In this document: positions 1 to 64,000 of the stretch, one piece after another | Layout of the letters: each line of letters opens with the position of its first letter | Numbering within the stretch: the stretch's first letter is position 1 | Assembly (NCBI GenBank): GCA_018060845.1 | Contig: JAGOVG010000001.1 | Coordinates: forward strand, 86,070 to 150,069 | Direction of reading: 5' to 3' | DNA length: 64,000 bases | DNA from: Candidatus Woesebacteria bacterium | GTDB lineage: Bacteria; Patescibacteriota; Microgenomatia; UBA1400; UBA12108 | Notes under the pieces: generated by a model | What the model saw: the letters and a program-made list of their open reading frames with translations, nothing else | Told to the model about the DNA's origin: nothing | The model's database searches: none | Position numbers and translations under genes: made by a program

Positions 1-225
1 TAAAACTCTTATCACTGCTCCCTCGCACACTCGTTGCAGAAAAGTGGCTCATGGCGACGGTGCCAATTGTGATTTTTGGGGTTATGCGATACATGCAGCT
101 GATCTACGAAAAGAATGAGGGGGAGAGCCCACATAAAGTGCTCATGAGTGATAAAACCCTACTAGGGACAGTGGCTATATGGGGACTGATGGTCCTACTT
201 ATGATCTACGGAGTATAGAGCTCTA

Positions 226-1140
226 CTATTTGGTGATCGTTGTATATTTGGCTGAGACGTAACCCACGCTACCCTCGAACTCGATTTTGTGCCAGCCAGC
301 GCTCGTGGTTTCACCCAGATACTTTAGGTGTTCACCGATATCGGCTCGCCCCAAACTCTCGGCGCTACTACTAGGCTCTTTGCGGACGTTTAGGCCCCCA
401 GCAGATACAACATCCGCGGAGTCGCTCACGGTCACATAAGGTCTCACTGGCGAGGCTAGAGGAGCGGGTGAGGCGGAACTTGATGGCTTGGGAGTGGCGA
501 GAGCTGCCTTCGTACTGGCTGCAGGAGTAGCAATCGTTGGCTCTGTAGGAGCCGCAGAGACCTCCTGCGTTGGCGTAAGATTAACTGGTTCGCTCTTTAG
601 TTTGACGCTAACAACTAGGTTAAAGCCAGTTGTTGCAACGATCGGGATTTTTTGCTCGGCAAAACCGGGTGTGCCAACGATTATTTCATGGTTACCCGGA
701 CTTACCTCACGCTTACTCAGTGGGGTAAAGCCAGAGGGGACGCCGTCGATCGTTAGACTACTAGTATCAGGATCCGAAACGACCGAGATGGTCGAGAGCC
801 CAGTCTTGTCTGGGACTAAGTTGAGGCTGTAGCCAAAACTGTCGAGGACGGTCTCGCCAAAAGTGCGGGAAAGGACGGTCGAGGCAGAGCTCTCTAGCTC
901 GACTGTTGCCTCATAGGGAGTCAGGGTCGTGTCATCGGGGATCAGCCTGAGCGTATAGGTGCCGGGCGCGATATTTTGGTTTTTGAGGGGAGTTTTGCCT
1001 AGTTCTTTGTCAGATAGGTAGACTGTTGCGGGCGCGCTAGTTGAGATCTCGAGACCAGCTGGCTTTTTGACGAACAGGTTTTTGACTGTACACCCAGACA
1101 GGATCAAGCTAGATATAACGACCATAATTAACTTGAGCAT
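226..1140 (-). CDS. Lipoprotein with PEGA-like domains and C-terminal SH3b domain
   Basis: N-terminal signal peptide with lipobox LSGC. Repeated PEGA-like beta segments (VYLSDKELGKTPL..GTYTLRL). C-terminal SH3b-like segment (GLNVRKEPSSSAESLG...GWHKIEFEGSVGYVSAKY). Confidence 0.55.
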   Translation of the reverse strand: MLKLIMVVISSLILSGCTVKNLFVKKPAGLEISTSAPATVYLSDKELGKTPLKNQNIAPGTYTLRLIPDDTTLTPYEATVELESSASTVLSRTFGETVLDSFGYSLNLVPDKTGLSTISVVSDPDTSSLTIDGVPSGFTPLSKREVSPGNHEIIVGTPGFAEQKIPIVATTGFNLVVSVKLKSEPVNLTPTQEVSAAPTEPTIATPAASTKAALATPKPSSSASPAPLASPVRPYVTVSDSADVVSAGGLNVRKEPSSSAESLGRADIGEHLKYLGETTSAGWHKIEFEGSVGYVSAKYTTITK

Positions 1141-1182
1141 ATGACTCTATGTTACCACGGCTAGGTTAGTGAGCGCGGGTAC

Positions 1183-1211
1183 TTGACAAGCTAACTCCCC
1201 TATTTTATATT
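1183..1211 (+). promoter_or_regulatory. Sigma70-like promoter of the Hsp20 gene
   Basis: TTGACA at 1183-1188, 17-nt spacer, TATATT at 1206-1211, about 60 nt upstream of the ATG at 1273. Confidence 0.4.
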
Positions 1212-1215
1212 AATT

Positions 1216-1242
1216 TTGGCAGTCGTACCATGAGACTGCTAG
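1216..1242 (+). promoter_or_regulatory. CIRCE-like inverted repeat (putative HrcA operator variant) upstream of the Hsp20 gene
   Basis: TTGGCAGTC-N9-GACTGCTAG matches CIRCE TTAGCACTC-N9-GAGTGCTAA at 7/9 plus 7/9 positions, with a perfect GCAGTC/GACTGC dyad. It lies between the promoter and the RBS. Confidence 0.5.
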
Positions 1243-1272
1243 ATTATGACCAACATGGTGGAGGTATAACTT

Positions 1273-1671
1273 ATGACAATAATTCGTTGGGACCCCACAC
1301 GCGCCCTCTTACGCTGGCCAAATGTCTGGGATGATGACGATTTTATGCCAAACTCTGCAGACAACCTAGACGTCTATGAGACAAAAGACGAGGTAGTAGT
1401 TAAAGCGGCTGTAGCTGGGGTAAACCCAGAAAAAGTTGATGTAACCTTTGAAAAAGGGATACTCACGATCACAGGATCTGAGGAGAGTGAGGAAAAAGAA
1501 GATAAGAAGTATTACCGTAAGAGTAGCCGCTCTTACTCATACCGAGTGGCGGTCCCTGGCAATATCGATCTATCGGTCGAGCCAGAAGCAAAAGTAGAGC
1601 ACGGAGTAATTAGTATCAGCTTTAAAAAAGCAGAAGAGGCTAAGCCAAAGAAGATTGCGGTTAAGAAGTAA
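1273..1671 (+). CDS. Hsp20/alpha-crystallin family small heat shock protein
   Basis: 132 aa. Alpha-crystallin domain pattern (DVYETKDEVVVKAAVAGVNPEKVDVTFEKGILTITGSEE...YYRKS..SYSYRVAVP), GGAGG RBS upstream. Confidence 0.85.
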   Translation: MTIIRWDPTRALLRWPNVWDDDDFMPNSADNLDVYETKDEVVVKAAVAGVNPEKVDVTFEKGILTITGSEESEEKEDKKYYRKSSRSYSYRVAVPGNIDLSVEPEAKVEHGVISISFKKAEEAKPKKIAVKK

Positions 1672-1699
1672 AAAGTACTGAGTAACAATTGTAAGACAA

Positions 1700-1721
1700 A
1701 CCCCTGGGAAACCGGGGGTTT
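1700..1721 (+). terminator. Weak intrinsic terminator hairpin after the Hsp20 gene
   Basis: ACCCCTGG-GAAA-CCGGGGGT stem-loop followed by only a short TTT, so the call is weak. Confidence 0.3.
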
Positions 1722-1741
1722 GCTGTATAATGAAAAACGTT

Positions 1742-1814
1742 GGCCCAGTGGCGAAGTGGAAACGCGGCTGTCTGCAAAACAGCTACTGCACCAGTCCGAT
1801 TCTGGTCTGGGCCT
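1742..1814 (+). tRNA. tRNA-Cys (anticodon GCA)
   Basis: 7-bp acceptor stem GGCCCAG/CTGGGCC. Anticodon stem GCTGT/ACAGC with loop CTGCAAA (GCA). D-loop contains GG and the T-arm is ACCAG/CTGGT. A TATAAT lies about 10 nt upstream. The T-loop TCCGATT is slightly non-canonical. Confidence 0.7.
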
Positions 1815-1858
1815 CAGACAATATTGACTTCGGGTTTGTTTAGGATAATACTTAATTT

Positions 1859-2593
1859 GTGAAGAGAGATACTAGGGGTGGTTATAACAGAAAGAGTATA
1901 AACGAAAATTTCTTTAAGACATGGACGCCCTCCATGGCATATGTGCTTGGTTTTATGTATGCGGATGGGACAATAGTTGATTCTTATAAATCTAGTAGAG
2001 CGTACTATATTAGTTTTTCTAGTAATGACTTTCAGATTTTGAGTGATATCAAGGAAGTATTAAGGTCTAAACATATAATTTATACTGTTGCACCCAGAAT
2101 CTTGTCTCACAAAAATACTAGATATATTTCCAAGACAGGATATGTACTCAGATTAGGTAACAGAACCATGTATGAGGATTTGATTAAACTTGGACTAAGT
2201 CATAGAAAATCGCTAGTAATGTCACTCCCATCGATGCCAGATACATATTTTTCTTACTATTTGAGAGGATACTTTGATGGAGACGGATGTATAAGCATTA
2301 CAAAGGTAACATCGACAAGTAACAGGATTAGAGTTGTGTTTACCAGTGGTAGTACAGTTTTCCTATCACAGTTGGCTACGAGCATCTGTAGGCTGATCGA
2401 CGTTCCACTGCCTCACTATTATAAAAGTGTAGGTGCTTTTAACTTAGTACTCAGCGGAAATGCAGCTATAAAAGTCTTGGACTATTTATATAACAATATT
2501 GAACTGTCGCCTTCTTTGAAAAGAAAGAGGAAAATTTACTGTGACTTTTTAGAAAATAGTTCTAAATTTAATAAATTGCCAGTCATTACCTAG
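1859..2593 (+). CDS. LAGLIDADG-family homing endonuclease (free-standing, two-motif)
   Basis: Two LAGLIDADG motifs (YVLGFMYADGT and YLRGYFDGDGCI) at the spacing expected for a single-chain enzyme. The gene is markedly AT-rich relative to its neighbours. The GTG start is uncertain, and the ATG at 1935 is an alternative. Confidence 0.8.
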   Translation: MKRDTRGGYNRKSINENFFKTWTPSMAYVLGFMYADGTIVDSYKSSRAYYISFSSNDFQILSDIKEVLRSKHIIYTVAPRILSHKNTRYISKTGYVLRLGNRTMYEDLIKLGLSHRKSLVMSLPSMPDTYFSYYLRGYFDGDGCISITKVTSTSNRIRVVFTSGSTVFLSQLATSICRLIDVPLPHYYKSVGAFNLVLSGNAAIKVLDYLYNNIELSPSLKRKRKIYCDFLENSSKFNKLPVIT

Positions 2594-2594
2594 T

Positions 2595-3668
2595 TTAAGC
2601 ATTAGCAATATCTATCACTGTTTCGACCAGGCGATTGCTGTAACCCCATTCATTGTCATACCAGGCAAAAACTTTGACCAAATCCCCTCCGATTACCTGA
2701 GTTAAGTCGAGATCGACTATTGCCGACTCACTCCTACCGACTATGTCGGATGAGACGAGCGGCTCATCGGTAACTGCCAGGATGTTGTGAAATCTATCCT
2801 CGAGTGTAGCCTGGCGGAGAATGTTGTTTACCTCTTCTTTTGTAGTAGTCCTTTTGACGACAAACGTAAAGTCTGTGAGGGAGCCTGTGATAGTTGGCAC
2901 CCTGATGGAGACCCCATCAAAGAGACCTTTTAGCTCTGGAATAGTCTCGGTGGTTGCGATCGCAGCCCCAGTACTGGTGGGTACCATGTTCTGGGCAGCT
3001 GCTCTGGCACGGCGAAGATCCTTGTGAGAGGCATCCTGGAGGTTTTGGTCGTCGGTGTAGCTATGGATAGTGGTCATGGCCGCTTTGGCTATCCCGAGTC
3101 TATCCTGAAGAACCCAGGCTACCGGGGCCACACAGTTGGTGGTGCAGCTGGCATTATTGAGAACGCTGATAGTATTTTTACGATCAGCTTCGACTATCTC
3201 TGCCTCGTTGACGCCGATTACACTGGTCGGGACACCGCCTCCTTTGGCTGGAGCGGAGAGGACTACCTGCTTGGCACCGCCTGCCAGGTGCAGGCTCGCC
3301 TTTTCTTGAGAGGTAAATGCCCCTGTACTCTCGATTACCACTTCGACATTGTATTTACCCCAAGGGATCTTGGCAGGATCACGCTGCGCAAACACAGGGA
3401 TTTTGTGAGTACCACCGAGTATAAGGTGGCCAATGAGCGGATCCTCGTCACTCGCTTCTTTTGATGATTGATATTTTTCGTATGCGATCTCGCCATCAAA
3501 ACGACCGTAGGTAGTGTCATATTTGAGGAGGTGGGCCCAGCCTTCGATATCCATAGATCCAGAGGTATTGATTGCGGCTAGCTGGATGTCGCTCCGGTGT
3601 TTTTGCCACCAAACCCTGGCAGCTAAGCGACCTATACGGCCAAAGCCATTGATTGAGAATGATTTCAT
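2595..3668 (-). CDS. gap: Glyceraldehyde-3-phosphate dehydrogenase
   Basis: NGFGRIGR NAD-binding motif and active-site SCTTNCVAPV, full length at 357 aa. Confidence 0.92.
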   Translation of the reverse strand: MKSFSINGFGRIGRLAARVWWQKHRSDIQLAAINTSGSMDIEGWAHLLKYDTTYGRFDGEIAYEKYQSSKEASDEDPLIGHLILGGTHKIPVFAQRDPAKIPWGKYNVEVVIESTGAFTSQEKASLHLAGGAKQVVLSAPAKGGGVPTSVIGVNEAEIVEADRKNTISVLNNASCTTNCVAPVAWVLQDRLGIAKAAMTTIHSYTDDQNLQDASHKDLRRARAAAQNMVPTSTGAAIATTETIPELKGLFDGVSIRVPTITGSLTDFTFVVKRTTTKEEVNNILRQATLEDRFHNILAVTDEPLVSSDIVGRSESAIVDLDLTQVIGGDLVKVFAWYDNEWGYSNRLVETVIDIANA

Positions 3669-3854
3669 TCATTCAGTATAGCTGTAAAGTCGAAAATCCG
3701 TAAATCGGTATATTTTGATATACTTTGATATATATTCCTAATCACCTCTGGTATTTACTACCCTCACATCTGGTGTATTATCCTATAATTAGTTGACAAA
3801 TGGGGACTTTTTGGTACGATGTGTCACTTAAGCGAGGTTAATTAGCCTCGGTAT

Positions 3855-4421
3855 ATGAAAAAACATTGGTCAAGCAAAAATTTGTTAGACTGGCATCGAT
3901 TCCGACGTTTGGTTGGAATGCAGTTTGCTAGTCTCGCCTTAGCTGTATCTGTAGTCTCATACCCTACCCATGCCTTTGACTACCACTTTAGTTCTGGCGT
4001 AGAAATCATGGGTGAGTCAGAAGAGGTGGTTACTACTAGTACCTATAGCACCTTTGAGTTCCCCCTAGAGTCGACGCTCGGCATGTCACAGAGCTACCAC
4101 GGCCTACACCCAGGTGTTGACCTACGGGCCAACCGCGGCACTGGCGTCCTAGCCATGGCTGAGGGGACAGTAACGCAAGTAGAGAAGATCTGGGGCGGCT
4201 ACGGCCACTACATCCGTATTGCCCACAAAGGAACGCTATCGAGCCTTTATGCCCATTTAGACGAGGTGTATGTGGTGCCAGGCCAAAAAGTGGCTGGTGG
4301 AGAGAAGGTAGGTACTGTTGGGATGACTGGCTGGACTACTGGGCCTCACTTGCATCTTGAGGTGACACAGGGTGAGCGCGCGGTTAACCCGCTAAGTTAT
4401 TTTTCGATAAACGAAAAATAA
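3855..4421 (+). CDS. M23 family metallopeptidase (secreted)
   Basis: Signal/TM segment, then HPGVDL...GYGHYIRIAH...GPHLHLEV, the LytM/M23 zinc-binding motifs. Confidence 0.8.
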   Translation: MKKHWSSKNLLDWHRFRRLVGMQFASLALAVSVVSYPTHAFDYHFSSGVEIMGESEEVVTTSTYSTFEFPLESTLGMSQSYHGLHPGVDLRANRGTGVLAMAEGTVTQVEKIWGGYGHYIRIAHKGTLSSLYAHLDEVYVVPGQKVAGGEKVGTVGMTGWTTGPHLHLEVTQGERAVNPLSYFSINEK

Positions 4422-4460
4422 GTCGAAAGTAGCAAGTACCAAGTTATCAAGTTGAGAACA

Positions 4461-5177
4461 TTACTTTACTATCGTGCCGATTTTGGCGCCCTCGACTGCC
4501 ATCTTGGCGTTACCCTTTTGGAAGAAGTCAAAGACCATGATCGGGAGTTTGTTGTCCATACAGAGGGCAAAAGCTGATGTATCCATAACCTCGATCCTGT
4601 TTTTGAGGGCATCCATAAAGCTTAGCTCCTCATATTTGACTGCATCTGGATATTTGACAGGGTCTCGGTCGTAAATACCATCGACCTTGGTGGCCTTCAT
4701 GATGACGTCACAACCTAGTTCTAGACCGCGTAGAGCGGCTCCTGTGTCAGTAGTAAAGTAAGGTGCGCCTGTGCCGGCCGCGAGGATTAATACCCTCCCC
4801 TTGTCCATATGGCGGATCGCACGACGTCTGATGTAGGGCTCGGCAACAGCGGGCATCTCCAGACCTGATTGTACTCTGGTGTCTACCCCTATCTTCTCGA
4901 GAGCGTCCTGGATGGCCAGACTGTTCATGACAGTGGCCAACATACCCATGTAGTCGGCAGTGGATCTCTCGATGCCGTTGGCGGCCCCAGCGATGCCGCG
5001 GAAGATGTTGCCTGCGCCTATTACGACAATTACCTGGCTACCGGTCTCATGGACGCTCTTAATCTCTTCGGCTACGGCTGTTGCTGCCTTGGGATCGATC
5101 CCGTACTCCCGATCGCCAAGTAGGCTCTCGCCGCCGAGTTTGAGAAGGACGCGTTTAAAATGAGGTTGTTTGGTCAT
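4461..5177 (-). CDS. pyrH: UMP kinase
   Basis: [22 protein letters not shown] and the conserved amino-acid kinase fold. Start chosen at MTKQ (5177), which has a GGAGA RBS. The longer ORF extends to 5204. Confidence 0.88.
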
Positions 5178-5229
5178 AAAATATTCTCCAATTATTGATA
5201 CCAATGATTAGGATAACACAGTTGCTCTA

Positions 5230-5565
5230 CTATTTAATTATGAATCTATCTATAGAGATCATTGAGTAAGGATCGGCGGAATGCCAGCTCGAAAATACAG
5301 ACGCAGTATCTATGCCAGAATCACCAGTCACCACATACTTGCCTTGACTGTAATCAAAGGTAATAGTTATGCCATCCACTGACAGTGGAAGTTCAGAGTT
5401 TAGTTTTTCCATTGCACTGAGTTCTGTGTAATACTCTGGCGGAGCTATATCTAGTCTATTGCCTCCTGTTTGCTTGGGTTCTGCATTACGAATCGCCTGG
5501 TAAGATGCTATGAATGTAGTAACTAGAACTGTGACTATGACAGTAATCACTAATAATTTTTTCAT
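5230..5565 (-). CDS. Small membrane-anchored hypothetical protein
   Basis: N-terminal TM helix (LLVITVIVTVLVTTFIA). Start taken at MKKLL to avoid overlap with the upstream giant gene. Confidence 0.4.
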   Translation of the reverse strand: MKKLLVITVIVTVLVTTFIASYQAIRNAEPKQTGGNRLDIAPPEYYTELSAMEKLNSELPLSVDGITITFDYSQGKYVVTGDSGIDTASVFSSWHSADPYSMISIDRFIIK

Positions 5566-8072
5566 ATAGCCTCCGCTGGTGGGATTACTGCGTTGACCAC
5601 CCATTTAGTTCGACCACCATCACAAGTATTAGAGCAGTCTACGTCAAAACGCTCTACTGGCATTTCGTAGTTTTCGCCATAATAGGGGTCATTAAGTATT
5701 ATGCATGAGCCATCAGGACATGTCCCCACAGCTAAGGTTTGATGACCAAAACCTTTATCCCCATTTGGCTGATCGATATTGGAGTTTATCCAGACAGGTA
5801 TCCCATACTTACTGTATTCGTTGATCTGGGATACTATATTAACCACTGAGCCAGCAACAGGTACTACGTCAAAACCTTGATTTTCAAGTATTGGCTTGTG
5901 CTGTTCAAACCAGCTAGTACCTCCGGCTGATACACCACCATTTTCTTCGAGCAGGGCATTATAATCCTCAGGAGTGATGCTCGGATCTACCAATGACATG
6001 ACCATCGCTCCAGACATGATGCCACAGCCAACATCACCCCAATTTGAGCCATCAGGATTGGTAACTCCAGAGTAGTTCTTTTGATTAAAGTATGAAATAT
6101 TTCCATGTGTTGAAGTAACATTACTTTCCACAATATTATTAGCATCTGCACTTAAATTAAAGCCGCCGGTGTTGCCGGCGGTTTTTGTTGCGTTTACATT
6201 ATTTATTTGGCTAGGCCCCGTGTCATTTATCTGCGCAGGAGACTGTGTGTCCGTACCAAATGACTGCGGTTCATCTGGGGTAAATAGGTCATTTACACCA
6301 CCTATAATTGCGCCTAACACCGCACATGGATAAATAAACGGCCCACACGTAGTAGCTCCACCCATGATGCCAGAAGTAAAGCTCTTGGGTAATGTTGGGC
6401 GATCAATGTCCAAGTAAGTTGGTGCATCTTTTGCCTCTTTGCCTATCACAAAATCTGCACCTGCAATTGATATGTTAAAACCAGTATATAGATTATCCCA
6501 GTCCTCTGCTTCACTTTTTACCTTGAAAGGACTAAAGTTGATTATTGGTAAAAATCTATTCTCTTGTGATCCGATGGTCAGAACATCCCTCCCAGCTAAT
6601 GAGAAAGAGAAGCCTGAGTATATTTTGTCATTTAATGTATTGTAGGTTTTTGCTCTATTCATCGCACTTTTTCTGTCTTCTGTTCCTGATCCTTTCTGAT
6701 CTGAGGCAGTTAATCCACCACTCGCCTGGCCAAACTCGAAGGAAGTGGGGCTAAGTATCTCTTGGTTACGCTCAAATACATTTAGCTGTTCTGCGACGTA
6801 TGTCTCTTTATCTATCCATTTACCATCGTTACAGACACCGATCTCTTCTCTGGCATTACCAGAGGGAACTGTCTCGCCATTTGCTATACATGTAGCTAGT
6901 ACTTTGGGAGTTTCTCTAGGGCTAACTTCGCTAGATGGCTTGCCTACTGTATATTCGGCACCTGCGCCTGTTGGCAATATAACCTGAGCGGGATTTTCCA
7001 TATATACTTCGTGACAAGGCCTAGAATTGATGTGACCACACTTGGCATCTAACTGAACACATTGTCGTTGATTTCCATCACCTCCCATATTAAATCCAGT
7101 AGCTACATAGGTCCCAGATGAAACAGTTACGTTACCTGCTTTGCACTTATTAGTCTGCTCAGTCTGGCGTGCTGGGATATAGGAATTGGGATTGGTTGGA
7201 TTGGATGGATTAGTAGCACTAGTATTTGATGGTGTAGTCACAGTAGCACCTCTGCCAGTATTAAGAACTACTTTGCCACCACGTGTTAATGAGGTCTCAT
7301 CAACATACTCTCCATTCTCAGATTTGGTTCTCTTGAGCGTCGCTGTAGTGTCATCGACTGTTGTGCCTTTATCGTCTTTTACTACAATTTGTCTGGTTTG
7401 ATTGATGTTGCCTGTTTTTACTTCTTCTTTTGTGGATACTGTGGTAGTAGTCTCACCACCTAGCGCGTTGCGAGCTGTGGTGATGTTTTTGCTTACTTTG
7501 TTTCCCTCTTTGTCTTCACCATCGTATCCTGCTCCAGCAAATGCGTCTTTGAAAGGATTGTCATCTACGGGTTTAACTACGCAATCATCTGTCATACATC
7601 TACCAGGCTTTTCTGCTGTTGCATTTTCTGCCTTAGGAGCTACGCCAAGAGATTGCTTTTCCTCTGGCTTTTTAATAAATCCTGTAATTATTTCGACAAA
7701 ACCAGGTTTTTCTGTCGCTTTGGTTCCACCGTTTAGACTTGCCCCTTCGAATGGGTTAGATTTTTGAGTTGTAGTAGTTCCTCTCTCAGGAACGGTATTG
7801 GTAGCTGGTTTGACCGTGTCTTTTAAAGTAGTTTTTGTTGTTGTTAGACTAGAAGAGTCAACTTGCGTTCCAGCTTTTGAGCCAACTATACCTGCGCCGT
7901 TTAAAGTTCGGATTTGATTAACGGAAGGTGTAGCAGGAGTTACATAAAAATATATTAAATTGATCGCAACGACTAGTAATGCTAAACCTATTAGGATATT
8001 TTTTTTAGAAGAAATGTTGTTGCTTCGTAATACTTTTATGTTGTTTACTTTTTGTTTGGCTTTTTGCTTCAT
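5562..8072 (-). CDS. Giant membrane-anchored Thr-rich/Cys-rich surface protein with C-terminal papain/C39-like cysteine peptidase domain
   Basis: 836 aa. N-terminal signal-anchor helix and a Thr/Ser-rich low-complexity region with FxGAxLNGG motifs. A Cys-rich middle. C-terminus has GCGIMSGAMVMSL (catalytic Cys context) and GFGHQTLAVG...LNDPYYG (His/Asp), like Peptidase_C39-like domains. Confidence 0.6.
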   Translation of the reverse strand: MKQKAKQKVNNIKVLRSNNISSKKNILIGLALLVVAINLIYFYVTPATPSVNQIRTLNGAGIVGSKAGTQVDSSSLTTTKTTLKDTVKPATNTVPERGTTTTQKSNPFEGASLNGGTKATEKPGFVEIITGFIKKPEEKQSLGVAPKAENATAEKPGRCMTDDCVVKPVDDNPFKDAFAGAGYDGEDKEGNKVSKNITTARNALGGETTTTVSTKEEVKTGNINQTRQIVVKDDKGTTVDDTTATLKRTKSENGEYVDETSLTRGGKVVLNTGRGATVTTPSNTSATNPSNPTNPNSYIPARQTEQTNKCKAGNVTVSSGTYVATGFNMGGDGNQRQCVQLDAKCGHINSRPCHEVYMENPAQVILPTGAGAEYTVGKPSSEVSPRETPKVLATCIANGETVPSGNAREEIGVCNDGKWIDKETYVAEQLNVFERNQEILSPTSFEFGQASGGLTASDQKGSGTEDRKSAMNRAKTYNTLNDKIYSGFSFSLAGRDVLTIGSQENRFLPIINFSPFKVKSEAEDWDNLYTGFNISIAGADFVIGKEAKDAPTYLDIDRPTLPKSFTSGIMGGATTCGPFIYPCAVLGAIIGGVNDLFTPDEPQSFGTDTQSPAQINDTGPSQINNVNATKTAGNTGGFNLSADANNIVESNVTSTHGNISYFNQKNYSGVTNPDGSNWGDVGCGIMSGAMVMSLVDPSITPEDYNALLEENGGVSAGGTSWFEQHKPILENQGFDVVPVAGSVVNIVSQINEYSKYGIPVWINSNIDQPNGDKGFGHQTLAVGTCPDGSCIILNDPYYGENYEMPVERFDVDCSNTCDGGRTKWVVNAVIPPAEAI

Positions 8073-8074
8073 AC

Positions 8075-8461
8075 TTATGATTGCTTAATAGTAGTTAATA
8101 TAATCAATCCACTAAAACTGTCGTTGGGTAGGGGTACTACCGAGCCAGTGATCGTAACTTCTTGATCTACCAAATCTTTGTTAAATAACTTGCTGGAGCT
8201 ATCGACTACTAGTATCCGACCATCAGTGAGCACTAGCTGATATGACATTGAGGGGTCTATAGATGGATCAAATCTAAGTACACCCTGAAGAGTGGCATCG
8301 CCTAGCACAACACTCTCTCCTACCTCGAAAATGTCAACAGGCTTTGGTCTTAGTCCGCGTTCGTAATCGGTATTGACTATTGCGAGTACTAACCATACCA
8401 AGAAGATAGATAAACCTATCACCCACTTCTTTTTATTATCTTTGCGCTTTTTTAAGGTCAT
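8075..8461 (-). CDS. Small membrane-anchored protein (paralog of 10829..11209)
   Basis: 128 aa, N-terminal basic stretch plus TM helix. Shares LxLxxGxILxxxSSxxL...VTITG pattern with the 10829..11209 product. Confidence 0.45.
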   Translation of the reverse strand: MTLKKRKDNKKKWVIGLSIFLVWLVLAIVNTDYERGLRPKPVDIFEVGESVVLGDATLQGVLRFDPSIDPSMSYQLVLTDGRILVVDSSSKLFNKDLVDQEVTITGSVVPLPNDSFSGLIILTTIKQS

Positions 8462-8476
8462 ATATTTATTAGAGCT

Positions 8477-10801
8477 TTAACGAGTCGTAGATACACAGAC
8501 TCCGTCTTTTATAACACCCTGCTGATTACGATTATTAGCATCGCGGCAAGAGTCACCCTCTCTAACTAAGGTGTCAGTGTTTAGCTGAGTACCCTCAGAA
8601 TCTTCTGAGCCTTTGGTGCCGCCATCTAGGTTACCGTCAAGATTTGGATCTACATTTAGACCCTGACTGTCGTTAGGCTGAGTTACATTTTCTATTAATC
8701 GCTTGACGGTGCTTCTCGCGAGACAGCCAATTCCTTCTAGTTTTAAGAAATTTACGTCACATTGTGCATTCTTATCTTGCAACTCAGGGTTTATTGACCC
8801 GTCTTCGTCAGGACAGATGTAGTAGCCTTTGTTGTTAACGGTAGCTCCGCGTAGTTTACAGTCAGTGTCTTTTTCGACAACTTGGTTAGTCTTACCGTCA
8901 GGCTTTTGAACGATTCTGACTGCGTCAGGACTTAAGGAACCTCCAGTTTCAACTTCCAATCTAGGGGTCTCAGACTGCTTGTCGGGACTAAATGTAGGAT
9001 TTTTGGGAACGCAAATTCCTTTATTATAGACAACATTATTATTGGAGCATTTTTCGCCTGCTTCGCATGTCCAACTTATTCGACATTCTTCAGGCGCATT
9101 GAACTGACCGGAGTTCTTGTCGGCGCCCAGATTACCTGTAGCATCCCCTGTCTGAGGAGCCGCAGGAGCATTGAACTGACCTGAGTTCTTGTCATTGCCG
9201 AGGGTGCCTGTAGCATCATTAGTTGAGGCATCTTCTGGGCAGGATGTGGTCTTACTAAGGTATCCTCCCGTACACACTTGAACTGTAGTATTTGCATCTT
9301 TATTGACATGGTCACCTGGTCGGTAACACTTCTTAGCGTTACTATCCCACCAACCGGCGTTATCACCGGAAGCACATTCCTGTGAGCTCTTTGGTTCGTT
9401 AGCGTTTGTGGCTGACTGGGTAGGACAGTTGGTAGAGAGGAATGGATACTTAACATTAGGCCTGCCGCCTACAGTCCAGTCACAGACATAATTGCCTGGT
9501 GTGACTTCATCACCTATTGGATAACACTTGCCATTTAAAGGGAAAGCGTAGAGTCCACAGTTGGAGCCAGTAGTTGGAGCACAGACACTTCCTTTAGCCC
9601 TAGTTTTGACTAATTTTGTGTCTTTAGGACAGATAATTTCTGTTTGCTTGTCAGGACTGAGGGATCCGGCAGTGTCAGCACCAGTTTTTAGAGCTACAGG
9701 GACCTTGTTGGAAGCTGGTGGCGCGTAGAAAGTGTCAGACTGCTTGTCAGGGCTATATAGAGTCGTTTGCACCCCACTAGTGTTTGTTAGGTTGGTTATA
9801 TATTTCCCATTTTCGTTGAGAGTTTTGGTTATAGTAGCGGTATTCTCGTCAATCTTTTTGCCTGCTGTGTCATACTTCTCAACTTTGGAGATCAAAATCT
9901 CATTACCTGTTGGAGAGACGATAGTTCTGGTAGTGGTGACAGTCTTGCCTCCATCAGCCAGAGTTTGTGTCTCTGTTTTTGAGGTTAAAGCATTACCCTG
10001 CCCATCACTGCCGGAGTAACCACCTCCTACATTTGAATCAAACATTGCGTTCATTGCATCAATTTTGATCTTTTGCTCTTCTTGCATGTCATCCCGATTA
10101 GTTCTCGGACTGGTTGGGACGAAACTCTTTGAGATCTCTGCGCCACCATCGTCAACTTTTTCGCCTGGGCGAACAGGTGTAACACCTGATGTGCTCTTGG
10201 TGATCTCTTGAGATGGCATAGATACTCTGCCATTTTGGTCTAGATCTTTCCCTGTTACTTCTTCTGCATACTTGATTGCCTCGGTGACAATTTTGGTGTT
10301 CTGAGTTGTACCACCACCTAGGTTGGCGCCCTCAAAAGCATTTCCATAGTCAGCTTTTGGAGAAGTCTTGGTGGTAGTAACACCCGAAGCACTACGAGTA
10401 AGCTCGGCTCCACCATTGTCTGTTTTTTCTCCTGTTCTTGTAGTTGTTACATTTTGACCTGCGGTTTGCGTGCTACCAGCACCATCTTCTGTCTTGCCAC
10501 CGTTTAATTTGGCTCCTGCAAACACATCATTACCATCTTTTGGTTTGGTAGTAACTGTGCCAGTTTTTTGAGTCGTTTCGGTTGTTTTGTTTAAGGTAGT
10601 TTTTGGCGTTGTAGTTGTACTACGAGTAACCGAGCCCATACCAACTAGATTGATTGATGCTTGTTCTACAGATTGAGTAAAGAGGTAAATACCAATAAAC
10701 ACAAATGCTGTTATAGAGAGAACAAGGAATTTGTTTTTCTTAACATATTTGATAAATATGTTCTCTTTATTCTTGGTTGTTTTGTGTGTTATTTTTTTCA
10801 T
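8477..10801 (-). CDS. Giant membrane-anchored Thr-rich/Cys-rich surface protein (paralog of 5562..8072)
   Basis: 774 aa. Same N-terminal architecture and FxGAxLxGG motifs as 5562..8072. Many Cys, repeated SPDKQ(S/T) motifs and a 24-aa tandem repeat. Confidence 0.6.
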   Translation of the reverse strand: MKKITHKTTKNKENIFIKYVKKNKFLVLSITAFVFIGIYLFTQSVEQASINLVGMGSVTRSTTTTPKTTLNKTTETTQKTGTVTTKPKDGNDVFAGAKLNGGKTEDGAGSTQTAGQNVTTTRTGEKTDNGGAELTRSASGVTTTKTSPKADYGNAFEGANLGGGTTQNTKIVTEAIKYAEEVTGKDLDQNGRVSMPSQEITKSTSGVTPVRPGEKVDDGGAEISKSFVPTSPRTNRDDMQEEQKIKIDAMNAMFDSNVGGGYSGSDGQGNALTSKTETQTLADGGKTVTTTRTIVSPTGNEILISKVEKYDTAGKKIDENTATITKTLNENGKYITNLTNTSGVQTTLYSPDKQSDTFYAPPASNKVPVALKTGADTAGSLSPDKQTEIICPKDTKLVKTRAKGSVCAPTTGSNCGLYAFPLNGKCYPIGDEVTPGNYVCDWTVGGRPNVKYPFLSTNCPTQSATNANEPKSSQECASGDNAGWWDSNAKKCYRPGDHVNKDANTTVQVCTGGYLSKTTSCPEDASTNDATGTLGNDKNSGQFNAPAAPQTGDATGNLGADKNSGQFNAPEECRISWTCEAGEKCSNNNVVYNKGICVPKNPTFSPDKQSETPRLEVETGGSLSPDAVRIVQKPDGKTNQVVEKDTDCKLRGATVNNKGYYICPDEDGSINPELQDKNAQCDVNFLKLEGIGCLARSTVKRLIENVTQPNDSQGLNVDPNLDGNLDGGTKGSEDSEGTQLNTDTLVREGDSCRDANNRNQQGVIKDGVCVSTTR
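9096..9239. repeat. Tandem 72-bp direct repeat (2 copies) inside the surface-protein gene
   Basis: GCATTGAACTGACC(G/T)GAGTTCTTGTC... recurs at 9096 and 9168. It encodes the 24-aa repeat ..GxLGxDKNSGQFNAP. Confidence 0.7.
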
Positions 10802-10828
10802 GAGTTTTGACCCCTTTTGTGTCGATAA

Positions 10829-11209
10829 TTACTGAGTAGAAAGTACTTCTAATTTTGTTAAGATTAGACTTTGTGAGGAGGTAGCTGACTCGGCACTGAG
10901 CATACCTGTGACACTGACTTGTTTGCCTTCGAAACTATCTAGATTATCGGACGTGGATAAGAGAATGGCGTTTCCGCTGAGATTGAGGAGATAGTAGCTG
11001 CCTTTGACTCCAGCAGGCGTATCTTTGATAAGTACTCCCTCAAGACTGACGGTAGACTGGGAGCCGATTAGGTTAATGTCCACAGGCTTGGTCATCGAAG
11101 AAATTAGTGTGCCGACCAGTACGACTGATAGAACAGCTATAACTACAATTTTAGTTTTACTGGTTTTATTCTTACTAGTGTTACTTGAGTATTTATTGGT
11201 TTTTTTCAT
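10829..11209 (-). CDS. Small membrane-anchored protein (paralog of 8075..8461)
   Basis: 126 aa, N-terminal Lys/Ser-rich stretch plus TM helix. Sequence pattern similar to 8075..8461. Confidence 0.45.
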   Translation of the reverse strand: MKKTNKYSSNTSKNKTSKTKIVVIAVLSVVLVGTLISSMTKPVDINLIGSQSTVSLEGVLIKDTPAGVKGSYYLLNLSGNAILLSTSDNLDSFEGKQVSVTGMLSAESATSSQSLILTKLEVLSTQ

Positions 11210-11335
11210 ATTATCTCCCGCAGAACATAGATAATATCTCTATCTATTGTTTGCAATATACTATGTATCACTTAATATTATTTTGGGTGTAGTGTCAAGT
11301 AGATTGTTTTTATTTTTTCGGTCTCATTAATAAAT

Positions 11336-11358
11336 AACCCCCTTGTGCAAGGGGGTTA
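11336..11358 (-). terminator. Intrinsic terminator downstream of groEL (palindromic, possibly bidirectional)
   Basis: Perfect 9-bp stem AACCCCCTT-GTGC-AAGGGGGTT followed by T-rich ATTTTCTTG. Confidence 0.6.
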
Positions 11359-11389
11359 TTTTCTTGTCTTGAGTAAAGAAGTATTAGTT

Positions 11390-13078
<1,689 letters not shown>

Positions 13079-13100
13079 TTAATATTTAATGTGCTCAACT

Positions 13101-13403
13101 TTATTTTATTGTTGCTAAGATGTCTTCGAACTTTAAGAATTGATATTCGGTGTCATTAATCCGGACGTCGTTACCACCCCATTTTTTGTAAACTACTCTA
13201 TCGCCTACTTTAACTGGACTCTTGACCTCTTTGACGCCGCTCTCCCAAACCGAGTCACCGACGGCGATGACTGATCCTGCCTGAGGCTTTTCGTCATGGC
13301 TATCTGGGAGATAGATCCCACCTGCGGTCTGAGTGGCTTTTTCGGTTGGCTCGACCAAGACATATCCTGGCATTGGAGATAATTTTTTTGGATCTAGTTG
13401 CAT
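13101..13403 (-). CDS. groES: Co-chaperonin GroES
   Basis: 100 aa with PMPGYVLVEP...AGGIYLP...GSVIAVGD. Immediately upstream of groEL. Confidence 0.92.
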   Translation of the reverse strand: MQLDPKKLSPMPGYVLVEPTEKATQTAGGIYLPDSHDEKPQAGSVIAVGDSVWESGVKEVKSPVKVGDRVVYKKWGGNDVRINDTEYQFLKFEDILATIK

Positions 13404-13440
13404 AACTTCCTCCTGTTTAATAGTTAAATATACTTCTAAT

Positions 13441-13467
13441 TAGCAGTGTGTGACTGCGAGTGCTATG
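13441..13467 (-). promoter_or_regulatory. CIRCE-like operator upstream of groES
   Basis: Minus strand reads ATAGCACTC-GCAGTCACA-CACTGCTAA, matching CIRCE at 8/9 plus 7/9 positions. It overlaps the -10 hexamer TAACAT. Confidence 0.55.
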
Positions 13468-13495
13468 TTAGCAAAAGGTGGGATTGAGTGTCAAC
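13466..13495 (-). promoter_or_regulatory. Sigma70-like promoter of groES-groEL
   Basis: Minus strand has TTGACA (13495-13490), an 18-nt spacer, then TAACAT (13471-13466). Confidence 0.45.
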
Positions 13496-13519
13496 TGCTG
13501 TTAGTAGATCAAAACCAAG

Positions 13520-14341
13520 TTAGGCGGTAAAAACATCTTTGTCAGGGAGGCGGAAGAGTGGCTCACCCAAACGCTTTTGGTCGAGGTAGTGAGCGATCAA
13601 ACCAACAGAGCGAGAGAGGACAAAGATAGCATTAAAGAATTCGCTCTCGATTAAAGAGGCAAGCTCATCTCTCGTTAACTGTTCTTCGTGACTAAGCAAA
13701 TCAAGCATGACAGCTGCGAGGGTACCGTCGACGTTTAATATTAAGTTTGGTTTTTTGGCTGTAGTTAATTTTTCGACTGCTCGAGCAAAATCGAGGTGAG
13801 GATGAGGGATGTCTTGATTAAGATCTGATAAGAGTGAGACACGTGGATCGGGTGCATCGAGTCTGTATTTGCGATGACCAATACCAGGAATATACTCTTT
13901 TCGCTTGGCAAAATCTTCGACGAGAGTGGTTGGGTCGACACGGGGGTCGACCCCTACAGATTCAAACCATACCTTGGCGGCACCATTTACCGCGCCACCA
14001 AAACGAGGGCCAATAGTCAGGAGTCCGGCAACCAGAGAACTGACCAAGTCTTTGCCGGCGCGTGCAGTAACCATGGTGTTGACCGCACCTGAGACATAGG
14101 GACCGTGATCTACCAATAAGCGAAGTGCAAGATCAATCACTTTCTCTGTCTTTTTTGACTTTAGCTCTCGACCGAGCCAGAGACTACCAACAATCCAAGA
14201 TAGAGATTGGGTGGTAGCTACGTTGGTCAGATTTTTGCCTAGAATAGTGGGATCGCCACCTACGTCTCCACTAATAGTTGTGGTAAAGAGGGAGTGGGTG
14301 CGGTTGTCTAGGTTGTCCATAGTATGCAGTTTATCAGACAA
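13520..14341 (-). CDS. aclA: ATP-citrate lyase, citrate-synthase-like (citryl-CoA lyase) domain, encoded as a separate ORF
   Basis: LVDHGPYVSGAVNTMVTARAGKDLVSSLVAGLLTIGPRFGG...GIGHRKYR..PDPR...KKPNLILNVDG...LIAHYLDQKRL aligns closely with the C-terminal domain of eukaryotic ACLY and bacterial AclA. Confidence 0.8.
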   Translation of the reverse strand: MSDKLHTMDNLDNRTHSLFTTTISGDVGGDPTILGKNLTNVATTQSLSWIVGSLWLGRELKSKKTEKVIDLALRLLVDHGPYVSGAVNTMVTARAGKDLVSSLVAGLLTIGPRFGGAVNGAAKVWFESVGVDPRVDPTTLVEDFAKRKEYIPGIGHRKYRLDAPDPRVSLLSDLNQDIPHPHLDFARAVEKLTTAKKPNLILNVDGTLAAVMLDLLSHEEQLTRDELASLIESEFFNAIFVLSRSVGLIAHYLDQKRLGEPLFRLPDKDVFTA

Positions 14342-14374
14342 TCAGAATACTCGGAGAGTCTGAGATACGGATAA

Positions 14375-15331
14375 TCAGATTTTCAGATTATTAACAAGAT
14401 CAATGAATTCAGAGAAGGAGTTACTTACCTGAAAGCCAGCTTTTGTTAGCGCCTCACGCTTGGCGGTGGCAGTGACCCTATCTTTGTCGGCTTTGGCTTT
14501 GGCGTGACCAAACTGGGGTGATTCGGGGAAGAGGCTAGAGACGGTTCCGGCAATGTGAGCTAATACTTGCTTGGTAAATCTTCCTTCTTCTTTTAGTTTG
14601 ACCAGATCATATTCGTCCTCGCCACCTAGCTCACCATAATAGAGAACCGATTTTGTCTCTGGATCATTTTCGGCTAGTATAAAGGCGTCTCTCGGTGATA
14701 AAACAGGAAAGCGGTCACCACCAAAGCTAAGGGCAAAAGACAATCGAGCGCCGCCACTGGTTGCGATATTAATTAGCTCGTTGGTCATACCACCACTAGC
14801 AGATAAAACTGCCACACTACCCGGTTCTGTAAGATGTGACTCGTTGATCTGGACCGGCGTAATCCCACCGATTGGCCCGAGCTTGAGAACACCGGGAACC
14901 AGGAGGCCGACTGATGCAGGTCCTACTATTAACTTTGAAGAGTCACTATTCAACTTGATAAGGTTTTGCGAGTGCAGCTCGGGAACATTTTCGGCAAAGA
15001 GAGCGGCGCCACAAGCGTGTGGTAAGTGCTTGAGAAATTCTTCTGTACTAGATAGCGTGCGGCGACCTGAGAGGAGGTTGAGGAGCCAGAGATTTGAATT
15101 CGAATTTCGAAGTTCGAAATTAGTAATTGAAGTAAGGGTGGGAATAAGAATTTCTTTTCTACCCCAGAAATACTTAGCAAAACCTGAGCGGCCAGTGACT
15201 ATCCCTAGAATACTGCCCTCCCTTTTGCCAGATAAATAATCAAAATCGAGGATGCTCTGAATGATCCCGTCGTGGTTACCTAGGACTAATATTTTGTTGA
15301 TGCCACTTCTGATGTCTTCAATACTAATCAT
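14375..15331 (-). CDS. aclA: ATP-citrate lyase, CoA-binding/phosphohistidine domain (succinyl-CoA-synthetase-alpha-like)
   Basis: ILDFDYLSGK, YFWGRKEILIP, PGSVAVLSASGGMTNEL and catalytic-His motif QFGHAKAKA match the ACLY central region. Confidence 0.8.
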   Translation of the reverse strand: MISIEDIRSGINKILVLGNHDGIIQSILDFDYLSGKREGSILGIVTGRSGFAKYFWGRKEILIPTLTSITNFELRNSNSNLWLLNLLSGRRTLSSTEEFLKHLPHACGAALFAENVPELHSQNLIKLNSDSSKLIVGPASVGLLVPGVLKLGPIGGITPVQINESHLTEPGSVAVLSASGGMTNELINIATSGGARLSFALSFGGDRFPVLSPRDAFILAENDPETKSVLYYGELGGEDEYDLVKLKEEGRFTKQVLAHIAGTVSSLFPESPQFGHAKAKADKDRVTATAKREALTKAGFQVSNSFSEFIDLVNNLKI

Positions 15332-16455
15332 TGTGACCTCATGAGATAATTATTTACTTCGGTTACTACCTGAGTAAGAGGCGTCTCGTGACCATAGACA
15401 CACCCGAGGAGACTATTGTCGCTTAAGAAGTCGTGCATTAGCTTGAGTCCTGCCGCTTCGTTAGGACCGCCACGCCTGACAAACACTTTGACGCCGCTAT
15501 TGTTTAGTGAGTCTTTTTGCTCAGATAGAGCTCTGATTATTCCTTTAAACGTCTTAGCTACATCGGTAAAGTTGGCGACGCCGCCAGCAATAATTATGGC
15601 TTTTGGCGTTTTGTTTTTGATCAAGAGCATTTGCTTGAGAATAATTTTGGTATAGGAGTAGACGTCGTCGTCAGTTGGGGCACCACTGTACTCACCATAG
15701 TTGGCGAGCTGACCACCTAGACCTAGATCTGCGACTTCGTCGGCGAGGACTAGGCTAGCCCCACCCCCCGAGAGGAGCATCCAGATACTTCCATCCGGAT
15801 TTATAAGATGAAACTTAAGGCTAGCGGGGGTACTGTTATCCAGCTCGGCGATAGCCCGCTCTGACTCTGAGAGGAGTCGATCAGGGATTGCGGGGAGAGT
15901 AGAGCCAGCAGAGTCGATCTCAGCAGCCATATCGAGTGGAATAATTTTTTCACCCCTAATTACAATCGGATTCATCTCTAAAAAGGCGATATGGTGAACA
16001 TCGAGTTTGGGGATTAACTCTTGATTAATAAACTCTTCGAGGCGAGTCGGGAGTTTGTCGGTCACACTATCCCAGTGAGACTCGATTTCGACCCCACCGC
16101 TTTTACTATATTTGATATCCCAACCTTCACGTGCGCGAGTGAGTGACAAATATCGCTCCGCCCCGCTATCGTGCTCGTAGACTGGTTCTATTAAAAAATT
16201 GGTCCACCCCTGCTTGGCCCAGTCCGCAGTTACCGATTGGACGTCTTTTGGAGAAATATTGATTTTGACGAGACCTAGTTTGCCTCTTTTTTTGATCCCT
16301 TGGTCGACCTTGAGGACGAGGTTGGTGTCACCAAAGTGTTTTTTTATCTCAGATGCAGTAGTTTCCGCAGTCGCGGCAAGACCCTGGAATTTGAGATCAA
16401 AAATGGGATAGAGAGTAGTCTTAGCTACAAATTCGGAGATTTTTTGTCGGGACAT
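15328..16455 (-). CDS. aclB: ATP-citrate lyase, ATP-grasp subunit (AclB-like)
   Basis: LVLKVDQGIKKRGKLGLV, FLIEPVYEH, LINPDGSIWMLLSGGGASLV, LANYGEYSGAP and VFVRRGGPN give near-collinear identity with the ACLY N-terminal ATP-grasp region. The ATGA overlap with the next ORF suggests translational coupling. Confidence 0.85.
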   Translation of the reverse strand: MSRQKISEFVAKTTLYPIFDLKFQGLAATAETTASEIKKHFGDTNLVLKVDQGIKKRGKLGLVKINISPKDVQSVTADWAKQGWTNFLIEPVYEHDSGAERYLSLTRAREGWDIKYSKSGGVEIESHWDSVTDKLPTRLEEFINQELIPKLDVHHIAFLEMNPIVIRGEKIIPLDMAAEIDSAGSTLPAIPDRLLSESERAIAELDNSTPASLKFHLINPDGSIWMLLSGGGASLVLADEVADLGLGGQLANYGEYSGAPTDDDVYSYTKIILKQMLLIKNKTPKAIIIAGGVANFTDVAKTFKGIIRALSEQKDSLNNSGVKVFVRRGGPNEAAGLKLMHDFLSDNSLLGCVYGHETPLTQVVTEVNNYLMRSQ

Positions 16456-16465
16456 GGATATTAGT

Positions 16466-17023
16466 TTACCCTACACTCATCTCAGAGAGCAAAACGCCTT
16501 CACAGATGAGGCCGCGGTTCTGAAACTCTATATTGAGCTCAGTCTTGAGACGTGATTCGAGGTCGGCGCGTGAGGTCTTGATATTAACTGCGTCGACTGT
16601 GGTAAAGACTGCGGAGATCTTACTGCGACTAAATGGGCGGATCACTTTGCTAACAAAACTCTCCCCTATATTCTCCCAGAGTTCAGGAGCGTTTTGTTTG
16701 TCGATACGGAAGAGAATGCTACCCTCAACGATTACTTCTTTGCCGTCTTTGGTGCTAGTTTTGATTGGTTCATCCCCCAATTTTTCTTTGTTGCTTAAAT
16801 CAAAGCCTTTGTGGATCGTATATTCGAGAACCTGAGCGTTAAAGAGTTTGGCGATCTGCCAAAAAGGGATCTTAATATGAAGTCCTGGACCATAGACCTG
16901 CTTGAGGACACCTCGACCACGATCATAAAGACAGGCCACATGACCAGGTGGAACAGAGATAAAGAAGCCGCCTACGACCTCGTCAGCCAAAAATGACACC
17001 ACAAGATTGTCAAACATAAGCAA
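16466..17023 (-). CDS. SPFH/band-7 domain protein (short)
   Basis: VPPGHVACLYDRGRGVLKQVYGPGLHIKIPF, typical of the SPFH N-terminus. At 185 aa it is shorter than typical prohibitin/stomatin homologs. Confidence 0.5.
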   Translation of the reverse strand: MLMFDNLVVSFLADEVVGGFFISVPPGHVACLYDRGRGVLKQVYGPGLHIKIPFWQIAKLFNAQVLEYTIHKGFDLSNKEKLGDEPIKTSTKDGKEVIVEGSILFRIDKQNAPELWENIGESFVSKVIRPFSRSKISAVFTTVDAVNIKTSRADLESRLKTELNIEFQNRGLICEGVLLSEMSVG

Positions 17024-17029
17024 ATTGTA

Positions 17030-17821
17030 TCATGTCGTATGTGATTGCGCGGGTGGAGGGGTTGGTTCTGTGGGTGGAGTTGGCAGCTGTTCCTCTGGTG
17101 GTTTGGGAGTTAGTCTGGTCATCAACTTGTTCCCCCAGTCCTGAGCTAAGCGAAATGCGTTGTAGAGAGCAGAGATCGAGAGTGAAGTAATAACAAAGAG
17201 TTTTTTGCCTGAGGGGAGGAACATAAAGATAATATAGCTACCGATCGGGAGCACGACCTGGAGCAAGATCTTGTCTTTGCGTGACACTGGGAGGGGTGAG
17301 CGCATGGCAATAAGCACCTCGACCACAAAAATCATGATTGATTGGACTAGGTTGAGATAGGCGTTGGTATGACTAAGATCGTACTTGCCTAAGAAGAGCA
17401 AATTGATCGAGTCAGGGTGTGGCATAAAGTCGTATAGTAGATGAAAGTCTTTGCCCTCTAGGCCGGTCGCAAAGATGCGATAAAGCATCAGGATGATACC
17501 GAGCTGGATCAAAATGTTGGTAGTGGTTGCGAGGACAGTTCTGATGTTGCTGCGCATCACTACTCGAATTGCTTCTTTTTGACGGATTGGCTCATGGGCA
17601 TACAGTTTTTTGGCTTCTTCGATCTTGTCGATTATTTTCTGCTTTTCTTCTTCGCTCCGCTCCCCTGCGATGGTTAGAGGAAATGTGAGGATGCGAACTA
17701 TGATTGCAAAGATTATGACAGCGATACCCATGTCGGCGAGATCAGGGGAGATGGCACCTAGGAGAGCGTAGAGGCCGACTAGGATATTAAAAAATGGAGT
17801 ATAAATGTATGTTTCGAACAT
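17030..17821 (-). CDS. YidC/Oxa1-family membrane insertase paralog with Pro-rich C-terminal tail
   Basis: RILTFPLT...ILIQLGIILMLYRIF...FLPSGKKLFVITSLSISALYN parallels YidC conserved blocks (compare yidC at 48815..49549). Multiple TM helices. C-terminal TPKPPEEQLPTPPTEPTPPP. Confidence 0.45.
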   Translation of the reverse strand: MFETYIYTPFFNILVGLYALLGAISPDLADMGIAVIIFAIIVRILTFPLTIAGERSEEEKQKIIDKIEEAKKLYAHEPIRQKEAIRVVMRSNIRTVLATTTNILIQLGIILMLYRIFATGLEGKDFHLLYDFMPHPDSINLLFLGKYDLSHTNAYLNLVQSIMIFVVEVLIAMRSPLPVSRKDKILLQVVLPIGSYIIFMFLPSGKKLFVITSLSISALYNAFRLAQDWGNKLMTRLTPKPPEEQLPTPPTEPTPPPAQSHTT

Positions 17822-17830
17822 GCCAAGCTA

Positions 17831-18301
17831 TTATAGCTTGGATTGTTGAATAATATTAGTTGTTGAGACTGCGGGGTTGTGTGTATAAACTACCTGCAGC
17901 TCGCCCCCATACTTTTCAACTAACTTGGTCTTTTTATCTTGATGAGCAGTGTGACTACTAACGGCTAAGATAGTAGGACGGACGCTCGCAATCAAACTCT
18001 CAAATGCGGCTGGGTTGTTAAAATCTTTATCAAGAGCAATCAGGTAATCGGCGTAGGGAGTTAGATGATCTAGGCGGGTGGATTGAGTCTCCACTGGTCT
18101 ACCCTCCCCCTTAAGGACTCTAGCACGCTCGTCTGACTCGACTGCAACTACTAATATGTCTCCTGCTTTTTTGGCAGCATTTAAAAAATTAATGTGCTCC
18201 TCGTGCAATAGATCAAAAAACCCGGTCGCGAGGACCAGCTTGTTATCAGTATTACGCAGCTGGGTAGCTATGGGCGCAAATGACTTGATACTGTAATGCA
18301 T
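17831..18301 (-). CDS. Cytidylyltransferase-like nucleotidyltransferase (HldE domain II / RfaE-like)
   Basis: LVLATGFFDLLHEEHINFL...GDILVVAVESDE...LKGEGRP, the HxGH-type motif of the cytidylyltransferase superfamily. Confidence 0.5.
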   Translation of the reverse strand: MHYSIKSFAPIATQLRNTDNKLVLATGFFDLLHEEHINFLNAAKKAGDILVVAVESDERARVLKGEGRPVETQSTRLDHLTPYADYLIALDKDFNNPAAFESLIASVRPTILAVSSHTAHQDKKTKLVEKYGGELQVVYTHNPAVSTTNIIQQSKL

Positions 18302-18308
18302 GCCTGAA

Positions 18309-19136
18309 TTATAACCTTAATAATCGAACCTTTGGAGCAGGATTGCGGGGGTGAAAAAAGGCAGCGTCACGGGTAATATATTCGCGAGTGATCCTGGGCT
18401 TCATATAGAGGTATTGGAGTGAGTAGGCGAGTCGTTCGTATATTGGATATCGTGTGCCAGATACTTTATGGGTTTTAGTTATAGGTAGGGGGTAGTTGGG
18501 TAGATAAGTCTTGATCCAAGAGTTAGACGATAGTAGTTCTGCGTGAGTATTGTTTGGGTCATAGAGCGGAGTCATCTGCAATAGCTCGTAGGCTGTATAG
18601 AGTGAGCGGCGAGAGGCGGGCATTAAGTAAGAATCGGGGGTTAGATAGAGGTTGAGACAGAGTTTGCCCATAATATTAGTGGTCTTTGGGGTGCGACGCA
18701 GGCCTAGGAGGGAGGTGTACATAGTCAATAGTAGACGTGTCGTCCAGAGCAGCCCTGGCCTCGCAATAACTAGTAGATCGATGTCGTCGTGGCCATCGGT
18801 ATTATTCATGGCGAGACTGCCTGTTAAATATATAGCCATAACAGATGGTATACGTCGTAGGATGGGGACGTAGGACATAGCCAAATCTTTGAGTGGCTTA
18901 GATAGCTTGTCATAAAGCAACCTCTGTTTGACGAGAATACTTTGATTGGGTAAGAAGTAAAATCCCGCTTTGGTTTCGATAGCTTTTGACTTTATTAGAG
19001 CTTTTGCTTCACTCTCTAGTTTGTTCTTGACTACTTTTTGCCCCACTAGCCTCACGTGGAGCTCATCCATAGTTAGAGGATAGTGAAAATGATTAGAGTA
19101 AGAGAGCGTTGTGATAATAGCTTTGGCGAGTGTCAT
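18309..19136 (-). CDS. Pol-beta-superfamily nucleotidyltransferase domain protein
   Basis: GSLAMNNTDGHDDIDLLVI fits the G[GS]-x9-13-DhDh minimal NTase motif. Rest of protein is unrecognised. Confidence 0.4.
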   Translation of the reverse strand: MTLAKAIITTLSYSNHFHYPLTMDELHVRLVGQKVVKNKLESEAKALIKSKAIETKAGFYFLPNQSILVKQRLLYDKLSKPLKDLAMSYVPILRRIPSVMAIYLTGSLAMNNTDGHDDIDLLVIARPGLLWTTRLLLTMYTSLLGLRRTPKTTNIMGKLCLNLYLTPDSYLMPASRRSLYTAYELLQMTPLYDPNNTHAELLSSNSWIKTYLPNYPLPITKTHKVSGTRYPIYERLAYSLQYLYMKPRITREYITRDAAFFHPRNPAPKVRLLRL

Positions 19137-20602
19137 TTGGCGTCTGGGAACTTGGTCATAACCTGGGCAACGCCTGCGTCTAATGTCTTGGTGATTGAGT
19201 CGACGGTGCTCCCATTATTTATTGTGTTGATCCCATCTTCGTAGTATTTGATTAGCTGATCGTTGATCCCCTCGTCATATGTGCGACTGGTCAGATACCA
19301 GGAGACATAGTTGGGTGCCTGAGCCACATAAGGGCCAGCAAGAGGATCGCTACTCAGAAGAGTTGCCATGCTAGTTAAAGGATATGGCTCGCCGATAGTA
19401 TGGACTTGTGCGGCACCTGCATAGATTTTTTGGAGTGATTCTTCACTACTCATAAATTTGATAAATTTCCACGCCTCTTCTGCATTCTTGCTCGTTTTTG
19501 GGACAGCTTCCATCCAGTAACTAGCCCACGCGATCTTAGTGGAGGGCAAAGTAGGAGCTGGTGCGACCCCAAATTTGAGATCGGGATTAATCGCTTTGAT
19601 CTCTGGGATCTGCCAACTAGGTGCTAGGATCATGGCAACTGTGCCGGTTGCAAACGCATAGACGGAGTTAGGCTGCGCGCTATCCCAGGATTTGTCTTGA
19701 GTACTAAAGATCGTATAAAAAGTAATGGCATCCTGAACTGCGCTACTAGTCGGCTTGGATGGATCACCCGAGTTTTGCAAGATTAAGAGTCCAAGAATAT
19801 CGGACCAATGCTCGACATTACCTGTCGTACCCATCGCTGCACCAGCGCGCTCGATCACCTTGGTTTCGAGGTTAATTTTGGTTAGGTCAAAGGCTAGTTT
19901 GCGAAAACTGTTCCAGTCGGCAGGCGGTGTCGCCCCAACTTCTGCGAGCATATCCTCGTTATAGAGGAGAGCTAGGCCATCGATACCGATTGGGAGTGCA
20001 TAAGTCTTGCCAGCGCTGGTTGCGTTCTTTTTGACGACTGGGTAGTAGGCGTCAATCGTGCTTGTCGGGACCACTGCCTCTGGGGCAGGAGTGAGTGAAT
20101 TTTTAAACATTGGGAGCCAAGTGTTGTGGATCCTGGCAATGTCGGGGGCGGTATCACCATTGATTGCAGACTGCAAACGGCTCCTGTAGTTTTTGGGGCT
20201 TTGCATGGAGTATTCGATCTTTACGTTTGGATTTTGGGATTCATAATCGGCTATTACCGCTTGCATAACCGAGCTTGGTTCCCAGAGACCCCAGTAGGTG
20301 AGCGTAATATTCTCGACTTTCTTGCTGAGGCGAGGGAGGATGGTCATCGCGAGGACGACCAGGACTATGATGACGCCGAGCCCGATTAGGATCGGGATCA
20401 TGTTGCGAAAAGGAGACGGTGAAACATATTGGTCTGCAGAAGTCGGAGTTGGTGCAGGTGGGACTGAGGAAGTATTAATAGGTGCTGGATCAGGCGCTTG
20501 GTACACGGGCACCTCAGCCTGCTGAGGCGTGTTGACTACTGGCTTGTTGGGATCAACTGGGGTCGCATCGTAGTTTTTTGTTGGATCAGGGAATTTGGAC
20601 AT
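19133..20602 (-). CDS. ABC transporter substrate-binding protein (family 1, sugar-type), membrane-anchored
   Basis: Pro-rich N-terminus and TM helix. Then LTYWGLWEP...TAPDIARIHNTWLP and a length typical of SBP_bac_1. No permease or ATPase genes are adjacent. Confidence 0.65.
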   Translation of the reverse strand: MSKFPDPTKNYDATPVDPNKPVVNTPQQAEVPVYQAPDPAPINTSSVPPAPTPTSADQYVSPSPFRNMIPILIGLGVIIVLVVLAMTILPRLSKKVENITLTYWGLWEPSSVMQAVIADYESQNPNVKIEYSMQSPKNYRSRLQSAINGDTAPDIARIHNTWLPMFKNSLTPAPEAVVPTSTIDAYYPVVKKNATSAGKTYALPIGIDGLALLYNEDMLAEVGATPPADWNSFRKLAFDLTKINLETKVIERAGAAMGTTGNVEHWSDILGLLILQNSGDPSKPTSSAVQDAITFYTIFSTQDKSWDSAQPNSVYAFATGTVAMILAPSWQIPEIKAINPDLKFGVAPAPTLPSTKIAWASYWMEAVPKTSKNAEEAWKFIKFMSSEESLQKIYAGAAQVHTIGEPYPLTSMATLLSSDPLAGPYVAQAPNYVSWYLTSRTYDEGINDQLIKYYEDGINTINNGSTVDSITKTLDAGVAQVMTKFPDAK

Positions 20603-20665
20603 AAACTTAGTATAAAGTACTTAGTACCGAGTTATTAGATATATGTATTATGATAGCAGAGACAT

Positions 20666-22411
20666 ATGAAAAAAGTGCAGAAGAAGAGCAGTGTTTTAAA
20701 AATGAGTGGTTACTACCTGCTCGGAGTCCTGGCAGGGCTGCTCGGCATGATTGCGATGACCCGGATAATATGGCATAGCAAGTTTTATCCTAACGTAACT
20801 ATAGCTAACCTGGCGGTTGGTGGTATGACCAGAGCGGAGGCAGCGACCACTCTACAGCAAGCGATTGGTGAGAGAAAAATAACCCTTAACTACAACGGCT
20901 ACGCTTGGGAGCTAGATACAAGCTCAGTAGACATTAATATTGACGAGAGTCTCAACCGCGCCTACCGTGTGGGGCGAAGACTAGACCTACGCGACTACGC
21001 GCTCGTGTTTGTGGCGCAGCCGCAAGAGTTTGGAATAGTGCTCGGTACTGGGACTACACCTGAGTATATAAAAATGGTTGAGGAGATAGCTCAGACTGTA
21101 GAGATCCCTTCTATTCAGACAGAGCTGAGTGTAAAAAACGGAGTAGTTAACTTGATTAATGGCCACGATGGACTAGCTGTTGATACTCAAGAACTTTCTA
21201 AGGCCATCGGTGAGCGAGCGACACTATTGTCCCCTGATCCTGTTGCTGTCCCCACTAAAGTTATTTTGACCCAGCTCAGAGACGAGGAGCAGGCAGTACT
21301 CAAAGAGCGAGCGATTACCCTTTTGCCAAAGCAGTTAATCCTAGGATTGGACGATGAGCGCATAAAGCTGTTGGGGGTCGAGCTTATTCAGTTTTTGAGT
21401 CGCGAACCAGGTCAGAACAAACTAGTCGATTCTAATGCGGTATCAGAGTATGTGAGTGGCCTAAAGGAGAGTTTGAATAGAGAGGCGGTCGATGCCAAGT
21501 TTAAGTACGAAGACGGTCGGGTTACTGAGTTTGCACCCGGGCGAGATGGGATAAAAGTTGACCTAGAAAAAACAGCACAAAACATAGAGCTGGCTATGGC
21601 TACGCTAAGCGAGAATGAGGAAAAAGAAACAAAGATAGAGATCGTGGTGGATAGAACATCACCAAAGGTGACGATCGACAAAATAAATGAACTGGGGATA
21701 AAAGAGCGGATTGGTCGAGGTGAGTCATATTATGCTCACTCCATACCCAACCGCGTGTTTAATGTAGGACTAGCTGCGGAGAGAACCAACTCAGTACTAG
21801 TGCCACCTGGTGAAGAGTATAGTTTTAATAAGAGTGTGGGTGAGATATCGGGAGCCACTGGGTATCGGACAGCCTATGTGATATCTGGTGGGCGGACGGT
21901 ACTGGGGGACGGGGGCGGTGTGTGCCAGGTATCTACTACCCTATTCCGCGCAGCGATGAATGCAGGACTACCGATTACAGAGCGGTGGGCGCATGCATAC
22001 CGAGTCGGGTATTACGAGCAGAATAGTAAGCCGGGGGTTGATGCAACCGTATACTCCCCTAGCAAAGATCTAAGATTTAAGAATGACACGCCAGGTCATA
22101 TCCTCGTGCAGACTATTAATGATCCAAAAGAGCTCCACCTGGTTGTTGAGATTTATGGCACGAGTGATGGGAGAGTGGCCACGGTGACCGAGCCAAAAGT
22201 CTCGGGGATGAGTGGACCACTGCCGACTATCTATCAAGACGACCCATCGTTACCTACTGGGACGATGAAACAGGTAGACTGGGCAGCATCGGGCGCAAAA
22301 ACTAGTTTTGAATATAAAGTTGAGAGGAACGGGGATGTCTTGCAAGACAAAGTGTTTAGCTCCAACTACCGCCCATGGGCATCGGTGTTTTTGAGAGGGA
22401 CGGGGCAATAG
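20666..22411 (+). CDS. VanW family protein
   Basis: N-terminal TM helix and C-terminal VanW domain with GGGVCQVSTTLFRAA. Confidence 0.8.
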   Translation: MKKVQKKSSVLKMSGYYLLGVLAGLLGMIAMTRIIWHSKFYPNVTIANLAVGGMTRAEAATTLQQAIGERKITLNYNGYAWELDTSSVDINIDESLNRAYRVGRRLDLRDYALVFVAQPQEFGIVLGTGTTPEYIKMVEEIAQTVEIPSIQTELSVKNGVVNLINGHDGLAVDTQELSKAIGERATLLSPDPVAVPTKVILTQLRDEEQAVLKERAITLLPKQLILGLDDERIKLLGVELIQFLSREPGQNKLVDSNAVSEYVSGLKESLNREAVDAKFKYEDGRVTEFAPGRDGIKVDLEKTAQNIELAMATLSENEEKETKIEIVVDRTSPKVTIDKINELGIKERIGRGESYYAHSIPNRVFNVGLAAERTNSVLVPPGEEYSFNKSVGEISGATGYRTAYVISGGRTVLGDGGGVCQVSTTLFRAAMNAGLPITERWAHAYRVGYYEQNSKPGVDATVYSPSKDLRFKNDTPGHILVQTINDPKELHLVVEIYGTSDGRVATVTEPKVSGMSGPLPTIYQDDPSLPTGTMKQVDWAASGAKTSFEYKVERNGDVLQDKVFSSNYRPWASVFLRGTGQ

Positions 22412-22421
22412 ATTAAATGAT

Positions 22422-22757
22422 TTAACTTTTACCTAATTCTGTTAGCCAATTAATAGTCTCATTCACTGTCAAGTGCATAGTAGCGTCAAACCAAGAGGTG
22501 TCAGGGTGGCCAGTTGCCTTTATAGATGCCACAATTCTTTCGTGCTCAGCTAGGGTTTCTGTGCTCATTTGCCAAACTTTTTGATCATCTGGATTAAAAC
22601 CTAGAGCTAACAATCTGTCGCGTCGTAAATGTAAATAATCTCGTGGAGCGAATTTTTTACTCTTGCGTTTTATTGCTGAGCTATAAGTATCACCAATATA
22701 TTCGTTCCAAGTCGAGTCTGCGTCTGGTAGATTTAGTTTTTCTGTTTTTGCTGACAT
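22422..22757 (-). CDS. Hypothetical protein
   Basis: 111-aa ORF with no recognisable motifs. Compact intergenic spacing. Confidence 0.3.
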   Translation of the reverse strand: MSAKTEKLNLPDADSTWNEYIGDTYSSAIKRKSKKFAPRDYLHLRRDRLLALGFNPDDQKVWQMSTETLAEHERIVASIKATGHPDTSWFDATMHLTVNETINWLTELGKS

Positions 22758-22807
22758 CAGATTATTCTACTATCCTGGTCAAGCCTGGTTTGGTAGAATA
22801 GCTGGAT

Positions 22808-25147
22808 ATGACAATGGCAAAGAACTTTGATCACACGGCAGTAGAATCCCAGATTTATGATGAGTGGGAGAAGTCGGGGGCTTTTCAGCCTCGTGAATCC
22901 GTAAACCCGTCTAACCGTAAATCCGTTAATAAACCTTTTACCATAGTGCTCCCTCCCCCTAATGCCTCTGGCAAGATGCACATGGGGAATGTACTGATGA
23001 TTGCGATAGAGGACTTGATGATCCGCCACCACCGAATGAAGGGTGATCCAACCCTTTGGATCCCAGGAACAGACCATGCTGGGTTTGAGACGCAGATCAC
23101 CTACGAGCGAGAGCTAAAGAAACAAGGAAAGTCACGGTTTGAGTTTGACCGCAGTACTCTATACCAAAACATCTGGGAATTTGTGCAGAATAATAAGAGT
23201 CAGATTGAGGGACAGATCAAACAGATGGGTGCCTCAGTTGATTGGAGTCGCTACACCTTTACACTCGATCCACACGTAATAGAAACGGTTTATACAACAT
23301 TTGCCAAGATGTATAAAGAGGGATTGGTTTACCGTGACAACTATATGGTTAACTACTGCCCCAAATGTGGGACGACTTTTGCTGATCTAGAGATACTGCA
23401 CGAAGAGAGAGTGGGGAAACTTTATTATATTCGTTATGCCGTAAATCCGTTGTCCCGTAAATCCGTAAAGACAGAATATATCCAGGTAGCGACAACGAGA
23501 CCTGAAACGATCATGCTAGATACTCATATTGCGGTGAATCCTAAAGATAAAAAGCGAGCAAGTTGGATCGGAAAAAAGGTGATTAATCCCCTAACGAATA
23601 CCGAGATGGAGATAATCGGCGATGAGTTTGTGGATCCTAAGTTTGGGACAGGGTTTGTTAAGTTAACACCTGCTCATGACAAGAATGATTACGAGGCTGG
23701 CAAGAAACATGGATTGCCATTTATTGTGGGCATTGGGATGGATGGGCGGATGACTTCTGCAGCTGGCCGCTGGGCTGGCAAAACTGTGTTTACTGCAAGA
23801 GAAGAAGTGGTCAAGGAGCTAACTGAAACAGGGGCGATCGAAAAAGTAGATGACAAATATAACCAAAGTGTCACGGTGTGTTACAAGGGTGGCCACGATA
23901 TAGAGCCAATGATGCTGCCCAACTGGTTTGTAAAAGTTGAGTCACTCAAAAAACCTGCGCTTGAAGCAGTGACTAGTGGGAAAGTAAAGATTTATCCCAA
24001 GTGGCGAGAGATAACCTATACCAAGTGGATGGAGGAGATGCATGACTGGCCCATTAGTCGACAAGTGGTTTGGGGGATCAGGATACCAGTGTGGTACGAG
24101 GTCGGAAAATCCGAAAATCAGAAAATCCAGATAACTTTCTTAAATAAGGAGAAAAATGTAGTGAGTGGCACGATAGGTGAACTGCTTGCAACATATAGTT
24201 TTGAAGAAATACGGGACGGTCTGCAGACACTGATTGCACCAGCTGGGTGTGAGATGGTGGTGTCGGCGACTAGTCCAGGTGAGGGATGTCTGCAAGAAAC
24301 AGATACTTTTGACACCTGGTTCTCTTCTGGACACTGGCCACTAGTTACGCTTAAATATCCCGACTCAGACGATTTTGCCAAGTTCTACCCCACCTCAGTA
24401 CTAGAGACTGGATGGGAGATCATCCGGTTCTGGGTGTCACGCATGATTATGTTTGGGATCTACCTGACCGGCAAACCTCCATTTGAGTATGTCTACTTAC
24501 ATGGACTAGTTAGATCGCTCGATGGACGCAAAATGAGCAAGAGCCTGGGCAACGTAATAAACCCCGACGAATACATGGAGAAGTATGGAGTGGATGCTCT
24601 GCGAATGGGGCTAATATCAGGTACTGCAAATGGTAAGGATTTCGCTTTCCCCAAAGATAAAATTATCGCTTACCGCAACTTTGCTAACAAGCTCTGGAAT
24701 ATGGCACGTTTTTACCACATGATGGTAGACCCCACTTCGTCCCGCGAGGGCGGAACTTCGTTAGGGGCAAGGGAAATTAAGTGGTACGAGCCAGGGATGG
24801 AGGGGTTAACAACCAGCGACACTGAGATCATGAGCAAGTTAAACGACACGATAAAAATGACTGATGAGCTACTAGAGAAGTTCCGCTTTGCGGAGGCAGC
24901 TGAGACGATTTACCATTTTATGTGGGATGAGGTGGCGGCAAAGTATCTAGAAGAAGTAAAGAATCGAGAAGATCAGGATATTGCCCTGACTGTCCTTAGA
25001 CATGTACTACTAACAGGCCTCAAACTACTGCATCCATTTATGCCGTTTGTAACAGAGGCGATCTGGAAAGAGATGCCAAGGAAATACAATGACATGTTGA
25101 TAGTTTCGAAGTGGCCCTCCTACACTCAGGCACCGACGAGTAAATGA
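22808..25147 (+). CDS. valS: Valyl-tRNA synthetase (compact form)
   Basis: PPPNASGKMHMGN (HIGH region, ValRS-type PPPNxTG), VATTRPETIM and KMSKSLGN. At 779 aa it lacks a long C-terminal coiled coil. Confidence 0.8.
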   Translation: MTMAKNFDHTAVESQIYDEWEKSGAFQPRESVNPSNRKSVNKPFTIVLPPPNASGKMHMGNVLMIAIEDLMIRHHRMKGDPTLWIPGTDHAGFETQITYERELKKQGKSRFEFDRSTLYQNIWEFVQNNKSQIEGQIKQMGASVDWSRYTFTLDPHVIETVYTTFAKMYKEGLVYRDNYMVNYCPKCGTTFADLEILHEERVGKLYYIRYAVNPLSRKSVKTEYIQVATTRPETIMLDTHIAVNPKDKKRASWIGKKVINPLTNTEMEIIGDEFVDPKFGTGFVKLTPAHDKNDYEAGKKHGLPFIVGIGMDGRMTSAAGRWAGKTVFTAREEVVKELTETGAIEKVDDKYNQSVTVCYKGGHDIEPMMLPNWFVKVESLKKPALEAVTSGKVKIYPKWREITYTKWMEEMHDWPISRQVVWGIRIPVWYEVGKSENQKIQITFLNKEKNVVSGTIGELLATYSFEEIRDGLQTLIAPAGCEMVVSATSPGEGCLQETDTFDTWFSSGHWPLVTLKYPDSDDFAKFYPTSVLETGWEIIRFWVSRMIMFGIYLTGKPPFEYVYLHGLVRSLDGRKMSKSLGNVINPDEYMEKYGVDALRMGLISGTANGKDFAFPKDKIIAYRNFANKLWNMARFYHMMVDPTSSREGGTSLGAREIKWYEPGMEGLTTSDTEIMSKLNDTIKMTDELLEKFRFAEAAETIYHFMWDEVAAKYLEEVKNREDQDIALTVLRHVLLTGLKLLHPFMPFVTEAIWKEMPRKYNDMLIVSKWPSYTQAPTSK
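22897..22928. repeat. CCGTAAA-type heptamer micro-array, in-frame within valS (encodes NPSNRKSVN)
   Basis: ATCCGTAAACCCGTCTAACCGTAAATCCGTTA. Confidence 0.6.
23439..23470. repeat. CCGTAAATCCGT heptamer micro-array, in-frame within valS (encodes NPLSRKSVK)
   Basis: CCGTAAATCCGTTGTCCCGTAAATCCGTAAAG. Confidence 0.6.
24104..24130. repeat. GAAAATC(C/A) tandem heptamer x3 within valS
   Basis: GGAAAATCCGAAAATCAGAAAATCCAG encodes GKSENQKIQ. Confidence 0.5.
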
Positions 25148-26208
25148 CCGGAAACATTTCGCGGATTAAGACGATAGAGGGTTTACGAGGGCTAGCTGCG
25201 CTGTCAGTTACGATACACCACGGACTATTGGTTTTGGCGATTAATGGAGTAGGTAATCTGTGGATGCAGCCCCTATATGCTGGACTAGGTACAGAGAGCT
25301 TGATTGTGCAGACTCTACTTTGGCTAAGCAACGGCAGCTTTTTTGTAATGGTGTTTATGGTGATATCAGGATGGGCGAGCTCAGTTTCTTACTCACCGAG
25401 TAATGGGCTCTACTCTTATTACACCCGTCGGTTGTCCCGACTAATGCCGGTGTACGTGGTTACAACTCTACTACTATATTTAGCAGTCGTTACTAGAATG
25501 GCGCCTGTCACTATACCTAATGCGAGCTTGTGGTGGGGGTGGTGGCTGCAGGGACCGATTAGTATAAGAGAACTGTTTGAACATCTATTATTTCTAAAGC
25601 CTGGACTCGGAGGTGCTACCTGGACAATGAGTGTGTTTGTGGTTGGAGCAATAGTTTATCCACTGCTCTACAGATTAAAAGATAAGTTGAACGGGTGGGT
25701 ATACAGTTTAATATTTCTCGACCTAATACTACTTGCTTGGATTACAAGTAAAGATGAGTACCTGCTCTTTGGGGCATTTATATTGGGCACGATGATAAAT
25801 AAATACTCATCTAAACTCGCGTGGGTCTATAACAAGCTAAGCGGGCACGGGCTATTTGTCATAACTATGTTAGTAATGAGTTTGCGCTATCTAATATTCA
25901 CTAGGTGGGTCTGGATTATTGAAGCCATCTGGGCATTCATCCTAGTTGGGTCGGTGATCTACAACAAGCTCCCAGTGTTTGAAAATAAACCTCTGATATA
26001 TCTTGGCAAGATTTCTTACAGCTATTACTTGTGGCATTTTTTGGTTTTATATGCGATTACGCCATTGTTGGTAGGGAGTATGGGTGGAAGGTCAGCAACA
26101 TTACTACTAAATACTGCGCTTAGCGTGGTGGCTACTGTGCCAGTGGCATACATTAGCTACCGTTTTATTGAGCAAAATCAGTGGATGAGAAGAGTCTCTA
26201 GAGAGTAA
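25144..26208 (+). CDS. Acyltransferase family 3 membrane protein
   Basis: IEGLRGLAALSVTIHH plus about 10 TM helices. The start overlaps the valS stop (ATGA). Confidence 0.8.
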   Translation: MTGNISRIKTIEGLRGLAALSVTIHHGLLVLAINGVGNLWMQPLYAGLGTESLIVQTLLWLSNGSFFVMVFMVISGWASSVSYSPSNGLYSYYTRRLSRLMPVYVVTTLLLYLAVVTRMAPVTIPNASLWWGWWLQGPISIRELFEHLLFLKPGLGGATWTMSVFVVGAIVYPLLYRLKDKLNGWVYSLIFLDLILLAWITSKDEYLLFGAFILGTMINKYSSKLAWVYNKLSGHGLFVITMLVMSLRYLIFTRWVWIIEAIWAFILVGSVIYNKLPVFENKPLIYLGKISYSYYLWHFLVLYAITPLLVGSMGGRSATLLLNTALSVVATVPVAYISYRFIEQNQWMRRVSRE

Positions 26209-27237
26209 TTATCCTATCTTTGGGATTTTGTAATAAGTGGCGCGGCCTGATCCGAGGCGGCGCAAAATCTGATATTTTACGAGACGAGAGAGTCGTGACT
26301 GTGAAGTACGCAATGGCACTGAGAGAATATCACTCACGTCACTACTACTAACTTTGCCAAGCGTTAAGACAAAGTCGATAATTTTGAGATCAGATGAGTC
26401 AAGATTTCGATCCCTTAGAGAGCCAGTACCAGCGAGAAGTGAGTTAACAGACTCTTGTAATTGAAGTGCTTCGACCCAAAAACCTTGGATAAAATAGGTA
26501 AGCCAAGAGGTTAAGTCGTCTCTGCCCTCTTTTAGTGCTTGGTAATACGCAGAGCGATCTAGGTTGTAGTATTCCTCTAGAACTAGCCCGCGACGAAAAT
26601 CCCAACCGGACTGGTAGAGTGAGAGAAGCGTTAGGAGGCGACCAACGCGGCCATTGCCATCAGGAAAAGGGTGAATAGACTCAAACTGGAAATGTAAAAT
26701 ACCAGCTCGGATAACAGGATGAACATTACTGGCAGATTTGTGCCAAGAAAACAAATTTTTGATAAGAGCTTTTACCTGATCTGCAGAGGGCGGGGTGTAA
26801 ACTATTTCGTCTGGTCTGCCGAGGCGAGTGTTAACGATGTAGACTGGACCAGTGCGAAGTACGCCTATTTTGGCAGAGGGCAATAATCCCTGCATTGTTT
26901 GACGATGGAGTGAGAGGAGGTGTGACAAGGTAATACTCGACTTGGTAGCGAGCTGGCTAACTGTTTCGATTGCTTTGAGATAGTTTTCGACTTCAAGTCG
27001 ATCTTGATTTGGCACCAATAGTGGTTGCTTGGCGGCGACTTTTTCGACCTCTTCTTCGGATAGAGAGTTTCCTTCGATACTAGTACTACTATGCGTCATT
27101 CTGATGATCGCCCGTCGACGCAAAATGGTCTCTCGGACGGGGAGCAATTGGGCTTGCGCTATTTTAGCGCGAATTTCGGCGATATCTGACAACCAGGCTA
27201 GAATTTGATCTGTAATCTGGTATTTTGGGTTGAACAT
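26209..27237 (-). CDS. Fic family protein (AMPylase-type)
   Basis: Canonical Fic motif HPFPDGNGRVGR. C-terminal winged-helix-like region. Confidence 0.85.
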   Translation of the reverse strand: MFNPKYQITDQILAWLSDIAEIRAKIAQAQLLPVRETILRRRAIIRMTHSSTSIEGNSLSEEEVEKVAAKQPLLVPNQDRLEVENYLKAIETVSQLATKSSITLSHLLSLHRQTMQGLLPSAKIGVLRTGPVYIVNTRLGRPDEIVYTPPSADQVKALIKNLFSWHKSASNVHPVIRAGILHFQFESIHPFPDGNGRVGRLLTLLSLYQSGWDFRRGLVLEEYYNLDRSAYYQALKEGRDDLTSWLTYFIQGFWVEALQLQESVNSLLAGTGSLRDRNLDSSDLKIIDFVLTLGKVSSSDVSDILSVPLRTSQSRLSRLVKYQILRRLGSGRATYYKIPKIG

Positions 27238-27278
27238 GAGTTGATTATAACATAATCGCGCAACTATCGCGCAATGAT

Positions 27279-27791
27279 CTAGATATTATAGATTGAGGGG
27301 TAAAAAGTCTTAAAGACGTGGTGCCAGGCTTCGCCAAAGTTGGCTGGGTTTGATTGGACTAGTGATTTAATGTCTTCTTTGGTGAACCATTTAAACTCGA
27401 CTGATTCGTGGTTTAGAACTGGGTCTTCGTCTGTATAGATCTCATAAACTACAAAGAAGTGATTTTCGCGACGACCGATAACTTCGCGATTATATATAGT
27501 TGTACCTATGAGCTTGTAATTTGTTGGCGTGATGCCACACTCCTCCTGGCATTCGCGGATTAGTGTCGCATCGTCCGACTCCCCGGCGCTAACATGGCCG
27601 CCAACGGGAGAGACAAACTGTCCTGCATCCTGCTTGTCGCTAGATTGACGGACAAAACAAAACTCGCCACGACTATTAATAAGCTGAGAAATAACTGTTT
27701 TATGAAGCAGTCCTTCTTTGTGAGCTTGCGACTTTGGCACAGTCGCCACAACTACTTCAGTGGGATCAATTATGTCGACTAATTCATCCAT
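27279..27791 (-). CDS. NUDIX hydrolase
   Basis: Nudix box GGHVSAGESDDATLIRECQEECGI. Confidence 0.8.
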   Translation of the reverse strand: MDELVDIIDPTEVVVATVPKSQAHKEGLLHKTVISQLINSRGEFCFVRQSSDKQDAGQFVSPVGGHVSAGESDDATLIRECQEECGITPTNYKLIGTTIYNREVIGRRENHFFVVYEIYTDEDPVLNHESVEFKWFTKEDIKSLVQSNPANFGEAWHHVFKTFYPSIYNI

Positions 27792-27801
27792 AACTTTTAT
27801 T

Positions 27802-28680
27802 TTAGCGATCTTTAGCTTTTTCTGCCTTTAGATATGGATTGGGCATCCAGGACTCAATCATGTCCTTGGTAACTGGATCTGCCAACTTCCAGAGCGCTTG
27901 GTGGAGAGAGATCAATGAACTTGCGAGATTACTGCTTCTGATTTTGATTCCCCAGACTTCTTTGTCTTTGACTGAGACTATCCAGACACGATCGCCTTTG
28001 AGCCGGACCATAATATTAAAGTTTTGCATCTCAAATGGGAGGTAGCGAAACTGAGCACGATCTAGGTAGTGAGGGTTGCGCTCGACCTGATAAGAGAGGA
28101 CGTGTTTGGTCCAGTCGGTCATTGGGGTTAGATTGTACTCAATCCCCCTCCCACCCACACGTTTTTTAATACCTCGATCAACCCCTTTGTTCATTTCTAC
28201 CCCACCGGTCGCATCCATCGGGACTTGATAATCAAAAACATAGGAATCTTCATCGACTCCGTCGTAGTCAAACATGACGTAGTTGGCGCCCTCCATTCCT
28301 GGGAAAAACTGAAAATCAGAATCTGTTGTGTCTTTGAGATATTCTTTTTTTAGCCAAGGGAGGATTTCAACAATATCAACTTCCTGAGAATTTAGTGATT
28401 TTTGTTTGGTGTGAATGATGTCTCTGAGGACGCTCGGGTTTTTGACTATCACCTTGGTTTGCTGCTTCATGAGCCCCGTTGCACTCTCTAGTTCGACCAG
28501 ACCCTTTAGAGCGAGATCAGTTAAGACGGCATAGACAGTGGTACGAGCGATCCCGGTCGCTTTGGCAATTTTGAATGGCGAAGTTTGACCTAGCTCCACA
28601 GCTTTTTGGTAAACAATGGCTTCGTTGTCTGACAAGCCAAAGTTTTTTAAGACTTCGATTGTACGTTTTTGATAATCCAT
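27802..28680 (-). CDS. TrmB-family transcriptional regulator (paralog 1 of 4)
   Basis: N-terminal HTH with LGLSDNEAIVYQKAVELGQTSPFKIAKATGIARTTVYAVLTDLALKGLV. C-terminal TrmB-like effector domain. Confidence 0.65.
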   Translation of the reverse strand: MDYQKRTIEVLKNFGLSDNEAIVYQKAVELGQTSPFKIAKATGIARTTVYAVLTDLALKGLVELESATGLMKQQTKVIVKNPSVLRDIIHTKQKSLNSQEVDIVEILPWLKKEYLKDTTDSDFQFFPGMEGANYVMFDYDGVDEDSYVFDYQVPMDATGGVEMNKGVDRGIKKRVGGRGIEYNLTPMTDWTKHVLSYQVERNPHYLDRAQFRYLPFEMQNFNIMVRLKGDRVWIVSVKDKEVWGIKIRSSNLASSLISLHQALWKLADPVTKDMIESWMPNPYLKAEKAKDR

Positions 28681-28779
28681 TTTTCCCTCCCCTACTGTTG
28701 TTTACTGACGACAGTGATCGTCACTTTTGACACTAAGTATAGCAGGGGAGTAGGATACGAGCAACTATGGAGGATAGAT

Positions 28780-29553
28780 ATGTGCACGCAAGCAGTAAAG
28801 AGAGTAAATAATACCTGGTACCTTATGAAGACCCGTGACCCAGTGTCATGGATGCGGCACGAGGATGAGATCAAGCTCTTTGACTCCCCTACTGATAAGT
28901 ACCGCAAGCTGATTATCCAGAACCCAGTGCCTTACGAGGATGGATATTATGGAGGGATTAATGAGCAGGGAGTGGCCTTTATCTCGACATTTGTCAGAAC
29001 TAGCGAAGACCAGATCAGTTATATTCGCAAGCCATATATCAGGTTAATTTTGAATGCTGCTACTGCCAAAGAAGCTGTCGAGATAATCAAGAGCTTTAAC
29101 CCAAAAATTGGTGGGAATATGTTTGTCGCAGATCCAGATGAGTGTTACGGGATAGAAGCTACAGCTCATGAATACTTTGTCGAGCAGATCGATGATCAAG
29201 CAGTAAAGGCTAATCATTTTTGTCATATACCTGATCGGAATATCAACTTTAACAATGATCCAGAGTTTGAGATATGGAGTAAGACGCATGAGACCAGAGC
29301 TACAGAACTTGTTGCAGAGGTAGTTACTCTAGATGATTGCGAGCAACTACTGTCAGACCGAGCTAACAGTGGTACTAAACGGGCGATCTGTACCACACCA
29401 GAAGAAGCCCCGGTATATACCTACTCAGCGTTCGTGCTTGATACTAATAACAAGGTGGTGAGATATGCACAGGGATGCCCGGGTATAGTCGGGTTTAAGG
29501 AGTATTCGTTTAAGAAACCACCAAAGAACACTGCGACAGAACAGGTCGACTAG
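28780..29553 (+). CDS. Ntn-hydrolase-like protein (choloylglycine hydrolase / linear amide C-N hydrolase family-like)
   Basis: N-terminal MCTQAV with Cys2 as putative nucleophile, followed by an R-D pair (KTRD) as in CBAH/PVA enzymes. GGAGG RBS 7 nt upstream. Start trimmed from the longer ORF at 28669. Confidence 0.4.
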   Translation: MCTQAVKRVNNTWYLMKTRDPVSWMRHEDEIKLFDSPTDKYRKLIIQNPVPYEDGYYGGINEQGVAFISTFVRTSEDQISYIRKPYIRLILNAATAKEAVEIIKSFNPKIGGNMFVADPDECYGIEATAHEYFVEQIDDQAVKANHFCHIPDRNINFNNDPEFEIWSKTHETRATELVAEVVTLDDCEQLLSDRANSGTKRAICTTPEEAPVYTYSAFVLDTNNKVVRYAQGCPGIVGFKEYSFKKPPKNTATEQVD

Positions 29554-29568
29554 ATTACAATAACTCAC

Positions 29569-30756
29569 ATGGCAATAATCAAGATAGCAGAGCGAAATAT
29601 TCAAACTTTCTTTTATACCGAGGGGTTTAGGAGTCTGGTTTTTACAATCCCTGTCTGGATAGCATATCTACAGGAGCGGATCTCGATCCCACAGATATCA
29701 CTGTACCTGGCTATTGGATTTGCCACCCAGCTCATCCTAGAGCTGCCAACGGGAGCACTAGCAGACCTAATCGGGAGACGTAAAACCGTTATTCTGGGTC
29801 ACCTAATCGACTTTGTGCAGTACGGATTGTTTGCATTCGCCGTAACATTTCCCCAATTTGCTGTCCTCTCTGTTTTGTCTGGGACAGCTGAGGCGCTTCG
29901 CTCTGGGTCGCTCGAAGCACTGGTGTATGACTCGCTCAAACAGGAAAAACGGGAATCGGAGTTCCAATCCGTGATGGCAAAAATTGGTAAATGGTTCCAG
30001 ATAGGGCTGATGACTGGGACACTGCTCGGTGGCTTTATGGCGAGCTGGTGGGTGGCCCTGCCTTACCTGGCATCGTCTTTTGCCGTCTTTTGTGCAGGGA
30101 TCTGTGCCACGCGCTTTGTTGAGCCAACAATTGATAGCGAGAAGTTTGGGCTGCGCAACTACCTCCGACAAATTAAGTGGGGAGCGATAGAAGCCTTTAA
30201 GACCCAGAAGCACCGGGATATGTCGCTGTACTACATAGCTGTTGGGTCAATTACCTGGCTGTGTGCCACCTATTTTAACGATTCGATGTTGATTACCCTC
30301 GGCTTTGGTGGTGAAGAGCGCGGGATGATAGCGGCAGCACTAAGACTAATTAATGTGGTCGTGATAGCCAAACTACTGACTCAAGAAAAGTTATTCGATT
30401 TTCGCCGGACGATCATGTTCTTTCCTATCCTTATGTCTTTGGCATTACTACCCGGGTGGTGGCTGCAGGGATACTGGGGAGTCCCGTTTGTGGGTATGGC
30501 GATGATGGCTTCGACTGCTCGGTGGATACTGCTCGGCAAATATACTAACGCGGTTTTTTCCTCTAAATATCGGGCAACGGCGATCTCGGCCCTGTCTATG
30601 GCAATTAGTGTCATCTATATTTTAGGGGTAGTCTTGGCGGGACTGATCATGGGCAAGTACGGAGACACGAGACTCATATATAGTCTACTCGGGTTAATCA
30701 CAGTGTTCACTGTACCTTATCTTGGATACAGGCTAGTTGCAAATAAAGCTCGTTAA
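29569..30756 (+). CDS. MFS transporter (paralog)
   Basis: 12-TM profile. Motif LPTGALADLIGRRKTVILG (MFS loop 2-3 signature). Confidence 0.75.
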   Translation: MAIIKIAERNIQTFFYTEGFRSLVFTIPVWIAYLQERISIPQISLYLAIGFATQLILELPTGALADLIGRRKTVILGHLIDFVQYGLFAFAVTFPQFAVLSVLSGTAEALRSGSLEALVYDSLKQEKRESEFQSVMAKIGKWFQIGLMTGTLLGGFMASWWVALPYLASSFAVFCAGICATRFVEPTIDSEKFGLRNYLRQIKWGAIEAFKTQKHRDMSLYYIAVGSITWLCATYFNDSMLITLGFGGEERGMIAAALRLINVVVIAKLLTQEKLFDFRRTIMFFPILMSLALLPGWWLQGYWGVPFVGMAMMASTARWILLGKYTNAVFSSKYRATAISALSMAISVIYILGVVLAGLIMGKYGDTRLIYSLLGLITVFTVPYLGYRLVANKAR

Positions 30757-31607
30757 ATTAGTAAAACTGCACCAATAAAAGCCAAAACTGACCCAATTAT
30801 TTTATTGGGGATTCTGTTTCGCTCTTTGAGAAAAATGTAGCTGAGAATTGTTGTAGTAATAATACTTAATTGTTGTAGCGGTGAGATGATACTGGCCATA
30901 CCTCCTGCCTTGTAAGCTCCAAATATTGTGATGGAGGAAAGTGAATAAATGATACAGCATATTATCAGTTTTGCGAGAGTAGCTCTGTCGAAGTAGTGCG
31001 GGATAGCTTTTATTGAAGATGGTTTTACAAATAGTGTGAATATCCCAGGAAGAGTGAATGCTACAATCATATATGATGCAATGCTGTTGTATCGGCCAAT
31101 AATATAGGCGTCATTTATAAATGCAACACCAAATAGAAATGCACCCGCTGCTGCATAAAGGTGACCCAAGCTTAGCTTCCATTTTGATCGAGTAATATTG
31201 ATCACCACTATCCCACTGACTATTAATAAAATGCCTAGGTAGTTAGAGACCTTTAAGCGCTCTCCCAACAATACTGAGGCAGAAATGATTGCCCATATAG
31301 AGCTAGAGGAAAAAATGACGGCAACTTCTGAAGCATCGGCTAGTTTAAAGGCTTTGAAGGTAAATATATTGCCAAGACTGTAAAAGATGGTCATTACTAT
31401 CAGGTTTACCCATAGATCGGATATGTTGGGCAACTCTAAACTGTTGGTTGCTAAGGTATATATCAAGAATAATAGAGCAACTATTGTTTGAAACACAAAT
31501 CCTAGAGCGTAAGCGTCCCCCTGCTTGTTTGATAACAGTACCTTCTGCAACACCCTGGCAATAGAACCAAATAGTGCGCTAAGCAGTGCGAGCGTAATCC
31601 AACTCAT
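30753..31607 (-). CDS. EamA/DMT family transporter
   Basis: 10 TM helices with two EamA-like halves. AT-rich gene. Confidence 0.7.
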   Translation of the reverse strand: MSWITLALLSALFGSIARVLQKVLLSNKQGDAYALGFVFQTIVALLFLIYTLATNSLELPNISDLWVNLIVMTIFYSLGNIFTFKAFKLADASEVAVIFSSSSIWAIISASVLLGERLKVSNYLGILLIVSGIVVINITRSKWKLSLGHLYAAAGAFLFGVAFINDAYIIGRYNSIASYMIVAFTLPGIFTLFVKPSSIKAIPHYFDRATLAKLIICCIIYSLSSITIFGAYKAGGMASIISPLQQLSIITTTILSYIFLKERNRIPNKIIGSVLAFIGAVLLI

Positions 31608-31623
31608 ATGAGAATGATATCAC

Positions 31624-32817
31624 TTATCTATGCATGAATGATCTAGTTTTTGTAAATGATCTTTTTAGTGTGATTGTTAATAATATGACGACATATATCG
31701 AGAATAGCGTAGGGAGGTTTTGGATTTCAGTCATGTAGGCGAAGGCCATGGTCAGAAAGATATATGGTATCTGACTAAATAGTGCGAGAGTGGAGAGAGT
31801 GGTTGCGCGGTGTTTGGAGTCTGTATGCTCGTTGATAATGGTAGAGGTTAAGGGCTTAACGACATTCTCAATACTATTAATGATTAGGTAGTATGCTGCG
31901 CCAATTAGAGGGTTATTTGTTGTGGCGGCAACTAGAAAAGCAAGCGTGAAAGCAAGTAGACTAAATGTTGTTAATTTCTGATCTCCGAATCGTATGCGAA
32001 GTTGTGCAAATTTAAATGATACATAGATGGCGGGAATTGAGATCGCAGCAAATAGGTATCCGAATGTCTCACCGGAGTAGCCAAAATAAGCGGCGGTCGA
32101 CTGGCGAACAATACCTTGGTAGAGCTTAATGAAGGTGGCAAAGGTAAAGAGAGACAACAAGTATGGTCTAAGATTGTTATTAAAAAGTGTGATAGTCCCC
32201 TCTTTAAGATGCGCTAGGTAGTTACGAAAATTAAACCTGACAGTGTCTACTTTAGGTTCTTTCATAAAAATGAGAATAAGAATTGAGAAGATTAGAAAGA
32301 TTGTCCACGCATAAAATGGATAGGTGGGACTCTGGCCATAGAGATAGCCACCAATAACGGTTGAGAAAAGAGTGGCAGAAATGGTGATCGAAGATGATTT
32401 ACCAATAACTTCGGAATATTTGTCTGCTTTCTTTTTTTCTTTGAGGGAATCGTAGGCTAGAGCTTCGGTTGCGCCAGAGTGAAAAGCAAAACCAATAAAC
32501 ATAATTGAGTTACCAATGAGGAAGTGTTCGAATTGAGTAGAGTTAACAAGTATTAGACAGGAGATTAGTTGAAAGAGGCTTCCCATAATCAAAGTGTTGC
32601 GTTTACCTAAAAGGTCTGCGAGTACGCCTGAGGGAACTTCCATGATAATACCTATCAAGACTGCGATTCCTTCGACTAGTCCTACTTGGCTCTGTGAAAT
32701 ATACTGGCGGAAGTAGAATACCCAATTGGGGAGAATAAACCAGCCGTTAATGAACAAAGTTAACCAATAAAAGAGCCGAATATTGCTGATGCCGAAATAA
32801 GGGAAGTGTCTTTTCAT
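31624..32817 (-). CDS. MFS transporter (paralog)
   Basis: VPSGVLADLLGKRNTLIMG, 12 TM. Start set at MKRHF (GGGGGA RBS), 13 nt after the upstream stop. Confidence 0.75.
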   Translation of the reverse strand: MKRHFPYFGISNIRLFYWLTLFINGWFILPNWVFYFRQYISQSQVGLVEGIAVLIGIIMEVPSGVLADLLGKRNTLIMGSLFQLISCLILVNSTQFEHFLIGNSIMFIGFAFHSGATEALAYDSLKEKKKADKYSEVIGKSSSITISATLFSTVIGGYLYGQSPTYPFYAWTIFLIFSILILIFMKEPKVDTVRFNFRNYLAHLKEGTITLFNNNLRPYLLSLFTFATFIKLYQGIVRQSTAAYFGYSGETFGYLFAAISIPAIYVSFKFAQLRIRFGDQKLTTFSLLAFTLAFLVAATTNNPLIGAAYYLIINSIENVVKPLTSTIINEHTDSKHRATTLSTLALFSQIPYIFLTMAFAYMTEIQNLPTLFSIYVVILLTITLKRSFTKTRSFMHR

Positions 32818-32830
32818 AAATCCCCCGTCA

Positions 32831-33703
32831 CTATGATTTTTGGAAGATTTTTGATGGTAAGTTACCAATGATAATTGCTATAACGATTAACAATCCACCA
32901 TATAAATCTGTGGTGCTAGGAATTTCGGCAAAAAGTAGGTAGCCAAATAGAGTTGCAAACACGACTTCAGAAGAGATAGCTATAGTGCCTAGGTTTAAGT
33001 CAAAGTGTTGAAAACCATAGAGTAGTAGGTAGTTAACACTAAAGAGTAGAGCCCCAAAAATAATACCTACTACCCAGCTAGATGTAGTTATTGTGGGAAT
33101 TTGAAATGTTGCTGATTGGATCATAAAAATAGTTGCGACTATTATTCCCCCGATTTGTGGAATTAATGTCAAAACTACGCGATTTATTTTGCCTGACAGG
33201 TGTTTTCGGAAAGAATTGGAGACCACATCAAACAAACCGCCAACTATTCCTAATAGTATTCCAACATTAAATGAGTCAAATCCTTTTGCAAAGAAAGAAA
33301 ATCCGACCACTACCAACGCAAGGCTAAGAGCTTTTTGTAATGTAATTGTTTCTTTAAACACCAACATCCCAATTAAAAGAGAAGAGAAAATAGAACCTAG
33401 ATAAAACGAGAATATTGATAACATTATTGTGGTATTGAGAACAGATAGTGTGTAGCAAATGACGCCTATTGGAAAGGAGATACCAAATAGTAGTAGATAT
33501 TTAGGCGATACTCCCTCAAAATTGAGCTTTATTTTGGTAGTTATAATGATTAACAGGGCTACACCAAGAGCCATAACATTTCGAAAAGCAATTTGTTGGT
33601 AAGATGATAGATCGACAGACAAAAGTCTAACCCACACACCAAACGAGCCAAAAATAAGGCCTGCAAAAATTAGTGAGAGTAATCCAAGAGTTGATCGTTT
33701 CAT
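32831..33703 (-). CDS. EamA/DMT family transporter
   Basis: 10 TM, EamA repeats. Confidence 0.7.
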   Translation of the reverse strand: MKRSTLGLLSLIFAGLIFGSFGVWVRLLSVDLSSYQQIAFRNVMALGVALLIIITTKIKLNFEGVSPKYLLLFGISFPIGVICYTLSVLNTTIMLSIFSFYLGSIFSSLLIGMLVFKETITLQKALSLALVVVGFSFFAKGFDSFNVGILLGIVGGLFDVVSNSFRKHLSGKINRVVLTLIPQIGGIIVATIFMIQSATFQIPTITTSSWVVGIIFGALLFSVNYLLLYGFQHFDLNLGTIAISSEVVFATLFGYLLFAEIPSTTDLYGGLLIVIAIIIGNLPSKIFQKS

Positions 33704-33731
33704 TGGTATATGATAACAGAAATACTATAGT

Positions 33732-34580
33732 TTAATCATTCAAGTGCGCAGCTCCGCGAGAACTGGAAATTGTAAATTTGACAGCACCTGACCAGAGATA
33801 TTCAAAGAGTTGTCGCTGCATGTCGGCGAGCTCGCTAGAGTGGATCTCGACGCAAAAAATGTCATTCCCTGTGTATTTGTACGTGCAATAGACGTCGTTG
33901 TAGATGAGGATCTCAAACTGGAAAGGTTTACCATTCGGGTCTAAGTGTTTGATCTCCCAATATTTTTCGACTATCTCGGTGACGTTGGTATACGCATCTA
34001 CTTTTGTAGCATTGGTAAGGGTGCGAATTTTAATCCGGTTGTCCACAAATCTCTGACGTAGTTTTTCGGCTTCGTACTGATCCATAAATGCGTTCATTGT
34101 GGAGAGTTCGTACGTAAGGAGTTCTCCTTTGGCTTTTAGAGAGTTATAGGTAACCTGCTTGAGACCATCTATGCCATGATAATAGAGTACCCTTGACTTG
34201 GGAGATGCACTACTTATACCTGATAGTTCGGATTGGAGCGTAGGGAAAGTTTGGCGGAGTTTCTCTAGTTCGTGCTCGCGGTCTAAGAGGAGGAATTCTA
34301 GCTGGTCTGGTAGAGTTGCGACAAAACGCATGCCCCGCTCGCCTACCCTAGTCACAATTAATTTTTTAGCGAGCAAATTGTCCAATAACCTATACACCTT
34401 TGTTCTTGCTAGTTTAATATTGCGAGAAATAGTGAGAGCTGTGTCTGCCCTTCCCGATAATATCTCCAGGTATATTTTGGCTTCTAGCTCACCAATCCCA
34501 AATTGGGTGAGAAGAGAAATAGTAGTGTCTACTTTTTCGGACATCAGATTGAATATTAACAGATTTGTGGCAGAATGCAA
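33732..34580 (-). CDS. TrmB-family transcriptional regulator (paralog 2)
   Basis: HTH GIGELEAKIYLEILSGRADTALTISRNIKLARTKVYRLLDNLLAKKLI plus TrmB-like C-terminal domain. Confidence 0.6.
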   Translation of the reverse strand: MHSATNLLIFNLMSEKVDTTISLLTQFGIGELEAKIYLEILSGRADTALTISRNIKLARTKVYRLLDNLLAKKLIVTRVGERGMRFVATLPDQLEFLLLDREHELEKLRQTFPTLQSELSGISSASPKSRVLYYHGIDGLKQVTYNSLKAKGELLTYELSTMNAFMDQYEAEKLRQRFVDNRIKIRTLTNATKVDAYTNVTEIVEKYWEIKHLDPNGKPFQFEILIYNDVYCTYKYTGNDIFCVEIHSSELADMQRQLFEYLWSGAVKFTISSSRGAAHLND

Positions 34581-34946
34581 GAAAAAGGAGGAGTTATGAC
34601 TGAGTTTGCTAAACCATTATTGGATCTGGTGCCTGGGCAAGAAGGATTACTAAAAGATGTACAGGATTTAATGCTTGTCGGTGGCATGGCAATAAAACGA
34701 ATTGATTTTGAGTCTCGCAAAAGGCTAGAGCCTGATCTAGAAGCACATGGTGCTATGAGATATTACTCGATATTAGAATTGATGAATATTTTAGCTAAGT
34801 TAGTTGAGAGTGTTGATATGCAATCTGCACGATTGGGAATATCTTCTGAGACCTGGATGGATCATCAGGGATTTCTCTTAAAAAGAGCTCAAGATTACTG
34901 TATGCTTGGGAGAGCTGAAATTGTTCGTCTACAAAATCGAGCTTAA
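34575..34946 (+). CDS. Hypothetical protein
   Basis: 123-aa ORF, no motifs. Start may be at MTEFAK. Confidence 0.3.
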   Translation: MQEKGGVMTEFAKPLLDLVPGQEGLLKDVQDLMLVGGMAIKRIDFESRKRLEPDLEAHGAMRYYSILELMNILAKLVESVDMQSARLGISSETWMDHQGFLLKRAQDYCMLGRAEIVRLQNRA

Positions 34947-34955
34947 TAACTGTTT

Positions 34956-35534
34956 ATGATTACTACTAATTTATTTTTAATATTCTCTATAGTTGCAGGA
35001 TTTGTGTCGCCAATTATCGGCGTGACTAGTGTGATTAAGGGGAGTTTCCGACCCCAGAGAATGACTAGATTCCTTATTTTCCTGGTATCTCTCTTATTTG
35101 TTGGAACGCTGTATGCTCAGGGCGACCGAAATTCTATATATATGGCGAGCGCACAACTCCTGGGGAGTGCTGTTCTTTTTTACCTATCTCTCAAGCGAGG
35201 AATGGGTGGAAACAATAGACTAGATTGGATTGTTTTCGCGATGGCGATAGTGTCTCTGGTCGTATGGCAAACGACTAACAATCCCCTATTAGGCTTGATC
35301 ATGTCGATAGTGACGGATTTTATTGGCTTTGTACCAACCTTGATTAAGACGTGGAAGTATCCAGACACAGAAGACTGGAAATTTTATATGTCAGATGTCG
35401 TGGCAAGTTTTTTTAGTATTTTGTCGATTGGAGTATTTTCGCTTAGCAACCTAGTCTTTCCGATATACATTTTTATAATAAATATTGTGAGTGTCGTGAT
35501 GATCTTGGGGAGAAAAAGACGTCTCGCCAGGTAG
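34956..35534 (+). CDS. Small polytopic membrane protein (unknown function)
   Basis: 192 aa, about 6 TM helices. Confidence 0.4.
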   Translation: MITTNLFLIFSIVAGFVSPIIGVTSVIKGSFRPQRMTRFLIFLVSLLFVGTLYAQGDRNSIYMASAQLLGSAVLFYLSLKRGMGGNNRLDWIVFAMAIVSLVVWQTTNNPLLGLIMSIVTDFIGFVPTLIKTWKYPDTEDWKFYMSDVVASFFSILSIGVFSLSNLVFPIYIFIINIVSVVMILGRKRRLAR

Positions 35535-35720
35535 TGTTTTGGTTTATCGGTTCAATAGAATTTTTAAGACAATTTCTTTAACACTTCATTTGGTTTTCCA
35601 GATATGTAGATTGTGTCGGCAGGGTTGATGCCGAGATTCGTTTGTATAGATATGTTTGGAAATATTGTTGATCTGGTGATTTGGTTGTAGTCCGAAAAGG
35701 AATTGTCCAGCGACGAATGA

Positions 35721-36470
35721 TCAGTCTGCGACGATATAGCAAAATTGTTCATAGCGCTTCCCATCTTTATCTGGTGCAAAAAAGTCAGTGGAGCCTTGAG
35801 CGTTCTCTTGAGAATATTGAGATTTGTGGCACGCGATCGCCTGAGTTCTAATCTTCTCCTGATCGGTAATATCAATAAAAATTGTATCCTCGTGTCCCCA
35901 CGAGTCGACAAAGAGAAACTCGGAGCAGGAGTGGCCTGACAACCCGTCTTTAATATGCTCGGGATAGAAGAGGAGGTCGCGACTGTAGGGATAAGCGGCA
36001 TCGACAGTCACCTCGGCGGTATGGCGGTGATCGCGGTGATTGACGTAGTATCCCCCACTCTCGTCACGGATTAGTGTTTTTTCGGGATTGTGAGTGACAA
36101 TGAGATCGGGCTTAAATTTACGGATCTCTTTGACTACTTTGCCTATTGTTTCGAGATTAGTTTCGATCTCGCCATCACCTAGATCGAGATTAACGCTGTC
36201 AGTATATTTGAGTCCTAGGACTTTGAGTGCCTCTGCATCTTCTGACTCTCTGGTTTTGGCCAGGTCGGCTTCGGAGATAGTCTCGCCGCGAGACCCCTTG
36301 TTCCCTGTCGTCATCTTAATGAGTTTTACCTGCTTACCATCTTTGGCTAGTCTTGCGATTAGTCCTCCACAATAAATCTCGGCATCGTCGGGATGAGCAA
36401 AGACAAACATAACTCTTTGTTTTTCGCTGAATATTTTGGAGTATGAATCTTGCATTTGTATATTATACAA
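35721..36470 (-). CDS. PIG-L/LmbE family deacetylase
   Basis: MFVFAHPDDAEIYCGG and a downstream HxxH context (NHRDHRHTAEV). Confidence 0.75.
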   Translation of the reverse strand: MYNIQMQDSYSKIFSEKQRVMFVFAHPDDAEIYCGGLIARLAKDGKQVKLIKMTTGNKGSRGETISEADLAKTRESEDAEALKVLGLKYTDSVNLDLGDGEIETNLETIGKVVKEIRKFKPDLIVTHNPEKTLIRDESGGYYVNHRDHRHTAEVTVDAAYPYSRDLLFYPEHIKDGLSGHSCSEFLFVDSWGHEDTIFIDITDQEKIRTQAIACHKSQYSQENAQGSTDFFAPDKDGKRYEQFCYIVAD

Positions 36471-36476
36471 CTGGAT

Positions 36477-37328
36477 CTAGCGCATGAGGTAGATGGCGAT
36501 GAGGACCAGGATGCTAGAGAAGATTTTGCGAGCTAAGGAGTCGCGCTCGCCCAGAAGGAGGATTCCAATTAAGACCACAAAAGGGGTGGTTGAGGTGGCG
36601 ATCGGCATGACGTTGCTCGCCTCCCCTAGCGTTAGCGCTTTGAGCATAAAGCCATAACCAATGAGATTAAAGAATCCAAGTACTAGGAACTGCCACCAGG
36701 GAGTGAGTTTTAGCTCTCGTACTAATTGCTTCTTTTTGATAGTTGGGAAGAATGAGCTCATGACGACTGGCGCAAAGAACGAGAACATACAAAACACCCC
36801 TACTCCCCAGGCCTTGACGTTGACGGCGTCAAAGAGCCAGGCGACTGAAAGAATGAGAGCGAGTAGTAGTGTATATCGCACACCTCTTGGATCAATTTTG
36901 GCGTGTCGGAGGTTGCCTGCTAAGAGAATAATGTTGGCCGCGACAATTAAGATAACCCCGGCGAGTTTGGAGTAAGTAAAAGTCTCTCCAAGAAAAATGA
37001 GAGCTAGGAAAAAACTTATGACAGGACCTAGTTTGATTATGATCGAGAAAACTGAGGCCTCGGTGTGTTTTTTGGCAAAGTATTCAAAACGTCCGTTGAG
37101 TCCCCAGATAACGAGACCGAGAACAGTCATAAAGATGACGTAGGGAGTGATGCCTGTGGGCATGGTCTGATCAAAGAGGAAAATAATGGGAGACATGAGG
37201 GCGACGCCTAGGTTATAGATGACGGCAAATGCCTGAGGGTTCTCGGAGCGAGTAGCTAGGTAGCGGCCAGCAACGTCGTATATGACAAAGAATGATACTG
37301 CTAGGAGGGAGAGAATAAGCCAAGACAT
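36477..37328 (-). CDS. EamA/DMT family transporter
   Basis: 10 TM, EamA repeats. Confidence 0.7.
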   Translation of the reverse strand: MSWLILSLLAVSFFVIYDVAGRYLATRSENPQAFAVIYNLGVALMSPIIFLFDQTMPTGITPYVIFMTVLGLVIWGLNGRFEYFAKKHTEASVFSIIIKLGPVISFFLALIFLGETFTYSKLAGVILIVAANIILLAGNLRHAKIDPRGVRYTLLLALILSVAWLFDAVNVKAWGVGVFCMFSFFAPVVMSSFFPTIKKKQLVRELKLTPWWQFLVLGFFNLIGYGFMLKALTLGEASNVMPIATSTTPFVVLIGILLLGERDSLARKIFSSILVLIAIYLMR

Positions 37329-37335
37329 GAATTAA

Positions 37336-37731
37336 TTATGACAGATCTTCTGGTGATTGGAGTAGTTGATTCATTGCTTGTTGGACTCTATTCGCGTCAA
37401 AACCTTCAGCTTCAATGTTTTCAACGCCAACCAACTGCAGTAAATAGACTGCCGAAGGGTAACCTCCGTCTGAGTAAAGAATTCTTTCAATGAGTTGGAA
37501 GGCGACCTGCCACGGGGGAGCGCCCGTGTAGACGTGCGAGCGAACATTGTCTGGAAAATGAGCTTCTATTAGTAATTCCCATCGTTCTTTTGCGTCAAGG
37601 GGTCCGACAAGTTCCACTAATTCTTGTTGGACTGTTATGCGTGTGGCACTGGAAATAAGACTTTTTTGAATAATCTGGAATTCGACTGATTGATCTCCTC
37701 CTCCAATGACTTCCCTATATTTGGTATTCAT
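37336..37731 (-). CDS. Hypothetical protein
   Basis: 131-aa ORF, no recognised motif. Confidence 0.3.
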   Translation of the reverse strand: MNTKYREVIGGGDQSVEFQIIQKSLISSATRITVQQELVELVGPLDAKERWELLIEAHFPDNVRSHVYTGAPPWQVAFQLIERILYSDGGYPSAVYLLQLVGVENIEAEGFDANRVQQAMNQLLQSPEDLS

Positions 37732-37791
37732 GCACGCGATTTTAGATTAATCTGGATAAGTAATATACTTGTTGTGTATAATTTGCACAGT

Positions 37792-38586
37792 ATGAGTAAA
37801 CATAATAAAGATAAGATTATTGAGTTTGTGCAGAAGATGGGATTTTCCGCGGAAGCAGCGAGGGTATACCAAACCATGGTTTTGCGTGGGGCGATGAGCT
37901 TGTCTGAACTATCGAGAGAGTCGGGGGTAGAGCGGACGAGGTTATACCGCCAAGTACCAGAGTGGGTGGCGCAAGGTCTACTACAAGAACTACTGGCATA
38001 TAAATCACGTCGATATGCGGCAGTAGAGCCCACAATGCTTGCCAACAAACTTAGTGTGCAGAAGAAGAGAATTGAGGAGTTAGAGCTACAAGTTCCCGAG
38101 ATAGAGCAGATAGCCAGCGAAGCAATGGGCCAGCAAAAGACCAGGGTTAAGTACTTCCGGGGAGTTGAAGGGATCAAGCAGATACTTTGGAATGAGAGTA
38201 AAGCCAGGAGCGAAGTAGTGGGATATACCTACCGAAACTTGATTGAGGTGGTGGGGAAAGAGTTTTTTGAAGAGTATGCGAGAGAGCTTGAGAAAAATAA
38301 AGTGAAGATGCGTGACCTGCGCGCAGACGCGTTTATGGAGAGCGTTAAGAGCGAAGGGTTTGTGAGGAGACACATTGAACACTCTGGTTGGAGGTATCTA
38401 CCTGACTCGACCATGAAGCTGACCCACAACTTAGATGTTTACGATGATGTGGTTGCTATGTACTACTGGGATGATAATGATGTCTGGGGAGTGGAGATCC
38501 AGAATGCGCGCATGGCGAAGATGCAGAGGAGTATTTTTGAGACTCTGTGGGGGATCGCTAAAAAAGTAAAACTAGAAAGCCGCTAA
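37792..38586 (+). CDS. TrmB-family transcriptional regulator (paralog 3)
   Basis: HTH MGFSAEAARVYQTMVLRGAMSLSELSRESGVERTRLYRQVPEWVAQGLL. A TATAAT lies just upstream of the ATG at 37792. The longer ORF from 37690 was trimmed. Confidence 0.6.
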   Translation: MSKHNKDKIIEFVQKMGFSAEAARVYQTMVLRGAMSLSELSRESGVERTRLYRQVPEWVAQGLLQELLAYKSRRYAAVEPTMLANKLSVQKKRIEELELQVPEIEQIASEAMGQQKTRVKYFRGVEGIKQILWNESKARSEVVGYTYRNLIEVVGKEFFEEYARELEKNKVKMRDLRADAFMESVKSEGFVRRHIEHSGWRYLPDSTMKLTHNLDVYDDVVAMYYWDDNDVWGVEIQNARMAKMQRSIFETLWGIAKKVKLESR

Positions 38587-38882
38587 TCAGGATGAATGAT
38601 TTGGCCGGTGGCGTAGCGATGAAGGATACTACTGGCTAGCGTTTGGTAAGGCATACCCAGCTTTGCTGCTGACTCCCTAAGTTTCTCTAGGGTCGTTGGC
38701 TGTAAGCGGATATTAATGTTTTTTGATTTAACAAGTTTAAGAGTCAGAGCTGCAGAGCGCTTCAGCTCTTCGCGGCGCTTAGTAATGTTTTTAACTGACT
38801 TCCACTCACCCCTATTATAAGAGTCAAGTATTTCTTGCTCTTCTTTGTCAAGCTTGTAGACTGGTTCTAATATAGATTTCAT
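38583..38882 (-). CDS. brnA: BrnA-type antitoxin (ribbon-helix-helix)
   Basis: 99 aa. ...NINIRLQPTTLEKLRESAAKLGMPYQTLASSILHRY resembles the BrnA antitoxin family. It overlaps the upstream toxin ORF by 4 nt. Confidence 0.6.
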   Translation of the reverse strand: MKSILEPVYKLDKEEQEILDSYNRGEWKSVKNITKRREELKRSAALTLKLVKSKNINIRLQPTTLEKLRESAAKLGMPYQTLASSILHRYATGQIIHPD

Positions 38883-39187
38883 ATATTTTTCTCCTTGGTT
38901 AGATTATATTTTTTATTAGCTTTGCGGCTGGGAATAATTGTCTTTAGAAAGCGTTTTTCTGAGTCTTCGACGTATGGAACTAGATAGGTGTAGTTACGAA
39001 TAGAGACTATGAGCATTTGTTGATGTGGATATTTTGATTGATTGGGGTGTGGACCATCAAAGAGGACTCTTTTTGCTTTAACTGCTCTGACTACTTGATC
39101 AAAAGTAATTTTCCGCAAAGCTTTTAATGTGCTATTTTTATCTGGATCCCACTCGAATGGCTTGTCCATACTTGGATAATATGACAA
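38879..39187 (-). CDS. brnT: BrnT-type toxin
   Basis: FEWDPDKNSTLKALRKITFDQVVRAV, the BrnT family N-terminal signature. Confidence 0.6.
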   Translation of the reverse strand: MSYYPSMDKPFEWDPDKNSTLKALRKITFDQVVRAVKAKRVLFDGPHPNQSKYPHQQMLIVSIRNYTYLVPYVEDSEKRFLKTIIPSRKANKKYNLTKEKNI

Positions 39188-39204
39188 ATGATATACAATG
39201 TCAA

Positions 39205-40383
39205 CTACTTAATCTGTTTACTGAGATAAATTGCAGATGGCAAGACGAGGATGAGACCAATAATAGCGGAGTAGCCGAAGGTGGTCGCAACACTCCCCTG
39301 CTCCATAAGATAGCCGATGAGTGGTCCTACGCCAGCGATTAGGATATTACCGAGGAGAGAGATGGCAGAGAGACTGGTCGCACGATAGCGGGATTCGAGT
39401 TCGACGTTCTGTAGTCTAGTGAGGATAGGGCTCCTCATGCCGTCGGACATTTTGCGCAAGTAGACACTACTGACCGCCCCAAAGCTATTTTCAATAAATG
39501 AGAGAGCAGAGCCAAATGCCTGGAAAAGAGTAAGGAAAATTGGGATATTCTTGTCTCCGAGCTTCATAACCAAAGGAATCAGCTTGGTGCCGAGTGCGCG
39601 AATTACGTATGTACCTGCTACCAGATATCCCAGGTAAGAGGCGGGAAAGTTGGCTTCGGCGAGCCTGGGCTCATACAGATACCACAAGCCGACATAGGCT
39701 ACAAAATTGATCGCAATGCTGAAAATAGAAATGGCGGCGATACGAGAATGGCGGAAGATGTGGATGGTCCCCTCCCAGTTTTGGCGTAAATATGATTTGA
39801 GAGTAAATTTCTCACTATCTAGCTCTGGTTCTTCGAGGGGAAGCGCAGTAATGAGAGCACCAATAGCCACTAGTGTGGTTAAGGCATAAGGGAGCTGGGG
39901 ATGTAGCGTATAGAGATAGCCGCCCAGCACACTACTGATTGCCATACCGATAGTGCACCAAAAGAAGGTGTCTGCCTCGACTTTTTGATACTCTTCTTCG
40001 CTACGACCATTTTCTTTCATAGAGTCAAATAGGAGTGCAGAGAGGGCGCCTGATTCAAATGCCCAGTTGGCGAGGTAGAGAATGTTACCAAGTAAAAACA
40101 TCCAAAAGTTGGTTGCAAAGGTGAGGATGCCAAAACCGACAACACCGAGGACGCGACCAAGTAGGACGGTGTTTTTCCGTCCCCAGAGATCAGCTAGAGC
40201 ACCTGATGGGAGCTCAAGTAGTAGTTGGAGAAAAAGACTAATTGAGGTAATGAGAGCTATTTCTTGCCACGATAAATAACTGCGCCAGATAAGCACCCAG
40301 ACACCAATGACTACAAAAAACCACTGAAAAATCGACGTGATCATGAAGTATTTGATGTTTTGTTTGACGTTGGTTTTGGCCAT
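39205..40383 (-). CDS. MFS transporter (paralog)
   Basis: LPSGALADLWGRKNTVLLG, 12 TM. Confidence 0.75.
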   Translation of the reverse strand: MAKTNVKQNIKYFMITSIFQWFFVVIGVWVLIWRSYLSWQEIALITSISLFLQLLLELPSGALADLWGRKNTVLLGRVLGVVGFGILTFATNFWMFLLGNILYLANWAFESGALSALLFDSMKENGRSEEEYQKVEADTFFWCTIGMAISSVLGGYLYTLHPQLPYALTTLVAIGALITALPLEEPELDSEKFTLKSYLRQNWEGTIHIFRHSRIAAISIFSIAINFVAYVGLWYLYEPRLAEANFPASYLGYLVAGTYVIRALGTKLIPLVMKLGDKNIPIFLTLFQAFGSALSFIENSFGAVSSVYLRKMSDGMRSPILTRLQNVELESRYRATSLSAISLLGNILIAGVGPLIGYLMEQGSVATTFGYSAIIGLILVLPSAIYLSKQIK

Positions 40384-40472
40384 AGTATTTATTTTATGTT
40401 ATCCACATATGTTTGTGGTTATCAACATAGTTGTCCACATATTCTATCTGTATTATTGAATATGTTAAACTG

Positions 40473-41240
40473 ATGTTCACTATGGTGAACAGGTCATTAC
40501 TCAGAATAATTAAGCAGATGGGGCTGACAAGTAAACATGCTTTGATATATGAGATCCTCAATAAGAAGCCTGCCACTACCCCACTACAATTATCACGTGA
40601 AACTAAGTTGAATAGATCGTCGCTCTACCGCTATCTCGAAGAACTGAGAGAGAGAGGGTTAGTTGAGCTAATTTTAGGTGACAAGACGAGCAAATACCGG
40701 ACAAGTCCAGATGGATTTGACCGATACCTCGCAAGCGAAGAGCTGCGAGTCACAAGCCTGAAGAACGAGATCCCCGCCCTCCTGCGAGCGCTGCCAAAAA
40801 ATGAAGGTGGAGAGCGGTCTGAAATAAAGTACTTTCAAGGTAAAGATGGGCTTAAACAAATGCTGTGGAATGTGGTCTCTAGTGGGCACGACTTCGTCGG
40901 CTTAGGATATGAGGATTGGAATACCAGTGTAGGTAAAACTTTTGCTGAGAGATTGCGCGTAAAGAATATAGAAACTGGGGCAAGATCCCGAGAAATAACA
41001 AATGATAAAGATGATGATTATGAATATACGACTCTTGGAGAGAAGTATCATAAGGTTTATGAACACCGCGGAATCAACGCAACCGTCCTAGAGATCAAAC
41101 ACGACACGTATATTTATGGCGAAGTTTTTTCCTATTACTACCACTATCAGGGCGAGCACTTTGGCGTCGAGATACATAACAGAGAGATTGCTAGGACTGA
41201 GAGACAGATGTTTGAAATTTTGTGGAAAATAGCAAAATAG
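40473..41240 (+). CDS. TrmB-family transcriptional regulator (paralog 4)
   Basis: HTH MGLTSKHALIYEILNKKPATTPLQLSRETKLNRSSLYRYLEELRERGLV. The C-terminal domain is similar to the other three paralogs (..FGVEIHNREIARTERQMFEILW). Start uncertain. Confidence 0.6.
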   Translation: MFTMVNRSLLRIIKQMGLTSKHALIYEILNKKPATTPLQLSRETKLNRSSLYRYLEELRERGLVELILGDKTSKYRTSPDGFDRYLASEELRVTSLKNEIPALLRALPKNEGGERSEIKYFQGKDGLKQMLWNVVSSGHDFVGLGYEDWNTSVGKTFAERLRVKNIETGARSREITNDKDDDYEYTTLGEKYHKVYEHRGINATVLEIKHDTYIYGEVFSYYYHYQGEHFGVEIHNREIARTERQMFEILWKIAK

Positions 41241-41289
41241 CTCCGACTCAGAATTTTTTGGTCTAACCAGGGACTGATATACTCGGTTT

Positions 41290-41775
41290 ATGAAAAAGCA
41301 GGTTGGTTTTTTGGGTAGTTTTGAAAATTACACGTGGATAGTATTAGAGAGAGCGTCACCTTCCCTACCCTATTTTGCGGCAGGGTTAGTGTTCTTAATG
41401 ATTGGATCATCGATAGTTAGAAGTAAGGCGAGTTTGGCGGGCGTACGCGACCTGCGAGAGGCAAGTATTAGGGCGGCGGGTGTTGGAGATTACACGAAGG
41501 CACAGGATTTGTTTAATCTTCACAAATCACAAATCATAAATTCTCAAAATGTTTTGGGGGTGGAGAACGAAGAGGACCTAGTTTTTCCGTATAGAGTAAT
41601 TGAGCGTGAGATAGCAAAATATGAGGAGATGCTTGAGAGGTACCCCGGTCACCGAGACATATATCTAGTGCTATCTAAGCTGCACAACCAAATTGGGGAG
41701 AGCGAACAGGCTACGGCTTACCTCGAACTGGCAAGAGAACTAGATCCGAACAATGAGATGGTTATTCTTTTTTAG
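41290..41775 (+). CDS. TPR-like repeat protein
   Basis: Helical-repeat patterns (AQDLFNLHKSQ...YLELARELDPNNE). Confidence 0.35.
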   Translation: MKKQVGFLGSFENYTWIVLERASPSLPYFAAGLVFLMIGSSIVRSKASLAGVRDLREASIRAAGVGDYTKAQDLFNLHKSQIINSQNVLGVENEEDLVFPYRVIEREIAKYEEMLERYPGHRDIYLVLSKLHNQIGESEQATAYLELARELDPNNEMVILF

Positions 41776-42421
41776 CATCGTCAGCTTTGGGAGCGTCAGC
41801 GCCTTCGGCAGGTGCGGCTGCGACCTCTCCCTCTGCTGGAGCGGCTGCGACCACCTCTTCTTCTTTGGCTGGCTCTTGGATGGTGGCGATCACTTCTTCG
41901 TCCTCGACCATTAGGGTTACTTTGGAGCGATCAAGCTTGAGATCTTTGGCGTGAATGGTAGCACCTACTTCGGTTAAGACAGTGATGTCGACCTCGATCT
42001 CACTTGGGAGATCGGCTGGGAGTGCCTCGACTTCGATTTCGTTTCTTTGGAGAGCTAAGACGTTTCCTGCTTTGACAGCCTCTGATTCACCGACTGGTTT
42101 GAGAGGTACCATGGCTGTGGTTTTGACGTTTAGATCTACTTCGTGAAAGTCGACGTGGAGGAGCTCACCACTAACTGGATCCTGGGCATAACCAGCAACT
42201 AGTACTGGGTGAGCCTTACCTGTGTCAACAACTAAATCGATTAGACTAGTTTCGCCGGCTTTTTTGAGAATTTCTTTGAGAGCTTTGATTTCGATCTGGA
42301 TCGAGAGAGATTTCATCTTTTTACCAAAGATGTTAGCTGGAACAATGCCAGTCTTTCGGAGGGTGCGGACACGTCGTCCGAGGGCGGTGCGAGTAGCTGC
42401 TTTGACTGTAAAGTTGGACAT
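41762..42421 (-). CDS. rplY: 50S ribosomal protein L25/general stress protein Ctc
   Basis: MSNFTVKAATRTALGRRVRTLRKTGIVPANIFGK... L25 beta-barrel with Ctc-type C-terminal acidic tail. Confidence 0.85.
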   Translation of the reverse strand: MSNFTVKAATRTALGRRVRTLRKTGIVPANIFGKKMKSLSIQIEIKALKEILKKAGETSLIDLVVDTGKAHPVLVAGYAQDPVSGELLHVDFHEVDLNVKTTAMVPLKPVGESEAVKAGNVLALQRNEIEVEALPADLPSEIEVDITVLTEVGATIHAKDLKLDRSKVTLMVEDEEVIATIQEPAKEEEVVAAAPAEGEVAAAPAEGADAPKADDAKKE

Positions 42422-42482
42422 AGTGTTCCTTTAGTAATTAGTTATCAGTAATTATGTATGTGCAGATTATAGCAGATTAGAA

Positions 42483-45260
42483 CTAAAATTGAATCGAGAG
42501 GCGGTGGTCTGTATCGTTTAGGAAATCAAACCTTAGTTTTTGCGAATCTAGTACCGAAGGCTCGGGCGAGAGTTTGGAGGGTTTGAGGTAGAGAGGTAGG
42601 TTGTAGTTTACAGTTAACTTGTCCTGCGACCTAGTGCCAGATTGCCTCTGGTAGTAGAGAGTATAGAAAGAGCCAGACTTAAGCTGGGTGCGGTTGGTAT
42701 ATACCACTGTGCTCGTGGTCAGTCTGTTGATCGGAACAGTCACTAGGTATGAGACTACGAGGCGGCCATGCTCCTCGGCAACAGCGTAGTCAGATGGAGA
42801 GAGAGCATTCTCCCCTACTCTGATCTCGACAAGGCTCGAGGATGGAGGCAGATAAAGCCGTGCGTAGTTTTTGTAGGAGCCAGCTGGCCAAGCATTACTG
42901 GTCGCGGCATTTTTCCAGGTAGTTGTTAGGGTATGGGTGGGCTCGCCATCTTTACTGACATTAATATCCAAGTTCATATCTTTGGTGATGTAAAAATTAG
43001 CTTTGTTGACACCAAAGTTGCTGTCGACGCTATAGAGATAGTCGTCGTAGCAAGGACTGGTTGGACAGGGCTTATTTTCGATCCCACCATTCCAGCCGAG
43101 CGTCTGGAGGATCCGCTCGGAGTTGGGACTGGTCACGCTCACTTGAGTATCGCTACTCTCAAGCGAGCTCATGAGGGCAGCGCTTACGCTCAGGAGTGAT
43201 TTGGCGTCCGCGGTTTTTATTTTTTCGAATAAGGCGTCTGCCACACTACTTAAAAACTCTTTTTTGGCAGTGCTACCAGGAAAGAAGTTGACCTCGGCGT
43301 GGTACTGAGCACGCTCGGCTAGGTTGCCTGCATTAATCGTTTCATCATAGTCAGGCAGCTCTAGAGGACCGATTGCGGACAAGAGGAGCTTTAAGGTTTC
43401 GAGATTAACTGCGATTGTACCTGAGACATCTTGGTTCATCGATTTTTTGAGGAACCACTCGGCACGCCTGGCACTAGTTGGGAAGTCGGGGTCAAAGTTA
43501 CTGTCTCTTAAGTACCATTTGGCTTCGCCCAGAATATTTTTGATCGGAGCGGGCGGTTCGACGTGCCCTTTTAGTGCGCCGTCGGCGGTATAGACGTCAT
43601 AAACCTGAAAATCGTAGAGCTTACCTTTTTCAAAAGAAATGATGCCGTAGCTGCCAATAAAACCACCAGTCCCCCGGAGCTCCATATTATTTTGAAATAA
43701 CACGAGGTATTTAGCCCGATCACTGAGACTGATCAGGTCTGGGAGGATGCTAACAACCCCCTTGCCTAGTAAAGTATTTTTTTTGAGACTTGGTAGCAAG
43801 TTTTTGATAGCCTGATAATCGTCGCTCATGCTCGTGATGAGATCTGGCGTCTTTGCGGGGAGCGTGCCATCGAGGAGAGAAAGCTCTTGGTAGAGTGTCT
43901 CGACATCCAGCCTGGCGGTGGTTAAGGTGCTAGCCAAATTGAGATCAACATCGCTCAAAATGTAAGAAGAGATGTCGCGCGCGCCGAGTGAGAGATTGGA
44001 AGTGGTCTCGCCAAGCTTTAGCGCCTGTTGATAGGCATCAAGAAGCAGAGATGCGTCGGTTAGCCCAAAAGCCACTGAGTTGGTGTATAGATATTTAGCG
44101 GCAGTCTTTGCCACTGGGTTGGATTTAAGATTATCGAGAGAGCCGGCCACAAATTGATTTTTGTAGTTGGTGATAGTGACCCATGTAATACCGAGAGTGA
44201 GAGCAAGCGAACCTAAGTAAAAAATTAACCCAAAAAGCAATCCTTTGGCGACTACCCTCAGGCCACGCTTCTTGAGAAATGAGGGAACAGTCAACTTTCT
44301 TTTGACCCGAGTCTTCTTCTTTGGCACAAACTCGAGTCCGGTTAGGTTGTATGTTTTTGGCTTGACTGGCTCCGACTCAGTCGTCCGAACAAGTTTGGGG
44401 AGGCGAGTCTTAGGGAGAGTGATAACCGGTTCTTTTACTGATTCTGTCTCTGGTTCTAGATTTGGATCAGGCAGTGGCACTGGAATAGGTTCAGTTTTTG
44501 GAGTTGGATCTCCCTTGGGTTTATGTTCCTTTAAGTAGTTTATCGCCAGATCGAGCGTGCTCTCTTTGGGTAGATCACTTAGGAGCTGATGAGTGGAGCG
44601 ATAAAAACTGGGAGAGACTGGGGAGACTATACCATCATCTGAATAGGTGACCTCACCTCTGGACTCTTGCGAGTCAGTAATCAACTGCAAGAGTGTGGTT
44701 AGGGAGACTCCGCTCGTGTTACCAATATTGATCTGGGGCGCTTCGGTCTGACTAACTAGGATCCTAATAACCGCATTAACTAAATATTCTTCACTCATCA
44801 AGTGCAGCGCAGACAGGCCGCCCTCCCCCAGACTGACTGGACTCATTCCGTTAATCTCTCGCTCCAGGCTAGCGAGTGTGGGTGAACCTTCGCCATCCAA
44901 CCCCAGGTACTCCCCTACTACCAACCTAGTGGCCCGACTCGAGACTTCGAGGGGGATTTTTTGCCAGGCTCGCTCAACCAAATAGAGATGAGGGTGTGGG
45001 TATGAGGTGAGCATGCTCCAGACTCCCCTGCCCTCGCCAACAAAAAAACTAGCTAGTTCCGGCGTCAAAAAAATGAGCCAGGCGTCGTGTACTGGGAAGG
45101 ATTGATCTGTAAAGCCGAGCATTTGGTCGAGCGAATAGTGATGAGTCTCGAGGTTGTGCTTTTCGGCATATTGACCGATCACACGATCGACATCTTGAGC
45201 GTTCGAGAGAATCGCAACATTACCACGCACGGCTTCAACCGCAAATCTTACAGCAGGCAT
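42483..45260 (-). CDS. Large membrane protein with cytoplasmic N-domain, single TM helix and large extracytoplasmic domain (DUF4012-like?)
   Basis: 925 aa. TM helix at about aa 330 (LLFGLIFYLGSLALTLGITWVTI). Pro/Lys-rich linker. C-terminal region with NMELRGTGGFIGSYG. Confidence 0.45.
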   Translation of the reverse strand: MPAVRFAVEAVRGNVAILSNAQDVDRVIGQYAEKHNLETHHYSLDQMLGFTDQSFPVHDAWLIFLTPELASFFVGEGRGVWSMLTSYPHPHLYLVERAWQKIPLEVSSRATRLVVGEYLGLDGEGSPTLASLEREINGMSPVSLGEGGLSALHLMSEEYLVNAVIRILVSQTEAPQINIGNTSGVSLTTLLQLITDSQESRGEVTYSDDGIVSPVSPSFYRSTHQLLSDLPKESTLDLAINYLKEHKPKGDPTPKTEPIPVPLPDPNLEPETESVKEPVITLPKTRLPKLVRTTESEPVKPKTYNLTGLEFVPKKKTRVKRKLTVPSFLKKRGLRVVAKGLLFGLIFYLGSLALTLGITWVTITNYKNQFVAGSLDNLKSNPVAKTAAKYLYTNSVAFGLTDASLLLDAYQQALKLGETTSNLSLGARDISSYILSDVDLNLASTLTTARLDVETLYQELSLLDGTLPAKTPDLITSMSDDYQAIKNLLPSLKKNTLLGKGVVSILPDLISLSDRAKYLVLFQNNMELRGTGGFIGSYGIISFEKGKLYDFQVYDVYTADGALKGHVEPPAPIKNILGEAKWYLRDSNFDPDFPTSARRAEWFLKKSMNQDVSGTIAVNLETLKLLLSAIGPLELPDYDETINAGNLAERAQYHAEVNFFPGSTAKKEFLSSVADALFEKIKTADAKSLLSVSAALMSSLESSDTQVSVTSPNSERILQTLGWNGGIENKPCPTSPCYDDYLYSVDSNFGVNKANFYITKDMNLDINVSKDGEPTHTLTTTWKNAATSNAWPAGSYKNYARLYLPPSSSLVEIRVGENALSPSDYAVAEEHGRLVVSYLVTVPINRLTTSTVVYTNRTQLKSGSFYTLYYQRQSGTRSQDKLTVNYNLPLYLKPSKLSPEPSVLDSQKLRFDFLNDTDHRLSIQF

Positions 45261-45563
45261 GAGTTCAGTTTATCGGCATTTAGCTAAATCAGCAAATAGC
45301 GAGATTGTTGATCGTTTACGACCTATATATTCTATTGACCTAACAACACTCTTCGTTATGACGTTTTTTTGTTCCGTTCTTTTGTTAATCTCTCTTGATA
45401 TGTCGCCTACTGTGTTCGTTCTTACGTTTTTTGCACGTTCTGTTTGGTCTGCACTGTTTCTTTGCCGGCTTCACTCTTTTTCACGTTTTTGTAAACCTAT
45501 AGCTATCAAAGATTAAGACACGAAATTACCGCTTATTAAGAAATATGACCGACTAGTAAAGAT

Positions 45564-45974
45564 TTACTGGTGATTATCTAGTGCATCGTTAACGAGGCTG
45601 TCTGCGAGAGAGTTGCCTTCGCGATAGGTGTGAGCGATACCCCAGGACTGGATTTTGCTAAGTAGTCCCCTCACCTCCTGAATCCTCGGGATTAAGTCTG
45701 GACTTTTTACCTTGTAGAGGCCTTTGACCTGGTTAACGATAAGCAATGAATCCATTTTGATACTCAACTTGGCGGTGGGATGATTGGTCGCAACCCAGGT
45801 TAAGCCGGCAATTAAACCCTGGTATTCTGCCTGATTGTTGGTAGTGACCCCTATGTAATTACCGCATTTTTCCAGTACGATTCCCGCACTATCACTAATG
45901 TCGTACACTACATAGCCATAGGCAGCGGGACCGGGGTTGCCGCGTGAGCCACCGTCACACTGGAGGAGGATTTT
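45564..45974 (-). CDS. rnhA: Ribonuclease HI
   Basis: DGGSRGNPGPAAYG, TNNQAEY and YREGNSLADSL catalytic motifs. Start set at MKILL. Confidence 0.85.
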   Translation of the reverse strand, partial: KILLQCDGGSRGNPGPAAYGYVVYDISDSAGIVLEKCGNYIGVTTNNQAEYQGLIAGLTWVATNHPTAKLSIKMDSLLIVNQVKGLYKVKSPDLIPRIQEVRGLLSKIQSWGIAHTYREGNSLADSLVNDALDNHQ

Positions 45975-45997
45975 CATAAATCTCAAATCTTAAATTC

Positions 45998-47212
45998 TCA
46001 AATTCTCAAATGGGAATCTTGAGTTCTGTGTGAATAATACAGGAGAGAGATAAAAATGAGAAGCTCGGTAACACCAGTAATAATAGCTGCAGCAACTACT
46101 CCATGGTGGGGGATAGCCCAGAGGTTGGCGGAGACGTTTAGGAGTGCGGCGATTATGTATATTTTTAAGACTAAGCCATCTTTGGACTTGGCCACAAGAT
46201 CCCACATGAGTGGTGCGGTTAGGTAGAAGAGTGGGAGAGAGAGCGAGAGTATGCGTAGAGTGGTTATCGAGAGACCCAGCTCTGGCTTGATATAGATTAT
46301 GAGAGGAGCCAGGACGTAGGTAGCAATACCAGCGAGGAAGCCGAGGGAGCCGAGTGTTTTTAGGGTAGGAATGAGCAGACTCTCTTTGTTTTTGAGCATG
46401 AGAGGGTAGAGAGAGTTCATGACAAAAACAGGCAGAACTAGGATTACGTCAAAAATGCGGTAAGCAAAAGCATACTGCCCAACCTCGCTACTAGTGCGAA
46501 AAACACCCAGGAGAATAGTGTCCACTTTGCTACTTAGGATACTAAAGATTAGGATGGCGCCCAGAGTAGAAGCGCGAAGAAGTGTTGGCACTACCTCCCG
46601 AAGATCACTAATCTGGATGTCTTTGAAGAGCAATCTGGGAAGTAATAAGAATGTTGAGACTGCCATTACAAAATACCCAAAGGTAATTGAGAGAGTAAGG
46701 CTCGGGAGAGTAGGGGATGAGCTTAGGTAATATAGCGTTAAGATGGTTGTCACTATAGTGCCGAGAATTACTGAGATTGTGGAGCGCCAATAATTCATGC
46801 TGTACTGAAAATAAGCATTGCCCGAGGTATAAATACTCTGGAATAGTATACCTATACTTGCTACCCAAAACAGCGACTTGATCTCTGGACTATAACCCCC
46901 AGGGAGTAGAAATACGAATGTGTTAAGCACCATGATCGCAACGAGTGCGAGCGCTAGTCGGGTAAGCATCACTCGCCGCGTTAACTGAAGCATCGAGGAT
47001 ACCCCTGTAGCCCTACGAACTGCGTCGGCATTTAGCCCAAAATCTATTACAGTAAAGCCTAGTGCGACGAGAACTAAGATTTTGCTCAAGTCTCCATACA
47101 GATAGAGTCCGGCGATTCTGATGGTAAAAAAGGTGGTAAGTAAGGTCAGGCCTGCCCCAAAGAACTTGGCGGTTAGCTGGGCTAGGGTGTTACTCGCGAT
47201 GTTTTTGAACAT
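45998..47212 (-). CDS. Polysaccharide biosynthesis/flippase (Wzx/MOP-like) membrane protein
   Basis: 404 aa, about 12 TM, N-terminal MFKNIASNTLAQLTAKFFGAGLTLL typical of Polysacc_synt family. Confidence 0.6.
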   Translation of the reverse strand: MFKNIASNTLAQLTAKFFGAGLTLLTTFFTIRIAGLYLYGDLSKILVLVALGFTVIDFGLNADAVRRATGVSSMLQLTRRVMLTRLALALVAIMVLNTFVFLLPGGYSPEIKSLFWVASIGILFQSIYTSGNAYFQYSMNYWRSTISVILGTIVTTILTLYYLSSSPTLPSLTLSITFGYFVMAVSTFLLLPRLLFKDIQISDLREVVPTLLRASTLGAILIFSILSSKVDTILLGVFRTSSEVGQYAFAYRIFDVILVLPVFVMNSLYPLMLKNKESLLIPTLKTLGSLGFLAGIATYVLAPLIIYIKPELGLSITTLRILSLSLPLFYLTAPLMWDLVAKSKDGLVLKIYIIAALLNVSANLWAIPHHGVVAAAIITGVTELLIFISLLYYSHRTQDSHLRI

Positions 47213-48428
47213 GGGAGTAGTTTACTACTTTGAGATAGAGTAAGAGGATAAGTAATCCCTGTGGAGAAGTCAGAAGGTAATGATCGAGGAGAAGAAGAGG
47301 AAATAATGGGAGATAATCGTAAAGCCGTATAGCCGTATAGCCGTATAGCCGTATTAAATAAATGATTGATAGGATCCCAGCCAAGCCAAACCAGGAAACG
47401 AAGAGGGTAAAGCTATTGTGGTCGGGCTGGAGGAGTCTGAAAGTAGTGTTTAGTTGAGGGTAAGAGGCAATACTAGCTTGAGCTCCTGTACCAAATATCG
47501 GGTAGTTAGCGATAGCTTTTAGTGAAACAGATTGCAGCGAGAGGCGCTCGGATAGGGATAGATCAGCTCTCTCGGGAACAACCAATGACCAATAACCAAT
47601 TGCTAGTGAAAATAGGATTGCAAAATACAGGGCGCGGACTCGGAGAGATTTGAGCATATAAACTGGGATGATAATGCCAAACAATGACAAGAGAGCCGAT
47701 CTACTCTGGGTTAGCAACGCCCCTAGAATAGTTATTAAGAAATAACTGTAATTAATTACTATATTTTTACTAAACCGAAGAATTATGAGGAAGGTAATGA
47801 CTAGCCATCCAGCGAGGACGTTGGGGTGACCAAAAGTACCATAGGCGCGTAGCACTACCTGGTCCATAAACATGGCCAAGGCGACCCCAGGCTGGCCCAC
47901 AGATACCATCCGCTCGCCTAGGTAGTAGAGAGGTCCCTGAATAGAGCGACCAAGCCATACTTGGGTGACTGAAAGTGAGAGTTGAAAAAGCGAAGCGAGG
48001 AACAAACTAGTGGTTAATAGCTTTTGATTAATAATCAATGAGAATGAAGAAAAAAACGAAATATAGAGCAAGAGATGAAGAGACCAGGAGAGGGTGGAGA
48101 GAGGGTTAATACTAAAGATAAGGTTGGATAAGAGAAGAATAATAAAATATGGTGCGCCGTAAATCCGTAAACCTGCCTGCGCAGGCAGGCCCGTAAATCT
48201 GTTTAGTGATAAGTAAGATATTATTAATAGGTCGAGGAAGTAGAGGGTGGGGGAGAGATAGTCGACCCGGACCCCATAGATAAGGGACGAGCTCGGCCAG
48301 AAATGCAAGCCCAACTGGGTCGGGATGAGAAAAAGGATAAGAAAGAGTACGACCCTCTTAGTTTTTTGGAGCCAAGATGAGACGGCGATCGACCCCTTGT
48401 CCCTCGGAATAAGTTGTGAGCGTTTCAT
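47190..48428 (-). CDS. O-antigen ligase/polymerase-like (Wzy_C-like) membrane protein
   Basis: Polytopic with an extracytoplasmic loop YPIFGTGAQAS. The 5' end overlaps jag, so the true start is probably internal. Confidence 0.4.
   Translation of the reverse strand: MKRSQLIPRDKGSIAVSSWLQKTKRVVLFLILFLIPTQLGLHFWPSSSLIYGVRVDYLSPTLYFLDLLIISYLSLNRFTGLPAQAGLRIYGAPYFIILLLSNLIFSINPLSTLSWSLHLLLYISFFSSFSLIINQKLLTTSLFLASLFQLSLSVTQVWLGRSIQGPLYYLGERMVSVGQPGVALAMFMDQVVLRAYGTFGHPNVLAGWLVITFLIILRFSKNIVINYSYFLITILGALLTQSRSALLSLFGIIIPVYMLKSLRVRALYFAILFSLAIGYWSLVVPERADLSLSERLSLQSVSLKAIANYPIFGTGAQASIASYPQLNTTFRLLQPDHNSFTLFVSWFGLAGILSIIYLIRLYGYTAIRLYDYLPLFPLLLLDHYLLTSPQGLLILLLYLKVVNYSHVQKHRE
47318..47356. repeat. 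CCGTATAG tandem octamer array (x3-4) in-frame at the 3' end of the ligase-like gene
   Basis: CGTAAAGCCGTATAGCCGTATAGCCGTATAGCCGTATTA encodes IRLYGYTAIRLY on the minus strand. Confidence 0.7.
48157..48205. repeat. CCGTAAATCCGTAAA micro-array flanking an 18-bp palindrome, in-frame in the ligase-like gene
   Basis: CCGTAAATCCGTAAACC-TGCCTGCGCAGGCAGG-CCCGTAAATCTG encodes RFTGLPAQAGLRIYG on the minus strand. Confidence 0.65.
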
Positions 48429-48804
48429 GATCTTGGAAGATAAGGTGAACAGCGCGCCTGTCGGTCGAACTGAGAGGAGGGAAAGCGTGAGGAGTGCCAG
48501 TTGCCTCTACCTCGGCGCTTATGCGCTCTGCCATGCTACCCAACACACTCATTCTCTCTTGTCGATAACCACCAACGTCAACTGAAACATGGAGATGGGA
48601 GGTATTACCATTATTAATCATTAAAGAAATAATTAACTGGAGCGAATCGAGTGTGGCAGCATAGCGACCAATAAAGCGACCAGATTCTTCACTTGGAACA
48701 TCTAGTGTTATGGTTAGCATGTCGCCATCTTCACTGATCTGAACCTGATCACTAGTTAGACCAAAGTAGCTAAAGAACTGATTAATTAGATCTTGATATT
48801 GCAT
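48358..48804 (-). CDS. jag: Jag/KhpB RNA-binding protein (KH + R3H domains)
   Basis: C-terminal R3H motif RRAVHLIFQDHETLTTYSEGQGVDRRLIL. Conserved position after yidC. Confidence 0.7.
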   Translation of the reverse strand: MQYQDLINQFFSYFGLTSDQVQISEDGDMLTITLDVPSEESGRFIGRYAATLDSLQLIISLMINNGNTSHLHVSVDVGGYRQERMSVLGSMAERISAEVEATGTPHAFPPLSSTDRRAVHLIFQDHETLTTYSEGQGVDRRLILAPKN

Positions 48805-48814
48805 AGATTCCTTT

Positions 48815-49549
48815 TTATTTATTAAACATTTTGCTAATTTTGGCCCAGTAGAGAGTAATCCCGCCGGGACCAGAGACTACTAATTGCTGTACGAGTGAAA
48901 AGCCTGTGGTAATAACCCAGTAGAGAGCGAGGCCTGAGGGGAACTGGAGTGAGAAGATAACCGTCATGATTGGCATCATAAAAACCATTTGTTGTTGCAT
49001 GCTCGTTGCCATCTCGGCAATGTCTTCTTTTTGTTCTTTGGTACCTTCTCGCTTAGCTGGCTCGTTTTCTATCGCAGGAAGTAGGGCAACAGAAGTAATA
49101 AACTGTAAGATGCCGGCGAGCACCGGGAGGACGTAGGTAGTGTCCTTAACTTTGAGATCCCACCAGAGGAAAAGTGAATTTATCTCGCCCATGCCATTGC
49201 CACCCAAGGTGTTCATAAAGACCTGGTACAGTGCAATTAAGACTATAAACTGGGCAATAAAGGGTAGGCAGCCAGCAGCGGGGTTGATCTGATTCTTTTG
49301 ATATAGCTCGAGAGTCTTTTGCTGTAAGAGCTTGGCATCGCTGCCGTGTTTTTTCTTAAGTGCATCCAACTCGGGTTTAAGCGCAGCCATCTTTTTGGCT
49401 GATTTCATCTGGGGGAGGGTGAACGGGATTAAAACTGTGCGAACCAAGAGGGTGAGCGCGATGATAGCAAAACCTAGATTGTTGCCGGTTGCACCATAGA
49501 GCCAGGTCAAGGTATTTAGAATGGGTTGGTAGACGAGTTGGTTGTACAT
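48815..49549 (-). CDS. yidC: Membrane protein insertase YidC (short form)
   Basis: LLVRTVLIPFTLPQMKS...NPAAGCLPFIAQFIVLIALYQV...FPSGLALYWVITTGFSLVQQ. Confidence 0.85.
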   Translation of the reverse strand: MYNQLVYQPILNTLTWLYGATGNNLGFAIIALTLLVRTVLIPFTLPQMKSAKKMAALKPELDALKKKHGSDAKLLQQKTLELYQKNQINPAAGCLPFIAQFIVLIALYQVFMNTLGGNGMGEINSLFLWWDLKVKDTTYVLPVLAGILQFITSVALLPAIENEPAKREGTKEQKEDIAEMATSMQQQMVFMMPIMTVIFSLQFPSGLALYWVITTGFSLVQQLVVSGPGGITLYWAKISKMFNK

Positions 49550-49585
49550 AGTAGTTTTTAAGTTTAAAGTAGCAAGTTTATAAAG

Positions 49586-49801
49586 TTAGGGGATGGGATC
49601 ATAACCACCCTTGCTCCATGGGTGACATTTTAACAGCCTTATGACAGATAACCAAGCACCCTTGAGTAGTCCGTGTTTTTTAAATGCCTGACTGGCGTAG
49701 AGCGAACAAGTGGGAGAGTAGCGACATGAACCTCGAGAGATGCCAAGGTTTATAGAAATTACTTTGAGGTAAGGTGAGAGCTTTCGGTATAGCTTATACA
49801 T
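49586..49801 (-). CDS. yidD: Membrane protein insertion efficiency factor YidD
   Basis: [46 protein letters not shown]. Confidence 0.8.
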
Positions 49802-50117
49802 GGAGCTCGGTGAGTAATAGCTGCTTAGTAGGCGTAGTTTTTTTTAACGACATAGGTTTGAACACCACAACCACGTCCATTTTTTGGTCTTTGATTTGGG
49901 GCCAGAGCGTATCGTATACCAGGCGCTTGAGATAGTTGCGAGTAGTTGCGAGTTTGTTTACTTTTTTGGGGATTATTACTCCGAGGCGAGCGGGGGAAGA
50001 GGTAGCTAGTATGTGTGTGGTAAAAACTGAGGAGACTACTCTTTTGGCGCGAGAGCGAAATCTAAGAAAATCGGTACGGAGAGGGAATTTGCGGGAATGA
50101 GGAATCATATACAACAA
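49794..50117 (-). CDS. rnpA: RNase P protein component
   Basis: Basic small protein ([23 protein letters not shown]) between rpmH and yidD. Confidence 0.7.
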
Positions 50118-50159
50118 ATGTACACCAATTATTAATTTACAATTTGAAAGTTGAGAGAC

Positions 50160-50294
50160 TTAGACGGTTAGGCTACGTCTGCCAGATTGGCGGCGGCGAG
50201 AGAGGACGAGGCGACCCTTGTGGGTAGCCATGCGGGCACGGAAACCATGTACTCTTACTCTTTTTTTCTTTTTTGGCTGGTAGGTTTGTTTCAT
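50160..50294 (-). CDS. rpmH: 50S ribosomal protein L34
   Basis: [44 protein letters not shown], 44 aa, from the internal ATG of the listed 77-aa ORF. Confidence 0.9.
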
Positions 50295-50425
50295 GTGATG
50301 GATTATAAGCGATGAGAGGGGATTTGTCACTGTGGGATACAGTTGTGCCCTATTTTCAATTGTGGAAAAAATGGGGATAATTGATCCAATCACTAGTTTA
50401 TATAACTGCCCCGGAATAACAGAGT

Positions 50426-51772
50426 ATGGATGCTACCTCAGTATGGAGAGCGGTATTAACCGATCTAGAACTTACATTGTCTAAGACGTATTTTGCTGGA
50501 TATATCAAACCTTTATCGCTCATCTCATTAGAACAAGAGGGTGGTCGCGTAACCGCAACCATATTGTCTCCCACCAAATACCACGTCCAGATGATGGATG
50601 AAAAATATGGGAAGCACGTAATAAAGGCGATTGAGAGAGTAGTTAACAGCCCATGCACCATTAAGTACGAAATAGGCAAGGAGGGGGGAATGGAGCAGAC
50701 TGGCTCTATGCCACTATTTCAGCCGGCTCCCAAAGTAAGTGCTCCGATAGGGAGCGGATCACACAACCTTAATCCAAGGTTAACTTTTGACACTTATATT
50801 GTTGGTTCTTCGAACAACTTTGCATATGCTGCAGCACAAGGAGCGGCCAAGAGTCCTGGAACGAGATATAACCCTTTGTTTATTTATGGCGGAGTAGGAC
50901 TTGGTAAGACCCACCTTATGCATGCCATAGGTCACGCCGTGTACGCAGACCATCCAGACTGGGACATTATGTATATCTCGGCAGAGACCTTTGGGAGCGA
51001 TTTGATTGCGAGCTTACAGAACAAGAGAACGGCGGCGTTTAAAAAGAAGTATCGTGCGCCAAACCTACTACTAATCGATGACATTCAGTTTATTGCCGGC
51101 AAAGAATATATACAAGAAGAGTTTTTTCACACCTTTAACGAGTTATATATGTCTCAAAGACAGATTGTCCTCACATCTGACAGACCCCCACAAGAGATCT
51201 CACGACTAGAAGAGCGGCTCTCCTCCCGATTTATGGGTGGACTCATGGTGGATGTACAAAGCCCTGACTTTGAGACAAGAACTGCGATTTTGACGCAAAA
51301 ATGTATTGTGCTAGGACTCGAGGTTTCGCCAGACCTAATTGCACTAGTTGCCGAGAAGGCGGTGGGTAATATCCGTGAGCTAGAGGGAACTCTCCAAGCA
51401 ATAATTGCCAAGTCACATTCAGAAAAGAGACCAATAGATCAAGACCTGATTAGAGAAAACTTTGGAGCATCGTCTGAGCGGCGAAATCACCGGATTAGGC
51501 CACAATCAGTAATAAATAAGACTGCTCAATATTTTAGTTACAAAGTAACAGAGTTAACGGGGGCGAGCCGCAAGGCACCGCTGACAGCGGCAAGGCACAC
51601 TGCGATGTATTTGTTATATGAAGAGTTGTCACTACCATACGTGCAAATAGGGGAGCTGTTTGGCGGGAGAGATCATACAACCATAATCCACGCGGTTGAA
51701 AAGATTAAAGAAGAGTTAAAAACTAATCCTCAACTCTCAAAGACTCTGGCAGACATAAGACATGATTTATGA
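50426..51772 (+). CDS. dnaA: Chromosomal replication initiator protein DnaA
   Basis: AAA+ Walker [14 protein letters not shown], Walker [11 protein letters not shown]-terminal DnaA-box-binding HTH ([11 protein letters not shown]). Confidence 0.93.
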
Positions 51773-51775
51773 GGC

Positions 51776-52010
51776 CCGCAAGTTATCCACATCAGTTGTG
51801 GATAAGTATGAGGAAAAGTAAGGGAAAAGATGAGGATAACTTGAGGATAATGGTGGATAAGTCGGTTATCAACAATAACCCTTTACTTATCCCCAAACCT
51901 ATCCGAGCGGTTATCCACACTACTAGCAGATAGGTATCCACTTATCCACTGACCCTACTATAATTACTAATTAATATTAAAGTGAATAGTCTATAGTACA
52001 TATAAGGGGA
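51776..52010. promoter_or_regulatory. oriC: DnaA-box cluster and AT-rich unwinding element between dnaA and dnaN
   Basis: TTATCCACA at 51784 and 51911. TGTGGATAA at 51797, forming a palindromic pair with the 51784 box. Near-consensus boxes TGGATAAG, TTATCCCCA, GTATCCACTTATCCACT. AT-rich stretch 51961-52005. Confidence 0.6.
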
Positions 52011-52013
52011 AAA

Positions 52014-53117
52014 ATGAAAATAGAAATCTTACAAGAAGAGTTATTAAAAGGCATGGCCGTTGTAATGAGAGCGGTTTCGAACCGTACCCAGCTACCAGTT
52101 TTATCTTCTATTAGGATTGAGGCTAAGCCAACGGAGATCGTTCTTTCGGCGACTGACCTAGAGATAGGGATCAGGTTAGTCATATCTGCAAAAGTTGAGG
52201 AAGTAGGAGTTTTTGCAGTACCTGCAAAAACCTTTAGCGAACTACTCTCTACTCTCTCGCCAGGCAAACTCTCGATGGAGCTAAAAGAGATGGTATTGAC
52301 TATAAAGTCAGGAAGTTTTAAGGGCAAGATAACGACTGTCGACGCATCCGAGTTTCCGGTGCTACCCACAATGAAAGAATCTTTGATTGAAATGTCTTCG
52401 AGTGAGTTATCTCAGGGTATTTTGAATGTGGGCTTTGCTAGCGCCAAGGATTCCCTACGTCCCGTCTTAACTGGCGTGCTTATGGAGGTCTCACAGAGTC
52501 TGCGATTGGTAGCGACCGATGGATTCCGCCTAGCGGTAGCTACGGTCAAAATAAAAGGCTCTACAGCGACCCAGGGACTATCACTACTAGTTCCGGCACG
52601 AGCACTTTTTGAGTGTGGCAAAATTATCAAAGAGGGAGTGATTAAAATAGGATACCTACCAGAATCTAAGCAGGTATTGTTTGAAGGGGAGCAGTTGTTG
52701 TTTATTACTCAGATAATAGAGGGCAACTTTCCTGACTACAATAAAATCTTGCCCAAAGAGTTTGTGGAGAGGATAACTCTATCCAGAGAAGAGCTTCTGG
52801 GTGCTGTAAAAACAGCGCTTGTTTTTGCGAGAGATAACTCAAATATGATGAAGTGGACGGTTACACGTGGCAAGCTATCGGTAGCTGCTAGCTCGACAGG
52901 AAGTGGGGAGGGCTCGATTGAGGTGGGAGCCAAGACGGAGGGTGAGGAATCGCTAGAGGTTATTTTTAACGCAAAGTATGTGATGGATTATCTACAGCTA
53001 TTGAGCACAGAGTCGATCTGGATTGGGCTTGGTGGTAAGCTGGCACCAGGAATGATTGCGGAGAGTGACGCGGGTCGCGAAAATACTTTTTATGTAGTGA
53101 TGCCGATAAATGCGTGA
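52014..53117 (+). CDS. dnaN: DNA polymerase III beta subunit (sliding clamp)
   Basis: 367 aa, three-domain clamp, MKIEILQEELLKG...VMPINA. Confidence 0.9.
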   Translation: MKIEILQEELLKGMAVVMRAVSNRTQLPVLSSIRIEAKPTEIVLSATDLEIGIRLVISAKVEEVGVFAVPAKTFSELLSTLSPGKLSMELKEMVLTIKSGSFKGKITTVDASEFPVLPTMKESLIEMSSSELSQGILNVGFASAKDSLRPVLTGVLMEVSQSLRLVATDGFRLAVATVKIKGSTATQGLSLLVPARALFECGKIIKEGVIKIGYLPESKQVLFEGEQLLFITQIIEGNFPDYNKILPKEFVERITLSREELLGAVKTALVFARDNSNMMKWTVTRGKLSVAASSTGSGEGSIEVGAKTEGEESLEVIFNAKYVMDYLQLLSTESIWIGLGGKLAPGMIAESDAGRENTFYVVMPINA

Positions 53118-53168
53118 TACTGGACAATCGGAAAACTCGGGGTGTCGGCTGGTCGGCGATTCAGTAGA

Positions 53169-55052
53169 TCAGATAGTTGGTTTATCAGGTGGAGTCGGTG
53201 GAGTATTGAGTTTTTGGGCGAGGGTAACCTGAGCTTGTTTGATTGCCTGAGCCTCGGCTTCTTCTTTTTTACGAAGAGTCTCTCTAGGATCGGTGGTAAT
53301 GAGCGCGTGTTCTTCGGGGGACGCGACGACTCGCATGGCAACGTGGTTTTGGCCGGCGAAGAATAGAGACTCCCCCACCTCGGCAGTGAGGAGTAGGTGA
53401 CGCTCACCCTGTGAGAGATAGAAGACGTTAGCTAGTTTTTCAATAGCACTAGTGCTTTGTTTCATTAAAACCTGAATACTGGCGTTACTAACAATAGCCT
53501 TCCCGTGATCGTCTTTTAAGAAGTCTTCGACATCTTGAGTAATGGTAGTTAGACCCAAGAAATATTTGCGAGCCCGTTTGGCAATGCCATAGAGGAAAGT
53601 GGCGGAGTCCTCGTTTTTCATAAGATACCAGGCTTCATCAACCACCAAGAGACGACGCTTTAAATCTCTTTTTACCTTGGTCCAGATATAGTCGAGAATA
53701 ATGAAGATGGCGGTAGGGCGGAGCTCATCCTGAAGGTTTTTAATACCAAAGACAGTTAGCTGTTTGCCAAAGTCCACATTACTTTTTTGGGAGAAAATAC
53801 CCTGAAAACTACCCTTAACATATTTTTCGAGGCGGTCGGCTAGGCCGCGAGCTACCGCTTCTTCCATTCCAACTAGAGCTTTATAGAGATCTTCCATCAG
53901 GGGTGGTTCATTTTTATGAGTAGCAGGATCACGATTTATGCCTTTCATTTGATAGGTCATGACAAGAGCGCGGTCGAGTAGGGCCTCTTCTTGGGCAGTC
54001 ACGTCGCCGAGCATGATTTTGAGTAGTGAGTGGAGCGAGATAATTTTCATAGCCAGTTCGTTTTCGTCAGGCTCGGCAAGTTGAGGGAGCTCAAAGGGGT
54101 TAATACGATTGGGGCTAGTAAAACTAAAGTCGATATAGGTACCGTTTACGGTCTGGGACATTTTACGGTACTCGTCTTCGGGGTCGATAATGATTACCTC
54201 GGTCTCAAATAGTAGTGAGCGGAGGATCTCTAGCTTGACCATGTAACTTTTACCAGAGCCAGACTTAGCAAAGACAACCATGTTGGCATTCTCGAGACTA
54301 AAACGGTCAAAAACCACAAGACTATCGTTGTGTTCGTTGATCCCGTACATAATGCCTTCGTTGGCGGTTAACTCACTGCTAGTAAATGGGAAGGTGGTCG
54401 CTAGGCTGGTCGTGTCCATGTTGCGGTTGATTTTGAGGAAGTCTTTACCCATAGGGAGAGTGGTTTTGAAGCCGTCTTCGATCTGGAGAGTGGCGGTCTT
54501 GGCTACGATAAGGAGAGCTCCTAGAGTTGATTTAATATGATTGGTAACTTTGTCGAGCGCGTCTTTTTTGTCGTCGCGAATAGTAATGTAGAGACCAAAC
54601 TGGAAGAAACGTTCGGCGCCTTTGGCGAGTTGTTCTTGGAGACTACGTGCATCTTCTAGTTTGACCTGGGTATCAATATTGATAATCTTGCCTCGTTGAA
54701 TATCACCTTGTAGCTCCGCCTCCATCTCGGCAATCTTGCGTCTTAGATCCTCAATAACCCCCTTGCCATCGACGGGGTAAATAAACATTGAAATGGAGAG
54801 GGAGTGGGGGAAGTTGATGAGGGGAGAGAGCCAGTTGGCGTTGACGAAGCGGGGGTAGCCGGCGACAAAGAGAGTGCGGTAGTAGGTGTCGTTAATCTTG
54901 ACGTCTGACCAGTCAACTTCGATTGCCTCTGGTGCAATTATATCTTTGACGTTGGTGGTGCCAGTTGAGAGGACTTGGACGGCGGCAGGAACTCCGGAAT
55001 TAGCGTCTTCGGTCGGTTTCTTTTTGCCAGCAAAAGGAAAGGGCAAGTTCAT
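53169..55052 (-). CDS. VirB4/TrsE-like type IV secretion (conjugal transfer) ATPase
   Basis: Walker A FAKSGSGKSY, Walker B LLVVDEAWYLM, IIIDPEDEY, Gram-positive VirB4-like architecture, 627 aa. Confidence 0.75.
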   Translation of the reverse strand: MNLPFPFAGKKKPTEDANSGVPAAVQVLSTGTTNVKDIIAPEAIEVDWSDVKINDTYYRTLFVAGYPRFVNANWLSPLINFPHSLSISMFIYPVDGKGVIEDLRRKIAEMEAELQGDIQRGKIINIDTQVKLEDARSLQEQLAKGAERFFQFGLYITIRDDKKDALDKVTNHIKSTLGALLIVAKTATLQIEDGFKTTLPMGKDFLKINRNMDTTSLATTFPFTSSELTANEGIMYGINEHNDSLVVFDRFSLENANMVVFAKSGSGKSYMVKLEILRSLLFETEVIIIDPEDEYRKMSQTVNGTYIDFSFTSPNRINPFELPQLAEPDENELAMKIISLHSLLKIMLGDVTAQEEALLDRALVMTYQMKGINRDPATHKNEPPLMEDLYKALVGMEEAVARGLADRLEKYVKGSFQGIFSQKSNVDFGKQLTVFGIKNLQDELRPTAIFIILDYIWTKVKRDLKRRLLVVDEAWYLMKNEDSATFLYGIAKRARKYFLGLTTITQDVEDFLKDDHGKAIVSNASIQVLMKQSTSAIEKLANVFYLSQGERHLLLTAEVGESLFFAGQNHVAMRVVASPEEHALITTDPRETLRKKEEAEAQAIKQAQVTLAQKLNTPPTPPDKPTI

Positions 55053-55221
55053 ATGGATTTAGTATAACGCATTAATTAGACTGAGTGTCGCGATTTTGCA
55101 GTCCTCACAGCTATCTGACGTATCAGAGGAGACGCTCCGGGCTGAAAATCATCGCCACTCAGTCTTTGTAAATAACTTTCTTAGCAATACTTAGAGAGAT
55201 GGCGGTAGTTATGTATGGCCA

Positions 55222-55266
55222 GGCCTGCGCTAAATTTTTCTTTGTGAAACTACGTCTACGCCGACA
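55222..55266. repeat. Conserved ~45-bp intergenic element, copy A (upstream of the VirB4-like gene)
   Basis: GGCCTGCGCTAAATTTTTCTTTGTGAAACTACGTCTACGCCGACAC is about 85 percent identical to copy B. Confidence 0.55.
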
Positions 55267-55274
55267 CACAAAAA

Positions 55275-55913
55275 CTATTTAGCAATATTTGGGGCGACGA
55301 CAGGTGTTTCGTAATCTGAGGCGGTCGTGAATTTTTGACCTTTAACGGTTGAATTATAGTAACCGTGGAAGAGTTTCATGAGGTTCTGGCTATTTAACTG
55401 CTGGGCGGTTAAACCAATCCTAGTTAACTGCTTGATAATATGGTCTCTTTTTGGCTCGAGGTCGGCCTTGGCGCGACTTAGGAGTTCTTCGGTTACCTCA
55501 ACTTTGCCTGACAGTGTGACCATTTGGTAGGAGACGATGATATAGAATTTTTTATCGAGCACATTTTGCTCTTGGATGGTGGTCTCGATAAAGTTCCTAT
55601 ACTGCGACATGCGGGTTTTCATGGTTTCGTCTTTGAGTTTCTTTTCCTGAGTAACCAGGAGCTCTAGGTAACTACTGATGTCTTTTTTCTCGGATTTGAT
55701 TACCATCTGGACGGGGAAGCTAAGTGAGTTGAGGAGGCCGGCATACGCGTAGATGGTCGCATCCTGTTCTTCTTCGGAGAGGAGACCAAAGTTGATGGCT
55801 GAAGTTTGGATTACGACGCTTATTAGGCCACCGCGGAGGACCACCACATCATCTTGAATGGTTTCGACCTCGAGATGATCTTGGGTTGTTGCGACGATGA
55901 TTGAGTCAGACAT
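55275..55913 (-). CDS. Hypothetical T4SS-associated protein
   Basis: 212-aa ORF between PrgI-like and VirB4-like genes. No recognised motif. Confidence 0.35.
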   Translation of the reverse strand: MSDSIIVATTQDHLEVETIQDDVVVLRGGLISVVIQTSAINFGLLSEEEQDATIYAYAGLLNSLSFPVQMVIKSEKKDISSYLELLVTQEKKLKDETMKTRMSQYRNFIETTIQEQNVLDKKFYIIVSYQMVTLSGKVEVTEELLSRAKADLEPKRDHIIKQLTRIGLTAQQLNSQNLMKLFHGYYNSTVKGQKFTTASDYETPVVAPNIAK

Positions 55914-56008
55914 CTTTTTAGTATATCAGCTTCGGTTCGGTGCGTTTCACGCGAAAAAGCGGTCTGACTGCGTCTGGTGTCGCAGCGACCTCGAGTTCGG
56001 CCTACCCG

Positions 56009-56053
56009 GCCTGCACTAAATTTTTCTTAGTGAAATCGCGCCTCGCCGGCCCT
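56009..56053. repeat. Conserved ~45-bp intergenic element, copy B (upstream of 55275..55913)
   Basis: GGCCTGCACTAAATTTTTCTTAGTGAAATCGCGCCTCGCCGGCCC. Confidence 0.55.
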
Positions 56054-56057
56054 GCTA

Positions 56058-57080
56058 TTATCCTGTGGCCTGTATCTCGAAAGGTTGGATAATAGTGTCG
56101 TTGATAACTAGTTGCTGAGCGGGGAAGGTGTGACCATCTGACTCGACTTCGAGGCGGTAGGTCCCAGGAGATAGAGGGGTGCTAGTCGCAAACTGGCCGA
56201 GTGCGTTGGTTTTCATGGCGCGGGCTGGGACACCAGTTGAATCTAGTACCTGAACTATCGCACCCTCGACCAACTTGCCTGCTGGGTCGGTTGTGATCCC
56301 AACAATAAGATTGGGTGAGCGAGGTGGGACGGGGAGATTAATTGATTTGAGTTTGGTGGTGGCTTTGGTTTGGGGAGCTGGTGTGGCTGCTATGGGCGCG
56401 GCAGAAAAGATGAGATTGTCTGGAATTGACGACTCTTGTGGTTTGTCTGACTTTACCACTGGTTTGTCGACGACGGTCGGCTGGACTGGGGGAATCACGA
56501 CAGGAGTAGCTTTGGTCGGGGGCGGGGCAACTGTGTCTTCTACTGCTTTGAGTTTGCGTACAGTGACACCAGGCTTGTCAAAAGTAATTTCTGGTTTAGG
56601 GGTCGAATTAACTGGGGCAGATGGCATAGTAGTAAAAATGGAATTAAGGGCTTTGAGTTGCGAATTTTCTCCTTCGCTATAATCGGAGGGTGCTATAGTA
56701 GTGGATTTGATTGTGGGAGCCTTGATGGTTTTGGTGACTGTGTTGGTTGGGGCTATCTGATGAGCCGTAAAGGTAAAAATGTTAGGGATTTTGTTAGTTT
56801 TTTTCCAGGTGAAACGAGTGGGTTTGTAGATAGCGTGTACAAAATTAATAATCCATTGATCGAGTGGGCGGTCTTCGATGGGGAAGAAAGCTAGGGCGAT
56901 ACCAAAAAAAACGGAGAGGAGAATCAGAGGTGCTTTAAAGATAAAGAGTAGGTTGCTACTGTAGAAAAGAAATGCGAGCACTAGTCCGGATGCTAGTTCG
57001 AGAAACTGTTTGAGAGTCATGTCTCCAACAAGACGGAACTGATACTGAGTGACGTTTTGGGGCACTGGATGCTGGTTCAT
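56058..57080 (-). CDS. PrgI-family (VirB3-like) membrane protein with C-terminal carboxypeptidase-regulatory-like beta domain
   Basis: N-terminus PVPQNVTQYQFRLVGDMTLKQFLEL plus two TM helices, typical of PrgI/VirB3 of Gram-positive T4SS. Pro/Thr-rich linker. C-terminal GAIVQVLDSTGVPA...GTYRLEV. Confidence 0.5.
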   Translation of the reverse strand: MNQHPVPQNVTQYQFRLVGDMTLKQFLELASGLVLAFLFYSSNLLFIFKAPLILLSVFFGIALAFFPIEDRPLDQWIINFVHAIYKPTRFTWKKTNKIPNIFTFTAHQIAPTNTVTKTIKAPTIKSTTIAPSDYSEGENSQLKALNSIFTTMPSAPVNSTPKPEITFDKPGVTVRKLKAVEDTVAPPPTKATPVVIPPVQPTVVDKPVVKSDKPQESSIPDNLIFSAAPIAATPAPQTKATTKLKSINLPVPPRSPNLIVGITTDPAGKLVEGAIVQVLDSTGVPARAMKTNALGQFATSTPLSPGTYRLEVESDGHTFPAQQLVINDTIIQPFEIQATG

Positions 57081-57125
57081 TAATACAGTATAAAGTACCG
57101 AGTAAAAAGTACCTAGTGTGCGAAG

Positions 57126-57731
57126 TTAGTTGGAGAAGGAGTAAGTGTGGCTATCTGGGTCTAGTCCATTTTCTTTGACCCAGTCCCTTAAAGAGTTGAT
57201 GATCTCGCTTCGTTCTTCGACCCCCTCTTTAAGAGTGATTTCGAATGCCATTGGGGATTTGTACATAACAGTAAAACCTGGTGCTTCGTAGGGTATTTTG
57301 GCGGCCAGAGGGTAATCGCGCGCAATCTCCTCTCCCACCTCTTGGGCGTGACGAGGATCGCTTTGTTGTGGTTTAACTGTATAGGTGAGAGATGCGATTG
57401 GATTATTTTGATAACTTATATTTAGTAAATACTGTGTGTTGATAAGGAGGTATTTTTTGGACTTAAGTATTACGCTACCATTCGATTTAAGAGATATATC
57501 CCAATCTTCTTCGGGAATGGAGTTCACTACGAGCTCGTCTGGGTTGATATCCTTATCAAACCTGAGTTGTATCTCGTCAAAATAATTAATAGAAGATCGA
57601 TCTTTGGGGGTGCTGTTTAGTAGAGATGGGGCGGGTGGGGTGGGGCGATAGAAAAGAGAAAATAGAAGTGTGGCTAGAGCTACAACACCAAGAGTAATTA
57701 GAGTTAATTTGTTGGTCAAAATTTTGTACAT
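57126..57731 (-). CDS. Membrane-anchored hypothetical protein (possible VirB8-like component)
   Basis: N-terminal TM helix plus about 170-aa periplasmic/extracellular domain. The VirB8 role is assigned from position only. Confidence 0.35.
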   Translation of the reverse strand: MYKILTNKLTLITLGVVALATLLFSLFYRPTPPAPSLLNSTPKDRSSINYFDEIQLRFDKDINPDELVVNSIPEEDWDISLKSNGSVILKSKKYLLINTQYLLNISYQNNPIASLTYTVKPQQSDPRHAQEVGEEIARDYPLAAKIPYEAPGFTVMYKSPMAFEITLKEGVEERSEIINSLRDWVKENGLDPDSHTYSFSN

Positions 57732-57745
57732 AGGTATATTCTAGC

Positions 57746-60592
57746 TTAGATTTTTTTTAGACACCCCGCGATTTTACTACTTAACCAAGTGCCGCTACCT
57801 GGGCCTCTTACAACGCCTGGACCTGCTCCGTTTGCATCGGATACTTGAGAGGTTGCACCACCATTCTTGATAAAGATTCCAGTGTGACCCCAAGTGCCAG
57901 TAGTATCGACAAAGAAGTCTCCTGGTGAGCAGCTGCCGACACCAAGAACAGGCTTATACCCGCTAGGAGGGTTAGATAATAGAGTTTTTGCATCTCCAAA
58001 GCCTGTGCCAGTGCCTCCGTTTGCAACATCGATCGCGACAATAAAGCCCACACACTGTAGGACACTATAGTTGGTGGCTGAATATTGTAGCGCTGCTAGG
58101 GAGCTCTGGGCCAATGTACTCGCCAACATACACTGCCAAGTAGACCCCTGAGCATTGCTAGCAGTTAATGGATTAATACTACATTTACTTAATATTTCGG
58201 CGATACAGGCTGCTGTTTGGATGCGAGAGTTGTTCTGACCTCCTCCCTCGCCTGAGTTACAGAGAATATTGCCGATAAATTCGCCCAGGCCTGAGTCTAA
58301 GTTTATACTAACATCGAGTCGAAAAGTGTTTTTTATGTTATTTTGAGTAAAACTGGTTATAAATGGCAAGCTCACACTTAGGACAAAGGCAACAAGCAAA
58401 TTGATGAATGCTCCAGAGATCAGTCCTGATACTGTAGTAAAAAATCCCAATATTGCCGCTGGAATACCAAGTAGTACTGCACCGATCGCAGCACCACCAA
58501 GTATTATGCTTTCACGAAAGTTGCTGTTTGATATAAACTCTTTTAGTAGCCCCCAACCTAGTTTGAATAGTTCAATGACTGTTTGAATAGCAAAAACCAC
58601 TGTTAATGCAATGCCCACACCCGACAGTGCAGAGAATAGTGCCAAGACAGTCTTTGACCCGGCGCGCGCTAGAGATCTCCCGCCCAATTTTAGTAGTAGT
58701 CTTGTGACAGTTCTTTTTACAGAAACTCCTGAATACTTAAAAACGGATGTAAGTCCGACCTTGGCTATCCCCCACTTGATTGCAGAACTCCAGGCTGCTT
58801 TGCGGATGTGTGCGAGAGCACCGTTATAGGTATATCCACCGAGCTCGTACTGTCTAAATGACCAGTTAACGAGAGAGCCAAAACCCGTACTAGTTTTTGT
58901 ACTAGATATTATGGATTTTACAGATGATTTTTTAAACTGTTTGAGCTGATCGGTAACCCATGGAAAAATCTTAAAAAGAGGGATCTTGGTGCCAGGAATA
59001 CTAAAATTAGTCGAAAACTCGTCCCACTTACTATATATAAACTCATGAAGTTTTTTGCCAGTAACAATGCTTTCAAAGTCAAACCACTTTTCCCAGCCCA
59101 ACCTCTGTGCCTCCGTTAATCCAGAGCGTAGTTCTAATACAAATCTTCCAAACTGAGTCCTTTTAAGTAGACGAGCTTGTTTTGGGGTTAGGTTCTTATA
59201 ATAATATTCGTAGTCGCTAAGCGATCTAATTTTTCTTATTTTTTGTATGTTGGGAGAAGGAGAATTTAACTCATGTTCTTCGAGTTGTTTGAGAGTGGTG
59301 AGTCTGCTATTACCACTTAGGTTGTTGGCTTGGTTATATTCGTTAATGAGCGAATTAGTCTCAAAACCTAGTTTTAGCTTTGATTTAAATGAATAAAATG
59401 GGTTTATTCCTAGTTTAATTAGTTTTAACTCAGCTCTAGTTAGTGCGTGACCGTTGACCAATAGAGACATCTCATTCTGTCTATATTCAATTACTGAATC
59501 GAGGCCTGTCTCTCTTAAGCTTTTTTTAATTAACAATAAAGTAGCAGCGTCTAGATTTTTTAACCCAAGTTTTTTTGAGACTTTTTTTGATGCCAGTATT
59601 AGTAGTTGGTCTGATGTAAGTTGTTGGGCAGAGGACATCGTGATCTCTGTAAGAATGCTCTCAGAGATAAGATCTCGTTCTTTTTGGCTAAGGTTGGGTG
59701 GGAGCGCTGACTTGATTTCTGATAGGAGAGCTTGTTGTCCAGGGATAAAATCGGTACTACTAGTGGATGCTGCAACCTGAGCTCTTTTATACTCAGAGAG
59801 GGGGGTAGAACTGTTGTCAAAGTATCCTACCTTAATCCTGTTAACATAATTTCTGACTAGTGTTCCGGCTTGTCTGTCATTAATAAAATTGAGAAGGCCC
59901 GATGCATCTGGATTTTCTTCTTTGATTATCTTGAATAGTTCCTTAGTAACTGCAAAGTCCCTTCTTTCGTCACTATCACCAACCGAACCGGCTGAGTACA
60001 GCCTATCAAAATTTTTACAGATGATTTGAGCAAGCAAAGTTTTCGTTAGATTGTGTTGATTTTGATCAAGGCCATTGGGAACTAGTGTGCTTAGAACATT
60101 ACCAGGTACACCAGATTGTGAATACCGAAGTAATTTAAAATAGAGCCGATTATACTCATCGAACGCCTTGCCGGTATCAAATCTAGAAGGTTGAGCTGAA
60201 TTTATTGACTGCTGTTGCTTGCGATAGGTTTCGAGGTTGCTAATCCTGGTTGCGTTGAGTAGTTTATGTGGATCAGCAATGCGGTTCGAGTATACTAGCT
60301 GTGCATATCTGGCAAACTCAGCAAAACTGTTAATTGATAATAATACTCTTTTATCTTTTGTTAGGAGATTTTCTGTTGAATCTAAATATTCAACTACCAT
60401 TTTTTTGGCTTCGTCGAGAGAGATATACTCTGGGCTTTGAGTAGAGGATGGCAGCTCGACCCCTCTACTACCAGCTGCAATCCTGCCTTGTGTTTCTAGT
60501 CCTGGTAGTAGGTAGTTTTCGATTAGATAGCGATCACAACCACCGTTTATTCGATAATAGCTAGTTTGGTTGAAGAGACTAGGGTTTGCCAT
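57746..60592 (-). CDS. Large T4SS-associated protein: N-terminal soluble domain, VirB6-like multi-TM region, C-terminal CHAP peptidoglycan hydrolase domain
   Basis: 948 aa. Cluster of 5-6 TM helices at aa 640-760. C-terminal CHAP-like Cys/His (LQCVGFIVAID ... GDFFVDTTGTWGHTGIFIKN). Confidence 0.55.
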   Translation of the reverse strand: MANPSLFNQTSYYRINGGCDRYLIENYLLPGLETQGRIAAGSRGVELPSSTQSPEYISLDEAKKMVVEYLDSTENLLTKDKRVLLSINSFAEFARYAQLVYSNRIADPHKLLNATRISNLETYRKQQQSINSAQPSRFDTGKAFDEYNRLYFKLLRYSQSGVPGNVLSTLVPNGLDQNQHNLTKTLLAQIICKNFDRLYSAGSVGDSDERRDFAVTKELFKIIKEENPDASGLLNFINDRQAGTLVRNYVNRIKVGYFDNSSTPLSEYKRAQVAASTSSTDFIPGQQALLSEIKSALPPNLSQKERDLISESILTEITMSSAQQLTSDQLLILASKKVSKKLGLKNLDAATLLLIKKSLRETGLDSVIEYRQNEMSLLVNGHALTRAELKLIKLGINPFYSFKSKLKLGFETNSLINEYNQANNLSGNSRLTTLKQLEEHELNSPSPNIQKIRKIRSLSDYEYYYKNLTPKQARLLKRTQFGRFVLELRSGLTEAQRLGWEKWFDFESIVTGKKLHEFIYSKWDEFSTNFSIPGTKIPLFKIFPWVTDQLKQFKKSSVKSIISSTKTSTGFGSLVNWSFRQYELGGYTYNGALAHIRKAAWSSAIKWGIAKVGLTSVFKYSGVSVKRTVTRLLLKLGGRSLARAGSKTVLALFSALSGVGIALTVVFAIQTVIELFKLGWGLLKEFISNSNFRESIILGGAAIGAVLLGIPAAILGFFTTVSGLISGAFINLLVAFVLSVSLPFITSFTQNNIKNTFRLDVSINLDSGLGEFIGNILCNSGEGGGQNNSRIQTAACIAEILSKCSINPLTASNAQGSTWQCMLASTLAQSSLAALQYSATNYSVLQCVGFIVAIDVANGGTGTGFGDAKTLLSNPPSGYKPVLGVGSCSPGDFFVDTTGTWGHTGIFIKNGGATSQVSDANGAGPGVVRGPGSGTWLSSKIAGCLKKI

Positions 60593-60640
60593 ATCATTTA
60601 TTTTAGCATTGAAATTTGTCTGGTGTGGTAAAATTGTGAT

Positions 60641-63600
60641 ATGCCACCAAGCCCAGAAAAAACACTAGTTAGACCTACTGAAAAAAGGATTGCTGATTCT
60701 GTTGTTGGCCAGCCAAAAAAAGAAGCAGAGAATGCAATTATCGAGTTTTTTAAGAAACTGATTACCCAAGGTGATCTAGAACAGAGCACCAAGGCACTAG
60801 CCGAGCTAGAGAAGAAGACCAAATGGGATGAAGGTGATTTAAAGCTAATCAGTGGTCTGCGAAAAAGAGTGGTAGAACGAAAAGCAGTAATTGATGATGC
60901 GGTAGGGAAGATTTTTGAAAAGGCAAAGGGTGGAGCTGCTGACGTGAGACTAGCCAAGCAAGAGGCTGCTAAACTCTTAAAAGAGCACGGTCAAGATCTA
61001 GCGTTTGCTCGATCTCCAGACGAACGAAAAAAACTTAAGGCATTTGTAGAGCAATCGATACATGTATTTGGGCAAATAGAACGAGGTCCGGTTAAGCTAG
61101 ACGACGCTAACTCACTAGAGTATGCAAAGGTCGTGGTTACTGCCAAGAGGTACGAGAATATGGGTGTTGATAGAGAAGAGTTTGAAGTAAGAGCAGAGCA
61201 GCTACAAAGCACTATCGAGAGAGAAACTACTATAGTAAGCATGCATACAATAATGGCGGGTGCACCTAACGCAAATCCCAGGAATCAGGCTAAACATGAT
61301 AGAGAGAAAAGAGAAAAGGTTACCCTTAAAGACATAGGGTTGCGTGGAACAGATGAGATAGATAATAGACGAAAATCTTTTAGAGCTGAGGCGTTGAGAC
61401 TTAGGGTTAGGAATACGATGACGAACAGAATAGATGAGTTTTATGGAGATGGAGCCAACGACCCCAAAGACTCAGATTATTGGAACAGGATAGAAGAGCG
61501 CGTTGAGGCTATAACTAAGAAAAGCCAAACTGGATATGATGTACCAATTGACGAGCAAAAAGAGCAGTTGAGAGCAGTCGCTGAATGGATAAGAGAGGCT
61601 CGTAAACCGATGGCAAAGGTAAAAGAAAGAGCGATTTTAGAGAATATAGACCAAAATTTGTTGGCAAATACACCAAGAGCTAAGAGTAAGATTAAAGAGA
61701 GAGGGGTACTACTCGAATCGTTGAAAGGTAGTGCAAGAGAGCGAGTATTAGCAGCTGTGAGTTATGTTGAGATATCAACCGATCCAGCTACTGCTGCCAG
61801 AGGCGTCGAACTAATCGCTGAAGCACTGGAGCCTGGTTCGAGAACTGGTACTCACCCAATCATTTTTAATGAAGCGGCGCGGATATATGGCAACCTAAGG
61901 AACTGGGATCAGATAAACGGCGAGTTTGAACAAGCTATATTTAACACTCAGCGCAGCGTAGAGACAAAACTACTTAATCTTCATAGTGGTTCAGAAAAGT
62001 TGTTGCTTGAGCAATATGGGATTGACGCTAAATATACGATGACTGACGCACAGTGGGGTCTCATGCATGGACTAGTAGCGCCTGGTATGGATAATGCTGA
62101 AGGCAAGTTAAACATGACTCCGAGAGGTAAAGAAAAGATCGAATTTATCCGTGCCAATTATTCTAGACAAGAAGAATATATAGATAACACGGGAGCTGTT
62201 GTAAAGAAATACTTGGACAATGATATGTATTCGGAATATGAGCGTATGAAAAGAGATGGTCAAATGCCAAGCAGTGTCAAGGATAGGATGAATCAGCGTG
62301 GAATGATGGCACAGATGTTTGACATACAGTATGAAGAGTTAATCGCCCGCAAAACCCCACCAGATGTGGCGGAGCGGATAATGCAGGGTAAGATCCACGA
62401 ACGAATAGAGTCGTTAGTTTTTCAGATAATGCGTACTCAAGACGGGTCTCGTGAGGCAGTGAACCAAATGTCTTCATGGGAACTATTTGAATTATTTGGA
62501 CACCGTTTTGTCGGCTCTGATGCCCGAGACCTCTGGCAGGCGCGACTAGGGTTGTACGATGTGTCCGTCTATGCAGGTAGCGCAGAGTCGATTGAGGATT
62601 GGTCAAAAATTGCCTCATTTATGCCAAAGGAGTTTTTGTGGATGGTGTTTGATGAGGATACAATTAAAAATGTTATTCAGTTCCAAGTTGAAAATCCGTC
62701 GACTGGTGTCAAAGAGCTCAAATCAGTTTCTCTAAGTATGAAGGGGATGTTGAGTGCATTAGAAATGAAGGTGCCAGGAACAGATAAGAGTGCACGCGAA
62801 ATCTGGATGGGTGAGATACTGGGATCGGATGATATGAGTAAGATTGATCGGAATAAGAGACGTTTTTTTGCTTTTGCACTGGGACAGCAGATGGGGGTAG
62901 AGTTTGAGATGGTGGGCGACAAATTTCAGGTTAAGAACAACCCCGCTAATAATGAGCGCGCGAGGATTGGAATAGAGCAGGGTAAAGAAATAATGATCTT
63001 AAATATGGTAGGACTAGACAGTAATGGAGAAGTAGTTAAGATTGACTACTTTAAGAACCTGACCAGCGGAGATGAAGTAAAGGCGACAAGAATGCTAGCT
63101 GATTTTGAAAAGAACGACATCTGGGGTCAGTATGGTTGGTATGTTAATAACGCTCTCATGTTTAATCATCTAACTCTTAATTCGGTTGAGTTAGAGCGTG
63201 GTGGCAACTCCAAGGGGATGTGGAAATATATGCCCAATGTGCTACGCAAGTTACATGGGGCGGCAATGAAACATTATTTTAATCAGAAAGACATGGGGAT
63301 GGTGCATGCGCGCGAGATGGTGGATTCTTATTGGAGGTCTTTTGTCGCCTGGAAATTGAGGAGTGGTGTATTTTCGGGGAACGAGAATTCTGTTGGCGAC
63401 ATTAAGGAGGCGGTTAAAAGAGGAGGAGTGGGTATAGCGGGAGGAGTAAAGTGGTCAAGAAAACATCGCGAGGGAATTTTGGCTGGAGTTGGGATAGGTG
63501 AAGTAGAAGAAGTTGGTTTTGATCAGCTCTACTACGAAGTAGCTTTTTCTGAAGACCTACAAAATAATGAAGGTGTTAGTGGTTCTTTGAGAAGCATAGA

Positions 63601-64000
63601 GGATGTTAGAAATCTCGCTACGGCTGAGGGTATTAAAACCGATGCTTATAAACGAATTGTAGAGAAATGGAAAAAGTTTGATACGACTGGAGCATTTAAC
63701 TGGGGGCCGCTACTAGAGGCCATGGGAATCACGAGTCTTCCGACAGTTACAGGAGAGAGTGGCCTCAGGTTATTTTTGCAGAACTACGATAAATATAAAC
63801 TAATGAACTGGAAGGGTGTGCAACATAGTGATTGGCGCGATTTTATTAAATATACCGGCAAATCTAACGAAACATTTAACAACCTTATTCCTGTTACTGA
63901 GCATCCCGGTAGTGATGAGTTAATATCCAAGATCGCTCGACATATTGAAGGATACTTGGGCATAAAAGGAAAGGAAGCCTTTGCTACCAAATATGCCTCT
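60641..64000 (+). CDS. Giant hypothetical protein (N-terminal 1120 aa; ORF runs off the window end)
   Basis: Continuous open frame from ATG 60641 to the window edge, translated manually with no stops. Lys/Glu-rich and helical, with no Walker or relaxase motifs. Divergent from the VirB6-CHAP gene. Confidence 0.5.
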   Translation, partial: MPPSPEKTLVRPTEKRIADSVVGQPKKEAENAIIEFFKKLITQGDLEQSTKALAELEKKTKWDEGDLKLISGLRKRVVERKAVIDDAVGKIFEKAKGGAADVRLAKQEAAKLLKEHGQDLAFARSPDERKKLKAFVEQSIHVFGQIERGPVKLDDANSLEYAKVVVTAKRYENMGVDREEFEVRAEQLQSTIERETTIVSMHTIMAGAPNANPRNQAKHDREKREKVTLKDIGLRGTDEIDNRRKSFRAEALRLRVRNTMTNRIDEFYGDGANDPKDSDYWNRIEERVEAITKKSQTGYDVPIDEQKEQLRAVAEWIREARKPMAKVKERAILENIDQNLLANTPRAKSKIKERGVLLESLKGSARERVLAAVSYVEISTDPATAARGVELIAEALEPGSRTGTHPIIFNEAARIYGNLRNWDQINGEFEQAIFNTQRSVETKLLNLHSGSEKLLLEQYGIDAKYTMTDAQWGLMHGLVAPGMDNAEGKLNMTPRGKEKIEFIRANYSRQEEYIDNTGAVVKKYLDNDMYSEYERMKRDGQMPSSVKDRMNQRGMMAQMFDIQYEELIARKTPPDVAERIMQGKIHERIESLVFQIMRTQDGSREAVNQMSSWELFELFGHRFVGSDARDLWQARLGLYDVSVYAGSAESIEDWSKIASFMPKEFLWMVFDEDTIKNVIQFQVENPSTGVKELKSVSLSMKGMLSALEMKVPGTDKSAREIWMGEILGSDDMSKIDRNKRRFFAFALGQQMGVEFEMVGDKFQVKNNPANNERARIGIEQGKEIMILNMVGLDSNGEVVKIDYFKNLTSGDEVKATRMLADFEKNDIWGQYGWYVNNALMFNHLTLNSVELERGGNSKGMWKYMPNVLRKLHGAAMKHYFNQKDMGMVHAREMVDSYWRSFVAWKLRSGVFSGNENSVGDIKEAVKRGGVGIAGGVKWSRKHREGILAGVGIGEVEEVGFDQLYYEVAFSEDLQNNEGVSGSLRSIEDVRNLATAEGIKTDAYKRIVEKWKKFDTTGAFNWGPLLEAMGITSLPTVTGESGLRLFLQNYDKYKLMNWKGVQHSDWRDFIKYTGKSNETFNNLIPVTEHPGSDELISKIARHIEGYLGIKGKEAFATKYAS

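What the first reader, a model, noticed from the sequence alone, without database searches (positions are those of the whole stretch)
53169..64000. Gram-positive-style type IV secretion-like cluster with unusual fusion proteins
The cluster has a VirB4-like ATPase, a PrgI/VirB3-like protein with an extra C-terminal beta domain, and two small unknown proteins. It also has a 948-aa protein combining a VirB6-like TM bundle with a C-terminal CHAP hydrolase, and a divergently transcribed ORF of more than 1100 aa. It sits immediately next to dnaN and oriC. No relaxase or coupling protein is visible in the window, so this may be a secretion or host-interaction system rather than a conjugation system. 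T4SS-like systems are known in Saccharibacteria, but most of the components here are uncharacterised.
Basis: partly seen in the sequence, partly recalled or inferred. Interest (0 to 1): 0.65.

Follow-up and report, generated by a model that had tools for sequence, protein, structure and literature searches.

The report
Woesebacteria chromosomal type IV secretion locus
This is the right-hand half of the chromosomal, non-conjugative type IV secretion/pilus system that was recently described across the ultra-small Patescibacteria (CPR) bacteria, here in a Woesebacteria genome next to dnaA/dnaN. The system itself is already known, but two of its parts (a cell-wall-cutting membrane protein and a hypervariable giant protein) do not appear in the three papers I read.

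Summary
The ORFs are real and at the stated coordinates. The window comes from a Candidatus Woesebacteria (Microgenomatia, CPR) contig, not from Saccharibacteria.

**What the genes are**
- 53169-55052 encodes an MPF-FATA-type VirB4 ATPase (NCBIfam CD1110, 402 bits against a cutoff of 325).
- The 212-aa "unknown" is TrsD, a homologue of the VirB4 N-domain.
- The 340-aa protein is PrgI/VirB3 plus a CarboxypepD_reg beta domain.
- The 201-aa protein is a membrane-anchored Ig-like (Big_5) protein.
- The divergent ORF is 1328 aa, soluble, and matches no known family.

**Extent and context**
- The cluster runs about 6.7 kb past the window end: a polytopic 523-aa VirB6 candidate, a 186-aa anchor protein, a 956-aa protein with a pilin-like C-terminus, and a VirB2-like pilin array.
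- This gene order recurs in about 20 metagenomic loci.
- No relaxase, coupling protein, integrase or nearby tRNA was found.

**Novelty**
All of this matches the Patescibacteria T4SS published in 2023-2025 (TrsD+VirB4, PrgI, pilin arrays, no relaxase, beside dnaA/dnaN), so it is a new member of a known kind. The most interesting residue is the giant opposite-strand ORF: it is always present, yet unalignable between loci whose VirB4 is about 85% identical.

The parts
53169..55052 (-). VirB4 ATPase (627 aa), motor domain. Walker A is read from the sequence as FAKSGSGKSY and Walker B as LLVVDEAW.
   Evidence: NCBIfam conju_CD1110 5.3e-120, 401.9 bits against cutoff 325, covering profile positions 180-733 of 752. 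Pfam P-loop_TraG 2.4e-28, AAA_10, CagE_TrbE_VirB. Best PDB match is 4AG5, the Thermoanaerobacter VirB4 C-terminal domain, 5e-44. 77-96% identical (BLAST) in the related loci where it is found; a more distant locus, L035, is 49%.
55275..55913 (-). TrsD-like protein (212 aa), a separately encoded homologue of the VirB4 N-terminal domain.
   Evidence: NCBIfam TrsD/TraD NF041427 5.7e-6 over positions 14-200 of 201. It also matches positions 3-171 of the CD1110 VirB4 profile at 2.2e-8. It is always a separate gene directly upstream of virB4 in related loci, 81-96% identical.
56058..57080 (-). PrgI/VirB3-like membrane protein (340 aa): hydrophobic block at 26-70, a Pro/Thr-rich linker, then a C-terminal CarboxypepD_reg beta-sandwich (259-318).
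   Evidence: Pfam PrgI 1e-6 (29.6 bits, gathering score 27) and CarboxypepD_reg 1.5e-7. Hydropathy. The same two-domain architecture occurs in L005 and L035.
57126..57731 (-). Bitopic protein (201 aa): N-terminal TM anchor (4-30), a Big_5 Ig-like domain, and an uncharacterised C-terminal part.
   Evidence: Big_5 scores 0.0077 in this protein, but matches 8 of the 19 scanned sequences (9 homologues of this protein plus 10 of the 186-aa protein), best 4.5e-7. TM anchor. No VirB8 hit. It shares only the TM anchor with the 186-aa protein.
57746..60592 (-). 948-aa protein: cytoplasmic all-helical domain (1 to about 640), about 3 TM helices (647-750), and an extracellular CHAP cysteine peptidase/amidase domain (about 790-948). 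It is a VirB1-type cell-wall hydrolase, not a VirB6.
60641..64000 (+). First 1119 codons of a 1328-aa soluble, highly charged giant protein, transcribed divergently from the 948-aa gene with a 48-bp spacer. It is the hypervariable component of the locus.
   Evidence: Full length from the contig. No TM. No Pfam, NCBIfam or PDB hit. An opposite-strand ORF of 1088-1328 aa follows the 523-aa protein's gene in every locus long enough to contain a full-length copy (21 ORFs over 1000 aa). These ORFs fall into 4 BLAST-unconnected groups with only weak profile-profile links between groups.
51783..51950 (.). Cluster of 10 DnaA boxes between dnaA and dnaN (context: putative oriC or DnaA-regulated region).
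   Evidence: There is no GC-skew inversion here.
50426..53117 (+). dnaA (50426-51772) and dnaN (52014-53117), the conserved left border of the T4SS locus.
   Evidence: Precomputed Pfam Bac_DnaA and DNA_pol3_beta. The same adjacency is found in L004 and L005.

Best explanation
The region is the dnaN-proximal half of the vertically inherited, chromosomal type IV secretion/pilus system of Patescibacteria, in its Microgenomatia (Woesebacteria) form.

**Complete locus (about 17-18 kb).** The gene order is:
1. In related loci, an ECF-type sigma factor.
2. An array of VirB2-like pilins.
3. A 956-aa secreted protein whose C-terminus is pilin-like.
4. A 186-aa bitopic protein.
5. A 523-aa polytopic protein, the VirB6 analogue by topology.
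6. The giant soluble protein, on the opposite strand.
7. The 948-aa CHAP protein.
8. The 201-aa Ig-like bitopic protein.
9. PrgI/VirB3 with the beta domain.
10. TrsD.
11. VirB4.
12. dnaN and dnaA on the opposite strand.

**Shown here**
- The identities of VirB4, TrsD, PrgI, the pilins and the CHAP domain.
- The predicted topologies.
- Conserved synteny.
- Absence of a relaxase, T4CP, integrase or nearby tRNA.

**Inferred mechanism**
- The split TrsD+VirB4 ATPase docks on PrgI/VirB3 and on the polytopic and bitopic membrane proteins.
- It powers assembly of a VirB2-type pilus, with the pilin-tailed 956-aa protein as a surface or tip component.
- The CHAP domain of the 948-aa protein is held at the machine by its TM helices and cytoplasmic domain. 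It cuts peptidoglycan peptide bonds locally, in its own wall and possibly in the host's, to let the apparatus through.
- With no DNA-processing genes, the machine most likely serves contact with a host cell and transfer of protein (or uptake of host material), not conjugation. This is what has been proposed for the essential Saccharibacteria system.
For: - **Origin.** The 948-aa protein is 100% identical to NCBI KBD69_00770 of a Candidatus Woesebacteria bacterium. The contig is JAHZTO010000034.1, 226.7 kb.
- **VirB4, TrsD, PrgI HMM hits.**; PDB 4AG5.
- **Rest of the locus.** T4SS_pilin PF18895 hits and the remaining genes just beyond the window.
- **Pilin-like C-terminus of the 956-aa protein.**
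- **CHAP.**
- **Synteny.** The same gene order occurs in L003-L005 and in about 20 of 30 metagenomic loci. dnaN/dnaA adjacency holds in all three loci that extend that far.
- **No mobile-element genes.** No relaxase, T4CP or integrase among the window's ORFs. No tRNA near the cluster. In related loci the far border is a sigma factor followed by mevalonate-pathway genes.
- **Literature.** The same system is described with TrsD+VirB4, PrgI, pilin arrays, no relaxase, and dnaA/dnaN proximity in Microgenomatia (PMC12102498). The homologous Saccharibacteria locus SEML1_0006-0019 is essential for epibiotic growth (PMC10633639; PMC12857230).
Against: - No phylogeny was made to place this VirB4 inside the published Patescibacteria clade.
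- The VirB6 role of the 523-aa protein rests on topology and position only. There is no Pfam or PDB similarity, even when each homologue is scanned separately.
- No VirB8 homologue was identified.
- The side of the membrane on which the PrgI C-terminal beta domain sits is unresolved. A two-TM hairpin would put it inside the cell, while the type of domain suggests outside.
- A T4CP could be encoded elsewhere in the genome; only about 71 kb of a 227-kb contig was seen. The paper reports that most T4CP homologues lie far from virB4.
- No experiment addresses function in any Microgenomatia member.
Confidence: 0.82

Rival explanations
1. It is an ordinary integrated conjugative element (ICE) or a remnant of one. 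In that case the T4SS transfers the element's DNA, and the relaxase and coupling protein simply lie outside the window.
For: The VirB4, TrsD and PrgI proteins belong to families that are typical of Gram-positive conjugative elements. In one distant relative (L035), a T4CP gene sits inside the locus next to the giant ORF. Only part of the contig was visible.
Against: - No relaxase, T4CP, integrase or flanking tRNA in 64 kb plus 6.7 kb.
- Fixed position between dnaN and housekeeping genes in several diverged genomes.
- GC content is similar to the surrounding sequence.
- Core genes diverge in step with the genomes.
- The published survey found a relaxase in only 103 of 3,035 genomes (PMC12102498).
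Confidence: 0.04
2. It is an import machine. Like ComB of Helicobacter or the archaeal Ced system, the VirB4-driven pilus would take up DNA or other host macromolecules to feed a cell that cannot make nucleotides.
For: - There is no export-type coupling protein or relaxase.
- VirB4 also shows a weak hit to the Ced DNA-import ATPase CedB, 3.9e-14 and far below cutoff.
- Nutrient or DNA uptake has been suggested for the Saccharibacteria T4SS (PMC11665869).
Against: - The best VirB4 matches are conjugative-type (CD1110, 5e-120), not CedB.
- No ComEC-like or Ced-like channel gene lies in the locus.
- The locus carries a soluble, hypervariable giant protein and a wall hydrolase. These fit outward action at least as well.
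- There is no direct evidence either way.
Confidence: 0.12
3. It is only a pilus and adhesion apparatus. The system would assemble VirB2-type pili carrying the 956-aa adhesin for host attachment and would translocate no substrate.
For: - A large pilin array and a pilin-tailed giant ectodomain protein are conserved.
- The surface-exposed parts evolve fast.
- There is no T4CP.
Against: This reading gives no role to the conserved, soluble, cytoplasmic giant protein or to the 640-aa cytoplasmic domain of the CHAP protein. Patescibacteria already use type IV pili for adhesion (PMC12857230).
Confidence: 0.1

Closest known systems
Patescibacteria-clade T4SS (Quinonero-Coronel et al. 2025, PMC12102498; Southlakia epibionticum SEML1_0006-0019, Wang et al. 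2023, PMC10633639)
   Same: - MPF-FATA-type VirB4 with a separate TrsD.
- An extended PrgI/VirB3.
- A VirB2-like pilin array.
- Several proteins of about 1000 aa with unknown function.
- A peptidoglycan hydrolase.
- No relaxase or T4CP at the locus.
- Chromosomal position next to dnaA/dnaN.
   Different: - In S. epibionticum the hydrolase is a separate lysozyme-type protein, SEML1_0006. Here it is a CHAP domain fused to about 3 TM helices and a 640-aa cytoplasmic domain.
- The paper reports VirB6 as scarce and VirB3 as rarely linked to virB4 in Microgenomatia. Here PrgI is linked, and a polytopic candidate is present.
- An opposite-strand hypervariable giant ORF and a pilin-tailed 956-aa protein are not mentioned in the parts of the three papers I read (PMC12102498, PMC10633639, PMC12857230).
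Gram-positive conjugative MPF-FATA T4SSs (pGO1/pSK41 Trs, pCF10 Prg, C. difficile CTn CD1110 family)
   Different: There is no relaxase, T4CP, oriT context or integrase. It has VirB2-like pilins, which Gram-positive systems lack. It sits at a fixed chromosomal site.
VirB1-like bifunctional hydrolases of monoderm T4SSs (PrgK of pCF10, TraG of pIP501, TrsG of pGO1); the domain layouts of these proteins are recalled from my own knowledge and from PMC12102498
   Same: A membrane-anchored protein that presents a CHAP domain outside the cell within a T4SS operon.
   Different: No SLT/lytic transglycosylase or LytM domain was detected. It has a very large (640 aa) cytoplasmic all-helical domain with no fold match, and three rather than one TM helix.
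VirB6/TrbL, including 'extended VirB6' proteins (PMC12857230)
   Same: The 948-aa protein combines TM helices with large hydrophilic domains. The 523-aa neighbour is polytopic (at least 6 hydrophobic segments).
   Different: The 948-aa protein has only about 3 TM helices, and neither protein shows any sequence similarity to VirB6/TrbL/PrgH.

Membership tests
Patescibacteria-clade chromosomal T4SS | VirB4 of the MPF-FATA lineage | tested here: met
   NCBIfam conju_CD1110 401.9 bits, above cutoff 325. Best PDB match is the Thermoanaerobacter VirB4 4AG5, 5e-44.
Patescibacteria-clade chromosomal T4SS | VirB4 branches inside the monophyletic Patescibacteria clade | not tested
   No reference set was available for a tree. 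Only indirect support: the source is Woesebacteria, and close homologues were found in metagenomic CPR-like loci.
Patescibacteria-clade chromosomal T4SS | TrsD homologue encoded next to virB4 | tested here: met
   NF041427 TrsD 5.7e-6, full length; the gene is directly upstream of virB4.
Patescibacteria-clade chromosomal T4SS | VirB3/PrgI component | tested here: met
   Pfam PrgI 29.6 bits, above gathering score 27.
Patescibacteria-clade chromosomal T4SS | Array of VirB2-like pilins near virB4 | tested here: met
   PF18895 hits at about 1e-8 on at least 3 tandem genes just beyond the window. Related loci carry 5-7 copies.
Patescibacteria-clade chromosomal T4SS | No relaxase or coupling protein at the locus; chromosomal site near dnaA/dnaN | tested here: met
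   dnaN/dnaA adjacency in L001, L004 and L005.
Patescibacteria-clade chromosomal T4SS | Required for epibiotic growth | not testable with these tools
   Shown only for S. epibionticum, by Tn-seq (PMC10633639).
Conjugative element (ICE or plasmid T4SS) | Relaxase, T4CP, and an integrase or att/tRNA boundary | tested here: not met
   None found in 64 kb plus 6.7 kb. The rest of the genome was not seen.
VirB6/TrbL (for the 948-aa protein) | Polytopic membrane protein with at least 5 TM helices and similarity to VirB6/TrbL/PrgH profiles | tested here: not met
   About 3 TM helices at 647-750. No Pfam or NCBIfam hit. The fold search finds only the CHAP domain.
VirB6/TrbL (for the 523-aa neighbour outside the window) | Polytopic topology plus profile similarity | tested here: inconclusive
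   At least 6 hydrophobic segments and a conserved position in the locus, but no Pfam or PDB hit for 20 homologues. No structure prediction was made.
CHAP domain (PF05257) peptidoglycan hydrolase | Papain-like fold with a conserved Cys-His catalytic pair | tested here: met
VirB8-like (for the 201-aa protein) | Bitopic protein with an NTF2-like periplasmic domain | tested here: inconclusive
   The bitopic topology is met. The domain detected is Big_5 Ig-like, not VirB8. No structure prediction was made.

The most novel reading that the evidence does not exclude
The giant soluble protein encoded on the opposite strand in the middle of the locus may be the system's cargo or its host-specificity determinant. 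It is 1328 aa here and 1088-1328 aa in every related locus that is long enough to contain a full-length copy.

- It is kept at a fixed position, size and orientation, but has diverged or been replaced beyond recognition between genomes whose VirB4, TrsD and main pilin are about 85% identical.
- It could be recruited through the equally fast-evolving cytoplasmic domain of the adjacent CHAP protein.
- In one distant lineage it lies next to a T4CP.

If this is correct, it would be the first candidate T4SS substrate in Patescibacteria.
Probability: 0.2. Interest if true: 0.7.

Novelty: new member of a known kind. Interest (0 to 1): 0.35.

Why it matters
The Patescibacteria T4SS is essential in the only species tested, and its function is still unknown. 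The published survey could not find VirB6 or VirB1, or a VirB3 linked to virB4, in most Microgenomatia.

This locus gives a full parts list for that class:
- PrgI fused to a beta domain.
- A CHAP hydrolase fused to TM helices and a large cytoplasmic domain.
- A polytopic VirB6 candidate.
- A pilin-tailed ectodomain protein of about 950 aa.
- A hypervariable giant protein, which is a concrete candidate for a substrate or specificity factor.

These are testable leads. They do not amount to a new kind of system.

Tried and rejected
- **AlphaFold2 of the 948-aa protein with 5 sequences.** The model was unusable (pLDDT 41). Repeating with 53 sequences worked.
- **Profile search with the word-indexed database.** It added no homologues.
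- **N-terminal domain of the 948-aa protein.** No convincing fold match in the PDB. In the BFVD viral library there was only a weak overall resemblance to phage tape-measure proteins (probability at most 0.5, TM about 0.07). This was not used as evidence.
- **afdb50 library.** Not available.
- **Giant proteins.** No Pfam, NCBIfam or PDB hits for 15 members or for a 12-sequence profile.
- **Shared C-terminal tail of the giant proteins.** By eye there appeared to be a Trp motif, a '...KY.xG' motif and a Gly/His end. It failed a leave-one-group-out HMM test, so it is not claimed.
- **Links between giant-protein groups.** Profile-profile links are weak: E 2.7e-5 with probability 75% for one pair, and E 4e-4 and 0.14 for two others. 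The single L035 giant gave E 0.12-0.6 against each group.
- **Homology between the 201-aa and 186-aa proteins.** Only the TM anchor aligns.
- **Promoter and terminator scans of the locus.** Not above chance.
- **The ICE reading.** Rejected for lack of any mobility gene and because the chromosomal site is fixed.
Full report
**Observation.**
- On the - strand: 53169-55052 (627 aa), 55275-55913 (212 aa), 56058-57080 (340 aa), 57126-57731 (201 aa) and 57746-60592 (948 aa).
- On the + strand: an ORF that starts at 60641 and runs off the window end.
- dnaA (50426-51772) and dnaN (52014-53117) are directly to the left.
- Ten DnaA boxes lie between dnaA and dnaN, at 51783-51950.

**Source.** The 948-aa protein is identical to a hypothetical protein of a Candidatus Woesebacteria bacterium. 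The contig is JAHZTO010000034.1, 226.7 kb. The organism is therefore a member of Microgenomatia (CPR/Patescibacteria), not Saccharibacteria.

**Identities of the window genes**
- *627-aa protein.* This is a genuine VirB4 of the Gram-positive/archaeal MPF-FATA type.
  - NCBIfam conju_CD1110 scores 5.3e-120, 402 bits against a curated cutoff of 325. Pfam also gives P-loop_TraG, AAA_10 and CagE_TrbE_VirB.
  - The best solved relative is the Thermoanaerobacter VirB4 C-terminal domain 4AG5.
  - It aligns only to positions 180-733 of the 752-position VirB4 profile.
- *212-aa protein.* The missing N-terminal part of VirB4 is encoded separately by this upstream gene. It matches the TrsD/TraD family over its full length and matches positions 3-171 of the same VirB4 profile. 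One of the 'two small unknown proteins' is therefore TrsD.
- *340-aa protein.* It has a PrgI (VirB3-like) N-terminus, above the Pfam gathering score, and a C-terminal CarboxypepD_reg beta-sandwich.
- *201-aa protein.* It has an N-terminal TM anchor and a Big_5 Ig-like domain. The Big_5 hit is weak here but matched 8 of the 19 scanned sequences (9 homologues of this protein plus 10 of the 186-aa protein), best 4.5e-7.

**The 948-aa protein**
- Hydropathy shows a single hydrophobic block at 647-750, equivalent to about three TM helices. Before it lie 646 residues without any TM segment. This pattern is conserved in 12 homologues.
- An exhaustive HMMER search found 155 cluster representatives.
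  - About 35 align over the full length.
  - Many others align only from about residue 590 onward, so the N-terminal domain diverges much faster than the C-terminal part.
- Of 46 distant relatives of the C-terminal domain, 42 hit Pfam CHAP, best 8.7e-13. C847, H903, D919 and N921 are nearly invariant in 53 sequences, and so are C778 and C796.
- AlphaFold2 with that alignment gave a usable model with mean pLDDT 78. Residues 10-490 are a confident all-helical domain, 790-948 is very confident, and the TM region has low confidence.
- The N-terminal domain has no convincing match.
- I conclude that this protein is a membrane-spanning VirB1-type wall hydrolase with a large cytoplasmic domain. The 'VirB6-like TM bundle' reading is not supported.

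**The cluster continues beyond the window.** The contig (L001, oriented so that the window's - strand is +) shows the following:
- The + strand ORF is 1328 aa in full.
- Beyond it lies a 523-aa protein with a signal peptide and at least six hydrophobic segments. By topology it is the better VirB6 candidate.
- Next come a 186-aa bitopic protein and a 956-aa secreted protein.
- The last 80 residues of the 956-aa protein form two TM helices that are homologous to the neighbouring pilins.
- Last are at least three tandem VirB2-like pilin genes (PF18895, about 1e-8).

**Conservation**
- Two genome loci, one more locus from a homologue and 30 metagenomic loci were mapped.
- About 20 of them show the same order: pilin array (5-7 copies), 956, 186, 523, giant ORF on the opposite strand, 948, 201, PrgI, TrsD, VirB4.
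- dnaN and dnaA follow wherever the contig reaches that far (L001, L004, L005).
- On the other side, relatives have an ECF-type sigma factor transcribed divergently from the pilin array, followed by mevalonate-pathway genes.
- The locus is therefore a fixed chromosomal feature bounded by housekeeping genes.
- No relaxase, T4CP or integrase occurs among the window's other ORFs (the remainder read). No tRNA is near the cluster.

**Rates of change.** These are median pairwise identities among five loci.

| Component | Median identity |
|---|---|
| VirB4 | 85% |
| TrsD | 84% |
| Main pilin | 85% |
| Second pilin | 67% |
| PrgI | 57% |
| 523-aa protein | 53% |
| 186-aa protein | 44% |
| 956-aa protein | 41% |
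| 201-aa protein | 32% |
| 948-aa protein | 27% |
| Giant ORF | essentially 0% (one pair 65%) |

**The giant ORF**
- The 23 giant ORFs collected, two of them cut by contig ends, are soluble and highly charged. Among full-length copies, 20 of 21 have no predicted TM segment. Full-length copies are 1088-1328 aa.
- They fall into four groups with no BLAST link between groups.
- Profile-profile comparison gives only weak, co-linear links.
- None has a Pfam, NCBIfam or PDB match.
- Within the closest clade the giant is better conserved than its neighbour: 91% against 74% for the 948-aa protein. The pattern therefore looks like episodic divergence or replacement rather than uniform drift.
- In the distant locus L035, a T4CP gene lies beside the giant ORF in place of the 948-aa and 201-aa genes.
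- These facts make the giant protein a candidate substrate or specificity factor. This is inference only.

**Comparison with what is known**
- Quinonero-Coronel et al. 2025 (PMC12102498) describe this system. Its features there are:
  - a monophyletic Patescibacteria VirB4 clade nested in MPF-FATA;
  - TrsD as the most frequent partner, plus PrgI/VirB3 and VirB2-like pilin arrays that are abundant in Microgenomatia;
  - almost no relaxases;
  - dnaA/dnaN close to virB4 in Microgenomatia and Paceibacteria.
- Wang et al. 2023 (PMC10633639) showed that the Saccharibacteria locus SEML1_0006-0019 is essential. It also lies near the start of the genome and contains proteins of about 1000-1100 aa with unknown function.
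- A 2025 review calls these systems newcomers to the T4SS superfamily (PMC12857230).
- The finding is therefore a new member of a known kind.
- Some details do not appear in the parts of those papers I read, and the 2025 paper reports VirB6 and VirB1 as scarce in Microgenomatia. These details are:
  - the CHAP/TM/cytoplasmic-domain fusion;
  - the linked PrgI/beta-domain fusion;
  - the polytopic 523-aa candidate;
  - the pilin-tailed 956-aa protein;
  - the hypervariable opposite-strand giant ORF.

**Mechanism: shown versus inferred**
- *Shown:* the component identities, predicted topologies, synteny, and absence of DNA-processing genes.
- *Inferred:*
  - TrsD+VirB4 energises pilus assembly and transport through a PrgI/523/186/201 membrane platform.
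  - The CHAP domain opens the peptidoglycan.
  - The 956-aa protein decorates the pilus.
  - The system acts at the contact with a host cell rather than in conjugation.
- *Rivals:* an ICE (very unlikely), an import machine, and an adhesion-only pilus. The last two cannot be excluded with sequence data.

**Caveat on oriC.** The DnaA-box cluster supports an origin between dnaA and dnaN. However, GC skew on the + strand is positive for genes of both orientations on both sides of it, and third-position skew is +0.2 to +0.38. The skew does not invert here. The published idea that origin proximity raises T4SS gene dosage should not be taken for granted in this genome.

Noticed in passing
window 1-64000, especially around 51783-51950: GC skew on the + strand does not invert at the dnaA-dnaN DnaA-box cluster. 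This includes third-codon-position skew of +0.2 to +0.38 for genes of both orientations. By skew, the whole window looks like a single replichore, and the T4SS genes on the - strand would be head-on to replication.
   Followed up: partly
L004:16096-19704: The VirB4 gene of a related genome carries a 529-aa intein inserted directly after the Walker A lysine (GSGK|C...VHN|S).
   Followed up: partly
L035:11286-17834: In a more distant locus, a 768-aa coupling protein (TrwB_AAD_bind, T4SS-DNA_transf, TraG-D_C) lies next to the giant ORF on the same strand, in place of the 948-aa and 201-aa genes.
   Followed up: partly
L017:3902-4438 (also L012, L014, L019, L020, L023): An ECF-type sigma-70 factor (177-184 aa) is transcribed divergently from the pilin array. 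It marks the far border of the locus and is a possible dedicated regulator. Mevalonate-pathway genes follow it.
   Followed up: partly
L004:13529-14094; L008:3489-4814; L010:831-2156; L030:4075-5400; L009:183-1493: Some versions of the locus carry insertions. L004 has a BrnT/BrnA-like toxin-antitoxin pair between the 201-aa gene and PrgI. In L008, L010, L030 and L009, a 436-441-aa ORF replaces the 186-aa gene (Pfam AAA_14+DUF4143 confirmed for L008 only). A similar 433-aa ATPase ORF (L018:8396-9697, also Pfam-confirmed) lies elsewhere in its locus, just upstream of the 948-aa homologue.
   Followed up: partly
window 40399-40439: A second small cluster of three DnaA boxes (one exact) lies just upstream of, and runs into the start of, a TrmB-family regulator gene (40431-41240).
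   Followed up: no
window 5562-11209: Two gene pairs that look paralogous (not tested): a large Thr/Gly/Cys-rich N-terminally anchored protein (836 and 774 aa) with no Pfam domain, each followed by a small N-terminally anchored protein (128 and 126 aa).
   Followed up: no
window 13520-16455: Three adjacent genes carry ATP-citrate-lyase-type domains (Citrate_synt, Ligase_CoA/Succ_CoA_lig, Citrate_bind, ATP-grasp). This may be unexpected in a metabolically reduced CPR genome.
   Followed up: no
window 1742-2593: A tRNA-Cys gene is followed directly by a free-standing LAGLIDADG homing-endonuclease ORF.
   Followed up: no
window 27800-41240: Four TrmB-family regulator genes are interspersed with MFS and EamA transporter genes and a putative BrnT/BrnA-like toxin-antitoxin pair (only a CopG-type antitoxin hit was obtained). 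GC content dips to 0.39 around 31-35 kb.
   Followed up: no
window 60593-60640: Only 48 bp separate the divergent start codons of the 948-aa gene and the giant ORF. Their promoters must therefore overlap or lie inside each other's coding sequence. The consensus scans were not above chance.
   Followed up: partly

What the first reader, a model, noticed from the sequence alone, without database searches (positions are those of the whole stretch)
55222..56053. Conserved ~45-bp element repeated in two consecutive intergenic gaps of the T4SS-like cluster
GGCCTGCRCTAAATTTTTCTTWGTGAAA...GCCGRC occurs at 55222-55266 and 56009-56053 at about 85 percent identity. Each copy lies in an unusually long spacer (220 and 144 bp), upstream on the minus strand of VirB4 and of the 55275..55913 gene respectively. 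A repeated element at equivalent positions suggests a shared promoter/operator or an RNA-level regulatory structure coordinating these genes.
Basis: seen in the sequence. Interest (0 to 1): 0.5.

Follow-up and report, generated by a model that had tools for sequence, protein, structure and literature searches.

The report
Structured spacer element between T4SS genes
The 45-bp repeat is the front end of a roughly 105-130-nt folded element, unmatched in Rfam, that sits between type IV secretion genes in a narrow group of ultra-small (CPR) bacteria; this window holds one intact copy and one broken remnant.

Summary
The repeat is real: two copies in 64 kb, none expected by chance. It is only the 5' part of a longer element. 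Relatives show a 105-nt core (130-150 nt with outer helices) that fills the spacer from the stop codon of one T4SS gene to the TATACT box of the next. It folds into a long rod (P0-P1-P2) capped by a three-way junction with hairpins P3 and P4.

Across 11 distinct copies, 96% of cells pair and 17 of 36 pairs carry compensatory double changes. No shuffle reaches this, and slid controls give 28-47% paired. Window copy B (55927-56055, minus) is intact. Copy A (55217-55274) is a 5' relic that cannot fold.

The element has no Rfam match. It was found only in these two gaps of a narrow Microgenomates clade, at most twice per genome, and many close relatives lack it. Whole gap alleles are swapped by homologous recombination.

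The most likely role is a cis-acting RNA at transcript boundaries: the P4 hairpin plus U-run looks like a terminator, clamped by P1/P2, between adjacent leaderless-type transcription units. That function is inferred, not shown. The promoter/operator reading is not supported. Interest is moderate.

The parts
55927..56055 (-). Intact copy of the structured element (copy B). It fills the spacer between the PrgI/VirB3-like gene and the TrsD-like gene.
   Evidence: Covariance-model hit of 141 bits, E 3.6e-37, full length 1-129. MFE fold reproduces the consensus architecture.
56030..56042 (-). P1 5' strand (GGCGCG-A-UUUCAC) of copy B.
   Evidence: Alignment columns 14-26 pair with 107-119. 8 of 12 pairs show compensatory double changes.
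55939..55950 (-). P1 3' strand (GUGAAA-CGCACC) of copy B.
56021..56026 (-). P2 5' strand (GAAAAA, the A-tract).
   Evidence: Pairs with UUUUUC. Invariant in 10 copies and compensated to GCAAAA/UUUUGC in L049.
55953..55958 (-). P2 3' strand (UUUUUC), which is also the U-run that follows hairpin P4.
55994..56017 (-). P3a/P3 hairpin (AGU-GCA-GGCC-GGGUA-GGCC-GA-ACU), the most sequence-conserved part of the family.
   Evidence: GGCC/GGCC alternates with GGGC/GCCC between copies, and P3a AGC/GCU alternates with AGU/ACU and ACC/GGU.
55961..55990 (-). P4 hairpin: an invariant base GGUC/GACC plus a hypervariable upper stem (5 bp in this copy, 7 bp in most others) with a short loop. It is followed by GC-UUUUU (terminator-like).
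   Evidence: 5 of 7 upper-stem pairs show double changes. Hairpin energy is -15 to -24 kcal/mol.
55217..55274 (-). Copy A, a 5' relic of a gap-A copy. It keeps the outer flank GUUUUUG, the P1 and P2 5' strands and a damaged P3 (GGCC-U-GGCC). The 3' half (P4, P2-3', P1-3') is missing.
   Evidence: Alignment with full copies. No full covariance-model match. Fold z +0.69. Full gap-A copies with the same 5' flank exist in L007, L015, L025, L031.
55166..55216 (-). Linker of unrelated sequence between the relic and the big hairpin in gap A.
   Evidence: No similarity to the element downstream of P3. Absent in strain L011.
55078..55165 (-). Large hairpin with 27-nt arms, a different spacer cassette ('type 3'). 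It is the only content of gap A in strains L011 and L026.
   Evidence: Inverted repeat I1. Fold z -3.07. Single copy in the window. Seen in L011A and L026A.
55920..55925 (-). TATACT box 6 nt before the ATG of the TrsD-like gene, a presumed -10 of a leaderless-type promoter.
   Evidence: Conserved in relatives with spacers of only 19-27 nt.
55061..55066 (-). TATACT box 8 nt before the ATG of the VirB4 gene.
56058..57080 (-). PrgI/VirB3-like gene (340 aa). Its stop codon directly precedes copy B.
   Evidence: Pfam PF12666 PrgI.
55275..55913 (-). TrsD/TraD-like gene (212 aa, PF26593 'TraC-like', homologous to the VirB4 N-terminal domain), lying between the two copies.
53169..55052 (-). VirB4-family ATPase gene (627 aa).
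   Evidence: Pfam P-loop_TraG, AAA_10, CagE_TrbE_VirB.

Best explanation
The repeat is the 5' portion of a conserved structured nucleic-acid element on the coding strand of a Patescibacteria-type T4SS cluster. The complete element forms a long rod (outer helices P0, then P1 of 12 bp, then P2 = A-tract:U-tract). The rod is capped by a three-way junction carrying a conserved hairpin P3 and a hairpin P4, whose base is invariant and whose upper stem is free to vary as long as it pairs.

It occupies the whole spacer between the stop codon of one gene (VirB3-like or TrsD-like) and the TATACT box next to the ATG of the following gene.

Most likely it works in cis as RNA at the boundary between adjacent, separately promoted (leaderless-type) transcription units:
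- P4 followed by GC-UUUUU acts as an intrinsic-terminator-like 3' end for the upstream message.
- In transcripts that read through, the P1/P2 clamp closes the structure into a stable Y-shaped module of about 20 bp of rod. This could protect the upstream mRNA 3' end, be cut by a double-strand RNase, or be bound by a protein.
- The effect would be to insulate the downstream promoter and set relative levels of the VirB3-like, TrsD-like and VirB4 products.

It is accessory. Lineages lacking it have spacers of 2-37 nt or carry other hairpin cassettes, and whole spacer alleles move between lineages, and between the two gaps, by homologous recombination. In this window only copy B can work this way; copy A is a decaying remnant.

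Shown: the element, its boundaries, its structure, its restricted distribution, its dispensability and the recombination tracts. Inferred: that RNA rather than single-stranded DNA is the active form, and the terminator/insulator role.
For: Structure:
- RNAalifold predicts 36 pairs, 11 with compensatory changes, in 10 copies.
- On the MAFFT alignment, 95.8% of cells pair against 28-47% when partners are slid, and 0/500 shuffles reach the covariation.
- With the divergent L049 copy, 96.2% pair and 17/36 pairs have double changes. Every helix covaries except the GGUC/GACC base of P4.
- Single-sequence folds of whole spacers reproduce the architecture with z = -6.4 to -7.3.

Constraint:
- 4-fold synonymous sites of the adjacent gene differ by 48-64% between most carrier lineages.
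- The element keeps 81-84% column identity.
- Variable columns are concentrated in the covarying stems: 27/36 against 8/47, p = 1e-7.

Strand and context:
- Unpaired positions are 65% purine and 34% A on the coding strand.
- All copies lie in the sense orientation directly after a stop codon.
- TAnAnT boxes 6-8 nt before the ATG are found for 24/59 genes, including the three flanking ones.

Terminator likeness:
- The P4 hairpin folds at -15 to -24 kcal/mol and is followed by GC-UUUUU, with an A-tract partner.

Distribution:
- The exact core occurs only in these gaps among 185,579 species genomes.
- There is one JGI metagenome hit.
- All 25 model hits in 205 kb of related loci are in the two gaps.
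- No hits in viral, plasmid or phage collections, and none in Rfam.

Recombination:
- Coding differences between near-identical strains pile up in the 28-50 nt bordering the swapped gap.
Against: - No expression data exist, so transcription through the element, 3' ends at the U-run and any cleavage are unobserved.
- Wobble statistics do not pick a strand: about 8 G-U cells against 7 A-C cells. A single-stranded-DNA or antisense structure is therefore not excluded.
- P1's 3' strand lies after the U-run and covaries strongly. The functional molecule must therefore extend past the putative termination point, which is odd for a simple terminator.
- The U-run is short (5 U, and 4 in L049) and separated from the stem by GC. 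The simple terminator scan did not call it.
- A plain terminator would not need the highly conserved P3 hairpin and junction nucleotides.
- Lineages with spacers of 19-27 nt manage without any such element.
- The model-guided alignment used leans towards the structure.
Confidence: 0.45

Rival explanations
1. It is a functional RNA with a specific partner: a riboswitch-like or protein-binding regulatory domain, a processing ribozyme, or a 3'-UTR-derived small RNA. The conserved three-way junction and P3 loop would be the recognition surface, gating read-through or stability within the VirB3-like/TrsD-like/VirB4 trio.
For: The P3 hairpin, its GCA/GA internal loop, the GGGYA loop and the GGUC/GACC base of P4 are invariant or nearly so, even in the divergent L049 copy. 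Other helices change freely with compensation. This pattern of conserved junction plus covarying stems is typical of ligand- or protein-binding RNAs. The hairpin plus U-run embedded in the fold could serve as an expression platform.
Against: No Rfam family matches even at E = 10. The element sits after a stop codon, and the downstream genes appear leaderless, so there is no 5' UTR to control. It is absent from many close relatives with identical protein sets. Its clade is narrow. No alternative mutually exclusive pairing was seen.
Confidence: 0.2
2. It is a miniature selfish DNA element (MITE/PATE/Correia-like). P1 and P0 would be terminal inverted repeats, and the element would insert into, and be lost from, the two spacers, with no host function.
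For: Presence and absence alternate among relatives, including strains differing by only 1.4-1.6% in the adjacent gene. The same hairpin variants occur in gap A of one lineage and gap B of another. Internal-deletion derivatives and an apparently empty site exist (L030B, L023A, L016A). Short TAA/CTAA-like matches flank some gap-A copies (sequences). Contigs often break inside it.
Against: There are at most two copies per genome, always in these two gaps, across 185,579 species genomes and all fetched loci. The 'terminal repeats' covary instead of keeping a transposase-recognition sequence. Allele swaps take the whole spacer, including stop codon and sometimes the -10 box, plus 28-50 nt of flanking coding sequence. 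That indicates homologous recombination, not precise insertion. No transposase was seen in the neighbourhood. No hits in phage, plasmid or viral collections.
Confidence: 0.15
3. It is a DNA-level site acting as single-stranded DNA or a cruciform, such as a nick or recombination site (oriT-like or attC-like) or a feature related to the nearby replication origin.
For: Wobble counts do not favour one strand. Its position right after stop codons, its two-part stem with a bulge and its variable distal structure resemble integron attC architecture. It sits in a T4SS cluster next to dnaN/dnaA.
Against: No attC R-box consensus (GTTRRRY/RYYYAAC) occurs at the ends (sequences). The flanking genes are core, syntenic T4SS genes, not cassettes. 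Patescibacteria T4SS clusters generally lack a relaxase (PMC12102498). Two tandem oriTs, and absence in close relatives, would be unexpected. Purine-rich unpaired positions fit a sense RNA.
Confidence: 0.07
4. It is a shared promoter or operator bound by a transcription factor that co-regulates VirB4 and the TrsD-like gene.
For: The 26-nt 5' core is identical in 9 of 11 copies. It contains an inverted repeat, TTTCAC...GTGAAA. It lies upstream of both genes.
Against: The consensus scan finds no sigma-70-like site in the element. Presumed -10 boxes sit next to the ATGs, at variable distance from the element. In L049 the core sequence differs at many positions, all compensated in the partner strand. 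Copy A lacks the second half-site. An antisense TAAATT box and an antisense micro-ORF are not conserved.
Confidence: 0.05

Closest known systems
Intrinsic (Rho-independent) terminators with an upstream A-tract
   Same: A G+C-rich hairpin (P4) followed by a U-run. An A-tract can pair with the U-run (P2). It is placed just after a stop codon.
   Different: The A-tract and hairpin are separated by a second, highly conserved hairpin (P3). A 12-bp helix (P1) and outer helices, which include sequence downstream of the U-run, covary. The U-run is short and offset by GC.
REP/BIME intercistronic palindromes of enterobacteria
   Same: Intergenic and transcribed with the upstream gene. Hairpin-forming, dispensable and variable between strains. 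Thought to stabilise the upstream mRNA segment (established knowledge, not tested here).
   Different: REPs are simple palindromes of about 35 bp present in hundreds of copies and linked to RAYT transposases. This element is a 105-130-nt three-way junction with at most 2 copies per genome, confined to one operon.
Correia elements (Neisseria) and the RUP/BOX elements of pneumococcus
   Same: About 100-150 nt long. The ends pair into a long double-stranded rod when transcribed. Presence/absence polymorphism next to genes. Can alter the expression and processing of neighbours (recalled, not tested).
   Different: Those are dispersed in tens to hundreds of copies, with conserved terminal repeats and TA duplications. 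Here the copy number is 1-2, the terminal helices covary, and replacement is by homologous recombination of the whole spacer.
Integron attC sites
   Same: They lie directly after stop codons. Structure is conserved more than sequence. A two-part stem with a bulge and internal loop is followed by a variable distal structure. The length range is similar.
   Different: There are no R-box consensus sequences and no integrase was seen. The flanking genes are core syntenic T4SS genes. The distal part is highly conserved rather than variable.
Regulatory RNAs of conjugation systems (FinP/traJ; Anti-Q/prgQ of pCF10)
   Same: Small structured RNAs associated with T4SS gene clusters of the Gram-positive/MPF-FATA type.
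   Different: Those are antisense RNAs acting at the operon leader. No sequence or structure similarity was found (Rfam negative). This element is sense-oriented and lies between structural genes.

Membership tests
Any Rfam 15 RNA family | Covariance-model match at or near the family's gathering score | tested here: not met
   No relevant hit in 53000-58000 at E <= 5. No hit at all on the 181-nt slice at E <= 10.
Intrinsic terminator | Stable G+C-rich hairpin downstream of a stop codon | tested here: met
   P4 folds at -15 to -24 kcal/mol in five copies. It lies 60-90 nt after the stop codon.
Intrinsic terminator | U-rich tract immediately 3' of the hairpin | tested here: inconclusive
   GC-UUUUU-C follows P4 (UUUU in L049). 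The consensus scanner did not call it.
Intrinsic terminator | Transcripts end at the U-tract | not testable with these tools
   No expression data. Covariation of P1's 3' strand downstream of the U-run implies at least some read-through.
MITE / Correia-like mobile element | Many dispersed copies per genome | tested here: not met
   2 hits in the whole QEVC01 MAG, both in the T4SS gaps, and 3 hits in 185,579 species genomes. 1 full copy in the 64-kb window.
MITE / Correia-like mobile element | Conserved terminal inverted repeats | tested here: inconclusive
   The ends are inverted repeats (P1/P0), but their sequence changes with compensation between copies rather than being conserved.
MITE / Correia-like mobile element | Target-site duplication and precise filled/empty sites | tested here: inconclusive
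   TAA/CTAA-like flanks occur in some gap-A copies, and L016A looks like an empty site. However, L030B and L023A are internal deletions, and swaps include flanking coding sequence.
REP/BIME | Short (about 35 bp) imperfect palindrome in high copy number, with a RAYT transposase in the genome | tested here: not met
   The element is 105-130 nt and branched, with at most 2 copies. RAYT was not searched for.
Integron attC | R''/R' core sites (RYYYAAC ... GTTRRRY) at the ends, with an integrase nearby | tested here: not met
   Read from the sequences: the ends are GCGC.AUUUCAC / GUGRAAUGCGC-CGAACC on one strand and GGTTCG... on the other, with no GTTRRRY. Neighbouring genes are T4SS, dnaN and dnaA.
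Sigma-70 promoter / operator | -35/-10 hexamers at fixed distance from the regulated gene, with sequence (not pairing) conserved | tested here: not met
   No promoter-like site in the element. The distance to the TATACT box varies. The core sequence is replaced with compensatory changes in L049.

The most novel reading that the evidence does not exclude
The element is a previously undescribed class of functional RNA dedicated to the Patescibacteria T4SS. It would be a three-way-junction domain whose invariant P3/junction surface binds a protein or small molecule, or self-processes, to gate read-through and stoichiometry between the VirB3-like, TrsD-like and VirB4 genes. It would spread between lineages as a recombination-borne regulatory cassette that competes with alternative cassettes at the same two sites.
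Probability: 0.2. Interest if true: 0.7.

Novelty: new member of a known kind. Interest (0 to 1): 0.5.

Why it matters
The T4SS of Patescibacteria is reported as essential for epibiotic growth in Saccharimonadia, and its regulation is unknown. The 2025 survey of these clusters (PMC12102498) does not mention intergenic elements.

A covariation-supported structured element between the VirB3-like, TrsD-like and VirB4 genes gives a concrete handle on how expression of this machinery is partitioned. This matters in organisms that appear to use leaderless, gene-by-gene promoters.

The locus also shows whole intergenic 'alleles' (at least four unrelated hairpin cassettes) being shuffled by recombination between extremely conserved genes. 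That offers a tractable natural experiment on regulatory-spacer turnover in uncultivated bacteria.

The limits are a narrow distribution, dispensability and the absence of expression data, so the significance is moderate.

Tried and rejected
- **Simple hairpin in the 45-mer.** CACTAA/TTAGTG pairs in copy B but is not compensated in copy A. Short-window folds are not significant.
- **Known RNA family.** Rfam is negative twice.
- **Generic dispersed repeat.** Rejected by the genome contigs, metagenome, viral, plasmid and phage searches and by covariance-model searches of the window and 42 loci.
- **Recent selfish insertion, inferred from 'identical protein, different spacer'.** Tempered once synonymous sites proved near-saturated between most lineages. 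Very close pairs (1.4-1.6% apart) still differ, but through recombination tracts.
- **Antisense promoter (TAAATT box) and antisense leaderless micro-ORF (VKLRL...).** The start codon is missing in L011B and L040A, the peptide is not conserved, and the box is absent in L049.
- **DnaA box or oriC feature.** The core matches TTWTNCACA at only 7/9 positions by eye and is not conserved in L049. There is no GC-skew switch.
- **Strand assignment from G-U versus A-C counts.** Uninformative, at about 8 against 7.
- **K-turn reading of the P3a/P3 internal loop.** It does not fit the consensus by inspection.
- **MAFFT alignment with L049.** It was one column out of register, so the model-guided alignment was used instead, with its known bias.
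- **Extending the family further.** This was not possible, because the caps on genome and metagenome scans and on contig look-ups were reached.

Full report
**1. The observation**

The window carries a direct repeat at 55219-55249 and 56005-56035, with 28 of 31 positions identical. The degenerate 28-mer and its 20-nt core each match only these two places in 64 kb. The shuffles give 0 matches for the 28-mer and a mean of 0.07, never two, for the 20-mer.

Over the claimed 45 nt the identity is 33/45 (73%), not about 85%. The spacers are 222 and 144 nt.

All neighbouring genes are on the minus strand:
- a CHAP-domain protein of 948 aa
- a 201-aa protein
- a PrgI/VirB3-like protein of 340 aa
- a 212-aa protein (PF26593), homologous to TrsD/TraD and to the N-terminal domain of VirB4 ATPases
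- a 627-aa VirB4

dnaN and dnaA follow on the other strand. Read on the coding strand, each repeat starts just after the stop codon of the upstream gene.

**2. What the repeat is part of**

The 212-aa protein identifies the source as a Microgenomates/Woesebacteria (CPR) bacterium. I fetched 53 related loci and extracted the two spacers.

For example, the 98% relative L007 has complete copies in both gaps. Window copy B is complete. Window copy A matches only up to the P3 hairpin and then continues into unrelated sequence, followed by a large unrelated hairpin at 55078-55165.

A covariance model built from 10 distinct full copies finds exactly one full match in the window: 55927-56055, minus strand, 141 bits. 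Across 205 kb of related loci it finds 25 matches, and every one lies in one of the two gaps.

**3. Structure**

RNAalifold on the MAFFT alignment predicts these helices:
- P1, 12 bp
- P2, GAAAAA/UUUUUC
- P3a plus P3, a hairpin
- P4, with an invariant GGUC/GACC base and a hypervariable 7-bp upper stem

Pair counts give 95.8% of cells paired, against 28-47% when the partners are slid by 1-3 columns. Eleven pairs have changes on both sides, and 0 of 500 shuffles reach the observed covariation.

A more distant lineage (L049-L052, 90% protein identity) carries a divergent member scoring 78.5 bits. In it the supposedly invariant 5' core is different, but every change is compensated: P1 upper UUUUAA/UUAAAA, P2 GCAAAA/UUUUGC, P3a ACC/GGU. 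Including it gives 96.2% paired and 17 of 36 pairs with double changes (model-guided alignment).

Independent single-sequence folds of the whole spacers of L007A, L049B and L015A reproduce the architecture. They add outer helices that close the entire spacer, with z = -6.4 to -7.3. The window's copy-A relic has z = +0.69.

G-U and A-C counts are balanced, so wobble pairs do not pick a strand. Unpaired positions are 65% purine and 34% A on the coding strand, compared with 50% purine in paired positions. This fits a sense RNA, but it is soft evidence.

**4. Conservation and population behaviour**

The 212-aa protein is 97-100% identical among carriers, yet 48-64% of 4-fold synonymous sites differ between most carrier lineages. 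These are therefore old lineages.

The element keeps 81-84% column identity. Its substitutions are concentrated in the covarying stems: 27 of 36 columns there, against 8 of 47 in the core (p = 1e-7).

The element is also patchy. On a gene tree, carriers are interleaved with non-carriers. Non-carriers have one of two things:
- spacers of 2-37 nt that retain the TATACT box
- one of at least three other unrelated hairpin-rich cassettes, which also occur in either gap

Strains only 1.4-1.6% apart in the gene can carry different cassettes. In such pairs the few coding differences pile up in the 28-50 nt bordering the swapped gap. This points to replacement of whole spacer alleles by homologous recombination rather than precise transposition.

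P4 variants are shared between gap A of one lineage and gap B of another, so the two sites exchange. Internal-deletion derivatives (L030B, L023A), an apparently empty site (L016A) and the window's copy-A relic show that decay is frequent.

**5. Distribution**

- The exact 21-nt core occurs in only three places in 185,579 species genomes. Two are the gaps of L007's MAG. The third is a contig labelled Pseudomonadales that is in fact the same Microgenomates locus.
- A two-anchor pattern finds one JGI metagenome contig.
- Viral contigs, plasmids and phages give nothing.
- Rfam gives nothing.
- The 2025 survey of Patescibacteria T4SS clusters describes the dnaA/dnaN neighbourhood and the general lack of relaxases, but no intergenic elements (PMC12102498).

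**6. Mechanism**

About 24 of 59 genes in the window have a TAnAnT hexamer 6-8 nt before the ATG, including the three genes around the element. The box is retained in relatives with spacers of 19-27 nt. I infer gene-by-gene leaderless-type promoters, so the element lies between transcription units rather than in a 5' UTR.

P4 is a stable hairpin (-15 to -24 kcal/mol) followed by GC-UUUUU, with an upstream A-tract partner. My best reading is a terminator-like 3'-end module. In read-through transcripts it would be clamped by P1/P2 into a stable Y-shaped structure, serving stability, processing or insulation.

This reading does not explain everything. P1's 3' strand lies beyond the U-run yet covaries, and P3 and the junction are conserved beyond what a terminator needs. 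A specific protein or ligand partner therefore remains a serious rival.

The other readings are weaker:
- A mobile-element reading is weakened by copy number, covarying ends and the recombination tracts.
- A promoter/operator reading is weakened by the L049 compensations and the variable spacing.
- Antisense-promoter and micro-ORF ideas were tested and dropped.

**7. Verdict**

The repeat is real, but it is one intact and one broken copy of a longer element. That element is a well-supported, previously uncatalogued structured element confined to two spacers of the T4SS cluster in a narrow Microgenomates clade. It is accessory and recombination-shuffled. Its function is inferred only. Interest is moderate.

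Noticed in passing
window-wide; e.g. 55061-55066, 55920-55925, 57087-57092 (minus): About 24 of 59 genes carry a TAnAnT hexamer (TATACT, TAAACT, TATAAT and similar) 6-8 nt upstream of the ATG and have no Shine-Dalgarno-like sequence. This suggests widespread leaderless transcription with gene-by-gene promoters in this Microgenomates genome.
   Followed up: partly
window 55078-55165; L011 gap A; L026 gap A: A large hairpin with 27-nt arms (fold z -3.07) is a separate spacer cassette. The part available for comparison (about 45 nt, because the L026 contig ends there) is nearly identical between lineages whose synonymous sites are about 45% diverged. It is single-copy in the window and its function is unknown.
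   Followed up: partly
L001 gap B, L024/L029 gap A, L045 gap B; L017 both gaps: At least two further unrelated cassettes occupy the same two spacers in relatives. One is about 120 nt, has GCAATTCAG/GACAATCTGA-type direct repeats and brings its own TAAACT box. The other is about 80-90 nt and starts GGTATTTTGTATC, present in both gaps of L017. Like the studied element, each can sit in either gap.
   Followed up: partly
window 55275-55913 (minus) and orthologues: The 212-aa TrsD/VirB4-N-domain-like protein is 97-100% identical across lineages whose 4-fold synonymous sites differ by 48-64%. That is unusually strong purifying selection.
   Followed up: partly
L015 (CAZZNJ010000014.1): A contig deposited as 'uncultured Pseudomonadales bacterium' carries the Microgenomates dnaA-dnaN-VirB4-TrsD-like locus with the element. 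It is probably a mis-binned contig.
   Followed up: yes
L030, L032, L034, L044 (contig ends): Several metagenome contigs end inside the element, at ...ATAGA, ...GACCG or ...GCTTTTT. This is consistent with assembly-graph breaks caused by the two-copy repeat or by strain polymorphism.
   Followed up: no
window 1-64000: Cumulative GC skew rises monotonically across the whole window, with no switch near dnaA/dnaN (50426-53117). The skew gives no sign of a replication origin at the canonical position.
   Followed up: no
L003 6642-7511; L049 1-78: One relative has an extra 289-aa gene inserted between the TrsD-like gene and VirB4. Another has a Fic-domain gene just upstream of the PrgI-like gene. 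Cluster content therefore varies between lineages.
   Followed up: no
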